A stretch of DNA of 49,323 nucleotides from Kiloniellaceae bacterium (lineage in GTDB: Bacteria > Pseudomonadota > Alphaproteobacteria > Kiloniellales > J153). A program made the translations under genes and the position numbers. Below the pieces are notes generated by a model. It searched no databases. It worked only from the letters and a program-made list of their open reading frames with translations, and was not told where the DNA came from. The stretch is from assembly GCA_021776215.1 (NCBI GenBank), contig JAJFGI010000423.1, positions 1-49,323 on the forward strand. Reading direction: 5' to 3'. Shown one piece after another: positions 1 to 49,323 of the stretch (positions are counted from its first letter, which is position 1; every line of letters begins with the position of its first letter).

Positions 1-834
<834 letters not shown>

Positions 835-887
835 GGGGCCGGCGCAGATCCCCCGTCGTCTACCGGCGGTACGCGGTATTCTGGCCC

Positions 888-964
888 GGGCCCGTATTTC
901 AGCGGTCAGAATCCGCCGCCCATAACGGGCATTGTCGCAACTTCGGATTCTGCCGGGCCCACCA
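888..964 (+). pseudogene. Degenerate full-length copy of the tRNA(CAU) gene at 2049-2124 (pseudo-tRNA)
   Basis: These 77 nt align end to end with 2049-2124. The GGGCCCG...CGGGCCCACCA acceptor ends and the CAT anticodon triplet are shared. About 11 substitutions and 1 indel break the D-stem (T:T), the anticodon stem and the T-stem (GCAAC/TCTGC). Confidence 0.6.
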
Positions 965-1143
965 GATTCTCAAGCGCAGCTATTCTTTCGGCCGGCGGCC
1001 AACGATGAGGTCACGGAGAGCACGCGCACCCGCGCGTTGCGCGGGTGTCAACGTGGACCGGAGCCGACATGCTGAGATCATGGATCGGCTTTGTGCCCGG
1101 CACGTGCCTCACGGCCGCTCTGAACAGATCAATGGATTGGCGA

Positions 1144-1168
1144 GGAACCTATGGTGACGCGGTGCGTT
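1144..1168 (+). promoter_or_regulatory. EcfG-type (general stress response ECF sigma) promoter motif GGAAC-N16-CGTT
   Basis: GGAAC at 1144-1148 and CGTT at 1165-1168 are separated by exactly 16 nt. The motif lies about 74 nt upstream of the PRC-barrel gene ATG, in the correct orientation. Confidence 0.5.
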
Positions 1169-1241
1169 TAGCATTTGCCGTCTTAACAGTCTCGGGGCTG
1201 GCGGCAGCATAACTTGCCAACACGTACAAAGGTGTATCCTC

Positions 1242-1580
1242 ATGACAAATCAACTTCTTTCCTCCAGCACAATCGCCGGCGACAGCGTGAAGAATCGCCA
1301 GGGCGAGGAACTCGGCAATATCGAGGACCTCATGGTCGACGTTTCATCGGGAAAAGTCGAATATGCGGTACTGTCATTTGGCGGCTTTCTTGGGCTTGGT
1401 GACAAGTATTTCGCGATCCCCTTCAATCAGCTTGGCGTCGACCACAAGAATCATTGCATGATCCTGAATGTTGACAAGGAGCGGCTGAAAGACGCACCTG
1501 GCTTCGATAAGGACAATTGGCCGAACTTCGCGGACCCATCATTCCGCAATTCGGTGAACACTTATTACGGTCACGTCTAA
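1242..1580 (+). CDS. PRC-barrel domain protein
   Basis: 112-aa ORF with a typical PRC-barrel pattern (GDSVKNRQGEELGNIEDLMVDVSSGKVEYAVLSFGGFLGLGDKYFAIPF...LKDAPGFD). Confidence 0.85.
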   Translation: MTNQLLSSSTIAGDSVKNRQGEELGNIEDLMVDVSSGKVEYAVLSFGGFLGLGDKYFAIPFNQLGVDHKNHCMILNVDKERLKDAPGFDKDNWPNFADPSFRNSVNTYYGHV

Positions 1581-2048
1581 ACGACACGCAGCGGTCGTGC
1601 CATTGATGCTTGGCGCGACCGCTCACGCCGCACCGAATCGGGTCGCTCGTTGGAGTGGAGGCAGGTCTCACGTTGGTGAGAAACCCATCCACGCGCGACC
1701 GGCAGGTGGAAATTGGTAGTCTCGATGTCGAGCCAGGTCGGGCGAGCCGCATCCGACTTTCAGACGTGCGAGTGGCGAATACACAGTGGGCCGGCGGCGC
1801 CGGCGAGTTAGCCTCTCCTGAGACGCGGGGCGAATTTCCGGCCATCGGCAGGCTGCGGCGGAGGACGGACGGAACGGCCGCCTTTCGCGCTGCCGTGCGC
1901 GGCCTTGCGATGGAGGGGAAGGGCCATCGATCCGGCGCGCCGCGCGGTAGCCCACGGGGGCACGGTTTTGGCCCTCGGCCGCTGACCGGCTCAACCGGCC
2001 CTTGATCTCAGCCTTGCTCCCACGGGCACAAACGGCAAAACTCTGCCC

Positions 2049-2124
2049 GGGCCCGTAGTTCAGCGGTCAGAACCCGCCGCTCATAACGGCGTTGTCGCAG
2101 GTTCGAATCCTGCCGGGCCCACCA
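2049..2124 (+). tRNA. tRNA with CAU anticodon (tRNA-Met or lysidine-type tRNA-Ile2)
   Basis: A hand-folded cloverleaf is complete. Acceptor GGGCCCG/CGGGCCC, D-arm GTTC-AGCGGTCA-GAAC, anticodon arm CGCCG-CTCATAA-CGGCG, variable TTGTC, T-arm GCAGG-TTCGAAT-CCTGC, discriminator A and encoded CCA. Confidence 0.9.
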
Positions 2125-2349
2125 CCGAGACCATGTTTTCCCAAAGTGCCAGAGACTTCAGCGCCAAACCCCGCGATTCCGCGGGCTTTGGCCGACTACG
2201 CGTTGACGGGAGACAGCGGTATCAGACCAAAACTGACCCAAATGGCCGAAAGTCTCTGCGGGCCATTTCGCCGTCAACGCGTTAGTCGATGGCTGCCACA
2301 CGGGCGTCTTGTTCTTGCCAGATGGTTGGCAGGTCCGCCTGGCGTGTGA

Positions 2350-2568
2350 GCGATGCCCTTGGCCTTGGATTGAGCGACCTTGTCGCGGATACGCTCGCTG
2401 ATGACCTCGCGCTCGAACTGGGCAAAGGATAGAAGCACATTGAGGGTGAGGCGCCCCATCGAGGTGGTGGTATTGAACTGCTGAGTTACCGAAACAAAGG
2501 AGATGCCCGCATCATCGAACGCCTCGACCAGTTTGGCAAAGTCGATGAGCGAGCGGGTCAGGCGAGAG
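2350..2568 (-). pseudogene. Serine recombinase (resolvase catalytic domain) internal fragment
   Basis: Minus-strand translation reads ...LTRSLIDFAKLVEAFDDAGISFVSVTQQFNTTTSMGRLTLNVLLSFAQFEREVISERIRDKVAQSKAKG, a typical resolvase-domain core. Both ends are cut by IS6 sequence. Confidence 0.75.
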
Positions 2569-2569
2569 C

Positions 2570-3121
2570 GTACGGCGCTGGTTCCTCAAATTTGGCACCC
2601 CAATCGCAAAAAACTTACGCCGTATGCGGCCCACACCCAGCGACTATTGGCATCTCGATGAGATGGTCATTGTTATCCGAGGGCGACGTCATTGGTTATG
2701 GCGAGCCGTCGACAATGAAGGTGAGGTTCTGGATTTCCTCGTGCAATCAAAGCGGGACGCCAAAGCCGCATTGAAGCTGATGCGGAAACTGTTGAAGAAG
2801 CATGGGTGGGCGCCAACTCGGATCACAACCGATAAACTCAGATCCTATCATGTCGCATTCCGAATCCTCGGCCTGACGGCTGAGCACATCGACAATAAGC
2901 GCGCGAACAATCGTGCGGAGAACTCGCCCCAACCGGTCAGACGACGAGAGCGCAAACAGCAGCGTTTCAAATCACCGGGCTCTGCGCATCGCTTCCTGAA
3001 TATCCACTCTTCGGTCTACACCACTTTTTACGTCCAGCGTCATTTGCTCAGCAGATCCGCATTCAAGCAATTTCGGATCGACGCGTTTAACGTATGGGGA
3101 AGTGCGGGCGCGGGAGCCTGA
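2570..3121 (+). pseudogene. IS6-family transposase, N-terminally truncated
   Basis: ESVRRWFLKFGTPIAKNLRRMRPTPSDYWHLDEMVIVIRGRRHWLWRAVDNEGEVLDFLVQSKRDAKAALKLMRKLLKK...TDKLRSY matches the IS6 DDE transposase pattern. The first ~45 aa are absent. Confidence 0.85.
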
Positions 3122-3174
3122 AAGGGCATCGACACGGATCTTTGCGGCCGTTTCCCATTAACGTGACAATGCCC

Positions 3175-3403
3175 GACGACGAGAGAGGACGATGGCGAAA
3201 TTCAGGGGCATCGAGACCATTCAGAAGTTCGCCTCCGTCCATGCCTCGATCCACAATCATTTCAATCAGGACCGCCACCTCAACCGCCGGGATATTTTCA
3301 AGCAGAACCGCTCCGCCGCCCTGGCCGAGTGGCGTCAGCTGGCGACCTGACGACCCTGACCTCGCGACCTTTGGAGACTGGTTCGCGTTTGATTGACACT
3401 GCC
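3175..3403 (+). mobile_element. Second IS6-family right-end remnant (last ~58 aa of a transposase plus IRR)
   Basis: Translation reads RRRERTMAKFRGIETIQKFASVHASIHNHFNQDRHLNRRDIFKQNRSAALAEWRQLAT* (stop at 3351). The IRR GGCAGTGTCAATCAAACG (reverse complement) ends at 3403. The remnant abuts the IRR of the preceding element. Confidence 0.7.
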
Positions 3404-3528
3404 ATGGCCACTGCTAAGTAGATTCCGAACCTATGAAATCCGTTCGTCGCGCCGTAGGGTACCCTGAACAGCGACGATCCCGTCGAACACTACCAGGGTC
3501 GCTACTCCGAGGAAGATTTCTAACATGG

Positions 3529-3554
3529 GGAACTGGAGCTTCAACCGTGACGTT
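3529..3554 (+). promoter_or_regulatory. Second EcfG-type promoter motif GGAAC-N17-CGTT
   Basis: GGAAC at 3529-3533 and CGTT at 3551-3554 are separated by 17 nt. The motif sits in a 390-nt non-coding stretch upstream of the lipoprotein and CsbD genes. Confidence 0.4.
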
Positions 3555-3790
3555 AATACTGTCCTGGGAAACGCGCTGGCGGCCGTTTATCTCCAGGGGC
3601 CAATGCCGGTTCAGCGACGTGACCGCGAGGGCGCGCACCTGACCACATGGGCTGATTCACCGACATCAAAACGTGCCGGTCCTGCCGCCGACCCCGCCGG
3701 CAGTTCGTCCAAAACGGCCCGACACACGGGACCCTGTCAGCCAGGGAATTGTGCCAAATACGGGGAATCACCATTCGGAGGATTTTACAA

Positions 3791-4039
3791 ATGAAAATTA
3801 TTTCCGTGGTTGTCCTGGTCCTTCTCATCGCCGGTTGCGCATCGCCCGGACCTGAGCGGACCAATGAGCAGATCCCGACGGTCACCTACAGCTACAACAC
3901 TGGTGAAGCGGAAGAGGTAAAGCAAAACGCGGCAAAATATTGCCACGATAACTATGGACGCTCCGCACGTATTGTTCAGGACGTGCAGAGCGGTGACAAG
4001 CGTGTCATGACCCTCGAGTGCGTTGTTGCGCAGCAATAG
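3791..4039 (+). CDS. Small lipoprotein (hypothetical)
   Basis: The ATG at 3791 follows a GGAGGA ribosome-binding site. Signal peptide with lipobox MKIISVVVLVLLIAGC. Confidence 0.7.
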   Translation: MKIISVVVLVLLIAGCASPGPERTNEQIPTVTYSYNTGEAEEVKQNAAKYCHDNYGRSARIVQDVQSGDKRVMTLECVVAQQ

Positions 4040-4206
4040 GCGCTCCGCACAACAGTGTCTGGGGAAACCACCTTGAGCTGGCGCGGCACGCCCCGCGAAA
4101 GCTCCAAGTAGAATTATGCCACCACCCCCACCGAGTGGGGACAGTTTGCTCCCTGATTCTTCTGTCTCACTGCAAGGGTGCAGTCCAAAGCCCTAGGAAT
4201 AACGCT

Positions 4207-4405
4207 ATGAATTGGGATCAGATCGAAGGTAACTGGAAGCAGATTAAAGGGAAAATGAAAGTGAAGTGGGGCGATTTGACGGACGACGAACTCGACCGGG
4301 GCCGAGGGACGGCGAGATCAAGTTGTTGGCTTCGTTCAGGAGCGCTATGGCCTTGCCAAGGACGAGGCTGAACGTCAAGTCGATGCGTGGAGCCGCAAGA
4401 TCTAG
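4207..4405 (+). pseudogene. CsbD-family stress protein, interrupted by a 1-nt frameshift near 4305
   Basis: MNWDQIEGNWKQIKGKMKVKWGDLTDDELDRGRG is in frame 1. The family continuation (G)RRDQVVGFVQERYGLAKDEAERQVDAWSRKI* is in frame 2 and ends at 4405. Total length is 199 nt, which is 3n+1. Confidence 0.75.
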
Positions 4406-4477
4406 GTTCCTTTCGGGCAAAGCGCCGGGACGGCGCATACCGCGCCGACCCGTTAACTCCATGGGCAGCCGAGGATA

Positions 4478-5578
4478 GTGATGCTGAGCCAGGTCCACCC
4501 GCTGATATGGGTTGCGTTCTTGCCATTGCTGGCGCTGATCCCGGCAGTCATCGCCTATCGGAAGGGATACCCCTTCTTTGGGGCTTGGCTGATCAGCATT
4601 CCTTTCCCACCGCTGGCCCTTGTCACCGTCCTGTTACTCCCAGCCTACAAGGTCTGCCGGTATTGCCTCGAAAAGATCAAGGCGGAGGCATCCGCGTGCC
4701 GCCACTGCGGCCGTTGGCAAGCCGCCACGCCGGATCCGCTAACCCAGGCCTCGCCATTATCCCAGGATCGGCCGGCGATGGATCGCCGTGGCGAACAGCG
4801 GCCACAGCTTGGTGCGCGTGCGACCGAAAATGGCTTTGGCGAGGAGATCGACGATCGCCAAATCCCGGACGATCAGGGGCGGCAATCCGCGCGACGGCCA
4901 ACCGGTCGCCCGGCGGCGGTTGGGGTCGGCTTGCTCGCGACCGTAGCTGTCGCCGTCCTTACGCTGCCGGGGATGCGTGAGACCCTTTGGGGCGAGGCGG
5001 AACATTCAGCCGAAGCGGCGGACGCGGCCGCACTAGCGCCATACGATCCGGGATCGGTCGCTTCTGTCGCGCCCGGCAAAACGGGGCTAGGCGGCGCGGC
5101 TAACCACCTGCCAGGCAGGGATCTAGACATGGACAATGCCGCTGCTGGGCCAATTGGCGCGGCTAGGCGTGCTGTGCCGCCTCTCGCCGCACCGGTGCGG
5201 GGCATGGTTCCGTCGGAAGAGCGAGATAATACACAGCAACCGCCGGAAAGCCCGCTTGCGCGCGTCCCAACGCTGGAGAGGGCGACCGGTGAGGTGATGA
5301 TTGTGCCTCCGTCGTTCGTTCCGCCTGCTGATGCGCTGCGGCAAGTACAGGCCATGCTGACCAAGTTGGGCTACGACCCCGGTCCGGCCGACGGCATTAT
5401 GGGACCAAAGACCGAGGTCGCCCTCCGCCACTACGAGTCGGCAAACAACCTCCCCATAGGCGGGACCTTCGATGTGCTGCTCCGGCCCACGCGGGCAAAG
5501 CCGGTCATGGCAGCGGAAAATCAGTCGGAGCCGACATCGCTTCTGCCCGACATTATGGAGAAAGCGACTCATTTCTAG
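4478..5578 (+). CDS. Membrane protein with Cys4 zinc-ribbon-like motif and C-terminal peptidoglycan-binding (PG_binding_1) domain
   Basis: N-terminal TM helices, then CRYCLEKIKAEASACRHCGRW. The C-terminus reads ALRQVQAMLTKLGYDPGPADGIMGPKTEVALRHYESANNLP. Confidence 0.8.
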   Translation: MMLSQVHPLIWVAFLPLLALIPAVIAYRKGYPFFGAWLISIPFPPLALVTVLLLPAYKVCRYCLEKIKAEASACRHCGRWQAATPDPLTQASPLSQDRPAMDRRGEQRPQLGARATENGFGEEIDDRQIPDDQGRQSARRPTGRPAAVGVGLLATVAVAVLTLPGMRETLWGEAEHSAEAADAAALAPYDPGSVASVAPGKTGLGGAANHLPGRDLDMDNAAAGPIGAARRAVPPLAAPVRGMVPSEERDNTQQPPESPLARVPTLERATGEVMIVPPSFVPPADALRQVQAMLTKLGYDPGPADGIMGPKTEVALRHYESANNLPIGGTFDVLLRPTRAKPVMAAENQSEPTSLLPDIMEKATHF

Positions 5579-5588
5579 GAGTTTTCAA

Positions 5589-5744
5589 ATGGTTCTCACC
5601 GCCAGTCACATCGCGCCGCTGGTCGCCCTTATCGCCGGCATCTTGATCCTGATCATACCGAGGCTATTGAACTACATCGTCGCAATCTACCTTATCGTAA
5701 CAGGCTTGGTCGGGCTCAACGGCATCTACCAATTCATAAATTAA
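5589..5744 (+). CDS. DUF3096-like small membrane protein
   Basis: 51-aa two-TM protein, MVLTASHIAPLVALIAGILILIIPRLLNYIVAIYLIVTGLVGLNGIYQFIN. Confidence 0.65.
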   Translation: MVLTASHIAPLVALIAGILILIIPRLLNYIVAIYLIVTGLVGLNGIYQFIN

Positions 5745-5872
5745 AGCAGGTTGGCACTTTTACTGTGTCTGACAGCTTCAAGGTAAGGCTATCATGGCCG
5801 AGCTACGATCAGCAGCATAGCCCTGGTGCAGCTCAGGTTTGTCGCGTCGGTTATGAAATTCAATCGCCTAGG

Positions 5873-6360
5873 TCAGCCCGCCCGCATGACCAACCGGATC
5901 AGGTCCGGCAGGGATTTCGTCCTGGTCCGTTTCATGACGGCAGCCCGATGATTCTCGACTGTGCGCTGGCTGATGCCGAGGCGTGCCGCGATCTCCTTGT
6001 TGGCATGCCCGGCAACAACCTGATCCATGACCTGGCGTTCGCGACCGGTGCGCTCGACGAGGCGTGCTACAGCCGCTTCGTTCGATGGCGAATTATTAGA
6101 GGAGGATGCGCGCGTCTGGGCGCGATCGACGCTGGCCAGCAGCTCGCTGTGCCGCACCGGTTTCTCCAGAAAATCGACGGCGCCGGCCTTCATCGCCGCG
6201 ACCGCCATCGGCACGTCGCCGTGGCGGTGATCATGATGGCGGGAAGGTGAATGCTGTCTTTCTTCAGCCGTCCGATCAAGGCAAGTCCGTCCATGCCCGG
6301 CAGTCGGGCATCGACCACTAGACAACCGGCCTAGTCGCGCTGATAGATCTCCACGAACGC
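5873..6360 (-). pseudogene. FixJ/LuxR-type response regulator 3-prime fragment; decayed duplicate of the last ~160 codons of the 8179-12918 gene
   Basis: About 90 percent nt identity to 8178-8666. Relative to that copy it carries an in-frame TAG (YQRD*AGC) and a 1-nt deletion (ACCGCCACGG versus ACCGGCCACGG). The N-terminal part of the receiver domain is absent. Confidence 0.8.
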
Positions 6361-6559
6361 AACGGAGCCCAGTGTCGTGACCCGGCCGTTCGGGTCACGA
6401 CCATAGCAGACGAGAGATCGCTGAGAGCAGGATTGGAATCTTCCTAACCCCGGATCGCGAAGGTAATCTTAAGGGCAAGACTTCCGATTCCGGAAAGGCC
6501 GCGCCGGCATCCCGGAAACGGTGCGCACGGCAAACCGTGCCGGGTGGCCGCGCAAGCCG

Positions 6560-7483
6560 TCAAGCGGCGAGAGATAGCCTTTTTCTAAACGCAAAAAGCC
6601 CCGCCAGCGCGGAGCCGAAAAGCAGAATTGCGCCGGGTATCGGCACGGCCGAAACGGGGGCGTACGGAAGAAATTGGACCCCCGCATCTGTGAGATCAAG
6701 ACCGCCGCTCAAGCCGTTGCTGCCAGCAAGAATACCCAAGCAAGAGCCGGAGAGGGTGTTTTGATCCAACGTCACGGCCCCCGTACTCGCCGCGGCTCTA
6801 CCGCATGAATCGGTTGCGGAGGTGTTCATGGTGATGCTCGCGTCCGCGAAAATGTTCCCGAAGAAGGTCGTGTTTAGATCGATGGTGGCGGAGCTGCCGA
6901 CATTCCAATACAAGCCGGCACCTGACCCGGTATTGATCACGCTCACGCCTGAGTTGGGCGAGGTGATCAACGTGCTGGGCATCTGGAAAACCCAGGCCGC
7001 GTTGGCGTTGCCTCCACCGTCGAGTATGAGCAGCCCCGACAAATTTGTAGTCCCCGCTGGAACCGTATAGACGCCCGGCATGATCGTGAGTCCAGCCAAG
7101 TCCGCACCAAGGAGGGTCCCTACCCCTAGAGATCCAAGATTAGATCTCGCGGTGGTGAGTTGACCCTGAGCCGACTGCGCGGCCGCAGTGCCTGCGTGTA
7201 CCAGTCCTCCCGTCACCTGCGGGTCCGACACCGCAACGCCTGGTGAGGAATTAAAGCCCGTGATTGCATTCGCACCACCGCTCGACCAGACACCGACATT
7301 TCCGCCGATGGCGCTCGGGGAAACATTGGTCACCGTTGAGGCGCCCAGAACCGTAAAGCTCTCCAAATCCGAACCCAGAAACACCGCGGCCATTCCCTGG
7401 GTGGGGCCATACAGAAGTGCAACGATAGGGGCGATGATGACTAGTCGGGCACTGCGTCGGAGGGGCGTACTTGCCGTCTTCAT
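6560..7483 (-). CDS. Ice-binding-like (DUF3494) secreted protein with PEP-CTERM-like C-terminal sorting signal
   Basis: Signal peptide followed by the DUF3494 pattern (LGSDLESFTVLGASTVTN...ITGFNSSPG...AAAQSAQGQLTTA...GVYTV...AAWVFQMPSTLIT...NVGSSATIDLNTTFFGNIFADASITM...GRAAASTGAVTLDQNTL). The C-terminus is VPIPGAILLFGSALAGLFAFRKR. Confidence 0.85.
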   Translation of the reverse strand: MKTASTPLRRSARLVIIAPIVALLYGPTQGMAAVFLGSDLESFTVLGASTVTNVSPSAIGGNVGVWSSGGANAITGFNSSPGVAVSDPQVTGGLVHAGTAAAQSAQGQLTTARSNLGSLGVGTLLGADLAGLTIMPGVYTVPAGTTNLSGLLILDGGGNANAAWVFQMPSTLITSPNSGVSVINTGSGAGLYWNVGSSATIDLNTTFFGNIFADASITMNTSATDSCGRAAASTGAVTLDQNTLSGSCLGILAGSNGLSGGLDLTDAGVQFLPYAPVSAVPIPGAILLFGSALAGLFAFRKRLSLAA

Positions 7484-7830
7484 TTTTTTGGCCTACCTTT
7501 CCAATTTTACGCTATGTCATCGGGCCGGGGACTGTCAAGTCCGAGACTTGCCGGATAACTTGGTTCGGGGCGCATTCTTCAAGGTTCCGCCCGTGCGGCC
7601 GCTTTCGGCCTCGAAGGCTTGGTCGAGCGCGCGCCTGCTACCTGGGACCAGTACACAACATCAGCCCGAAGTATCCGGGAACAGTCTTATGTAGTCGTCC
7701 ATGAAGATTCCCCGCCGTGCGCTTGCGCGGCGTCTCAGCGAGGATCTGCCGCCGCGAAAGGCCCGCTGAGCTGCCGCCTGTTCCAAAGACACTGAGTTTA
7801 GGTATTTGATGATGGAACCGGAAGTGGACT

Positions 7831-8100
7831 ATGAGGCGACGGACGTTCAACAAGGTGTTCAAGCTCGAGGCAGTTAGGCTGGTGAAGGAACGGGGGTGTC
7901 GGTAGCGCAAGCCGCCCGCGATCTCGAGGTTCACCCGAACGTGCTTCGGAACTGGATCAAAGAGGTTTCGGCCAACCCGCGGTATGCGTTTCCGGGTCAA
8001 GGCCGGATGAAGCCCGAGCAACCGGAGACCGAGCGGCGGCGCCGGCGTACCGGGAAAAAGCCGCGGATTGTGCGGGAGATGCTGGTGACCGGAGCGGTGG
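7831..8100 (+). pseudogene. IS3-family transposase OrfA remnant (frameshifted, truncated)
   Basis: MRRRTFNKVFKLEAVRLVKERG is followed by a frameshift, then VSVAQAARDLEVHPNVLRNWIKEVSANPRYAFPGQGRMKPEQ, the typical IS3 OrfA HTH region. No OrfB is present and the 3-prime boundary is approximate. Confidence 0.7.
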
Positions 8101-8178
8101 TCGGCAGTGACCACCAAGAACAACCAAGCGCTCCCACATCTCGTCAGTCCCGCCGTTGTCCGTGGATCTTGGGCGCTG

Positions 8179-11100
8179 TCAGCCCGCCCGCATGACCAAC
8201 CGGATCAGGTCCGGCAGGGATTTCGTCCTGGTCCGTTTCATGACGGCAGCCCGATGATTCTCGACCGTGCGCTGGCTGATGCCGAGCCGAGCAGCGATCT
8301 CCTTGTTGGCATTGCCGGCAACAACCTGGTCCATGACCTGGCGTTCGCGAACGGTGAGCTCGGCGAGGCGTGCGACAGCCGCGTCGTTCGATGGCGACTG
8401 ATGAGAGAAGGATGCGCGCGTCAGGGCGCGATCGACGCTGGCCAGCAGCTCGCTGTGCCGCACCGGTTTCTCCAGAAAATCGACCGCACCGGCCTTCATC
8501 GCCGCGACCGCCATCGGCACGTCGCCGTGGCCGGTGATCATGATGGCGGGCAGGTGAATGCTGTCTTTCTTCAACCGTCCGATCAAGGCAAGTCCGTCCA
8601 TGCCCGGCAGGCGGGCATCAACGACAAGGCAACCGGCCTGGTCGCGCTGATAGATATCCAGGAACGCCTCGCCGCTGGCGCAGAGCTGCATTGCGTGGCC
8701 GTGTTCGTGTAGCGACTCGCCTACGGCTTCACGTACCGCGGCGTCGTCATCGACCACGAAAACGGTAGGCGAACGCGATTTAACAATCGGTAGACTGGCA
8801 GCCAATACCCGCTTCTCGGAGGTCGCCTTCGATCGAGACGGCACCAGCAGGCTTTGGGTGAGCCGCATCAGTTTGGCCGCCTTCACCGGTTTGTGCAAAT
8901 ACAGGCAGCCCTGTCGCGCAATTTCGCGCAGCGTGTCCGTCGAGATATCGCCGGTCAGGATGATGACCGGTATTTCGTCATGTAGCGTCGCGCGCAATGC
9001 GGCAGCCACCTGCAAGCCGTTCAGGCCCGAGGGCAGATTGTAGTCGGCAACGACGACATCCGGTCTGAGCGTCCCGCGTGCCGCGAGTTCGAAGGCTTCG
9101 CGACCATCGGCGGCGGCGACAGTGCGATGGCCTTCCTCCTGGAACAGCAGCACCAGCATCTCACGAACTTCCGGGTCGTCTTCGACGATCAGGATTTCGC
9201 CGGCCCTCGGCGTGGGCTTCGCCGGAACGTCGCCGTCGGTCCGGGGCCGCGCGCCGGGTGCCAGGTCTCCGAGCGGCACGTCGATGGCGAATACCGACCC
9301 CGAGCCGGATTGCGAGCGCACATCGATTGGATGATCGAGCAGGTTCGCCAGACGCTGCAGGATTGCCAGGCCCAGGCCGAGGCCGCGGGCCCGTTCGCGA
9401 GCCGGGTTGTCGAGCTGGTGGAACTCCTCGAAAACCGCCTGCAGCTGTTCTTCCGGAATGCCGATCCCCGTGTCCCGGACCTCGATCCGCAGCGTATCGC
9501 CGCGCCGCCGGCAGCCGAGCAAAATCTTGCCCTGCTTGGTGTATTTCACCGCGTTCGACAGGAGATTTCGCAGCATCTGCTCCAGCAACCGTGGGTCGCT
9601 GCGTACGGTCAGGCTGCTCGACACCACGCGCCAGCCGAGTTTCTTGGATTTTGCGTGATAGGCGAAGTCGGCCCGCAGCCGGTCGAGCAGCTCGGCAATT
9701 GGGAAATCAATCACCTCCGCATGCACGATGCCGGCCTCCAGCTGATTGATATCGAGCAGCGTGTTCAGCATGCCCGACATGACCCCCAGGGTCTCGTCGA
9801 TCTTGCCGATCAAACGCAAGGCGCCGGCATCCTTGACCCGTTTCATCAGTATGCCTTGCAGCAGGCTCAGCGTTTGCAGCGGCTGGCGCAGATCGTGGCT
9901 GGCGGCGGCGAGGAAGCGTGACTTGCCAAGATTGGCTCGTTCGGCATGCGATTTCGCCAGCGCCACGGTTTGGTCGGCGCGTTTGCGTTCGGTGATGTCG
10001 TCGATCGCCACCAGTATCCGTCGCTTGGCGGTCGGCACCTCGCGCAATTTCCGGGCACTCAGCAGCAGCGACCGCCGGCCAAGCGTCGGCAGGTCGAGCT
10101 CCATCTCGTGGTCTTCGATTGCAGTGTGCTGGGCTAGCACCTGGGCGATAAAGCTCGCCATGGCCGGAGCATTGAACAGGCTGGCAAATGGTCGGCCCAC
10201 GGCCTCAGCGCGATCAACGCTGAAGGCGCGGTAGAAGGAACGATTGGCCGAGACCAGGCAAAGCCCTTCATCGAGCACGGCCAGCGGTTGGCGCACAGTA
10301 TCGATGATGCTGTCAGCATAGGTCAGAGCGGTCTCGATCACCTGCCCGGCCGCCTTTATCGAGGAAATATCGGTGAAGGTCACGACCACTCCCTCGATAT
10401 GGCCCTCGAGGGTGCGGTAGGGCAGAACGCGCCGGATATACCAGTCGCCGCCGTCGCTGCGGATCTCGCGGCTGAGCGGCAGTCCTGTGGACAGCACGTG
10501 TTGCGCCTCGACCGGCAGATCGACGTCATCGGAGCACGACGCGAGATCGGCCAGCGGCCGGCCGATGTCCGAGGCGATGACGCGCAACAACGATGTCACC
10601 GCCGGGGTGAAGAATCGGATGCCGAGCTTTTGGTCCAGGAACAGCGTCGCCACATCGCTGCTGTCGAGGATGTTCTGCATGTCGTTTGCCGTCGCGCGTT
10701 GCTGTGCCACCGTCGCCTGCAGCTCGGCGTTGAGGGAGGTCAGTTCCTGGTTCAGCGACTGCAGCTCCTCTTTCGAAGTCTCCAGCTCCTCGTTGGTCGA
10801 CTGGTACTCCTCGTTGACCGATTGGGCTTCTTCGTTGATCGCCCGGTGTTCCTCGCTCGCCAGATCCAGATCGTGGATGGCGCTCTGCAGCTCCTGGCGC
10901 GTGACGTCGAGCTCCTGTTCGAGCTGGCGGACCAGCGTCGCATCGGCGGTGAGGTTCAGGGGGCTACCCGCCTGCCGCACCAGCTCCGGCCGATCGATGA
11001 AGCTGACCAGCAGCAGCGACTCGGTGCCGCGCTGCACCGGTTCGACGGCGATGTCGACGGCGACAGTGCCTTGCTCGAGCGTCATCCGCGCGCTGCTCGC

Positions 11101-12918
11101 CACGATCCGGTGGCCGGCGCGGCGGGCCTGCAGGATCGCCGCACGGAGCTTCGGGCGCAGGCCGTCGCGCGCCATGGCCAGCACGTCTCGGTTGGCATCG
11201 CCGGAGGCCACCCGCAGGTAGCGGTCGACCGCGCCGAAGTGGAACAAACCCTCGTTGTTACGGTTGATCAGCACAGAGGCCGGCGCATAGGACTCGAGCA
11301 GCCGTCGCTGCGCCAGATCACCAAGACCGGTGGCGGGCGCGACGGCAGCTCGCAACGCCGGCGTCCTGGGCTGTCGCGGCTCCTGTCCGGCGCCGATCGG
11401 GAACCGAACTTCGCTCGGCCGGCTGCTGCCAATGCGCCGGAACAATGGCATGTCCTCGATGATCGGCTCGAAACGGTGCGCCAAACTGCCTACCGTCTCG
11501 GAAACGCCGAGAAACAGCACGCCGCCCTCGCGCAGCGCGAAATGGAACAACGACAAGATCTGCTGTTGCGCCTCCGGTCGCAAATAGATCAACAGATTGC
11601 GGCAGGAGACCAGATCGAGGCGCGAGAACGGCGCATCGGTGAGCAAATCCTGGACCGTGAACACCACTGCCTCGCGCAGCTTCGGCTTCACGCGATAGCC
11701 ATGCGCCTCCTTGATGAAGAAACGTGCTAGCCGAGCTGGCGTCACGTCGGCCACAATTGACTCCGGATAGAGGCCGTTGCGGGCGAAGCTCACCGCATCC
11801 TCGTCGATATCGGAAGCGAAGACTTGCAGCTTTACGCCGCCCTCAGCTGTCGCAACCGCCTCGAGCAGGATCATGGCAATGGAATAGACTTCCTCGCCGG
11901 TACTGCAGGCGGGCACCCACACGCGCACCAGCCGATCCGGTGCCCGGCCGCGGATCAGGTCCGGAACGGCTTGCGCCGCCAACAGTTCGAACGCGTTCGG
12001 ATCGCGGAAAAAGCTGGTGACGTGGATCAACAGATCTTTCGCCAGGTGCTTGATCTCGTCGGGATCCTTGCGCAGCATCTCCAGATAGTGACCGCCATCG
12101 GCGACGCGACGGATCGCCATCCGTCGCTCCAACCGGCGCAGCAGTGTGCCGGTCTTGTACAAGGAAAAATCGTGTGTGCTCTCGGTATGCAGCAGCGCAA
12201 TGGTCTGCTCGAGCAGTTCCGGTGCTTGCTCCGGTGGCACGAGGGGCTTCCGCCCAGTTGGGCGGCCGAGCGACGGCCGGTCCGTCAACGCCGCCGGAAT
12301 CTCGGCCAGCGATAGCACCAGATCGACCGCACCGGTCTTGATGGCGCTGCGTGGCATGCCGTCATACGCGGCCTCTTCGGGATCCTGGGCGATCACCAGA
12401 CCGCCATGCTCCTTGATCGCCTTGATCCCTTGGCTGCCGTCGGTTCCGGTTCCGGAAAGCACGGCGCAAATCGCACGTTTGCCGCAAGCCTCCGCCAGCG
12501 AGCGCAGGAAGAAATTGAACGGCATCCTGGCGCCACGGCGCTCCCGCGGCTGGGACAGGTGGAGAGCATCGTCGCGGATCGCCAGATAGGCGCTTGGCGG
12601 TATCAGGTAGACATGGTTGGGCTCGATCGGCATGCCATCCGCCGACTGTACGACGGTCATTGACGTATGGCCGGCGAGCAGGCTGACCATCATGCTCTCG
12701 TGCGTCGGGTCGAGGTGCTGGATCAGGACGAAAGCCATGCCGCTGTCGGCCGGCAGGGCGATGAGCAGCTTCCGGAACGCCTCAAGCCCGCCTGCCGAGG
12801 CGCCCACGCCGACGATTGGGAAGGTCGCTCGCCGTGACGACTTGGTGCGCTTGGCGGCGGCTCCTGAGGGTTTCGCCGCTTGTCCGATCACGGACCGACG
12901 GCGTTTCTTGATGGCCAT
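8179..12918 (-). CDS. Multidomain CheB-methylesterase / CheR-methyltransferase / PAS / hybrid histidine kinase fused to a second receiver and a LuxR-type HTH (FixJ-like) output
   Basis: Domains read in order:
- CheB: VGVGASAGGLEAF...LIQHLDP.
- CheR: LLIHVTSFFRDP...VWVPACSTGEEVYSIAM...FASDID.
- A coiled coil, then PAS regions.
- HisKA: FLAAASHDLRQPLQTL.
- HATPase: RDTGIGIP...GLGLGLAI.
- REC1: ILIVEDDP...ADYNLP.
- REC2: VFVVDDDAAV...VVDARLPGMDG.
- LuxR HTH: LTVRERQVMDQVVAGNANKEIAARLGISQRTVENHR. Confidence 0.95.
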   Translation of the reverse strand: MAIKKRRRSVIGQAAKPSGAAAKRTKSSRRATFPIVGVGASAGGLEAFRKLLIALPADSGMAFVLIQHLDPTHESMMVSLLAGHTSMTVVQSADGMPIEPNHVYLIPPSAYLAIRDDALHLSQPRERRGARMPFNFFLRSLAEACGKRAICAVLSGTGTDGSQGIKAIKEHGGLVIAQDPEEAAYDGMPRSAIKTGAVDLVLSLAEIPAALTDRPSLGRPTGRKPLVPPEQAPELLEQTIALLHTESTHDFSLYKTGTLLRRLERRMAIRRVADGGHYLEMLRKDPDEIKHLAKDLLIHVTSFFRDPNAFELLAAQAVPDLIRGRAPDRLVRVWVPACSTGEEVYSIAMILLEAVATAEGGVKLQVFASDIDEDAVSFARNGLYPESIVADVTPARLARFFIKEAHGYRVKPKLREAVVFTVQDLLTDAPFSRLDLVSCRNLLIYLRPEAQQQILSLFHFALREGGVLFLGVSETVGSLAHRFEPIIEDMPLFRRIGSSRPSEVRFPIGAGQEPRQPRTPALRAAVAPATGLGDLAQRRLLESYAPASVLINRNNEGLFHFGAVDRYLRVASGDANRDVLAMARDGLRPKLRAAILQARRAGHRIVASSARMTLEQGTVAVDIAVEPVQRGTESLLLVSFIDRPELVRQAGSPLNLTADATLVRQLEQELDVTRQELQSAIHDLDLASEEHRAINEEAQSVNEEYQSTNEELETSKEELQSLNQELTSLNAELQATVAQQRATANDMQNILDSSDVATLFLDQKLGIRFFTPAVTSLLRVIASDIGRPLADLASCSDDVDLPVEAQHVLSTGLPLSREIRSDGGDWYIRRVLPYRTLEGHIEGVVVTFTDISSIKAAGQVIETALTYADSIIDTVRQPLAVLDEGLCLVSANRSFYRAFSVDRAEAVGRPFASLFNAPAMASFIAQVLAQHTAIEDHEMELDLPTLGRRSLLLSARKLREVPTAKRRILVAIDDITERKRADQTVALAKSHAERANLGKSRFLAAASHDLRQPLQTLSLLQGILMKRVKDAGALRLIGKIDETLGVMSGMLNTLLDINQLEAGIVHAEVIDFPIAELLDRLRADFAYHAKSKKLGWRVVSSSLTVRSDPRLLEQMLRNLLSNAVKYTKQGKILLGCRRRGDTLRIEVRDTGIGIPEEQLQAVFEEFHQLDNPARERARGLGLGLAILQRLANLLDHPIDVRSQSGSGSVFAIDVPLGDLAPGARPRTDGDVPAKPTPRAGEILIVEDDPEVREMLVLLFQEEGHRTVAAADGREAFELAARGTLRPDVVVADYNLPSGLNGLQVAAALRATLHDEIPVIILTGDISTDTLREIARQGCLYLHKPVKAAKLMRLTQSLLVPSRSKATSEKRVLAASLPIVKSRSPTVFVVDDDAAVREAVGESLHEHGHAMQLCASGEAFLDIYQRDQAGCLVVDARLPGMDGLALIGRLKKDSIHLPAIMITGHGDVPMAVAAMKAGAVDFLEKPVRHSELLASVDRALTRASFSHQSPSNDAAVARLAELTVRERQVMDQVVAGNANKEIAARLGISQRTVENHRAAVMKRTRTKSLPDLIRLVMRAG

Positions 12919-13164
12919 TCAAGCCTGCTTCAGTCTCAGCCAAGGGCTCCGGCATGCGGCCGGAGCGAGCAGGGACCTGCCCACATTACTACCTTTTCGC
13001 CTTGCTTGCGATAGCCTCGGTGCATAATTGGCTAGTGCCGCATCGTTCTGGGAACACATCCCGCCAAGTGGCAAGCTATGCCGCTCGCTGGGGCCAACGC
13101 GCGGCCGAGGAGCGGCCAATCTCGCTTTCGTCGGCCGTGTGGTCCAGCGCCGAAACTGTGCCCC

Positions 13165-13710
13165 CTATAATGCCTTGCGGTGATCAACCTGCATCACCAG
13201 ACGAAGGGTTTGCCGCCCGCGCGACAGGCGGGAACGCACAGTGCCCACTGGCACGTTCATGACGGTCGAAGCCTCTTTATAGGTAAATCCTTCGAGCCCG
13301 ACTAATAGGACCGCTATACGCTGGCTATCCGGAAGGGCATTGAGCGACAATTCGAGGTTCTTGAGCTCGATCGAGTCGATTTGATTTGGCGGCCAAGACA
13401 TTTGCGGACGCTGCTCGTCAATCGACAGCAGCCTTGGGCGCGACGCGTAGCGGCGTTTGTGATCAATGAATAAGTTGTGCAAGATCGTGAACAGCCATGC
13501 CTTCATGTTGGTTCCGGGCTGCCAGCGATGGCCACGCTCAATGGCCCTCACTAGACAATCCTGAACTAGATCGTCAACCTGGTCGGGACCACCAAATAAA
13601 AAGCGCGCATATCGGCGAAGTTGTGGAATATACTCTAAAACTTCAACACGAGTATCAGTTATAGCACCCAAAATTGGATTAGATGAATTGGGCAGAGCGT
13701 TCGTGCGCAT
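13165..13710 (-). CDS. ECF-type RNA polymerase sigma-70 family factor
   Basis: Region 2 (DDLVQDCLVRAIE...AWLFTILHNLFIDHKRR) and region 4 (LPDSQRIAVLLVGLEGFTYKEASTVMNVPVGTVRSRLSRGR) are present. The ATG follows a GGAGG site. No anti-sigma ORF is adjacent. Confidence 0.9.
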   Translation of the reverse strand: MRTNALPNSSNPILGAITDTRVEVLEYIPQLRRYARFLFGGPDQVDDLVQDCLVRAIERGHRWQPGTNMKAWLFTILHNLFIDHKRRYASRPRLLSIDEQRPQMSWPPNQIDSIELKNLELSLNALPDSQRIAVLLVGLEGFTYKEASTVMNVPVGTVRSRLSRGRQTLRLVMQVDHRKAL

Positions 13711-14193
13711 GATGGAAGGCCTCCGCGGTCTGTAGTGTTAGAGGCTTCCGAAACTGCAATAAGATTCGGATGATGCGGTCGGTGGGAAGCTTCAACTTCG
13801 AGTGAACATACCGACGGATGCAGTCGCGGAGTAGGCTCGGAATCTACTCAGGCCGGGTGACCAGCTCCGTCCGTGGCCGGCGACGAGTGGTTCTCGCACC
13901 TACTTTCTCGGATCCACTACCACTTTGGCTCCTACAGATCGCTTGGGCAGATGCTGCTCTGGTGCACGCGCTTGGCCAGCATTTCAATCGCCGTCGACAC
14001 TCACCTTGCGGCTCGAAGTCGGCGGTCGTTGGTTGGCCCAATTGGTTGGCTTGATGCGATCCAACGCCTGGCTGGGCGCGACTCCTGCGGCCGCGTGCGA
14101 TGAGTGTATTCCGACTCTATTTCGATTGGCCCGCCGCTTCCTATGGTACGGCAAATGCCAAACTCGCCCGAGATGCCATCGAGAGGTCGCGTC

Positions 14194-14826
14194 ATGCTCG
14201 AAGCCAGGACCAGGCCGAGCTTTGTTCTCGGCGAATTGCCGTATGCTGGGAACGCGCCCGAGCCAATGTTTTTCGCTGGCACCCTCTCCCTGAATCACGG
14301 CAAGCACCATGCCGGCTACGTGGCCAGGTTGAACGAACTCGTCGATGGCACCCGTTACGCCGGTCAGCCGCTGGAGGCGGTCGTCGTGGGAGCGGTCAAG
14401 GATGCACAGGCAAAAGAGATCTTCGATCACGCTGCGCAGATCTGGAACCACAACTTCTATTGGCGCAGCATGCGACCGGGCGGCGGCGATCCGCCGCAAG
14501 GCCGGATCAAGAGCGCGCTGGACCGGGATTTCGGCGGCGAACGGCAAGTTCGCGACGCGCTTGCCAAGACCGCCGCCGATCGGTTCGGCAGCGGCTGGGT
14601 TTGGCTCGTGGCACGTAAGGATGGACGGCTTGAGGTCACTTCCACGGGCAACGCCGATTCGCCGCTCGCCTGGGGCAAGGTGCCGCTCCCCACGATTGAC
14701 ATCTGGGAGCACGCCTATTATCTCGACTACCAGAACCGCCGCGCCGACTACGTAGCGGCTTGGCTCGACAAGCTGGTTGATTGGCGATTTGCCGACGAAA
14801 AGTTTTGCTCGCTGGACCGCAAGTGA
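14194..14826 (+). CDS. Fe/Mn superoxide dismutase family protein with atypical first metal-ligand position
   Basis: LPYAGNAPEP...LSLNHGKHHAGYV...AAQIWNHNFYW...GSGWVWL...DIWEHAYYLDYQNRRADY. The ATG at 14194 follows a GAGAGG site; the longest ORF starts at 14104. Confidence 0.85.
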   Translation: MLEARTRPSFVLGELPYAGNAPEPMFFAGTLSLNHGKHHAGYVARLNELVDGTRYAGQPLEAVVVGAVKDAQAKEIFDHAAQIWNHNFYWRSMRPGGGDPPQGRIKSALDRDFGGERQVRDALAKTAADRFGSGWVWLVARKDGRLEVTSTGNADSPLAWGKVPLPTIDIWEHAYYLDYQNRRADYVAAWLDKLVDWRFADEKFCSLDRK

Positions 14827-14979
14827 CTATTGGTCGCCTGCGGCCTATCCGGGCTGACAGAAACAGCGCCAGCCGGCGCTGCATGAGAAATCGGGATCCA
14901 ATGGTCGCAGAGTGGCGCCCATGATGCGCAGGGATCGGCTAGGGCGGCTCAGCCGCGAATTTGAAGGAGTAAATGGGCT

Positions 14980-15123
14980 ATGAACCGCAATATTCTGTAC
15001 GCCGTCGTTGGTGCGCTCGCTGTCATTAGCGCGGTGCTCGGCTATCAATACTATCAGGAGCAGCAGAAGACCGGTATCGATATCACCGTCGGGAATGGCG
15101 GTGTCTCCATCGAAAAGAAATGA
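14980..15123 (+). CDS. Small single-TM protein (47 aa), hypothetical
   Basis: MNRNILYAVVGALAVISAVLGYQYYQEQQKTGIDITVGNGGVSIEKK, with a GAAGGAG site 10 nt upstream. It falls below the ORF-track length cutoff. Confidence 0.4.
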   Translation: MNRNILYAVVGALAVISAVLGYQYYQEQQKTGIDITVGNGGVSIEKK

Positions 15124-15274
15124 TCCATTGCTGGGCAACGATGATGGCCGATATGCGTTCCTGAGTCCGCGGTGGTCCGATCCAGATCGTGATGGGATAG
15201 GTTGAACCTCGTGGGCGCTTAGGTAGCCCCCTTAGCGCGTATCGCACGTCATCCGGAATGCGCCGACACTCCAC

Positions 15275-16450
15275 TTACCGTTCCAACAGTCCGCCGACGG
15301 GTTTTAGGTCGTCCACGTGGTCGCATATGGCCTTGATGGCCATGAGGATAGGTATGCCTAGCAACAAGCCCCATACGCCCCACAGCCACCCCCAAAACAA
15401 CACGCCCGCGAATATCACCACGGCATTCATCTGGCTTGCCCGGCTGGTTAGCCAGGGTGTCAACAAAAAGCCTTCGAGATTGGTGATGAGCAGAGCGATC
15501 CCGGAAACCAAGAGTGCCATGCCGATTGTTTCGAACTGGAGAAACGCGACCAGCGCCGTGGCAACGGTCACGATCACCGCGCCGAGATAGGGAATGGTAT
15601 TCAGTATCGCGGCGGCGATCCCCCAAATCGCCGCATGTTCCAAACCGACCCCGAGAAACGCAAGCCAAGTCGCCACCCCCACAAGTGAACTGGTGAAGAG
15701 CTGGACCAGCAGATAGCGTTGAATCTGACCAGTGATTTTGTCCAGCATTTGCAGGGTGATCTTCTTCCTGCCAAATGTGGGGCCGTTGATGCTGACCAAC
15801 TTGCGCCGGAAACTATCGCCTGAAACGATCAGAAAATAGGCGAGGAATAGAACGATGATGACCTGACCGGCAAACCCGGCCGCACCCATCGTTCCCGCCC
15901 AAAGATAGTCTTGGATATTGAACTTGGCTTTCTCGATTTGCACCCGGGTCACCCCAACAGGGGGAGTAGGGGACGGGGTTGGTGTATCGCTCGCCGCCTC
16001 CTCCAGCTCGGTGGTGGCTTTTTGCACCTTCTCGATCGCGCTTTCGGACGTCCCCCGTTCCACGCGCAGGGTTTGGCGAAACTTCTGCGCCGCTTCAGGC
16101 AGTGTCTCGATCATTGCGGCGGTTTCGTCGCTGAGCGAATAAGCCAGAGAGCCGATCCCGCCCACGATACCGATCAACAGTACTGCGGCCCCGATGGCGC
16201 GGGGAATTCGCCATCTTTGCATCAGGTTGACGAGAGGGGATAGCGCGTAGCTGATCATCACGCCAAACATCAGCGGGATGAAAAACGCACGGGCCCAGTA
16301 CAGTGCGACGATGACGGCAAGAACTGCCAGCAGCGCGAGCGAAAGGCTGTTCGGCGTCCATCCTCTGACAACATCTGCCCCGAGGACGGCACGCCCGCGT
16401 TCATCCTCCGACGGCGCCGCTTGATGGGGCGACACCGATACGTTGGTCAA
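15275..16450 (-). CDS. AI-2E family transporter (PerM/UPF0118)
   Basis: 391-aa polytopic membrane protein with the typical AI-2E layout and motifs (FFIPLMFGVMISYALSPLV...). It has an apparent TTG start immediately after the stop of the upstream ORF. Confidence 0.9.
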   Translation of the reverse strand: MTNVSVSPHQAAPSEDERGRAVLGADVVRGWTPNSLSLALLAVLAVIVALYWARAFFIPLMFGVMISYALSPLVNLMQRWRIPRAIGAAVLLIGIVGGIGSLAYSLSDETAAMIETLPEAAQKFRQTLRVERGTSESAIEKVQKATTELEEAASDTPTPSPTPPVGVTRVQIEKAKFNIQDYLWAGTMGAAGFAGQVIIVLFLAYFLIVSGDSFRRKLVSINGPTFGRKKITLQMLDKITGQIQRYLLVQLFTSSLVGVATWLAFLGVGLEHAAIWGIAAAILNTIPYLGAVIVTVATALVAFLQFETIGMALLVSGIALLITNLEGFLLTPWLTSRASQMNAVVIFAGVLFWGWLWGVWGLLLGIPILMAIKAICDHVDDLKPVGGLLER

Positions 16451-16451
16451 T

Positions 16452-16670
16452 TCATATCCCGGGATTAAGGGCGGAAATCGGTTGCCGGGCCAAGCCGACC
16501 TTTAGGTAAACCGCCGTCGGTGTACCTTTGCGCCGCCTACCAAGGAGGTCTAGGCGATCGGCAAGGTCCCCGAACGTGGCGCTCTTTGAGAGGCGGAACG
16601 ACAGGCAACTGTCGGCAAACAGTGCCACGACCTCGTTCGTTGGTATTCTCGTTTGTTGAGGGCTTTGCAT
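16452..16670 (-). CDS. Hypothetical 72-aa protein, translationally coupled to the AI-2E gene
   Basis: A GGAG site lies 8 nt upstream of the ATG. Its stop is 1 nt from the downstream TTG start (ATGAATTGACC). No recognisable domain. Confidence 0.4.
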   Translation of the reverse strand: MQSPQQTRIPTNEVVALFADSCLSFRLSKSATFGDLADRLDLLGRRRKGTPTAVYLKVGLARQPISALNPGI

Positions 16671-16957
16671 GGTTTTACTCCAAACTTATGCTTAGACCGG
16701 GACCGGTTGCCCGATCGTTCACCCTAGGACATGCCGGCGGGCCGACAGTAGGGTCGGAAACTACCCAAGTTGCGGCGTGCCACCGGCCGGCATCGAGCCG
16801 GCATAACGCAACCGGCGCGAGTACTGCGTACATTCCGAGGCTATGGCGATCGATCGTCGCTCCGTAGAGTACTACAGAACAGCGACGATCCCGACGGCTA
16901 GCGCGAATTGATTGCGGACGGGCCGCTCGGAAACTGGATCGCTCGCAGAGGTCCACC

Positions 16958-17116
16958 ATGTCCCTTAGTACCATTCTGATCATCGTCCTGGTGCTCATGT
17001 TGTTGGGTGTCCTGCCCACTTGGTCGCACAGCGCCAATTGGGGTTATCTGCCAAGCGGCGGCCTCGGCGTACTTCTCGTTGTAATTATCGTGTTGGCGGT
17101 GGTTGGACGCATCTAA
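16958..17116 (+). CDS. DUF3309-like small membrane protein (52 aa)
   Basis: MSLSTILIIVLVLMLLGVLPTWSHSANWGYLPSGGLGVLLVVIIVLAVVGRI, the characteristic two-TM pattern with PxWxxS..WGY. Confidence 0.65.
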   Translation: MSLSTILIIVLVLMLLGVLPTWSHSANWGYLPSGGLGVLLVVIIVLAVVGRI

Positions 17117-17163
17117 CCGCCAGCGGAACCAACACGACCAAACGTATCAATCGGAGAATAATC

Positions 17164-17421
17164 ATGACACGAATTTCAATGAAACATGCCGCGTTGCGGA
17201 CCACTTTGTTCCTCGCGCTACTTGGCCTAGCGGCCTGCGGTAACACCACCGGCGATCGCGCCATCAGCGGAGGCGCCATCGGTGCCGGGGCAGGCGCGGT
17301 TGGCGGGCTGTTGCTTGGCTCGCCGGTGACCGGTGCGGTGATCGGCGGCGCCGCGGGCGCCGCGGCCGGCGCGCTGACCAAAGAGAGCGACATCAACCTC
17401 GGTAAGCCAGTCTGGCGTTAA
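17164..17421 (+). CDS. Glycine-zipper lipoprotein (17-kDa antigen / YMGG-like)
   Basis: The ATG follows a GGAGAA site. Lipobox LLGLAACG, then the glycine zipper GGAIGAGAGAVGGLLLGSPVTGAVIGGAAGAAAGAL. Confidence 0.75.
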   Translation: MTRISMKHAALRTTLFLALLGLAACGNTTGDRAISGGAIGAGAGAVGGLLLGSPVTGAVIGGAAGAAAGALTKESDINLGKPVWR

Positions 17422-17455
17422 CGCCTCGTCGCCTGCTCATTCGACAGTCAATTGA

Positions 17456-17505
17456 GCGGCCGGCGAGCGGATCGCCGGCCGCGACGGCCGGGTGGCCGTT
17501 GTCAT
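17456..17505 (+). terminator. Double hairpin downstream of the glycine-zipper gene (putative terminator)
   Basis: An 11-bp GC stem GCGGCCGGCGA/TCGCCGGCCGC with a 5-nt loop is followed by ACGGCC-GGGT-GGCCGT and TGTCATT. The U-tract is weak. Confidence 0.4.
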
Positions 17506-17870
17506 TAGGGCCCAGAAGACGCGTTGATTTCAATAGTTGGCACAGACGACCGGAGCTGCAGATCATGAAGCAAAGCGAGAAGAGCCAACCCACGATGGCG
17601 CCGGATATCGACCAGGTGAAGGAGGATGTTCTCGCGCAGACACGCGATCTCGCGTCCCTGATCGCGGCGTTGGTCGCGGGACTGGGTGCTGGGGCCAGGT
17701 CCGGTGGCGGCGATCGATAGGCGCCGCCTTCGCATTATCCCCGACGCGGTTGGGGCGTATGCCAAAGCTTGCCGGTCATCCGACTCTAGCTTTGGTCCAG
17801 AAGAATCTCGACCCCAACAACGGGAGCATTGCCGCTTCACTGCACTGGCAACTGTCCTGGAGAGTTTCTC

Positions 17871-18095
17871 ATGCAGGTAACTGAATCATTGACATGGCAG
17901 ATTGTCTACAGCCATCGCGGCGCGGTTGCCTTGATGTTGGTCAAGGGTGAAGCGAGCGCCATCGATGCGGCATGCGACATCTTCGACGCAGGAGAAGAGG
18001 TGTACCGCGTCGAGATCGGCGGAACCCTCGTGGTATTGTACGCCGAGCATCTGCGGCAGATCTGGAAAGAGCGAAACGCCGCCCTGTCGAGCTAA
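17871..18095 (+). CDS. Hypothetical 74-aa protein
   Basis: The ATG follows a GGAGAG site. No recognisable domain. Confidence 0.35.
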   Translation: MQVTESLTWQIVYSHRGAVALMLVKGEASAIDAACDIFDAGEEVYRVEIGGTLVVLYAEHLRQIWKERNAALSS

Positions 18096-18291
18096 GGTTG
18101 CATGGCTGGTTGTCGTTGCGCCCCATCTGTTCGGCGACAGTGCATGAATAGGCGACGCAATATTGTCGTAGAATAGTACGAAAAATATTAGTGAATTTTT
18201 TCCGATGCTATTCGACTGTACCGGGAAATTTTACGGTTTGCCACTTGAGCCTGAGAGAGGCCAAGACCTACTTCTAGAGGGGAGCAGCCCT

Positions 18292-19347
18292 ATGAATATT
18301 TATAAGATCCTTTCGTCCCTTGCCGCCGTCCTGCTGGTCGGCACTTGTGCCGACTTAGGACCCAGCTTTGCCGTCGGCCCCGACCAGACGGCGGCGAAGG
18401 CGGTTCGCCCGGCGGGCGATCCATTCCAGCAGGCTTTGTTTCAAGGTTACAAGAACAACGCAGACAGCGAATATATTCAAGGCAACTACCGCACGGCCGA
18501 TCGGTACTATCTCAAGGCCATTGCCGCGTCCGGCGGCGTGCCTGTCGTGATGGAGGAGACCGCCTATTGGACCAAGCCGAGCGGTTTGCGCGACCAGGGG
18601 CTGCATGGGGTGGACCTTGAGACGGCCGCCGCCATGCGCGCCAATCTGGCGCCGTGGATCGAGGCGAACAAGCTCAGCGATCCGCAGGCAGCGGCCGCGC
18701 AGCAATTGAAGTTTGATTGCTGGATCGAGCAGATGTCCGAGCAGCAGTACGATCAAGCCGCGGAATGCAAACCCACCATGCAAATGGCGGCGGCGCCCAT
18801 TGTGCCGACACCTCAGGCGGCGGTAATTGCACCCTGCGTGCAGAATCCGGATGGTTACAACGAGAATGGTACCCTGTGCAAAGTCAGTGTCGTCAATTTC
18901 GGCTTCGACCGCTATGATCTGCTCAAATCCGGGCAGAACAGCGTTGGCAATCAGAGCGCGGCAGAACAATCGGCCTCGCTCGACCAGATCGTGCGTCAGG
19001 CGAAAACGATCAAGCCGGCCCGTATCGATGTGATGGGTCGCACTGACGCCGCCGGTCCAGACGCGTACAACTACGGTCTCTCCGACTGCCGGGCGCAGTC
19101 GGTGGTCGCCGAGCTGAAGGCGCGTGGCCTGCCGGCGAGCGTGGAGACGCGGATTGTCCCCATGGGCAAGACCAACTTGATCGTGCCAACCCGCGACGGA
19201 GTCCGGGAGCCGCAGAATCGGGTGGTGATGGTCGCCTACCAGACAAGCAGCAATGCCCCATTGGCCGCCCAGCCCGATGCGGCACCCAAGCAGGACGTGT
19301 TTGGTTGCGGCACGACGCTGCGGCATCCGTTCCCGATAATCAAGTAA
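18292..19347 (+). CDS. OmpA-family lipoprotein (C-terminal OmpA/MotB peptidoglycan-binding domain)
   Basis: The ATG follows a GAGGGGAG site. Lipobox LLVGTC. The C-terminus reads FGFDRYDL...IDVMGRTDAAGPDAYNYGLSDCRAQSVVAELKARG...EPQNRVVMV. Confidence 0.85.
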   Translation: MNIYKILSSLAAVLLVGTCADLGPSFAVGPDQTAAKAVRPAGDPFQQALFQGYKNNADSEYIQGNYRTADRYYLKAIAASGGVPVVMEETAYWTKPSGLRDQGLHGVDLETAAAMRANLAPWIEANKLSDPQAAAAQQLKFDCWIEQMSEQQYDQAAECKPTMQMAAAPIVPTPQAAVIAPCVQNPDGYNENGTLCKVSVVNFGFDRYDLLKSGQNSVGNQSAAEQSASLDQIVRQAKTIKPARIDVMGRTDAAGPDAYNYGLSDCRAQSVVAELKARGLPASVETRIVPMGKTNLIVPTRDGVREPQNRVVMVAYQTSSNAPLAAQPDAAPKQDVFGCGTTLRHPFPIIK

Positions 19348-19370
19348 GCCTTTCTGCCTGTCGACTTGCG

Positions 19371-19406
19371 GGGGCGTGCCGGTTCGCCGACACGCCCCGT
19401 CCTTTT
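19371..19406 (+). terminator. Rho-independent terminator-like hairpin after the OmpA-family gene
   Basis: GGGGCGTG / CACGCCCC stem with a 12-nt loop, followed by GTCCTTTT. Confidence 0.5.
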
Positions 19407-19598
19407 GCCCGTATGTCGGATCCGCGTCGATCGCCCAGGCCAGCCTTGCGATCGAGCGGGCGGTTGCCGTCGCTTTATTCCAAGCGGATGCCGCCGCAGT
19501 GAGATTGAGGATAGGCCTTGGAAGGCTCGGCGCCGAGAACGGCAGACGCCAGGCGGAGAACAGGCGAACGGAGGCGTCTAGCGATCGGCGGGTGGCGG

Positions 19599-20057
19599 CT
19601 AGTCAGTGCCGGAGCCGGTGGCCGAAGGCGATTCAAGAACTCTGCCCGAAGACAGGTCGTGTCCGGTTCCCATCGAGACCAGGACGACCGTAAGCAGTAC
19701 AGCGAAGACCAGCCACAACGCGGTGGATGCCGGTTTTCGCGCGCCGGCGACGGCAGGGTCCGACGCACCAGCGGCCCGGTGCTTTGGCAGCAGATTCACC
19801 AATCGGGTGGCGATCACCTGGGCTTCCGCCAAGGCCCAAAGACCCTCGGGCAGCCGGGCGATCATGGGTGCCAACATCTGTGCGGCGGCAGTCTTCGGCA
19901 TCTCAGCAAATCGGTCGGCTTCCGTCCAAGGGTCTAGGCCAAGGCGCCCCAGGGCGGAGACCACCGTCAGTAACATACCGTTTCGCTCCTCGCCGATTGT
20001 CGCGAACAGAAAATTGTCCAACTCCGGTCGGTGCGTGAGTGCTGCGTGTGAGGACAT
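19599..20057 (-). CDS. Hypothetical protein with C-terminal TM segment
   Basis: 152-aa ORF starting at an ATG after a GAGAG site, containing ...FLFATIGEERNGMLLTVVSALGRLGLDPWTEA...WLVFAVLLTVVLV. No named domain recognised. Confidence 0.5.
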   Translation of the reverse strand: MSSHAALTHRPELDNFLFATIGEERNGMLLTVVSALGRLGLDPWTEADRFAEMPKTAAAQMLAPMIARLPEGLWALAEAQVIATRLVNLLPKHRAAGASDPAVAGARKPASTALWLVFAVLLTVVLVSMGTGHDLSSGRVLESPSATGSGTD

Positions 20058-20263
20058 GGTCTCTCAGCTTCAGGCGAGGAGTCGCCACCATTTACATGGT
20101 GCATGTCCACGGCATTGCAAGATGGGCGCGACTTGGCGCGATCACTGGTCGAACGTCGAAGGCGCTGTCGGCGGATCGAGCGCGATAGGTAGATTCCGAG
20201 CCTTCCTATCCAGTCCAGTGGCTCGTAAATATGACACTGCACTCAAACAAAGGAAGATCGAAC

Positions 20264-20647
20264 ATGAACCGTTACAGTCTACTTGCCGCCGCCGCATTCA
20301 TGGCAATCGCTATTCCCGCGGCCTATGCGGCCGAACACGCCACCCCGGAACGAATGCAAGAGCGAAACATGCAAATGCAAACGATGATGGACCAGGCGCA
20401 GAAGACGAAGACTCCCGCCGAGCGGCAGAAGCTCATGGCCGGGCATATGAAAACGATGCAGGAACAGATGGCCGCCATGCATGACATGACAGGTCCGGGC
20501 GGGATGATGGGGCAGAGTCAGGGCGGCGCCACCACGGATCCCGATGTTGCCTCGCAGATGCAGATGATGCAGCAGCGCATGACCATGATGCAGCAGATGA
20601 TGGAGCACATGATGCAGCAGCAGGCCATGGCGATGCCCGCCAAGTAA
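20264..20647 (+). CDS. Secreted Met/Gln-rich protein (possible Cu(I)/Ag(I)-binding periplasmic protein)
   Basis: Signal peptide MNRYSLLAAAAFMAIAIPAAYA. The mature part is dominated by M-x-M and M-Q repeats (MQERNMQMQTMMDQ..., MQMMQQRMTMMQQMMEHMMQQQAMAM). Confidence 0.7.
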   Translation: MNRYSLLAAAAFMAIAIPAAYAAEHATPERMQERNMQMQTMMDQAQKTKTPAERQKLMAGHMKTMQEQMAAMHDMTGPGGMMGQSQGGATTDPDVASQMQMMQQRMTMMQQMMEHMMQQQAMAMPAK

Positions 20648-20879
20648 CGGCGCGCCAAGCGATCGGGTTCGGAACTGGGTCTTGTTTGCGCCGGGCGACG
20701 CCAATGGTGCAAGTGCGGCGCACTAAGACCCCGTCCGGATCCCGTTGCGCGATTGCGATGAACGTGGACTACCGATGTCCCGCCGGAATTTCTCCGTCGG
20801 GTGATTCGTCCCATCGCTCGGGGTGATTGGTCGGGAACGGCCGATAAAGTGAGCGAACGGGTAACTATTATAGGAGGAG

Positions 20880-21041
20880 ATGATGATGAACCAAGCAGTG
20901 GATGGTAGTGGCTCGGGCATGTGGGGCATGGGATGGGGCGGCGGATGGGGCATGGGATCGGGCGGTGTGCTGATCACTGTGCTTGTCGTTTTCGGCGTTG
21001 CAGCGCTCGCCAAGTACATGTTCTTCGACAAACGGCGATAA
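20880..21041 (+). CDS. Small Gly/Trp/Met-rich single-TM protein (53 aa)
   Basis: MMMNQAVDGSGSGMWGMGWGGGWGMGSGGVLITVLVVFGVAALAKYMFFDKRR. An AGGAGG site lies just upstream, so the start may be the 2nd or 3rd ATG. The gene ends 19 nt before the DUF302 gene. Confidence 0.5.
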   Translation: MMMNQAVDGSGSGMWGMGWGGGWGMGSGGVLITVLVVFGVAALAKYMFFDKRR

Positions 21042-21060
21042 CAGACGAAAGGAACAGATC

Positions 21061-21447
21061 ATGACTTACTATCTGGGCAAAATGCTGGCCGTCCCTTTCG
21101 ACGAGGCCGTGACTCGCACGAAGGATGCTCTGAAATCGGAGGGTTTCGGCGTCCTCACCGAGATCGACGTCAAGGAGACATTGAAGAAGAAAATCGGGGC
21201 CGACTTTCCCAGCTACAGGATCCTTGGCGCCTGCAATCCGGCATTGGCCCACGAAGCTCTCAAGCTCGAGAACAAGGTCGGCACGATGTTGCCCTGCAAT
21301 GTCGTGGTTCGCGATGCCGGCAACGGTCAGACGGAAGTGGCCGCCGTCGATCCAGTCGCCTCCATGCAGGCGATCGACAACCCAGAGCTGAAACGAGCAG
21401 CCGGGCAAGTTCGCACGAAGCTTGAAAAGGTGGTGGCAGCGTTGTGA
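21061..21447 (+). CDS. DUF302 domain protein
   Basis: MTYYLGKMLAVPFDEAVTRTKDALKSEGFGVLTEIDVKETLKKKIG...YRILGACNPALAHEAL...MLPCNVVV, the typical DUF302 pattern. Confidence 0.85.
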   Translation: MTYYLGKMLAVPFDEAVTRTKDALKSEGFGVLTEIDVKETLKKKIGADFPSYRILGACNPALAHEALKLENKVGTMLPCNVVVRDAGNGQTEVAAVDPVASMQAIDNPELKRAAGQVRTKLEKVVAAL

Positions 21448-21722
21448 GCCGCAAAACGAAGCGCCCAATCGACAGCCGTGTCACGCCGTATTTCACCCAT
21501 GGGAACATGGCTGGCGCCGGCGGTGCAACTGCCGGTTATTACGCTGGCGTCGATGAGGTGCCGTCGGCAGGCGCCTATAGCGTTGAAACGGATGAGGAGC
21601 TTCTGGATGGTATCTCGTTTCCCGCCTATCGCCGGATTTCGACCCTGATCCGCATGCCCAAAGAACCCAGCAATCCTGCCTTTACGCGGGCGTTGACAAT
21701 CGATCCGGCTTTGTCAGACTAA
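21444..21722 (+). CDS. Hypothetical 92-aa protein; last codons and stop supplied by a MITE-like insertion
   Basis: The GTG start overlaps the DUF302 stop (GTGA). The final ALSD* codons lie inside the left inverted repeat of the 21707-21839 element. Confidence 0.4.
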   Translation: MSRKTKRPIDSRVTPYFTHGNMAGAGGATAGYYAGVDEVPSAGAYSVETDEELLDGISFPAYRRISTLIRMPKEPSNPAFTRALTIDPALSD

Positions 21723-21839
21723 CGCCAATTTGGTTGAAAATGTGATTCTAGGCTGCTCATGAAGCGCGCAGAATACCAGTGATTCTCCACAACCATTAGG
21801 CGATTAAAAAATGCCCAGAATTTCAATCTGACAATGCCC
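21707..21839. mobile_element. MITE-like element with IS6-type terminal inverted repeats (copy 1)
   Basis: Left end GGCTTTGTCAGACTAAC; right end (reverse complement) GGGCATTGTCAGATTGAAA. It is homologous over its full length (about 70-75 percent by eye) to 39423-39554 and has no ORF. Confidence 0.55.
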
Positions 21840-21901
21840 TCTGGAGCACTCCAGCTTGTGACAGAGCCATGCAACTTAGTCTGACAAAGTCGATAAAGCC
21901 C

Positions 21902-22726
21902 CTATATCGACCGCGCCGCTATTAGGACCTCAATCCGGGTCGCGCGCAGTTGACGACCAAGCGCTTCGTGGGGTTCGCGATCGCATACCAGTATTTGGAA
22001 GGACGAAAGTGGGGCGATCTGCATCACGGCTATTCGGTCGAACTTGGTACTATCCGCCACGATGATCGCGGTACGTGCGTTGTCGATCGCCGCTTGTTTG
22101 ATCGCGATTTTTTGCGGGTCGAAATCCGTGGGGCTTCCATCGCGTGCAAAACCAGAGCAGCCGATGACCGCGAAATCGACGGCGATCGGCGCCAACGCCT
22201 TGGTTGCGGCATTGCCGACGAGCGAGCCGTCGGTCCCGCGCACAATCCCGCCGGTAACATGGATCTCAGCCTCCCTGCTATGCCCCAGAATGGCCGCCGC
22301 CGACATACTGTTGGTACAGACTATTCCGAGGGGCCGCCCAACCAATGCCGCCGCCACCGCTTCAACCGTCGTGCCGACATCCAGGTAGATTGACGCGCCG
22401 TCCGGCACAAGACCGGCGACAACCCTTCCGATCCGACTTTTCGAGCCAACCGCGGCTTCTTGTTTGTGACGATAGCCGAGCCGGACGCTGTCCGCGGGAA
22501 TACCGGCACCGCCATGAAACCGCTGCAGTAGTCCAGCCGCATCCAGGCGAATGACTTCGCGCCGGATGGTTTGCGCCGATACTGAAAATACGGCGGACAA
22601 TTGTTCGATCGTCGCAAACCCGCGTCCCTGAACAATCTCCAGGATCCCTGACTGGCGCTCGCTAAGATTGGTTTCCGTGGGTGGTTCATCGATTGAGACG
22701 ACGGGCATCGGACCCCCAAAATCCAC
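21902..22726 (-). CDS. DeoR/GlpR-family transcriptional regulator
   Basis: N-terminal HTH (LSERQSGILEIVQGRGFATIEQLSAVFSVSAQTIRREVIRLDAAGLLQRFHGGA) plus a sugar-phosphate-binding-like C-domain. The longest ORF starts at GTG 22726; an alternative ATG is at 22708. Confidence 0.9.
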   Translation of the reverse strand: MDFGGPMPVVSIDEPPTETNLSERQSGILEIVQGRGFATIEQLSAVFSVSAQTIRREVIRLDAAGLLQRFHGGAGIPADSVRLGYRHKQEAAVGSKSRIGRVVAGLVPDGASIYLDVGTTVEAVAAALVGRPLGIVCTNSMSAAAILGHSREAEIHVTGGIVRGTDGSLVGNAATKALAPIAVDFAVIGCSGFARDGSPTDFDPQKIAIKQAAIDNARTAIIVADSTKFDRIAVMQIAPLSSFQILVCDREPHEALGRQLRATRIEVLIAARSI

Positions 22727-22797
22727 ATCGTGTCACAGAACTTTCTTGGAAGTTAATTTACATCATCCTCAAAGAACAATAAACTTGATTAATCGAA

Positions 22798-23436
22798 ATG
22801 GGGTCCCAGCGGATGCTTAGAGTCAGCCAAGCCGCCAATGCATTGCTTCGAGATGGCGCCAAGTTCGACCCCTGGGCGCTCTCCTGGCTGCCGTGCGAGG
22901 ATCGCCCAAAAGACGCTCGGGAGACGACGCCACTCGCTGCCGTCGCGTGGCTCTTCTCCCAACCCAGGGTCCGGCGCGTTCCGGTGGGCGTGATTGGCCC
23001 CAAGATGGCCAGTGTCCGCCAAATGGATGTGGCCGGGCTTGTCGGCCGCCGCCTGGGTGAGCTCGGCGTGCCGATGCTCTGCGGTGGCCGGTCGGGTGTG
23101 ATGGAAGCCGCCTCGCGCGGTAATTTGGAGGCTGGCGGCCTCCCAATCGGCATCCTTCCGGGAGACGAGTGGACGGAGGCCAACCCGTATATAGCCATCC
23201 CCTTGGCGACCGGGCTGGGGCCGGCGCGTAACGCCGTGGTGGCGCGGGCAGCGGTCGCACTCGTCGCCGTTGGGGGTGAATACGGCACGCTCTCAGAGAT
23301 GGCCTTCGGGTTGCATTTCGATCGTCTGGTGATTGCGTTGGAGGATGCTCCCGAGGTTCCGGGCGCCGTGCGTTGTCCGGATGTTGAAACCGCATTAGAG
23401 CGTGTTGCACAGCGTATCCTTGCGCTCGACGGGTGA
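22798..23436 (+). CDS. TIGR00725 / LOG-like (SLOG Rossmann) family protein with ~55-aa N-terminal extension
   Basis: VGVIGPK...LGELGVPMLCGGRSGVMEAASRGNLEAGGLPIGILPG...IPLATGLGPARNAVVARAAVALVAVGGEYGTLSEMAF matches the TIGR00725 core pattern. Confidence 0.8.
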   Translation: MGSQRMLRVSQAANALLRDGAKFDPWALSWLPCEDRPKDARETTPLAAVAWLFSQPRVRRVPVGVIGPKMASVRQMDVAGLVGRRLGELGVPMLCGGRSGVMEAASRGNLEAGGLPIGILPGDEWTEANPYIAIPLATGLGPARNAVVARAAVALVAVGGEYGTLSEMAFGLHFDRLVIALEDAPEVPGAVRCPDVETALERVAQRILALDG

Positions 23437-23532
23437 TTTTTTTTTCGACCTGTAGTTGTTATGAAACGACCATATACAATTAATTTGGAAGATATATTAC
23501 ATTCCATATTGAGTTTAGGGTGAGCATCGGTA

Positions 23533-24303
23533 ATGCGTGCCGTCACAGGAGCCTATCTTCTCTATCTAGCGGCGCCGATTATGCTGTTGTTTGTCGGCTC
23601 GTTCGGCGCCAGCTGGACAGGCACGCTGCTCCCCTCTGGATTTACGACTAAATGGTATATCGAGGTCTTCACGGATCCGAGTTTTCAGCGCGCCTTCAAG
23701 ACGAGCCTCATTGTGGTGCTCTGCACCTGCGTGCTCAACACGCTGATCGGCTTGCCGCTCGCCTATGCGATCAATACCGCCGCGCGGTCCGGTGTCAAAG
23801 TCGCGGCGCGCATCGTATCGCTGCTGCCCATTGCGGTACCCGAGCTCGTGTTGGCCTTTGGGTTCATTCTTGTTTTCTCCAGCGATACGCTTCCTTTTCT
23901 CGGCACAACCTGGTTGCTTGTGCTAGCCCACGTGGTGCTCACGCTCCCCTATCTTTTAAATGTCCTCCTCGCCGACATGGCCTCACTCGGTCTCGACGAT
24001 CTCGAGCGCGTGGCCGCGACACTCGGAGCTTCATTCCGGAGCCGCTTCCTCGATATCGTTCTACCCGGTCTGCAACACAGCCTGCTGACGGGATTGATCA
24101 CTGTCGCCGCAATCTCGATCGGCGAGTTTCAACTCTCGAACCTGGTTGCCGGATTCCTCAGCAGAACCTACCCGGTCGTCCTCCTTCAGGCCTTCTACGG
24201 CGCCACCGGATTTGCCTGCGCGGCGACCGTGATCCTCTTAGTATTGGCAATATTGGCGGCAGCCGCGGGCGCGTTTACCGCGCGCGCCGCGCAGACCGGA
24301 TAA
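23533..24303 (+). CDS. ABC transporter permease (PotC-like)
   Basis: 256-aa, six-TM protein with an EAA-loop-like region (LERVAATLGASFRSRFLDIVLPGL). Confidence 0.9.
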   Translation: MRAVTGAYLLYLAAPIMLLFVGSFGASWTGTLLPSGFTTKWYIEVFTDPSFQRAFKTSLIVVLCTCVLNTLIGLPLAYAINTAARSGVKVAARIVSLLPIAVPELVLAFGFILVFSSDTLPFLGTTWLLVLAHVVLTLPYLLNVLLADMASLGLDDLERVAATLGASFRSRFLDIVLPGLQHSLLTGLITVAAISIGEFQLSNLVAGFLSRTYPVVLLQAFYGATGFACAATVILLVLAILAAAAGAFTARAAQTG

Positions 24304-24313
24304 GGGAGCTGCA

Positions 24314-25381
24314 ATGCCGATTCTCTTTGAGGCCGTTTCGTTCGCCTATCCCGGCACCCAGACGGGTGTAAGAGCAATCGACCTTGCGGTCGGAGACGGT
24401 GAGCTTGTTGCCCTGATCGGCCCCTCGGGGTCGGGCAAAAGCACCTGCCTCAAGCTGCTTGCGGGATTTTATCGTCCCGATCACGGCCGTATTAACGTCG
24501 ACGGCCACGACGTTGACACACTATCGCCGGAACGGCGTCGGCTCGGCATCGTCTTCCAACACTATGCACTTTTTCCACACATGAGCACCCGTGACAATGT
24601 CGCTTATCCGCTAAAGGTACGGGGCGTTACGCGCGCCGAACGGCGGCGGGCGGCAGACGAGATGCTCGATCGGGTGGGCCTCTCAGATCTCGGCGATCGT
24701 GCGCCTAAGACGCTATCGGGGGGACAGCAGCAGCGAGTGGCGCTCGCCCGCGCGCTCGTCTTCAAGCCTCGCGCGCTCCTTCTCGATGAACCGCTTTCAG
24801 CACTCGATGCGGGATTACGCGTCGCCATGCGCGATGAGATCCGCCGCGTGCAGCGCGAAGCCGGTATTGCGACCATACACGTCACCCATGACCAGGAAGA
24901 AGCACTGTCAATCGCCGATCGTGTGGCCATCATGAGTGACGGCGCGATTGTTCAGATCGGCAAACCTGACGAGGTTTACGACCGGCCACGGACTCGATTT
25001 GTCGCACGCTTCGTTGGTCAAGCCAATTTTTGGCCGGGGATGGTGGGTGAAGAAAACCAGGTTGAGACGCCGATCGGCCGTCTTCGCCATACCCAAGAGG
25101 GCGTTCGCCCCGGTGACAAGGTCCTGGTGCTCGTCAGGCCCGAACGCCTAGATCTCTTTTTTGAGGATCACAAGACACCGCCGCCCAACTATTTTAAAGG
25201 CCACGTCACACAAGATCGTTTTCTCGGCTCGATTCGGCGCTTCGACTTCGCAGTCGCAGGTAATTTGATTCGAGTTGAGACAAGAAATCGCGCGGCGCCT
25301 AGTGCGGTCGCGATACCACCGGATGCCGTCCGGTTGCTTCCACCCGATGACAATGAGAATAAAAAGGGAGAATTGTCATGA
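24314..25381 (+). CDS. ABC transporter ATP-binding protein (PotA/FbpC-like, with C-terminal TOBE-like domain)
   Basis: Walker A GPSGSGKST, signature LSGGQQQRVALARAL, Walker B LLLDEPLSALD and the H-loop THDQ. Confidence 0.95.
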   Translation: MPILFEAVSFAYPGTQTGVRAIDLAVGDGELVALIGPSGSGKSTCLKLLAGFYRPDHGRINVDGHDVDTLSPERRRLGIVFQHYALFPHMSTRDNVAYPLKVRGVTRAERRRAADEMLDRVGLSDLGDRAPKTLSGGQQQRVALARALVFKPRALLLDEPLSALDAGLRVAMRDEIRRVQREAGIATIHVTHDQEEALSIADRVAIMSDGAIVQIGKPDEVYDRPRTRFVARFVGQANFWPGMVGEENQVETPIGRLRHTQEGVRPGDKVLVLVRPERLDLFFEDHKTPPPNYFKGHVTQDRFLGSIRRFDFAVAGNLIRVETRNRAAPSAVAIPPDAVRLLPPDDNENKKGELS

Positions 25382-26445
25382 GTAGGTTTATTTCATTGCT
25401 TGCTGCTGTCGCGGTGGCCTCGCCGCTAGCAGCTTACGCCTTCGAAGGAGCAGAACTTTATCCCGGTGAAAAGGCCCTTTACGATGCCGCGGCGGAGGAG
25501 GGCCTCATCGTCAGTTTCGATACCGGTCCCACCTGGGCCAACTGGAAAGCGCAGTTCAATGCCTTCAAGGAACGCTATCCCAACGTTGAAATGGTCTACA
25601 ACGACCTCGGTTCCGCGGCCACTGTCGTGACACTCGATAAGTCGCGCAATCGACCCCAAGCGGACACCGCCTACTACTTCGCCGGTTCGGCGCTGGATGC
25701 CGCCGAGAAGGGACTTGTCGCCGATTTCACCCCCGTGAATTTCGAAAAGTTACCGGGTCCTTTCAAGCATCCTACCGGCCAGTGGTTTACCATCCACACC
25801 CTTAACGTCGCGTTCTTGGTCAACACCAAGATTGTGAAGAACGTACCGGTAAGCTGGGCCGATTTGACGAAGGAGGAATATAGGAATTCGATCGTCTACC
25901 TCGATCCGCGCTCGACCGGGCAAGGCCAGGTGGTGACTTTCGGCGCTGCCTTCGCCAACGGTGGCGATATGGATAATGTCATGCCAGGCATCGACTACCT
26001 CGCGGGGTTGCACAGCAGCGGCAACATTCTACGGGTGGTCGGCACCACTCCCTATGCCCAGTTCATAAAAGGTGAGATCCCGATTTGGATCGGTTACGAG
26101 AATGATGGCTTGAAGGCCAAGTACACCGATGGCATGGGCGACGACATTGCCGTGATTATTCCCAAGGAAGCCTCGGCCGCCGCTCCCTACGCCATCAGTC
26201 TGGTCAAAGATGGACCGAACCCGAATGCCGGTAAGCTTTGGCTCAATTTCATCATGACCGATCAAGGTCAAGCCCGCTTCGCAGATGGCTTCGTGCGGCC
26301 CTCCGTGCCGGGCGTCGCCTTGCCTGAGGAGGTAGCCTCGAAAATGCCGGCGGCACCGCAACTCCAGCCGCTGGATGTGGCGAAAGCCAAAGACAAGAAG
26401 TCGGAAATCGACAAAGCCTGGGCAAAGAAAGTGCTGGGTGAATGA
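25378..26445 (+). CDS. ABC transporter periplasmic substrate-binding protein (family 1, PotD/AfuA-like)
   Basis: Signal peptide MSRFISLLAAVAVASPLAAYA. ATGA overlaps occur at both ends with the neighbouring ABC genes. Confidence 0.9.
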   Translation: MSRFISLLAAVAVASPLAAYAFEGAELYPGEKALYDAAAEEGLIVSFDTGPTWANWKAQFNAFKERYPNVEMVYNDLGSAATVVTLDKSRNRPQADTAYYFAGSALDAAEKGLVADFTPVNFEKLPGPFKHPTGQWFTIHTLNVAFLVNTKIVKNVPVSWADLTKEEYRNSIVYLDPRSTGQGQVVTFGAAFANGGDMDNVMPGIDYLAGLHSSGNILRVVGTTPYAQFIKGEIPIWIGYENDGLKAKYTDGMGDDIAVIIPKEASAAAPYAISLVKDGPNPNAGKLWLNFIMTDQGQARFADGFVRPSVPGVALPEEVASKMPAAPQLQPLDVAKAKDKKSEIDKAWAKKVLGE

Positions 26446-27302
26446 GTAACGGGGGGACGGCACTCACTCCACCGGGGTTGCGATTAGCCTTCGCAACCCC
26501 GGGAGTTGTCGTCCTCCTTCTTTTCTTCGCGTTACCGCTCTCCGTGATCATCATTGAGGCGGCGTCGGAGGGCGGTTCCGCCTTTGGCCGATTATTTGAG
26601 GACCCCGTCTTTTGGAAAGGGTTGCGGGGTACGCTCGTACTTGGAACGACCGCACCGCTTGTATCTGTCGCCGTTGGCATGGTCGTCGCCATGCATATTT
26701 CGCGGCTTAGCCAAGCGGCCCGAACCGGTCTTCTCTTTGTCATTTCGCTGCCGCTGACCTTCTCGGGGCTGATTGTCGCCTATGGTTTTATTCTGGTCTT
26801 TGGACGTGCCGGCTTTGTGACGCTATCGCTTGCCGAGTTTGGGGCCGATCCGGCTATCGTGGGCGGCCTCATCTATTCGCCGGCTGGGCTGGGTATCGCC
26901 TATATCTACTATCTGATCCCACGCGTCGTGCTCGTCGTGCTGCCGGTGTTGATCAATTTCGACGAGGCTCAGATCGACGCCGCGCGGTCTCTGGGTGCCA
27001 GCGCGCCACGCGCTTATTTCGATGTGCTCCTGCCGCAGATCTATCCGAGCCTGCTTGCGGCTTTCTGCCTGACCTCGGCGGTCGCCATTGGAGCCTATGG
27101 CACCGCGCTCGCGCTGGTTGGTACGCAGGTCAACATCCTGCCGCTCATGCTCTACTCAAAGATTTCGGAAACCGGTTCGGACTTTCCTGCGGCAGCCGCG
27201 CTCTCGGTCGTGCTGATGGGCATCTGTTGCATGGTCATTTCACTGGCCGAAATTGCCACGCGCCATACCCGGCCGTCGATGACCACGCGTTCGGCCAAGT
27301 GA
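26442..27302 (+). CDS. ABC transporter permease (PotB-like)
   Basis: 286-aa polytopic protein with EAA-loop DEAQIDAARSLGASAPRAYFDVLLPQ. Confidence 0.9.
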   Translation: MSNGGTALTPPGLRLAFATPGVVVLLLFFALPLSVIIIEAASEGGSAFGRLFEDPVFWKGLRGTLVLGTTAPLVSVAVGMVVAMHISRLSQAARTGLLFVISLPLTFSGLIVAYGFILVFGRAGFVTLSLAEFGADPAIVGGLIYSPAGLGIAYIYYLIPRVVLVVLPVLINFDEAQIDAARSLGASAPRAYFDVLLPQIYPSLLAAFCLTSAVAIGAYGTALALVGTQVNILPLMLYSKISETGSDFPAAAALSVVLMGICCMVISLAEIATRHTRPSMTTRSAK

Positions 27303-27322
27303 CGGCACCATTGCTTAACTCA

Positions 27323-27343
27323 GTCATTGTCATATTAAATTGG
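27323..27343 (+). repeat. Isolated IS6-type terminal repeat
   Basis: GTCATTGTCATATTAAATTGG matches the right IR of the 21707-21839 element (GGGCATTGTCAGATTGAAATT) at about 15 of 17 core positions. It lies 21 nt after the ABC operon stop. Confidence 0.4.
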
Positions 27344-27593
27344 CTTGCGCCTCCCTGGCGGGGCTCCTCGGCCCCTAGCAGTGCCCTGCCCATTATTTGA
27401 ATCTACGGACTTGGCTGGGTTCCGTTTGCTTGATTCAGGTTCGAAATCCGTGTTCTGGGCTACGAATTCCCTGATAAGTCGCGAAAAATCCCTGTTTCGA
27501 TTCTTAGGGAATTCGTGACTAACCTACTGAACTAACGAATGATTTCCGCTTAAAATTCCGCCAAATTGGCCATATTCGCGAAAATTCCCTGTA

Positions 27594-27616
27594 CTTTCCC
27601 TGTTCAACAGGGAAAG
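27594..27616. repeat. Perfect 23-bp palindrome within a cluster of TCCCTG motifs
   Basis: CTTTCCCTGTT-C-AACAGGGAAAG. Nearby copies are GAATTCCCTG, AAAATCCCTG and AAAATTCCCTG, plus inverted AGGGAATTC, all within 27465-27616. Confidence 0.35.
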
Positions 27617-27858
27617 AGGCCAGAGACAGGTTCGCTCGAGACTGCCTGCACCACCACCCACCCCGGCCACTTCAGGTGTCCAATTCCTGTTACCTGAGAA
27701 CCGCCGGGTTTCTGCGGGGTTCGCTCGGTTTGCAGCGATTATCCACGGTGCAGAGACGGCCCCGGCGGCGTTCCCCCGGCCATTTCGCGCGAACGTCTCC
27801 GTCGGCGGAATTCGCGGTCAATTGTTTGAACCGATGATGGTGTTTTCTGAGACGTTGG

Positions 27859-28790
27859 TCAGGCGGGAAAGCCAAGGAGGCGGCGCTGGCGGTGCCACTC
27901 GTGGGGTATTTCGCCGCGCATGAGACACCTGGGCGTGAGCTCGACTGGTTGATGCCCGGCGAGGACTGCCTCGATAATATCGGGCGCCAGGAAAGCCAGA
28001 CGGATGATGCGGCTGATCTCGCTGGCGTCAATTTTCTCACTGCGAGAGATCTCCCGGGCGGAACCGATTTCTCCTTTTGCCAACCGGTCGAGCCAGCGAT
28101 GAGCCCGGACAAGCATGGCGATCGAGTTTTCATCTGGCGCCGCGATTTCGCCTTGTGCCGTAGAGACGACCAGCTTCGCTTCGACACCACGACGCTTGAG
28201 TATTGTGGGGACGGCGAATTCAATGGGATCTTCCGAATATGCCGCTCTGTCGGGGGTCATCCCGAAAACCATGCCACCGAGGCTGGAGCGCTTGAACGCG
28301 ATATGGATCGAGCCATTGTGAACCGTGACGCGGTGAAGGAGACGGTGCAGCAGCCGGCGTTTGGGCTCCGGCGGCTCACGGCCAAGGTCGTCCGCGACCG
28401 CCGCCGCACGACGCAAGATGGTGCGCATGCGGTCCGGCGCGGTGCCGATCAAGTCCAAGGCATTGACGAAGCGAATCTCGTCTCTCAGGAAGTCGCCAAT
28501 CATTTGGGTAACTGCTCGATCCAGTTCCTTCGCTGGCAGGCGCCAACCATCTTCGGTCGAACTAATCCGGAGCACGAGACGCTTCGAGATGTAATAGCGA
28601 TAGCGGCGACCCTTCTTGATGGCGTGGGTCGGGCTAAGCCGGTCACCGGTCCCATCGTAAACCAGCCCGGTTAGCAGACTCGGTGCATTCGCGTTGGTCG
28701 CGGAACGCCGTTCTGCCGTTTTGCTGTCCAATAGCCGTTGGACGGCGTCGAAAGTCTCTCGCTCGATGATGGCGCTCGTCTCCATTTTCC
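27859..28790 (-). pseudogene. Large serine recombinase, C-terminal half only (read through in frame from HigA)
   Basis: ...IIERETFDAVQRLLDSKTAERRS...SLLTGLVYDGTGDRLSPTHAIKKGRRYRYYIS...LAPDIIEAVLAGHQPVELT...WHRQRRLLGF. The resolvase catalytic domain is absent. This is part of the single ORF 27859-29061. Confidence 0.75.
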
Positions 28791-29061
28791 GGCTCAATAT
28801 CCTGTGGCTCGTTATCATTTGCCGCCTGTTCGAGAAACTCCCGCGCTGCATGCCGAGCCAGGTTTCCGGAGTCGAGCCGAACGCCTTCGACAGCCGGTAG
28901 GCCATTTCGATGGAAACGGACACTTTTTCGTTCACGAGGTTGGAGAGCGTTTGGCGCCCGACGCCAAGCCTCTTTGCCCCTTCGGTGACCGACAGGTCCA
29001 AGGGGCTCAGGCAATCCTCGCGCACAATGGCACCCGGATGCACAGGGTCTTTCATCGCCAT
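28791..29061 (-). CDS. higA: HigA-type antitoxin (XRE HTH), its 3-prime end fused to the recombinase remnant
   Basis: MAMKDPVHPGAIVREDCLSPLDLSVTEGAKRLGVGRQTLSNLVNEKVSVSIEMAYRLSKAFGSTPETWLGMQ. An AGGAGG site lies 7 nt upstream. Confidence 0.75.
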
Positions 29062-29072
29062 GTTAGGACCTC

Positions 29073-29149
29073 CTAACGATAATCCATATAATCTACATCT
29101 ACGGCGTGCCCGCCCTCGAACCGAAATGTCACCCGCCAGTTGCCCGAGA
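29073..29149 (-). pseudogene. higB: HigB (RelE/ParE superfamily) toxin, last ~24 codons only
   Basis: (VS)GNWRVTFRFEGGHAVDVDYMDYR* sits directly upstream of higA. The N-terminal ~70 aa are missing. Confidence 0.5.
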
Positions 29150-29371
29150 CCGATCCCGCATCGACACTACCAGCGCTGTACCGTCGGGCAAAAATCCGAG
29201 GCCGGACGGCTGTCCTGGCACGTCAAAGACAAACACCATCTTCCCGTCGGGGAAGACACGATAGTCTTTGCAACCAACCAAATCGGACAACCACAGCCAG
29301 CCATCGCGCCAAGGCGGCCCTTAGAGAAAATGGAATCCCGATGCGATAATCCTGGTTTTAAGCTCCTTCAT
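29150..29371 (-). pseudogene. SMP-30/gluconolactonase/LRE-like N-terminal fragment with in-frame stop
   Basis: MKELKTRIIASGFHFL*GPPWRDGWLWLSDL...DVPGQPSGLGFLPDGTALVVSMRDR. A TAA occupies the position of the conserved E in FxEGPxW. The fragment is truncated at the HigB remnant. Confidence 0.55.
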
Positions 29372-29423
29372 TTTCTATCGCTTTCCATAATTTCCGCTGG
29401 ACATCAGTTGCACCACGGATCGT

Positions 29424-29807
29424 TCATTTTCGTTCCGAGCCCGGCGCTTGGGTTGCCCAAATCACACTCAGAAAGACGGCTTTGGCACGCGGTAGAACCA
29501 CGAGGGCCAAAGCGAGAGCCAACGCTGGCCAGACCGTCATCGACACCCAATTCGGCCAGGACGTATACTTCACGGCGGCGAAAACAATCGGAACGGCAAT
29601 GTGACCGACCACGAGGATTGTGAGCCACGGCGCTGCGTCATCCGAACGGATATGCCCGTACTGCTCGCCACAAACAGCGCAGCGATCGACTTGCTTCAAA
29701 TACGACGCGAACAACTTCCCCTGGCCACAGTTGGGACATCGACCAAAAAGTGCACGCCATACAACGGCACCGAGTCCACGTCGAGCATGCTGCCCCTCAT
29801 CTTGCAT
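29424..29807 (-). CDS. DUF983 family membrane protein
   Basis: RCPNCGQGKLFASYLKQVDRCAVCGE...DAAPWLTILVVGHI is the typical DUF983 zinc-ribbon plus TM pattern. The ATG at 29807 overlaps the upstream ORF stop (TGATG). The longest ORF extends to 29888. Confidence 0.8.
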   Translation of the reverse strand: MQDEGQHARRGLGAVVWRALFGRCPNCGQGKLFASYLKQVDRCAVCGEQYGHIRSDDAAPWLTILVVGHIAVPIVFAAVKYTSWPNWVSMTVWPALALALALVVLPRAKAVFLSVIWATQAPGSERK

Positions 29808-30206
29808 CAAGGGAGTAGGCCTTCTGTAAGCGGCAGTACATTTGTCGCTTTGAAGTTTTTGATCGCGACTCCGATCGCGGCAAGCCAAAGCTGAACCAGC
29901 AAAGTTTTCGTCGCATGATCCGGCTCTGAAGGACGCATTAAGCGAGACGCGCCGCGGATGCGCGCCGTCGTGAAATCAACAAACCGGTTACTGGTCAGTG
30001 CCACCCCGAGTGCTGTCAGGAGATAAATCCATGTAAAAAAGCGGCGAAATCGAAGCTGATTGAGAATCGAAAGCCGGGCCGATGTCCGAAGACGCCGGGG
30101 CAATCAACCCGTGTCGCGCGGATAGAGAGACAACGAGAGTTGCCAACCCAACGGCTATGAATTGGCTAAATGCTGCAACAAGCCCGGCCTGGAAGAGCCG
30201 CAACAT
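29807..30206 (-). CDS. Possible small multi-TM protein split over two overlapping frames (72-aa and 98-aa ORFs)
   Basis: The 72-aa ORF starts 12 nt after the NuoB-like gene stop and begins with a TM helix. The 98-aa ORF ends in a TGATG overlap with DUF983. The two frames overlap at 29988-30103. No homolog is recognised. Confidence 0.3.
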
Positions 30207-30217
30207 AGTTCGCCTCC

Positions 30218-30751
30218 TTACGACGCCCCCATTTTGGTCGTCAGATGTTGTAGGAGTGCCAGTAAGCCTTTCAGAATGTCAGTGGGTGACGGCGGGCAGC
30301 CGGGTATATGGAGATCGACCGGCACCACCTCCGACACGCCGCCCACGACCGCATAGCTGCCCGCGAAGCAACCACCGTCTAGTGCACAACCACCGACAGC
30401 GACGACCCATTTAGGGTTAGGGATTGCGTCGTAGGTCCGCGCCAGTGCCTCGCGCATGTTCTTGGTGACGGGGCCTGTTACGAGCAACACATCAGCGTGG
30501 CGTGGCGATGCAACGAATCGAATGCCGAATCGCTCAATGTCGTAAAAAGAATTGTTTAGGGCATGAATTTCAAGCTCGCAGCCATTGCAGGATCCGGCAT
30601 CGACATGACGGATCGCGAGGCTGCGGCCAAGCCGGCCTCGGGCGGCGGTGTCCACCTGCCCGGCGAGTTCGGCCAGTGCCGATTCATCAGCCGGTGGCGC
30701 TGGCTCGGTGACAGGCGGCTGGATTAGGCATTCGAGAAGAATCTTCCGCAT
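30218..30751 (-). CDS. NuoB/HycG/HyfI-like small subunit with [4Fe-4S] cysteines retained
   Basis: GSCNGCELE, VGGCALDGGC and IPGCPPSP motifs are present, behind a ~45-aa N-terminal extension. A GGAG site precedes the ATG. Confidence 0.9.
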   Translation of the reverse strand: MRKILLECLIQPPVTEPAPPADESALAELAGQVDTAARGRLGRSLAIRHVDAGSCNGCELEIHALNNSFYDIERFGIRFVASPRHADVLLVTGPVTKNMREALARTYDAIPNPKWVVAVGGCALDGGCFAGSYAVVGGVSEVVPVDLHIPGCPPSPTDILKGLLALLQHLTTKMGAS

Positions 30752-30763
30752 ATCCGTACGCTC

Positions 30764-32284
30764 CTAAAGATCGTGCCCGGAATAGGAGCAGTTGAAGGAT
30801 TTGTTGCACAGGGGGAAGTCAGCCACGATATTATCCTCGATCGCAGCTTCGATTAGCGGCCATTGGAGCCACGAAGGATCGCGCAGATGGCAGCGCGCAA
30901 CCTTGTTGTCCTCGCCGATCCGCACCCAAGCCAGAATATCACCGCGAAACCCCTCGACGAGTGCCATGCCTTCCCGGGCGGTGCCAAGCCCTTTGGTATT
31001 AAGGGCTGTATAAACGGCGCCGCCCGGTAGTCGGTCGAGAATCTGTTCGACCATGGACAGGCTTTGTTCGATCTCGTGGATGCGAATCCAAACGCGGGCA
31101 TCGACATCGCCTTCCTCGCGGACGGGAACTTCGAACGTCAATTCCCCATAAGGGGCGTAACCTAGCGCGCGCCGCGCATCGAAGAGTCGCCCGGAGGCGC
31201 GTCCCACATAACCGCCGGCTGCGAATTTCCGCGCAAGGGCCGGCGTGACAATTCCCGTGCCGACCGTTCGATCCTGGAGCGAGGTGGTGTTGTCGTACAG
31301 TGTGACCAGCGCGGGGAAGCGGTGGCGTATTTTCTCGACAAGAACGCGGAGTTGATCCGCGCCATCCATGGCAATATCTGTTGCCAGTCCGCCGGGGATC
31401 ACACGGTCCATCATCAGCCGGTGCCCGAAAGCGCTGTCGGCGGTGCGCAGTACAAGCTCGCGCAGAATCCCGCAGTGCGCATGCATCAGCGCGAAGGCGG
31501 CGTCGTTGCAAATTCCACCGATGTCACCGAAATGGTTGGCAAGTCGCTCGACCTCGGCCATTAGTGCACGTAGCCAGATGGCGCGTTGCGGCACCTCGAC
31601 GCCGAACGCAGCTTCGACAGCCCGGGCGAAGGCGAGGGCATAAGCGACCGTACTGTCGCCGGACGTTCGTCCGGCGAGCTTGGTGGCGCGGTCCAGGCTG
31701 GCCCCGGTCATCAACCCCTCGATCCCCTTGTGGGTGTAGCCGAGACGTTCCTCAAGACGAACGACGGTTTCGCCGGTCGCCGTGAATCGAAAATGCCCCG
31801 GCTCGATGGTGCCGGCGTGGACCGGGCCGACCGGGATCTGGTGCAAGCTTTCACCTTCGGCAGTCAAAAAGTCATAGGAAAAATTCTCCGCCGGGACGGT
31901 GGGTTTCGACCCCAAAGGGTAACGTAGGCCCCAGTGTCCATGGTCGAGCCATGGCCGCGTATCGGTGGCGCCTTCCGGCTCCAGCCCGAATAGGTCGCGA
32001 ATTGCGCGCTCGAGACGGATCGCCGGCGGGTGCCGCTGACCGACCGAGGGGAATTTGTTGTCGGGACATTCCAGACTGACAACACCGATGTCACCCACGC
32101 CTTCGTCGAGCAACGCCATATGCACTGCGGCGGTCTCGCCCCACAAGGCAAGCAGCGACCAATGCCCCTCGGCAAGCTGATCCACGGCGAAACGCCAAAC
32201 TTCGGCGTCCACCACGGCGCGTGGCCAGGGACGATGCGCGTCCACCCGTCGGCCTTCCAAGATTACGTCGATAAGCGCTGGCAT
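30764..32284 (-). CDS. NuoC-NuoD fusion / HycE-HyfG-like 'large subunit' lacking the [NiFe] cysteine motifs
   Basis: IPVGPVHAGTIEPGHFRF...LEERLGYTHKGIE...GRTSGDSTVAYALAF. RTSGDS sits where RxCGxC is expected. The C-terminus SFNCSYSGHDL sits where DPCxxCxxR/H is expected. Confidence 0.9.
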   Translation of the reverse strand: MPALIDVILEGRRVDAHRPWPRAVVDAEVWRFAVDQLAEGHWSLLALWGETAAVHMALLDEGVGDIGVVSLECPDNKFPSVGQRHPPAIRLERAIRDLFGLEPEGATDTRPWLDHGHWGLRYPLGSKPTVPAENFSYDFLTAEGESLHQIPVGPVHAGTIEPGHFRFTATGETVVRLEERLGYTHKGIEGLMTGASLDRATKLAGRTSGDSTVAYALAFARAVEAAFGVEVPQRAIWLRALMAEVERLANHFGDIGGICNDAAFALMHAHCGILRELVLRTADSAFGHRLMMDRVIPGGLATDIAMDGADQLRVLVEKIRHRFPALVTLYDNTTSLQDRTVGTGIVTPALARKFAAGGYVGRASGRLFDARRALGYAPYGELTFEVPVREEGDVDARVWIRIHEIEQSLSMVEQILDRLPGGAVYTALNTKGLGTAREGMALVEGFRGDILAWVRIGEDNKVARCHLRDPSWLQWPLIEAAIEDNIVADFPLCNKSFNCSYSGHDL

Positions 32285-32303
32285 GTTCTGGACTTCCCTG
32301 CTT

Positions 32304-33752
32304 TTAACCGAGGAGGCGCGCGACGTGCTGGAACCAGGTCACCAAGGGGCCAGGCAGGTAAAGGCCGGCTGTGAGCACCAGCGCCAAGTGGGCGAACATC
32401 GGCACGTAGGAGGCTTCCACCGGTGCGATACTGCCTTGTGGTTCGCCGAACGCGAGCCCATTGAGCCGAAGCAGCAGTGCGCCGAACGCCACCAGCAAAC
32501 CAAAAACCAGTAGAACCGCCAGCAGCGGTTCGCGGGCGAACGTTGAACTCACCACGAGGAACTCGCTCATGAAAATGCCGAGCGGCGGCAGGCCGGCAAT
32601 CGCGATCACACCGACAACGAGTCCCCAGCCGAGTATCGGATGGGTCTCGGTGAGGCCCCGAATATCGGCGATCTTCTGTGTGCCTTTGACCTGTGCGATG
32701 TGACCGACCGCGAAGAAGATTGCCGACTTGGTCAGACTATGCATCGTCATGTGCAAAAGCCCGGCGAAGTTGGCGAGCGGTCCGCCCATGCCGAAGGCGA
32801 ATGTAATAATGCCCATATGCTCGATGGAGGAATAGGCGAACAAGCGCTTGATGTCGCGTCGGCGGTAGAGCATGAAAGCGGCAAAAATGAGCGAGGTGAG
32901 CCCCATGGTTACCATGAGCGGCCCCGGCGCGATGGCTTGCGCGTTCGCGGCCATGAGCAGCTTGAAGCGCAGCACGGCATAGAGCGCGACATTAAGCAAC
33001 AAGCCCGACAGCACCGCCGAGATCGGCGTTGGGCCCTCCGCGTGGGCGTCTGGAAGCCAGGCGTGCACGGGGGCCAAACCGACTTTCGTGCCATAACCCA
33101 GCAGCAGAAATACGAAGGCGACGTTGAGCAACGCGGGATCGAATTCCGCCACGCGCTCGATGAGGATTGTCCAGGTCATGGCGTCGAGGCCCTCACCGAC
33201 AACCGGCTGGGCCGCGACATAGAACAGGATTGTCCCGAACAGCGCGAGCGCGATCCCCACGCTGCCTAGGATGAAGTATTTCCAGGCCGCCTCAAGCGCC
33301 TCGTGGGTTCGGTAAATGCCAACCATCAACACGGTTGTGAGCGTGGCAAGCTCGATGGCGACCCACATTAGACCGATGTTGTTTGCTACGAGGGCAAGAT
33401 TCATGGCGAACATCATCGCCTGGTACATGGCGTGGTAGAAGCGCAGATGGGTTGGTGTCAGCCGGCCGGTTTCAAGCTCATGGGCGATATAGCTGGCACT
33501 GAAAACGCTTGTCGTGAAGCCGACAAAGGTATTGAGCACGATGAACACGATGTTGAGGTCATCGACGAGCAGAAGCGGCCCGGTCTCTGGGCGTACGACA
33601 AACAGAGTTACGGCAGCCAGTAGCGTAAGGAAGCTTGCCAGAACGTTCAGCAATGCCGTGCCGCGGTAGCCTGGCAGTACAGCCAGCACGGCCGCGGCAA
33701 TAAGCGGAATTGCCAGTACAGCGCTTAGGCCATCGAACGGCAGCACCGTCAT
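32304..33752 (-). CDS. HyfF / NuoN-M-like antiporter-type membrane subunit
   Basis: 482-aa polytopic protein with Mrp/NuoM-type motifs (GTKVGLAPVHAWLPDAHAEGPTPISAVLSG...RLFAYSSIEHMG). Confidence 0.9.
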   Translation of the reverse strand: MTVLPFDGLSAVLAIPLIAAAVLAVLPGYRGTALLNVLASFLTLLAAVTLFVVRPETGPLLLVDDLNIVFIVLNTFVGFTTSVFSASYIAHELETGRLTPTHLRFYHAMYQAMMFAMNLALVANNIGLMWVAIELATLTTVLMVGIYRTHEALEAAWKYFILGSVGIALALFGTILFYVAAQPVVGEGLDAMTWTILIERVAEFDPALLNVAFVFLLLGYGTKVGLAPVHAWLPDAHAEGPTPISAVLSGLLLNVALYAVLRFKLLMAANAQAIAPGPLMVTMGLTSLIFAAFMLYRRRDIKRLFAYSSIEHMGIITFAFGMGGPLANFAGLLHMTMHSLTKSAIFFAVGHIAQVKGTQKIADIRGLTETHPILGWGLVVGVIAIAGLPPLGIFMSEFLVVSSTFAREPLLAVLLVFGLLVAFGALLLRLNGLAFGEPQGSIAPVEASYVPMFAHLALVLTAGLYLPGPLVTWFQHVARLLG

Positions 33753-34411
33753 TGCCGATCTCCGCGAAAACTGTCGAGCGCGTGTAGGTCGACGGTATCG
33801 AAACGCTCGCGAATGCGGAACAGGAAGATGCCGATGACCATGAATGCGACGAGTACGGAAAAAGCGACGCTAATTTCTACGACAAGCGGCATCCCCTTGG
33901 CGCCGGCGGCGGCGAGGATCAAACCGTTCTCGATCGACATCAGACCGACCACCTGGCCGACTGCATTGCGTCGGCTGACCATCATCAAGAGGCCCAAGAG
34001 GATGACGGAAAGCGCAAACGCGATATCTTGTCGCGCCAGCGCGTCTGCTTCGGCTGTGACTTGGAGCATCAGAGCCATGGAGAGGGCGACCAAACCAATG
34101 CCGGCGAGCATGGTTGGGCCGATGCCGACGACGGTCTCGACCGTCCGATGGATGTTGAGACGCTGTACGATGCGGCGGAGCGCCAAGGGAATGATGATAG
34201 CCTTAACGATGAGGGCAATCGCCGCGGTGATATAGAGATGTGGCGCGCCCTGGACCAGCGCCTCCCAGGCGACGGAGAGCGAGAGCACGAGGGCGTGCAG
34301 GGCGAACACGTTAAGCAGGCCATACATGCGGTCCTGGTAAAGCAGCATGAAACTGACCAACACCATGCCCCCGGCCAGCATATGTGCGACATCAAAGGCG
34401 AGATGCTCCAT
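33749..34411 (-). CDS. HyfE-like membrane subunit
   Basis: 220-aa, ~7-TM protein. It has a 4-nt overlap with the downstream gene and a 1-nt overlap with the upstream gene. Confidence 0.85.
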   Translation of the reverse strand: MEHLAFDVAHMLAGGMVLVSFMLLYQDRMYGLLNVFALHALVLSLSVAWEALVQGAPHLYITAAIALIVKAIIIPLALRRIVQRLNIHRTVETVVGIGPTMLAGIGLVALSMALMLQVTAEADALARQDIAFALSVILLGLLMMVSRRNAVGQVVGLMSIENGLILAAAGAKGMPLVVEISVAFSVLVAFMVIGIFLFRIRERFDTVDLHALDSFRGDRQ

Positions 34412-35367
34412 TACAGGCTCCGTGTTACGAACATGAGCAGGGTGGCGAGCAGAGCCAGCATGAGGGCCGCGCCCAGAAATTCGGGGACGCGGAAGACCCG
34501 CATCTTGGCTATTGCCGTTTCAAAAAGCGCGAGCAGGAAACCACCAGCCGCAAGTTTACCGGCATAGATGGCGATACCAAACGCATAGGCCGCCGGCCCC
34601 TGACCCGCTTGCGCCAAGCCCCACGGGGCGAACACACTCGCGATAAGCGATATATAGAGCAACAGCTTCAACGAGGACGCCGCCTCGATGACAGCGAGGT
34701 GACGGCCGGAATACTCCAGAACCATGGCCTCATGGACCATGGTGAGTTCGAGGTGGGTCGCCGGGTTGTCCACCGGAATACGAGCGTTCTCCGCGAGTGC
34801 CACCATGACGAGGGCAATGAGGGCAAGGCCGAGCGAAACCCGCAGACCCACTTCCGAAGACATCATAAAACTTGCAACTGAAGAGAGCTGCGTAGAGCCC
34901 GCGATCAGGGCTATGGTGAAAACAACCATGATCATGGCAGGTTCGGCGAGTGAGGCGATCATCACTTCCCGGCTGGAGCCGATGCCGCCAAAACTGGTGC
35001 CCACGTCAAGCCCGGCCAGCGCAAGGAAGAACCGCGCGCTGCCGAGCAGCGCGACAATGGCGATCAGATCGGCCGACCAGCTAAAAAGCAAACCGGTCGC
35101 AAAGGTCGGCACCAGCGCCGCCGCCACCCAGGTCGCGGCAAAGATCAAATACGGCGCCGCACGGAAGAGCCAGGAGGCGTTTTCGGCCAAAACCACCTCC
35201 TTGCGCAGGAGGCGCAGCAAATCCCGATAGGGCTGGGTGACGGGCGCGCCGCGTCGCCGGAGCATCCGGGCCTTGACCTTGCGGATGAAGCCCGTGAGTA
35301 GGGGTGCTAGCATTAGAACCAGCAACATCTGTCCGGCCTGGACGGTAAGATCAAGGATTACCGCCAT
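34411..35367 (-). CDS. HyfC/HycD/NuoH-like membrane subunit
   Basis: 318-aa polytopic protein with NuoH-family motifs (PYRDLLRLLRKE..., ENARIPVDNPATHLELTMVHEAMVLEYSG). Confidence 0.9.
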   Translation of the reverse strand: MAVILDLTVQAGQMLLVLMLAPLLTGFIRKVKARMLRRRGAPVTQPYRDLLRLLRKEVVLAENASWLFRAAPYLIFAATWVAAALVPTFATGLLFSWSADLIAIVALLGSARFFLALAGLDVGTSFGGIGSSREVMIASLAEPAMIMVVFTIALIAGSTQLSSVASFMMSSEVGLRVSLGLALIALVMVALAENARIPVDNPATHLELTMVHEAMVLEYSGRHLAVIEAASSLKLLLYISLIASVFAPWGLAQAGQGPAAYAFGIAIYAGKLAAGGFLLALFETAIAKMRVFRVPEFLGAALMLALLATLLMFVTRSL

Positions 35368-37373
35368 AGCGCAAGCACCAACAGCAACGCGACGAGAGCG
35401 ACGAAGACGAGTGTCAGATATCGCCGTATGGTAAGAAACTGCAGCACATTAAGCCAATCGGCCGCGAGTCCGATGAAGCCTTCAATGGGCGCATAGAGCG
35501 TGTCCCACACCAGATCGCGAAGCTGAACCCGCAGGCGTGCCGGTCGGGTATCCCCGGGTGGCGGCATGGAGACTTGCTCGCGGGCGAGAAAGACCTGTGG
35601 CCCGAAGACGCGCCGGATCGGTTGCGCGAAACTGCCGGCCGTGTATTGGGTGGCTGGATTCGGATCCGGGAAACCGCAATCCCAGGCGGGCGCCCGTCGG
35701 ACCTTGCGTGAAGCGAGACGGTGAATGGCTACCGCCGCAAATGTCGCTGAAGAGACGATGAATAGAAACACCAGAAGCCCATTATAGGAACTCCGCGCCT
35801 CGGCAATGGGTACAATGGACAACCAGGGTACCGCTGCCTGCGCCGGCATGCGCGCGCCAACCAGAGCTTGAGTGACCGGCGCCATCGCGTCGATGATGAA
35901 GCCGGGAAATATTCCGGCTAAGAGACACAGAGCCACGAAGGCGAACATTGTCGCCAGCGAGAAACGGTCGACTTCCTGGGCCCTCTCCGCCGCAGGCGAC
36001 CGGCAGCGGCCGAGAAAGGTGATGCCGAAGGCTTTGACAAAACACGCCGCCGCGAGCGCTGCGGATAGCGCCAACATTGCGCCGACAGCGGGCACCAGTA
36101 GCCTCAGACCCCATTGTGGGAGTTCGGGGCTGATCAGGATTGCCTGGAAGGTTAGCCATTCCGAAACGAAACCGTTCAGCGGCGGCAGGGCGGAGATGGC
36201 GACGGAGCCTGCCAGAAAGGCAAAGGCCGTCAAGGGCATGCGATGGATCAGGCCGCCCAATCGTTCCATGTCGCGTTCACCCGTTGCCGTCAGCACGGCG
36301 CCCGCGCCGAAGAACAACAGGCTCTTGAACAGCGCGTGGTTAAAAACATGAAACAGCGCCGCCGTGAGGGCGAGTGCCGCCGCGGCGGCGAGCCCGTTCG
36401 CCTCGAAAGCGAGGGCAAGGCCGAGCCCGATGAAGATGATCCCGATGTTTTCAACCGTGTGATAGGCGAGCAGCCTTTTGAGATCGTGCTGCATTAAGGC
36501 ATAGAGCACGCCCAGAACGGCGGTTGCGCCGCCAAGGGTGAGGACCACCGTGCTCCACCACCAGGCGGGCGGCCCCAAGAGATCGAAGACAATGCGAATG
36601 AAGCCATAGACGGCAACCTTGGTCATGACGCCGCTCATCAGCGCCGAGACGTGGCTCGGTGCCGCCGGGTGGGCCAACGGCAACCAGACATGAAGCGGGA
36701 CAAGTCCTGCTTTCGAGCCCGCGCCTAACAGGATGAGGCCAAGAACAAGTCCTGAAATCCACGGCGCCGGCGTCCCCGCGCGAATCATGGCAAAGCCATA
36801 GTCCCCGCTTGGGCTGGCCAGAAGGCCGAAGGCAAGCAGTAGCGCCAAGGTGCCGAAACTCGCCATGACGAGGTAGATATAGCCGGCGCGCGTATTATCC
36901 TGTTCGCGGTGGTGAGACATGACCAGCGCCCAGGAGCTGAGGGACATGAATTCCCAACTCAGAAGGAAGGTATAGGCATCGTCTGCGAGCACCACCAGAT
37001 TCATGGCGGCGAGAAAAGCCGGAAAGAAAGGTAACACCCGCGCCGGCGCGGTTTCGTGCCGGCCATAACCAAGCCCGTACAGGCTTGCTGCTGCACCGCC
37101 AAGGTTGACGACGACCAGGAACAATGCCGAAAGCATATCCAACCGGAAATTCGCGCCGAGCCACGGCAGCCCAAGCGGCAGCACAAGGGTCGATGCCGAA
37201 GTCGCTTTGCCAATGAGATGGGTGAGCGCGACCGTGAACGCCGTGGCGCAGACAACGAAACTCGCCATATAAACAACCCGCGTGGTCGCGGAAAGCCGTA
37301 TCAAGGCTATCGCCAGGAATCCGATGGCAAGCAAGGCGGCGACGCACCACAACAGCACTAATGCAGCCGACAT
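35358..37373 (-). CDS. HyfB / NuoL-like antiporter-type membrane subunit
   Basis: 671-aa polytopic protein (WEFMSLSSWALV...GSKAGLVPLHVWLPLAHPAAPSHVSALMSGVMTK...RLLAYHTVENIG). Confidence 0.9.
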   Translation of the reverse strand: MSAALVLLWCVAALLAIGFLAIALIRLSATTRVVYMASFVVCATAFTVALTHLIGKATSASTLVLPLGLPWLGANFRLDMLSALFLVVVNLGGAAASLYGLGYGRHETAPARVLPFFPAFLAAMNLVVLADDAYTFLLSWEFMSLSSWALVMSHHREQDNTRAGYIYLVMASFGTLALLLAFGLLASPSGDYGFAMIRAGTPAPWISGLVLGLILLGAGSKAGLVPLHVWLPLAHPAAPSHVSALMSGVMTKVAVYGFIRIVFDLLGPPAWWWSTVVLTLGGATAVLGVLYALMQHDLKRLLAYHTVENIGIIFIGLGLALAFEANGLAAAAALALTAALFHVFNHALFKSLLFFGAGAVLTATGERDMERLGGLIHRMPLTAFAFLAGSVAISALPPLNGFVSEWLTFQAILISPELPQWGLRLLVPAVGAMLALSAALAAACFVKAFGITFLGRCRSPAAERAQEVDRFSLATMFAFVALCLLAGIFPGFIIDAMAPVTQALVGARMPAQAAVPWLSIVPIAEARSSYNGLLVFLFIVSSATFAAVAIHRLASRKVRRAPAWDCGFPDPNPATQYTAGSFAQPIRRVFGPQVFLAREQVSMPPPGDTRPARLRVQLRDLVWDTLYAPIEGFIGLAADWLNVLQFLTIRRYLTLVFVALVALLLVLALWR

Positions 37374-37439
37374 CGCGCCTCGCTCTCCACAGGCCCGAAT
37401 ATGGTTCGATCATTCAAATTGTTCAGTTGCATTCTGTTG

Positions 37440-37685
37440 TCACGCCTTCAGCCGAACGCCCCGCCCACCAGCGTGGCTGGCCGCGCCTTCCGCGATCAAT
37501 TCGATGCCCGCCACGTCAAGTGCTGTGATCAACTTCATAAGCGAATCGACGTTACCCCGAATCATCGATTCGCTGCCCTCCATGCGTTGAATGGTCGGCA
37601 CCGACAGCTCCGACAGCTCCGCGAGCCGACGCTGGTCGATGCCGAGAAGAGCTCTGGCGGCCCTCAACTGTGAGGCTGTTATCAT
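37440..37685 (-). CDS. XRE-family HTH transcriptional regulator (81 aa)
   Basis: MITASQLRAARALLGIDQRRLAELSELSVPTIQRMEG. The gene lies 66 nt upstream of the HyfB-like gene on the same strand. Confidence 0.8.
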   Translation of the reverse strand: MITASQLRAARALLGIDQRRLAELSELSVPTIQRMEGSESMIRGNVDSLMKLITALDVAGIELIAEGAASHAGGRGVRLKA

Positions 37686-37806
37686 AGGCCGACCTTATCA
37701 ACCGTGAAATATGATAAAACAGCGTTGCAATATAACTATAAATGTGGAAAAGTCAATTATTAATGTATAAAACATCATTGTTGATGGGAAACGTCAGGTG
37801 CGTGTC

Positions 37807-37958
37807 ATGGCGGACGAGCGCCTGGACGATATTGAGATCCATTCCGTCTCTACCGGTGCCATACAATTATGAATTGTGCGCAGGCTTGCCCGAAGAACCT
37901 CAATCCGGCAAAAGCCATTGCCAAGATAGAAACCATGATGGTGGAGCGACAGTTCTAA
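37807..37958 (+). pseudogene. sdhB: Succinate dehydrogenase iron-sulfur subunit (SdhB) 3-prime remnant, frameshifted
   Basis: ...ADERLDDIE, then a frameshift, then [40 protein letters not shown]. Only the last ~50 codons are present. Confidence 0.7.
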
Positions 37959-38085
37959 GAGAGGCCGTTTGAAATCCTGTGCTACTCGTTACCAAATGTA
38001 CGGTCGTCGGCGGTTTGAATCACGCCAATGAATTCGCTTAGTCGTTCCAGCAATTTCCAGTGAGGCGAGGCGCTACAAAAAGCTC

Positions 38086-38817
38086 ATGATCACGATAGCG
38101 GCATTCGAGAATGAATTTGGAGAAGTCGAAATCCTGAAAACCAGGGCGACCGGTTCGTATATCTATTTGCAGGGGGGCTGCTATCAAACCGAGATAGACG
38201 GTAACGGTGTGAGTCTAGCTTCGTATGTTCACGCGATCTACGGGTTACTCGCGCAAACCAAAGCCCGTGACGTTTTAATGGTCGGATGCGGAGGTGGCAG
38301 TTTAGGTACGATGCTTGCCAGGGCGGGTGTCCAAGTCACGATCGTTGACAATAATCCGGCGTCGTTCCAAATCGCCCGGGACCATTTTGGCCTTCCCGAA
38401 ACGATTGATTGCCATATTGCCGATGGCAAGGAATTTCTACGTTCCACACGGCACTGTTATGATGCAATTGTGTTGGACGCCTATAAGGGCAATCGCATCC
38501 CGCATCATCTGTGTACGCCGAACTTCTTCCGCCTCGCTCAGTCGCGCCTCGATCAGTCTTGCGGTCGTCTTTTCGCGAATGTCCACGTGCTCCACGATCT
38601 AGACATGACGCCAGATCAATACGCCGCCACCGTAGGAAATGTCTGGAACGACGTGCGGCTCCTCGACATGCGCGGTGTCATCAATCGCAACGCACTTGTA
38701 GTGGCCGGCGACGTCAAAGGTCTTCGGAAACCCGCCCTTCTCGTGCCACCGCTGTCGGATAGCGAAGAAATTGCGATAAACCTTGATCGCATGAATTTCC
38801 GGTCTTGGCGTTTCTAG
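38086..38817 (+). CDS. Spermidine synthase-like class I SAM-dependent methyltransferase-fold protein
   Basis: VLMVGCGGGSLGTMLARAGVQVTIVDNNPASFQIARDHFGLP...ADGKEFL...YDAIVLDAY. Confidence 0.8.
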   Translation: MITIAAFENEFGEVEILKTRATGSYIYLQGGCYQTEIDGNGVSLASYVHAIYGLLAQTKARDVLMVGCGGGSLGTMLARAGVQVTIVDNNPASFQIARDHFGLPETIDCHIADGKEFLRSTRHCYDAIVLDAYKGNRIPHHLCTPNFFRLAQSRLDQSCGRLFANVHVLHDLDMTPDQYAATVGNVWNDVRLLDMRGVINRNALVVAGDVKGLRKPALLVPPLSDSEEIAINLDRMNFRSWRF

Positions 38818-38889
38818 TGCGGAAATTGGCTTTGTGGCATATATGAGAATTCTTCCCGGACAACGGCTCGGGAAAGGGCTCAACGGGTG

Positions 38890-39152
38890 AATCGACAACG
38901 TTCGTGGTGGGTGTCGACCGCATGATCCTGTCGCAGGATCAGCCATCCGACACGCCGAACTTTCTGGACGGAAAGGTGATCGGGGAGGAGTTCGTAGGTG
39001 CAACGGCAACGATCTATGTCGAAACGACGGACGGCAAGGAAATCAAGGCGCAGAAAAGCCATGACGAAGTCGCGCATCTAGACACCAATATCGGAGCGCG
39101 GATCTATGCATCATGGCAGCTGGAAAGCGCGCATATCCTGCCAGGCGAGTAA
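38890..39152 (+). pseudogene. ABC-transporter ATPase C-terminal (TOBE-like) fragment
   Basis: ...PNFLDGKVIGEEFVGATATIYVETTDGKEIKAQKSH...GARIYASWQLESAHILPGE*. No nucleotide-binding domain lies upstream. Confidence 0.55.
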
Positions 39153-39422
39153 AAATCACTAAGCCCTTTGCGACCCACCATGTGTACCTTATCGAAGAGC
39201 TCGCCATGGCAGTGTCAACTAAGGACATGGGGTCATCGCAGGGTGTCGGTCTGTGGAAACTTGGCGGCGGAAGCGGCGTCGATGATCGGCGCGGTTAATT
39301 GAGGAGGTCGAGATGACCACTAGGGAATGCGAGTTGTTTGCCAGGCGGGCAGTGTCAGAGCAAATCGGGTTGAGGTAGGCAGGTATGGTCCGTAGCCTCG
39401 ATGGACGAACAATCCCTTCTGC

Positions 39423-39554
39423 GGCTTTGTCAGGCCAACGCCGATTAGGTTTAAAATATGATTCTAGGCGGTCCACGAACCGTGCAGAAAACTTGCAAAT
39501 ACCCGCAACCATTAGGCGATAGAAAAATGCCGAGAATTTTACGCTGACAGTGCC
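39423..39554. mobile_element. MITE-like element with IS6-type terminal inverted repeats (copy 2), inserted in an IS6 transposase gene
   Basis: Full-length homolog of 21707-21839. The interrupted tnp reading frame ends ...WRWRLDKVSVV at the element boundary. Confidence 0.55.
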
Positions 39555-39810
39555 ACCACGGACACCTTGTCCAGGCGCCAGCGCCATCGGGAATACGAAC
39601 GATGATGAATGCGTCGTTTTTGATCTCCGCGGCCAACATCGGATCAAACCGGTTCCACCAAAACCGAACGGTCTCGTAGCAAATATCGAGGCCCAGTTCG
39701 AGGAGAAGATCCTCGACCTGCCGAAGCGACAGCGGATGACAGAAGTACATCATCACCGTGAGGCGGGTTACCTCGGGTGAATTATTGAAACGGTGGAAGG
39801 GATTACGCAT
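39555..39810 (-). pseudogene. IS6-family transposase N-terminal fragment (frameshifted, truncated)
   Basis: MRNPFHRFNNSPEVTRLTVMMYFCHPLSLRQVEDLLLELGLDICYETVRFWWNRFDPMLAAEIK, then a frameshift to KRRIHHRSYSRWRWRLDKV. Confidence 0.75.
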
Positions 39811-39865
39811 CCGCGGAGGCTGAAGACCACCCTTACCAGCTTCAAGCTCGTTTAGTCTGATACCG

Positions 39866-39899
39866 CCGCTTGGTCCTCAAGTGAGTGAGGACCAAGCGG
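39866..39899. repeat. Perfect 14-bp-stem hairpin at the outer boundary of the IS6 remnant
   Basis: CCGCTTGGTCCTCA-AGTGAG-TGAGGACCAAGCGG. Confidence 0.6.
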
Positions 39900-39996
39900 A
39901 AGTAACGGCTTGCGCAGGGGGCGTGGTGGGGCGAGGACCGGAATCGTGTGTCTGGCCGCTCGCTCCCGAGGGTCAATCTGGAGTTCGGCGTTCCGC

Positions 39997-40458
39997 CTAC
40001 GCGGGATGATGCGCCGGTGTGCTTTCGGCGCGGCTGGTCCGCTCCGGCTGCGACACGATCTTCAGGACTGTAACCCTCTTCGGGCGCCCATCCGGTGCGG
40101 GATAAGTGATCGACTGTCCCTCCGAAAGGCCGATAAGCGCCGCACCGACCGGTGTCAGCACCGAAAGAGCATCATGATAGAAATCCCGGTCGCTGGGATA
40201 CGCCAGCGTGACCACCTGATCGATCTCGCTATCGTCCATGCGAAACGCGACGCGCGAGCGCATCGTCACGATGTCGCCCGGGACATCCTTCTCGTCCACG
40301 ATATGTGCCCGCATCAGCTCTCGCACCAGATACTCAACCGCCCTCCATGACCACGTCGTGGCGTGAAAGCCAAGCAGGTGTTGCAGCCTTCCGAGGTCCC
40401 AGTTCGTGACCTTGATGTCTGGCTGAGTGTAGGTCTGCGACAATTCGCTCGTTTCCAT
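39997..40458 (-). CDS. Rnk-like (GreA/GreB C-terminal domain) regulator, divergent paralog
   Basis: VVTMRSRVAFRMDDSEIDQVVTLAYPSDRD...LSVLTPVGAALIGLSEGQSITYPAPDGRPKRVTVLKIVSQPE. The ATG at 40458 has a GGAGGA site 5 nt upstream. The longest ORF extends to 40551. Confidence 0.8.
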   Translation of the reverse strand: METSELSQTYTQPDIKVTNWDLGRLQHLLGFHATTWSWRAVEYLVRELMRAHIVDEKDVPGDIVTMRSRVAFRMDDSEIDQVVTLAYPSDRDFYHDALSVLTPVGAALIGLSEGQSITYPAPDGRPKRVTVLKIVSQPERTSRAESTPAHHPA

Positions 40459-40566
40459 CTTGTCCTCCGCTCGTGATGCAGTGCATTTAACCTGATTGCG
40501 GCGACAATTCAGGCGCGCAATCGGCCGGTACTTAGATAGCCTAACGGTCACTTCGCCGAATGGGAT

Positions 40567-40989
40567 TCATAGGTCGAACCGCCCATTCGCTTCGGGCTGA
40601 TACAGGATTTCAACCACGGTCAGTTCCTTGGTCTGACCATCACGAGTGATCCATGACAGTGTTTCTCCCTCGATAAGGCCAATGAGTGCCGCGCCCGCCG
40701 GCGTCAGAATCGAAAGATTGCCGATCGAGATATCCTCTTGTCCAGGGTAGACGAGAGTGAACACGCGCGTCTTACCGGTCACTTCGTCGCGAACGGTCAC
40801 GCGGGAGTTCATAGTGACGACATTGGGCGGAATTTTCGCCGGCTCGACGATCAGCGCGCGATCGAGTTCCTGCGCCAGTATGCGGCTGATTTCGATAAAC
40901 GGACCGTCTTGACTCGCGGCAAGCATGGAGAGCCGTTCATTGTCCCGTTCCGTTAGAACAATCGATGCAGTTGTGTGATGCGTGGTCAT
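40567..40989 (-). CDS. rnk: Nucleoside diphosphate kinase regulator Rnk family protein
   Basis: VVTMNSRVTVRDEVTGKTRVFTLVYPGQEDISIGNLSILTPAGAALIGLIEGETLSWITRDGQTKELTVVEILYQPE. Confidence 0.85.
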   Translation of the reverse strand: MTTHHTTASIVLTERDNERLSMLAASQDGPFIEISRILAQELDRALIVEPAKIPPNVVTMNSRVTVRDEVTGKTRVFTLVYPGQEDISIGNLSILTPAGAALIGLIEGETLSWITRDGQTKELTVVEILYQPEANGRFDL

Positions 40990-41060
40990 CGCTCAATTCC
41001 ATTCTTAGGGGTGGCCGGTGAGCCGGCCGTCCAGTCGTTTCACGTTCGACTTCCGCTGGA

Positions 41061-41258
41061 TCAATCGACCCCGCATGTCCATGCCGGCGGATCGCTGGCC
41101 GGGAAGGAGTCGAAGGATGCCTGGTCGACGATATCGCGGGACACTGGCCGCACCGACTTTATTTGCTGAGTTCGTCCTTCGCCTGCGTGCGCAGGGCGCA
41201 CCGCCACCTCATGGGCAGAGATGTGGCTGTGGGGTTCACCATTCCGAGTGGTATTCAT
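41061..41258 (-). CDS. Small hypothetical protein with C-terminal SFPASDPPAW motif
   Basis: 65-aa ORF. The ...DQASFDSFPASDPPAWT tail is a recurring motif of small alphaproteobacterial proteins. Confidence 0.5.
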   Translation of the reverse strand: MNTTRNGEPHSHISAHEVAVRPAHAGEGRTQQIKSVRPVSRDIVDQASFDSFPASDPPAWTCGVD

Positions 41259-41328
41259 GGCAGTCCTCCTCTATCGCTGACCTACCGGCTTGAACATGTG
41301 GCCAGACATAAATGTGCATCGCGGGGTC

Positions 41329-41844
41329 TCAGTGCGTCCAGGGTAGAAGCCGATCGTGACGGAAGTTGTCGGCGTAGCTCTTGGGCTGAACCTTGTGCCG
41401 GCGCGGAACCTCGACCACGTGTCGAAGTTCGCGTCGCTCGGCGAAAGCAACAGCCTCGTCCAAGGTAGTAAAACGCAGCTCAACCTGCTGCAGCGTATCT
41501 CTGGAACTCGTCCAGCCCATCAGGAAGTCGATTTCCGTGCGGTGTTGCGGTTCAAATGTGAGGAGCCAAGTCGACTCCCGGACCTGACCTGATTGCATGG
41601 GTGAACGTCCACGCTGGTATATGCGTGCCGTAGGCGTTCCCGGCGCGTGACGCCGCACGCCTCCAGCCGGAGTAAAACGCGTCCGGCTCACGGTTTCGGG
41701 TTCGCAAAGGGAGCGTTCCCCATTCTCGCGACGGGCGCCCTCGTCGACGATCCCGCGGCGCAATGGGGCCCAATCTTCGACGCGGATCGATTCCGCACGG
41801 TGCTTGGAAAGGGTCAACTGAGAAACAGTGTCGTGGCGCGTCAT
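41329..41844 (-). CDS. ETC complex I subunit conserved region (NDUFS4-like) protein with long N-terminal extension
   Basis: ARIYQRGRSPMQSGQVRESTWLLTFEPQHRTEIDFLMGWTSSRDTLQQVELRFTTLDEAVAFAERREL...PKSYADNF. Family members are usually about 100 aa, so the true start is uncertain. Confidence 0.75.
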   Translation of the reverse strand: MTRHDTVSQLTLSKHRAESIRVEDWAPLRRGIVDEGARRENGERSLCEPETVSRTRFTPAGGVRRHAPGTPTARIYQRGRSPMQSGQVRESTWLLTFEPQHRTEIDFLMGWTSSRDTLQQVELRFTTLDEAVAFAERRELRHVVEVPRRHKVQPKSYADNFRHDRLLPWTH

Positions 41845-41910
41845 AGTAGGTACCTCTTCTGGAACTCGAGAGCCTGCTCCGCCGTCGGTGCTTGCTGACG
41901 GCGCGCCGCC

Positions 41911-42534
41911 TCACATCTCCGCCAACGCTCGAGAGCGCCATTCGGGTGACCGACTTTCATTCGCGGTGCGCTCGCGCGACGCGCGTACGTCCGGCGTCCA
42001 ATCGACATTGATTTTGACGTCGTTCGCGGCGTCAGCTGATGTGTCCGGTGCCGTTGGCCGCGCGTCGGGGACACGGAGCCGATGTCGGGCGGGCACGAGA
42101 ACCTCCTGCATGGCGTCTGAAAGCTGAACCACCGGATGGGTCGCCGAGAGGTCGCGGCCCCGGCTCAACACGGTGTCGACCACATCGCCGAGCCGACCAG
42201 GCTCAATGCCGATATCCCGCAAGAGCCGGTCCCCCAGCCGAGAAAGCTCGCGAATCGCCGCTCGCCACTCTCTCCTGACTCTCAGGCGCGCCAGTTCTCT
42301 CTTTCGCCCGGAAGTTGGCAACGGCGCGACCGGCACGGCACTGTGTGCAGCCGCGCGCGCGTACTCCGCAATCCGGTGGCGGGGGACGCCAATGTCAGCC
42401 AGCAATCGGTCGTCCAACCGATCCAAGGTGGACGCCGTGTGATGCTGCACGATCGCGCGCCGCTGGACCGCGAGGAAATAGCGAATGAGGGACTTCAAAC
42501 GATGGAACCAGGTCATGTCACGTACTCTCATCAA
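41911..42534 (-). CDS. Protein with two DUF1127 repeats
   Basis: Two copies of the DUF1127 signature, LDRLDDRLLADIGVPRHRI and LSRLGDRLLRDIGIEPGRL. An alternative ATG at 42516 follows a GAGAG site. Confidence 0.7.
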   Translation of the reverse strand: MMRVRDMTWFHRLKSLIRYFLAVQRRAIVQHHTASTLDRLDDRLLADIGVPRHRIAEYARAAAHSAVPVAPLPTSGRKRELARLRVRREWRAAIRELSRLGDRLLRDIGIEPGRLGDVVDTVLSRGRDLSATHPVVQLSDAMQEVLVPARHRLRVPDARPTAPDTSADAANDVKINVDWTPDVRASRERTANESRSPEWRSRALAEM

Positions 42535-43151
42535 TCGAACCGGGCCACTTCAATCGGCTGCCGGCCGGGGGTGTCGTCGGTTCTCGAATCCGGCACGCGG
42601 TTCGGCCGCCAGACTTTGGTCGTCATGGACCAATCGGCGACGACGGTCGTCGGCCGTTGCGGCTAACCCAAGCGCACGACGGAACGTGTGACCGCGTTAG
42701 CGGACGTTCACGCCACGTCCCACGGACAGGTCGTCGGAAATGAGATTTCTACTTGGGAGTTTTTGAGATGCCCCGAGCCGGCAGGAAGGCGTTTGCGAAT
42801 CCTATGCCGAACTCGGGGGCGTGCCATCTGCGGGCAGGCACCCCGATCGTCGAAGAGCAGCGAATGTGTGTGCGACGATTGTCATGGTTTCTTGTATATG
42901 TGGTTCTGAAAATGGAAGTCAAGCTTGGCGCACGGCAAGACGATCGACTGACGCGGCCTCAATGGCCGGCGAAGATCACTGAAGAGTCTGGATGTCCTAT
43001 GCCAGCCCGAAGCAAACGGTTTGGATCTTGGCCAAGCCGCCTATCGGTGAGCTACAATTGGACCGAATATGAACCAAAACTGACATTGAAAGGATGGCGG
43101 GTGCTCTGGCTAACACACCCGCGGGGTTCCGCCACGACCCGCCCCATCTCG

Positions 43152-44003
43152 TCACGCACTTACCGAAAGGGCGACCTGGCGAATACTGTCGATGGCGGGG
43201 TTGAGTAAATCCGGATCGGCCTCGATTGGATAGACAATATACGCGGGAAGTGCGAATACCGGAGCATTGCCAAGGGCCGTCAATCGGCCGTCTTCGAGAT
43301 AAGGATGGACGAGTCGGGCCGGGAAATATCCCGAGCCACCGTTCTCGAGAATGTGATGTAGCCCCAGCCAACCGATATTGGCCGTAAGTCCCGGCCCGAT
43401 GTAATCCGGGTAGCCGACGCTGTGCTTGGCATAGAACTCCGGTCCCCAGTCGATGTAGACGTAACCGGGTCCGGGCTCTGGGGCGCCGCGGGGGTCCGTC
43501 GACACTAGGACCAGCCTCTCCTCCAATAGGGTCTCGACCCTGAGGCCGGGCCGGCTTTGCGGGGTGTACATGACCCCGATATCGATCCGGCCTTCGACCA
43601 GGCCCTGCATGAGATCGGCCTCGAACCCGATCTCGGCGCGGACGGCAATATCGGGCGCCCGTTGCTGCATCAATGGGAGCCATCTGAGCAGGAACTGTTC
43701 CCACAATCCGAAACGGCCGCCGATAGTAAGGGCGGCGCGGAAGCCTCTGGGGATTCCAACATCGTGCCGTGCCTGCTCGACAGTGCGAACCAAAGTCGAG
43801 GCGTGCTTCTGGAACTGCTGGCCGGCCGGCGTCAGTGTCGTCCCGGCCTTGTTGCGTACAAACAGCCGGCACCCAAGATGCTCTTCCAGCGAATGAACGC
43901 GCGCGCTCACCGTCGATTGGGTCACATGCAGCCTTTCGGCGGCGCTGATGAAGTTTCCCGCTGCGACCACGGTCAGGAAAGTTCGGGCAAGTTCCGTGTC
44001 CAA
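43152..44003 (-). CDS. LysR-family transcriptional regulator
   Basis: LDTELARTFLTVVAAGNFISAAERLHVTQSTVSARVHSLEEHLGCRLFVRNKAG. A likely TTG start at 44003 follows a GAGG site. The longest ORF (to 44063) would read through an AT-rich promoter-like region. Confidence 0.9.
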   Translation of the reverse strand: MDTELARTFLTVVAAGNFISAAERLHVTQSTVSARVHSLEEHLGCRLFVRNKAGTTLTPAGQQFQKHASTLVRTVEQARHDVGIPRGFRAALTIGGRFGLWEQFLLRWLPLMQQRAPDIAVRAEIGFEADLMQGLVEGRIDIGVMYTPQSRPGLRVETLLEERLVLVSTDPRGAPEPGPGYVYIDWGPEFYAKHSVGYPDYIGPGLTANIGWLGLHHILENGGSGYFPARLVHPYLEDGRLTALGNAPVFALPAYIVYPIEADPDLLNPAIDSIRQVALSVSA

Positions 44004-44040
44004 GGGCCGACCTCGGCTATCTGCTGGCAAATATAGTATT

Positions 44041-44057
44041 GATATAATCGATATAAT
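44041..44057. promoter_or_regulatory. Tandem GATATAAT-C-GATATAAT in the LysR / sodB divergent region
   Basis: A direct repeat of a -10-like octamer sits in an unusually AT-rich 60-nt patch. Confidence 0.3.
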
Positions 44058-44445
44058 AAACAAAAATTGATCGTTTGTCTAATGTAACACTGTTTCCTAC
44101 CTTAGAGCCAGACGACGAACCACACAGGGTTTGGTCGAAAGAGCGCTAAGCGATGACGAACTTCCTGAAGCATAACTCGTGGTTTCGGCTGGTCGGGGCG
44201 TTCGCAGCCCTAATCGATCTCGGCCTATTGACGAGCTGATTGTTCGATAGTGGCACCGCGGGTGCCTCGTCGGAGCCGGAGGGGACGCGCCGTGACTGTA
44301 GACCTCGCACTGACAGTCTTTGATTGGTGCGCCGCCATCGTGGCGGTCCTGTGGAGCGGCGCGATGGTGACCGCATGGATCACCGGCCAGCTGGACAAAT
44401 ACGAGCCGAACCAGCCCGCCGCGATCAAGCCAAAGGAGCCAATAA

Positions 44446-45105
44446 ATGAACCTCACTCTGCCGATGCTTCCATACCCGGACGACGCCTTGGAACCGCATA
44501 TCTCGCGCGCGACGCTGAAGATCCATCATGGCAAACACCATCGGGCTTATGTGGAGAAGGCCAAGGCGCTGGCAAAGGAACTGCGTCTGGACGACCAACC
44601 GCTCGAATGGATCATACAACAGACCGCCAAAGAGGATCGCCACCGCGCCCTGTTCAACAATGCGGCGCAGGCCTGGAACCACGCCTTTTACTGGCGCTCC
44701 CTCGTGCCGAACGGCGGCGGCGCGCCCACCGGCGAGATCGGCAAACGGATCGACAGCGATCTCGGCGGCTATGACACGTTTGCCCAGCAATTCGCGGACG
44801 CCGCCGTTGGGCAATTCGGCAGCGGCTGGGCTTGGCTTGTGCTTGACGGCGACAAGCTCCGGGTTACGGCCACCTCGAACGCCGACACACCGCTCGCTCA
44901 CGGCCAGACGCCGCTGCTTGGTATCGATGTGTGGGAACACGCCTACTATCTCGACTATCAGAACCGCCGGGCGGATTACGCGGCCGGGGTTATCGAGCAC
45001 CTGATCAACTGGGACTTCGCCAACCGAAACCTGAGCCGCCGGAAAGCGTCGGCAAGCGTGCTCCAGCCGCTTGTCGAAGGTGCCCGGACGAGCACCGGGC
45101 TCTGA
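44446..45105 (+). CDS. sodB: Fe-type superoxide dismutase
   Basis: LPYPDDALEPHISRATLKIHHGKHHRAYV...AAQAWNHAFYW...GSGWAWL...DVWEHAYYLDYQNRRADY. All four metal ligands are present. An AAGGAG site lies upstream. Confidence 0.93.
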   Translation: MNLTLPMLPYPDDALEPHISRATLKIHHGKHHRAYVEKAKALAKELRLDDQPLEWIIQQTAKEDRHRALFNNAAQAWNHAFYWRSLVPNGGGAPTGEIGKRIDSDLGGYDTFAQQFADAAVGQFGSGWAWLVLDGDKLRVTATSNADTPLAHGQTPLLGIDVWEHAYYLDYQNRRADYAAGVIEHLINWDFANRNLSRRKASASVLQPLVEGARTSTGL

Positions 45106-45123
45106 CCGCCGAGAGCAAGGGCC

Positions 45124-46758
45124 ATGGCAGTCACGGAAATGCCAACCGGAATCCTGCGTCCCGTAGACCATCCGACCGGATGGCGACGCTGGGCCTATTC
45201 GACCAACCACAAAGACATTGGCACGATGTATATCGTGCTGTCTATCTCGGCCGGACTTCTCGGCAGTCTACTGTCGGTCGCCATGCGCACCGAATTAGCC
45301 GAGCCGGGACTGCAGATCTTTACCGACCCACAGCTCTTCAACGTCTTCGTCTCGGCGCACGGCCTGATCATGATCTTCTTCGTGCTGATGCCGGCGCTCA
45401 TCGGCGGCTTCGGCAACTGGTTTGTGCCGCTGCTGATCGGTGCGCCCGACATGGCGTTTCCGCGGCTCAACAACATCAGCTTCTGGCTTCTGATTCCGTC
45501 GCTCGCCCTCCTGGTCGCGTCGATGTTCACCGGCACGGGGGCGGGGACGGGCTGGACTCTCTATCCGCCGCTCAGCAACCTGGGGCACCCGGGGCCCGCC
45601 GTCGATATGCTGATCTTCGCGCTGCATTTGGCCGGCGCGTCGTCGATCCTCGGCGCTATCAACTTCATCACTACGATCTTCAACATGCGCGCCCCAGGCA
45701 TGGTCCTGCACAAGATGCCGCTGTTCGTTTGGTCTATGCTGGTGACTGCGTTCATGATCCTGCTCGCCCTGCCGGTCCTCGGTGGCGCCATCACCATGCT
45801 GCTGACCGATCGCAACTTCGGCACGGCGTTCTTCATGCCCGCCGGTGGCGGAGATCCGCTCCTGTTCCAGCACCTCTTCTGGTTCTTTGGCCATCCCGAG
45901 GTCTACATTATGATTCTGCCCGGATTCGGGATTATCAGCCATGTCGTATCGACATTCTCCAAGAAGCCGATTTTCGGTTACCTCGGCATGGTCTACGCGC
46001 TGGTCGGGATCGGATTCGTCGGCTTTCTGGTGTGGGCCCATCATATGTTCACGGTCGGGTTGGCCGTCGACACGCGCGCCTACTTCGCCGCGGCCAGCAT
46101 GGTCATCGCCGTCCCCACCGGGATCAAGATTTTCAGTTGGATCGCGACCATGTGGGGCGGCTCGATCGAATTCAAGACCCCAATGCTGTTCGCGATAGGC
46201 TTCATTCTGTTGTTTACCATCGGCGGCGTGACCGGCGTGGTCCTGGCCAATGCCGGCGTCGATATCGTGCTGCACGATACCTACTACGTCGTTGCGCATT
46301 TCCACTACGTGATGTCGCTCGGCTCGGCCTTCGCCATCTTTGCCGGATTCTACTACTGGATCGGCAAGATGTCCGGCCGCCAGTATCCGGAGATGTTGGG
46401 CAAGATCCATTTCTGGCTGACCTTCGTGGGTGTCAATCTGACGTTCTTCCCGATGCATTTTCTCGGCCTTGCCGGCATGCCGCGCCGGATCGCGGATTAT
46501 CCGGATGCGTTCGCGAATTGGAACCTGGTGGCCTCGATCGGCAGCTACATTTCCCTCGCCGGTTTTCTGGTATTCCTGCTTTTGGTCTGGCGGACCCTGG
46601 CCGCGGGCAAGCGTTGTCCCGCCAACCCCTGGGGCGCGGGCGCGACGACCTTGGAGTGGACTCTGCCGTCGCCGGCGCCGTTCCATACGTTCAATGAGCT
46701 GCCGGACCTGACGGGCGAGGGAACGGTATCCGCGGGTGCGGCACCGCGGAGCAGCTAA
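45124..46758 (+). CDS. ctaD: Cytochrome c oxidase subunit I (aa3-type)
   Basis: [36 protein letters not shown] and [12 protein letters not shown] are all present, so the heme a, heme a3 and CuB ligands are intact. Confidence 0.95.
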
Positions 46759-46773
46759 AGGCGGAGGCTTTCC

Positions 46774-48726
46774 ATGACAGCATCCAAGACGATCGATACA
46801 TCCCAATACCTTGCCCATCGAGGCTGGATCGACGGAGCGACCTATCGAAAGTGGTACGCGCAATCAATTGACGATCCGCAGAAGTTCTGGGCCGAGCATG
46901 GCAAACATATCGACTGGGTCAAACCCTACAGCAAAGTGCGGGATGTGAGCTACGGCCCGGACGACGTTCACATCCGCTGGTTCCACGACGGCACGCTGAA
47001 CGCGTCCTACAACTGCCTTGATCGGCACCTCGACAAGCACGGGAACCGGACCGCTATCATCTGGGAGGGCGATGATCCGGCGGATCATAGGAAGATCACG
47101 TATCGCGCCCTGTACGAGGCCGTCTGCCGCCTGGCCAATGGATTGAAGGCCCTGGGCGTTGGAAAAGGCGACCGGGTGACGATCTATCTTCCGATGATTC
47201 CGGAGGCGGCAATCGCGATGCTCGCCTGCGCGCGGATCGGCGCGATCCACTCCGTGGTCTTCGGCGGGTTCTCGTCGGACTCGCTGGCCAACCGTATCCA
47301 GGACTGTGGCTCGACAGTCGTGATAACCGCCGACGAGGGATTGCGCGCGGGCCGCAGGATTCCGCTAAAGAGCAATGTGGACAAGGCGTTGAAGTCGTGC
47401 CCGGCGATCGAGAAATGCATCGTCGTCAAGCGGACCGGCGGCGACATCCCGTGGGATGCCGAACGCGACGTCCGGTACGAGGACCTGGTCGCTACTCAAT
47501 CGGCCGACTGCCCGGCCGAGGAAATGGGTGCCGAGGACCCGCTGTTCATCCTCTATACCTCGGGCTCGACCGGTAAGCCGAAGGGCGTATTGCACACGAC
47601 CGGGGGCTATCTTGTCGCCTGCGCCATGACTCACCGTTACGTTCTCGATTACCACGAGGGCGATGTCTACTGGTGCACCGCGGATGTCGGCTGGGTTACG
47701 GGGCACAGCTACATTGTCTACGGGCCGCTCGCCAACGGCGCGACGACGGTCATCTTCGAGGGTGTGCCGACCCACCCGAGCCCGTCGCGGTTCTGGGAGG
47801 TCTGCGACAAGCACGGGGTCACCATCTTCTACACCGCGCCGACGGCGATCCGCGCCCTGATGCGCGAGGGGGACGGCCCGGTCAGGACGACCCGTCGCGC
47901 GTCGATCCGCCTGCTTGGTTCCGTCGGCGAGCCGATCAACCCCGAGGCCTGGCTCTGGTACTACAACGTCGTCGGCGAGGGGCGCTGCCCCGTCGTCGAC
48001 ACTTGGTGGCAGACCGAGACCGGGGCGATCTTGATCGCCCCCATCCCCGGCGTGACGGAGCTCAAGCCCGGCTCCGCGACGAACCCGTTTTTCGGTGTGC
48101 GGCCCGTGATCGTCGACAACGACGGCAACGAAATCACAGGCCCCGGCGAGGGCAACCTGTGCTTGATCGACGGCGGGCCAGGTATGATGCGGACGGTCTT
48201 CGGCGACCCCCAACGTTTCGTCGACACCTATTTCAGGGCATTCCCGGGCAAGTACTTCACGGGCGACGGTTGCCGGCGAGACGAGGATGGCGACTATTGG
48301 ATCACCGGCCGGGTCGACGACGTGATCAACGTCTCCGGCCACCGCCTCGGGACGGCCGAGATCGAGAGTGCCCTCGTCGCCCATCCGACGGTCGCGGAGG
48401 CCGCCGTGGTCGGCTATCCGCACGACCTGAAGGGCCAGGGCATCTATGCCTATGTCACCCTGAAGGCCGGCGAGGAACCGACTGCGGAATTGCGCAATGC
48501 GCTCGTGCACTGGGTCCGCAAGGAAATCGGGCCGATCGCCAGTCCCGACCTCATCCAGTGGGCGTCGGCGTTGCCCAAGACCCGCTCCGGCAAGATCATG
48601 CGGCGGATCCTGCGCAAGATCGCGGAGAATGACTTCGCCAATCTGGGCGATACATCAACGCTGGCCGATCCTGCCGTCGTCGATGGTTTGGTCGTGTCGC
48701 GTAAGGGGATCGATTCGGCGACATAG
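46774..48726 (+). CDS. acs: Acetyl-CoA synthetase (AMP-forming)
   Basis: 650 aa with [39 protein letters not shown] and the [14 protein letters not shown]-terminal motif. Confidence 0.97.
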
Positions 48727-48755
48727 CGGCCGATCGGTGACAAATGAGGGGAGCG

Positions 48756-49055
48756 ATGTCTCGCGCTGGACCAGAAATGACCATACTGGACGACATCCTG
48801 TACTTGGACCTCGGCGATGAAATCAACGATCCTGTCCTGCGGGACACGGCGGCGTGCATTCAGGAAATCACACCCGCCATTGATCAGCTATCGCAGCGGT
48901 ATGGTGCCGGCTCGACTATGGCGGCGCTGATCGAGATCGCGGTCAATTTGGCGATCGACTGCGGCGATCCGGCCACGATCGCCACTGCATTGCGTCGGAA
49001 CGCGGAGATGCTCGATGTCGAAGCTCATATCCGCCACAGCACCAGTGCCTTGTAA
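48756..49055 (+). CDS. Hypothetical 99-aa protein
   Basis: The ATG follows a GAGGGGA site. No recognisable domain. Confidence 0.35.
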   Translation: MSRAGPEMTILDDILYLDLGDEINDPVLRDTAACIQEITPAIDQLSQRYGAGSTMAALIEIAVNLAIDCGDPATIATALRRNAEMLDVEAHIRHSTSAL

Positions 49056-49323
49056 CGGTATCGTCAAACCAAGGAGACGACATATGCCGCTTGATCATTG
49101 CACCTATTTGGAACATCGCGACGTGAAAAGCCCCGCCTCTTTGGACGGTACCGAAAGACGAACCGCCGTAGCTGTCCGCAACCAAAATGGTCCAACACGT
49201 TGCAGTCCAAGCGCAGTCTTGCGTCGGAACAATCCGCCTTGCACAGGCGAAAAGCTCTCTTCCACGCCCGAAGTCGCCGCGGAGACGGAGCGGATACGCC
49301 GCGGCTCGAATATTGACTCACGT

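Follow-up and report, generated by a model that had tools for sequence, protein, structure and literature searches.

An Ehr-type membrane complex predicted to form a seven-gene unit with its own XRE-family regulator

Ehr complexes are structural intermediates between the group 4 [NiFe] hydrogenases and complex I and have been noted since 2005. They were reportedly named by Coppi in 2005 and are said to have been surveyed by Marreiros et al. in 2013 (BBA 1827:198). In the literature they appear as kin of the group 4 hydrogenases that lack the Ni-Fe ligands and have no known function (PMC6349859; PMC10284858; PMC7894505), the absence of Ni/Fe-coordinating residues being their defining trait (PMC6349859; PMC10284858); the account of the family that a preliminary description of this DNA had given matches these sources. 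The names EhrA–D, EhrL and EhrS follow the Geobacter annotation (PMC7894505). A literature search on Ehr function returned only genomic surveys and Geobacter proteomics, with no substrate given, and found neither experiments on members of the clade described below nor a main-text mention of the R. leguminosarum locus tags around pRL11029x. Public annotations, which label Ehr genes ‘hydrogenase 4 subunit B/F’, ‘Ni,Fe-hydrogenase III large subunit’ and even ‘HypE’, claim more than is known.

The window analyzed here, a stretch of 49,323 nucleotides from a Kiloniellaceae bacterium, contains six such genes at positions 30218–37373, all called as open reading frames on the minus strand. They encode a HyfB/HycC/NuoL-like antiporter-like subunit 1 (EhrA; 35358–37373, 671 residues), a NuoH/HycD-like membrane subunit (EhrB; 34411–35367, 318 residues), a HyfE-like small membrane subunit (EhrC; 33749–34411, 220 residues), a HyfF/NuoM-like antiporter-like subunit 2 (EhrD; 32304–33752, 482 residues), a large subunit in which a NuoC-like and a HycE/NuoD-like domain are fused (EhrL; 30764–32284, 506 residues), and a HycG/MbhJ/NuoB-like small subunit (EhrS; 30218–30751, 177 residues). 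Consecutive genes overlap by 10, 1, and 4 nt, and the two remaining junctions are spacers of 19 and 12 nt. An XRE-family helix-turn-helix gene (37440–37685, minus strand, 81 residues; Pfam HTH_3, E 6e-05) lies 66 nt upstream of the EhrA gene. Both the tight packing and the position of the regulator had been pointed out in the preliminary description, and the coordinates agree with it.

The family assignments are supported by profile searches. Pfam Proton_antipo_M is found in both EhrA and EhrD (E 9e-54 and 1e-55), NADHdh in EhrB (E 3.5e-37), Oxidored_q6 in EhrS (E 6.5e-36), and Complex1_49kDa and Complex1_30kDa in EhrL, together with a weak match to NiFeSe_Hases (E 1.4e-06). EhrA and EhrD score above the cut-offs of NCBIfam NF005086 (903 bits; cut-off 667) and NF005043 (902 bits; cut-off 533), respectively. 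EhrC matches NF008556, ‘hydrogenase 4 membrane subunit’, with an E value of 2.7e-21 that is under the curated cut-off, and its equivalent holds the same position in related loci. All open reading frames of the unit are full length, and comparison with a relative of 90% amino acid identity gave dN/dS values of 0.07–0.19 for all genes (0.10 for the XRE gene). Every gene is thus undamaged and constrained by purifying selection, so that the operon is not decaying. On balance, we favor the interpretation that the locus comprises an Ehr-type complex and its own XRE-family regulator, encoded as one seven-gene unit.

The large subunit carries the defining difference from a hydrogenase. HMMER alignment of EhrL with E. 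coli HycE (7z0s_E, E 1.9e-63) places RVCGIC opposite RTSGDS (residues 206–211; 31652–31669, minus strand) and DPCYSC opposite NCSYSG; alignment with MbhL likewise places RMCGIC opposite RTSGDS. The sequence NCSYSGHDL (30767–30793, minus strand) is the C-terminus of the protein, occupying 30764–30793 together with the stop codon, and there is no C-terminal extension. The L1 motif RxCGxC of group 4 [NiFe] hydrogenases is absent from EhrL in both the pairwise and the family alignment. The L2 motif [DE]PCxxCxx[HR] is absent as well; the terminal FNCSYSGHDL stands opposite LDPCYSCTDR of HycE and opposite ELCY[AS]CxDR of the nearest cysteine-containing relatives. Based on the HycE and MbhL pairings and the family alignment, the four ligand columns are occupied by S208, S211, S500, and G503. 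The preliminary description had read both replacement motifs at these positions and the ligands as S, S, S, and G by eye, and had proposed a motif-column alignment; carried out with HycE, MbhL, and ∼85 relatives, this alignment gave the same residues and no cysteine at the ligand columns of EhrL.

These substitutions are family-wide. All four ligand columns are non-cysteine across thousands of relatives. Among ∼85 full-length representatives, RxCGxC and CY[AS]C occur in nine, and the rest, EhrL included, have S/A/C-G-D-x and S/A-Y-S/A-G. The nine cysteine-containing relatives form one clade nested among diverse cysteine-less lineages in a rough NJ tree. Asp210 is near-universal among the cysteine-less representatives and missing from the cysteine-containing ones. 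Within the clade, S-G-D-S-T-V is at least 97% conserved (73 members) and the last 20 residues are nearly invariant; no part of EhrL is more conserved than the former active-site segments. E161 is present in most representatives, and H164, E444, R447, and G448 are invariant; among these conserved residues are those which we take to be the equivalents of the hydrogenase proton-gate Glu and active-site Arg. Five cysteines are specific to the alpha/betaproteobacterial subclade. The clade-conserved cysteines include C465 and the C493-x5-C499 pair, and two of the subclade-specific ones lie near the former L2. The cysteine beside the third ligand column (NC-SYSG) is subclade-specific and does not substitute for a ligand. 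The AlphaFold2 model of EhrL (pLDDT 83), which is poor at residues 121–184 including the β1–β2 loop, has 7z0s_E as its top Foldseek match (TM 0.88) and gives a TM of 0.80 to E. coli NuoCD. In EhrL the place of the Ni-Fe site is taken by a polar pocket of conserved sequence, R-x-S-G-D-S ... S-Y-S-G-x-D-L. A canonical Ni-Fe centre cannot bind through four ligand cysteines that this pocket does not have, and the failure of the defining motifs bears out the earlier statement that the complex is not a hydrogenase.

In the small subunit, EhrS, the motifs GSCNGC, GGCA, and GCPP are all present, and alignment with HycG (E 6e-38) and MbhJ (E 4e-37) pairs them with the cysteines that bind the cluster. 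The four proximal [4Fe-4S] ligands of group 4 hydrogenases are thus kept, as had been described, at C55, C58, C122, and C152, each at least 99% conserved among 69 clade members. The predicted membrane arm corresponds to that of a Hyf-type group 4 hydrogenase, with a NuoH-like, a HyfE-like, and two antiporter-like subunits. The closest solved relative of EhrA is HycC (7z0s_C, E 3e-69), and the alignment shows that the TM5 Glu, TM7 Lys, TM8 Lys, and TM12 Glu are kept. EhrB is closest to HycD (7z0s_D, E 1.7e-42), with the ...EYSG motif and the acidic loop residues in place. In EhrD, the partners of E. coli NuoM K234, K265, and E407 are present, and the TM5 Glu is kept in the alignment with MbhH (6CFW), the best solved match.

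The locus has the attributes by which Ehr complexes are recognized: a large and a small subunit with homologues in the group 4 hydrogenases, the replacement of the Ni/Fe-coordinating residues by S, S, S, and G, and genes for the antiporter-, NuoH-, and HyfE-like subunits EhrA–D beside those for EhrL and EhrS. It can be assigned to the typical Ehr complexes, a kind that is already described and very common, and it therefore represents no new kind of system. The six-gene order, free of partner genes, is shared by clades at 46% and 40% identity and recurs in ∼80 species loci. The subclade is present in at least 589 species genomes, including Mesorhizobium, Bradyrhizobium, and plasmid pRL11 of Rhizobium johnstonii 3841 (RL_RS31230–31260); most hosts are aerobes of the alpha- and betaproteobacteria, and diazotrophic rhizobia are numerous among them. 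In this survey, the locus scan was based on the narrower of two family alignments because the broader one was too diverse, and genes were called by a codon-usage score because longest-ORF calling picks antisense frames in GC-rich DNA.

Electron-transfer partners were searched for in the window and in related loci. No real open reading frame of the window contains a CxxCxxCxxxCP ferredoxin-type motif, and Pfam scans of the other sizeable frames in the 49-kb window detected no hyp genes, formate dehydrogenase, or maturation protease. The 2×[4Fe-4S] feeder subunit of NuoI/HycF/EchF type that accompanies group 4 hydrogenases is found neither in the window nor among the conserved neighbors in ∼85 loci. 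These absences from the window had been listed in the preliminary description, and motif search and Pfam scans agree on them. Formate dehydrogenase, NuoEF, ferredoxin, and NuoI-like partners in cis are likewise missing from 80 species loci and three distant-clade contigs, and no nif/fix linkage is seen in the flanks of related loci. Rfam gives no RNA family near the operon; its sole match in the window is a tRNA-Met (2049–2124). Candidate partners among the window genes were rejected: the NDUFS4-like and Rnk/GreA-like genes have counterparts beside 0 of 82 related loci, and the downstream gene of Pfam family DUF983 was recovered by tblastn at 2 of 82, its recurrence being confined to the closest relatives. 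Apart from a pseudogene fragment here, sdh genes adjoin the XRE gene at only three loci; this proximity is treated as common ancestry of a sub-lineage rather than as a functional link.

The other neighbor that had been put forward for a conservation check, the XRE gene, proved to be widely kept, while the DUF983 gene did not. An XRE homologue is present in 62 of 82 related loci (median identity 76%); of the 66 loci with sufficient flanking sequence, 52 have it immediately upstream and in the same orientation. The XRE gene is thus the conserved first gene of the seven-gene unit and probably an autoregulator. An imperfect 15-bp palindrome (GATGTTTTATACATT on the minus strand; 37762–37776) upstream of it is its likely operator. 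Of 53 XRE-upstream regions, 55% contain a match to the consensus GATGTTT-N-AAACATC in at least 11 of its 14 positions, compared with 2.4% of shuffles, and the offsets of the matches recur. The palindrome is the only match with three or fewer mismatches in the whole window, but chance would yield about one match of this quality per window, so that it is the location of the palindrome and its repeated occurrence in related loci that make the case for an operator. Directly downstream is a σ70-type promoter-like site identified by consensus match, TTGACT-16-TATATT (37729–37756, minus strand). With a score of 10/12 it is joint top with one other site in 29300–38200 and the best upstream of the operon. 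Upstream of the XRE gene, boxes for FNR/FixK, σ54, NifA (UAS), Irr (ICE), and RirA are not recurrent. The XRE protein would bind the palindrome abutting the −35 box, and expression is probably autoregulated; operator and promoter are likely ones, predicted from consensus and enrichment. What is new here, besides the polar pocket at the former active site and the finding that the DUF983 neighbor is not conserved, is the recognition of the XRE gene as a conserved seventh gene with a candidate palindromic operator by its putative promoter.

The at least 99% conserved [4Fe-4S] cysteines and the retention of the key antiporter Glu and Lys residues support the proposal of the preliminary description that the complex moves ions in a redox-driven manner, which is its most likely role. 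Redox changes at the single [4Fe-4S] cluster near the pocket would drive the movement of H+ (or Na+), as in complex I, MBH, and FHL, along a path leading from the NuoH-like subunit through the HyfE-like subunit to the antiporter-like chain. Given that neither a NuoI/HycF-type subunit nor a partner dehydrogenase is encoded in cis, the exchange of electrons would be a direct one, with ferredoxin, flavodoxin, or a similar soluble carrier. The binding site of the second substrate, which might be a quinone or a small molecule, would lie in the former Ni-Fe pocket or close to it. Nqo4 of Thermus thermophilus has RMDYLH opposite RTSGDS, and its Tyr87 and His38 correspond to Gly209 and Ile160 in EhrL, which makes quinone reduction at the usual position unlikely. 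The complex could work in either direction, for energy conservation or for reverse electron flow driven by the proton motive force. Catalysis that relies on one Fe-S cluster and no input subunit would be unusual, which counts against a redox role.

A bolder proposal, which we hold only tentatively, is that the pocket has been repurposed for catalysis or ion binding and, supplied with electrons by the neighboring [4Fe-4S] cluster, could reduce, for example, a disulfide, persulfide, or quinone-like compound, or else that the complex runs in reverse and uses the proton motive force to make low-potential reductant; either way it would constitute a new class of respiratory enzyme, one widespread in aerobic soil and symbiotic bacteria. 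The features cited for a repurposed pocket are its family-wide Ser-Gly-Asp-Ser/Ser-Tyr-Ser-Gly-x-Asp-Leu lining, the retained second-sphere Glu and Arg of hydrogenases, and, in the alpha/betaproteobacterial clade, the conserved cysteines C493-x5-C499 and C465.

The proton-transfer residues, complete in both antiporter-like subunits, would fit a redox-independent, Mrp-like cation/proton antiporter in which the Fe-S module is a structural cap or a gating sensor of redox state, O2, or NO. Such an antiporter would also account for ∼85 loci that lack a cis electron-input subunit or partner oxidoreductase and for the loss of the canonical quinone ligands. We nevertheless consider it unlikely: the strict conservation of the cluster cysteines, of the former active-site segments, and of Asp210 family-wide argues against it, and beyond its MrpA/D-like cores the locus lacks equivalents of MrpB, C, E, F, and G and has, unlike Mrp, an Fe-S small subunit and a NuoH-like coupling subunit. 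Reverse operation in a specific form, with the proton motive force pushing electrons from quinol or a mid-potential donor onto a low-potential carrier such as ferredoxin or flavodoxin, for example to supply nitrogenase or other reductive reactions of aerobic soil bacteria, seems similarly improbable. Complex-I-type machines are reversible, and the aerobic and often diazotrophic hosts are cells short of low-potential reductant; against this, the flanks show no nif/fix linkage, FixK, NifA, and σ54 boxes are missing upstream, the canonical quinone site is gone, and the R. johnstonii 3841 operon sits on pRL11, which we take not to be the symbiosis plasmid. That the locus encodes a genuine [NiFe] hydrogenase whose ligands are unconventional, or what is left of a decaying hydrogenase operon, as the weak NiFeSe_Hases match, the public ‘hydrogenase 4’ and ‘Ni,Fe-hydrogenase III large subunit’ labels, and the two subclade-specific cysteines close to the former L2 might suggest, is very hard to reconcile with non-cysteine ligand columns throughout the family, the nesting of the nine cysteine-containing relatives, the missing C-terminal extension and hyp/protease genes of the window, and full-length frames with low dN/dS.

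A redox-coupled translocator of this kind would be accessible to experiment. Members of the Ehr family are plentiful in aerobic rhizobia that are open to genetic work, such as R. johnstonii 3841, and an own XRE regulator with a recognizable operator means that a one-gene deletion could probably switch the operon on. The conserved replacement motif, above all Asp210, offers precise targets for mutagenesis.

Among systems of known structure, E. coli FHL-1 (Hyc, 7Z0S) provides the best solved relative for four of the five subunits searched (HycC, HycD, HycE, and HycG). The complex shares with the group 4a Hyf/Hyc enzymes the fusion of a NuoC domain to the large subunit, the extra HyfE- and HyfF-type membrane subunits, and the hydrogenase-type CxxC cluster ligation of the small subunit, but it lacks the Ni-Fe ligands, HycF/HyfH, the HycB/HyfA ferredoxin, FdhF, HyfD, a maturation protease, and an FhlA/HyfR-type regulator. 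Pyrococcus furiosus MBS/MBX (6U8Y) and MBH (6CFW) belong to the same superfamily (MbsL, E 2.7e-28; MbhL, E 1.4e-34), with 13–14 subunits, among them a NuoI-like two-cluster subunit and an Mrp module, compared with six here. MBS sets a precedent for a hydrogenase-derived complex that makes no H2 and still couples redox chemistry to ion transport; it retains part of the cysteine set, of which EhrL has none of the four. Complex I (NDH-1) shares the NuoB-D-H ‘connecting’ module and the antiporter-like subunits, yet NuoA, J, K, I, E, F, and G have no counterparts here, so that the full core set is not present, and EhrS has CxxC where the N2 site has a tandem CC. Closest in description is the Ehr complex of Geobacter sulfurreducens (EhrA–D, L, S; GSU0739–0745), with the same six-subunit set and a large subunit devoid of Ni-Fe cysteines. 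Compared with it, the subclade described here adds a conserved XRE first gene and five large-subunit cysteines, and its hosts are mostly aerobes rather than anaerobes.

The operon occupies the minus strand and consists of six open reading frames, which encode in order a HyfB-like protein (35358–37373, 671 aa), a NuoH/HycD-like protein (34411–35367, 318 aa), a HyfE-like protein (33749–34411, 220 aa), a HyfF-like protein (32304–33752, 482 aa), the large subunit (30764–32284, 506 aa) and the small subunit (30218–30751, 177 aa). The first three junctions between genes are overlaps of 10, 1 and 4 nucleotides, and the last two are gaps of 19 and 12 nucleotides. In Pfam and NCBIfam, the HyfB-like and HyfF-like proteins are both Proton_antipo_M members and score above the curated cut-offs of NF005086 ('hydrogenase 4 subunit B', 903 bits) and NF005043 ('subunit F', 902 bits), respectively. 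The 318-aa protein is assigned to NADHdh (NuoH), the 220-aa protein is HyfE-like, the large subunit is a fusion of Complex1_30kDa, NiFeSe_Hases and Complex1_49kDa, and the small subunit belongs to Oxidored_q6 (NuoB). Solved structures were searched with the five subunits other than the HyfE-like protein. Chains of the E. coli formate hydrogenlyase FHL-1 (7Z0S) are the best solved relatives of four of them (HycC, 3e-69; HycD, 2e-42; HycE, 2e-63; HycG, 6e-38), and MbhH of the Pyrococcus furiosus MBH (6CFW) is the closest to the HyfF-like subunit. The AlphaFold2 model of the large subunit (pLDDT 83, pTM 0.86) superimposes best on HycE (TM 0.88), followed by E. coli NuoCD (TM 0.80).

HMMER alignment pairs RVCGIC of HycE and RMCGIC of MbhL with RTSGDS in the large subunit, and DPCYSC of HycE with NCSYSG; the coordinates of RTSGDS and NCSYSG were confirmed by translation. 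A family alignment was built from ∼85 full-length representatives out of those that an exhaustive HMMER search had retrieved (7457 at E<1e-3, 1155 at E<1e-30). Nine of the aligned sequences contain RxCGxC together with ELCY[AS]CxDR; all other representatives, the query included, contain R-x-[SAC]-G-D-x and [SA]-Y-[SA]-G-x-D-L. Because the pairwise and family alignments place them there, the four Ni-Fe ligand columns of the query correspond to S208, S211, S500 and G503, the same S, S, S and G that the preliminary description had read by eye. The Cys of NC-SYSG lies one column ahead of the third ligand and is Leu in most relatives. The C-terminus of the large subunit coincides with that expected of a processed hydrogenase large subunit, and the translated sequence has no extension for a maturation protease.

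Among 69–73 orthologues from different species, conservation across the large subunit is highest in the S-G-D-S-T-V stretch (208–213) and in the final 20 residues, and the ending NKSFNC[SA]Y[SA]G.D is present in 120 of the 120 closest database clusters. Asp210 is near-universal among Cys-less relatives and missing from the Cys-containing ones in the family alignment. H164, E444, R447 and G448 are invariant, and E161 is retained in most representatives; we take E161 to be the proton-gate Glu and R447 the active-site Arg of [NiFe] hydrogenases. A conserved polar pocket takes the place of the Ni-Fe centre. Five cysteines of the large subunit (C259, C271, C465, C493 and C499) are at least 95% conserved in the alpha-/betaproteobacterial clade and not in the wider Ehr (energy-converting-hydrogenase-related) family; C493-x5-C499 flank the former C-terminal ligand motif, and C465 stands three residues ahead of a conserved R-D-P-S.

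The window had been described as lacking a NuoI-type subunit, a formate dehydrogenase, hyp genes and a maturation endopeptidase, and motif and Pfam scans agree. The sole match to CxxCxxCxxxC[P/G/A/S] in a six-frame search of the window is out of frame inside the HyfE-like gene. Among the window's other sizeable ORFs, Pfam detected no hyp gene, formate dehydrogenase or HycI-type protease; these ORFs encode sigma factors, a CheB-CheR-kinase fusion, an ABC transporter, a methyltransferase-fold protein, Rnk-like proteins, an NDUFS4-like protein, a superoxide dismutase (SOD), COX1 and acetyl-CoA synthetase.

The operon is found at 72–74% nucleotide identity on plasmid pRL11 of Rhizobium johnstonii 3841 (RL_RS31230-31260; old locus tags near pRL110290-296), on a Bradyrhizobium plasmid and on plasmids of Ciceribacter and Azospirillum. 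Scanning a single genome per species for the pattern confirmed it in at least 589 species, with Mesorhizobium, Bradyrhizobium, Ensifer, Rhizobium and Phyllobacterium among the carrier genera. Rhodopseudomonas palustris, Methyloceanibacter, Competibacter and many alpha- and betaproteobacterial MAGs are also carriers. Acetobacteraceae, Nitrospirota, Binatia and Gemmatimonadota harbour more distant Cys-less clades, in which the six-gene order is unchanged and no partners are added. In a rough, arbitrarily rooted neighbour-joining tree, the nine sequences with the cysteines group together as a single clade, which is nested within a diverse set of Cys-less lineages. Two variants were seen: an uncultured betaproteobacterium has a tandem pair of Ehr operons, and locus L078 has an additional antiporter-like gene between the XRE gene and hyfB.

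The XRE gene (37440–37685, minus strand; 81 aa, HTH_3 in Pfam) ends 66 nucleotides upstream of the HyfB-like gene. It is present in 62 of 82 loci with a median identity of 76%, the conservation level of the structural genes. Of the 66 loci with enough flank, 52 have it immediately upstream on the operon's strand; in six more it sits elsewhere in the locus. On pRL11 and on the Bradyrhizobium plasmid the gene overlaps hyfB or directly adjoins it. A GATGTTT-N-AAACATC palindrome is enriched upstream of XRE: 55% of regions match it at no fewer than 11 of its 14 positions, vs 2.4% of shuffles, and the offsets recur. Its sole occurrence in the window (37762–37776), where about one match with up to three mismatches is expected by chance, abuts a promoter-like consensus match, TTGACT-16-TATATT (37729–37756, minus strand). 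This arrangement would fit autoregulation by a small repressor.

Several other features of the surroundings were recorded. DUF983 was ruled out as a conserved neighbour (2/82 loci). A class-I SAM methyltransferase-fold gene (38086–38817, plus strand, 243 aa) is divergent from the XRE gene; a homologue is no more than 10 kb from the operon in 17/82 loci, mostly downstream and mostly in Bradyrhizobium, and also in L089, the nearest relative, which is metagenomic. Between the two genes is a frameshifted C-terminal sdhB pseudogene fragment (37795–37960, plus strand). Intact sdhD/sdhA (15874–18067 of locus L002) or sdhD (30–398 of L005) adjoin the XRE gene divergently, and an SdhA fragment holds the same position in L007 (4202–4342). 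A tRNA-Met (2049–2124, plus strand) is followed by an IS6/IS240-type DDE transposase fragment (2624–3121, plus strand), and a short ORF near the operon (39451–39810, minus strand) looks by eye like an IS6 transposase N-terminus, with no Pfam match. The context is reminiscent of a genomic island. Within a few kb on the upstream side of the operon, at 39997–40989, 41329–41844 and 41911–42534 (all minus strand), is a group of two tandem Rnk/GreA-like genes, a stand-alone NDUFS4-like gene (PF04800) and a DUF1127 gene; Rnk/GreA-like and NDUFS4-like genes were found near the operon in 0/82 other loci. At 44446–46758 (plus strand), a Fe/Mn superoxide dismutase gene is followed after 18 nucleotides by a gene for a COX1-type haem-copper oxidase subunit I, downstream of which is acetyl-CoA synthetase and no further oxidase subunit. 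For this acetyl-CoA synthetase, named relatives reach no more than ∼74% identity; the window derives from an uncultured alphaproteobacterium. The window also encodes a 1579-aa protein that fuses CheB, CheR, PAS, histidine-kinase, receiver and LuxR domains (8179–12918, minus strand) near an EcfG/PhyR-type ECF sigma factor (13165–13710, minus strand), and a protein with an ice-binding-like domain (6560–7483, minus strand; PF11999, E 3.5e-41).

In the small subunit, C55, C58, C122 and C152 align to the cluster ligands of HycG and MbhJ and are at least 99% conserved (69–73 orthologues from different species), which bears out the four proximal-cluster cysteines noted at the outset. Both antiporter-like subunits keep the TM5 Glu, TM7 Lys, TM8 Lys and TM12 Glu, judged by alignment of the HyfF-like protein to E. 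coli NuoM (K234, K265, E407) and MbhH and of the HyfB-like protein to HycC and MbhH. The NuoH-like subunit retains the EYSG motif and the loop acidic residues. As read from these sequences, the operon encodes a membrane complex of six subunits, in which one [4Fe-4S] site is conserved and two antiporter-like modules are intact.

By analogy with FHL, MBH and complex I, redox changes of the cluster would be coupled to ion translocation. Because no input subunit or partner gene is found in cis in any lineage examined, the electron partner may be a soluble carrier that docks directly, and a second substrate might bind at or near the former Ni-Fe pocket. A redox-gated or redox-independent antiporter is an unlikely alternative, as is a reductase running in reverse, driven by the pmf. 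A cryptic hydrogenase or pseudogene relic is very unlikely. The six proteins agree end to end in length with homologues and models, gene order is identical in L089 (large subunit 90% identical in amino acids), and dN/dS between the window and L089 is 0.07–0.19 for every gene including XRE. The operon is functional, not decaying.

The preliminary observation and its interpretation hold, and the preferred reading is redox-coupled translocation by an Ehr complex. The ligand motifs are absent, and the literature definition of Ehr fits the locus point by point, on every test. Public annotations call homologues 'hydrogenase 4 subunit B/F', 'Ni,Fe-hydrogenase III large subunit', 'nickel-dependent hydrogenase large subunit', 'hydrogenase expression protein HypE' or 'NADH-quinone oxidoreductase subunit C' (L001, L002, P0008-P0120, P0392-P0447), and no name shows that the Ni-Fe ligands are gone. 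The searchable literature yielded no functional study of an Ehr complex. In Geobacter, the Ehr cluster GSU0739-45 encodes the same types of subunit as the window operon; all of them were at higher abundance with formate than under the conditions that contained hydrogen, and the role of the cluster was never investigated (PMC7894505). The value of the present locus lies in its handles, namely a regulator with its putative operator, a conserved Asp pocket and tractable hosts. Group 4 hydrogenases have both ligand motifs and a NuoI-type subunit, whereas this locus has none of these. The small-subunit CxxC spacing is hydrogenase-like, in contrast to the tandem CC of complex I; Tyr87 and His38 of Nqo4 pair with Gly and Ile of the query, and most complex I core subunits are missing. 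The operon is not a new kind of system; it belongs, as an ordinary member, to a family that is abundant and already known.
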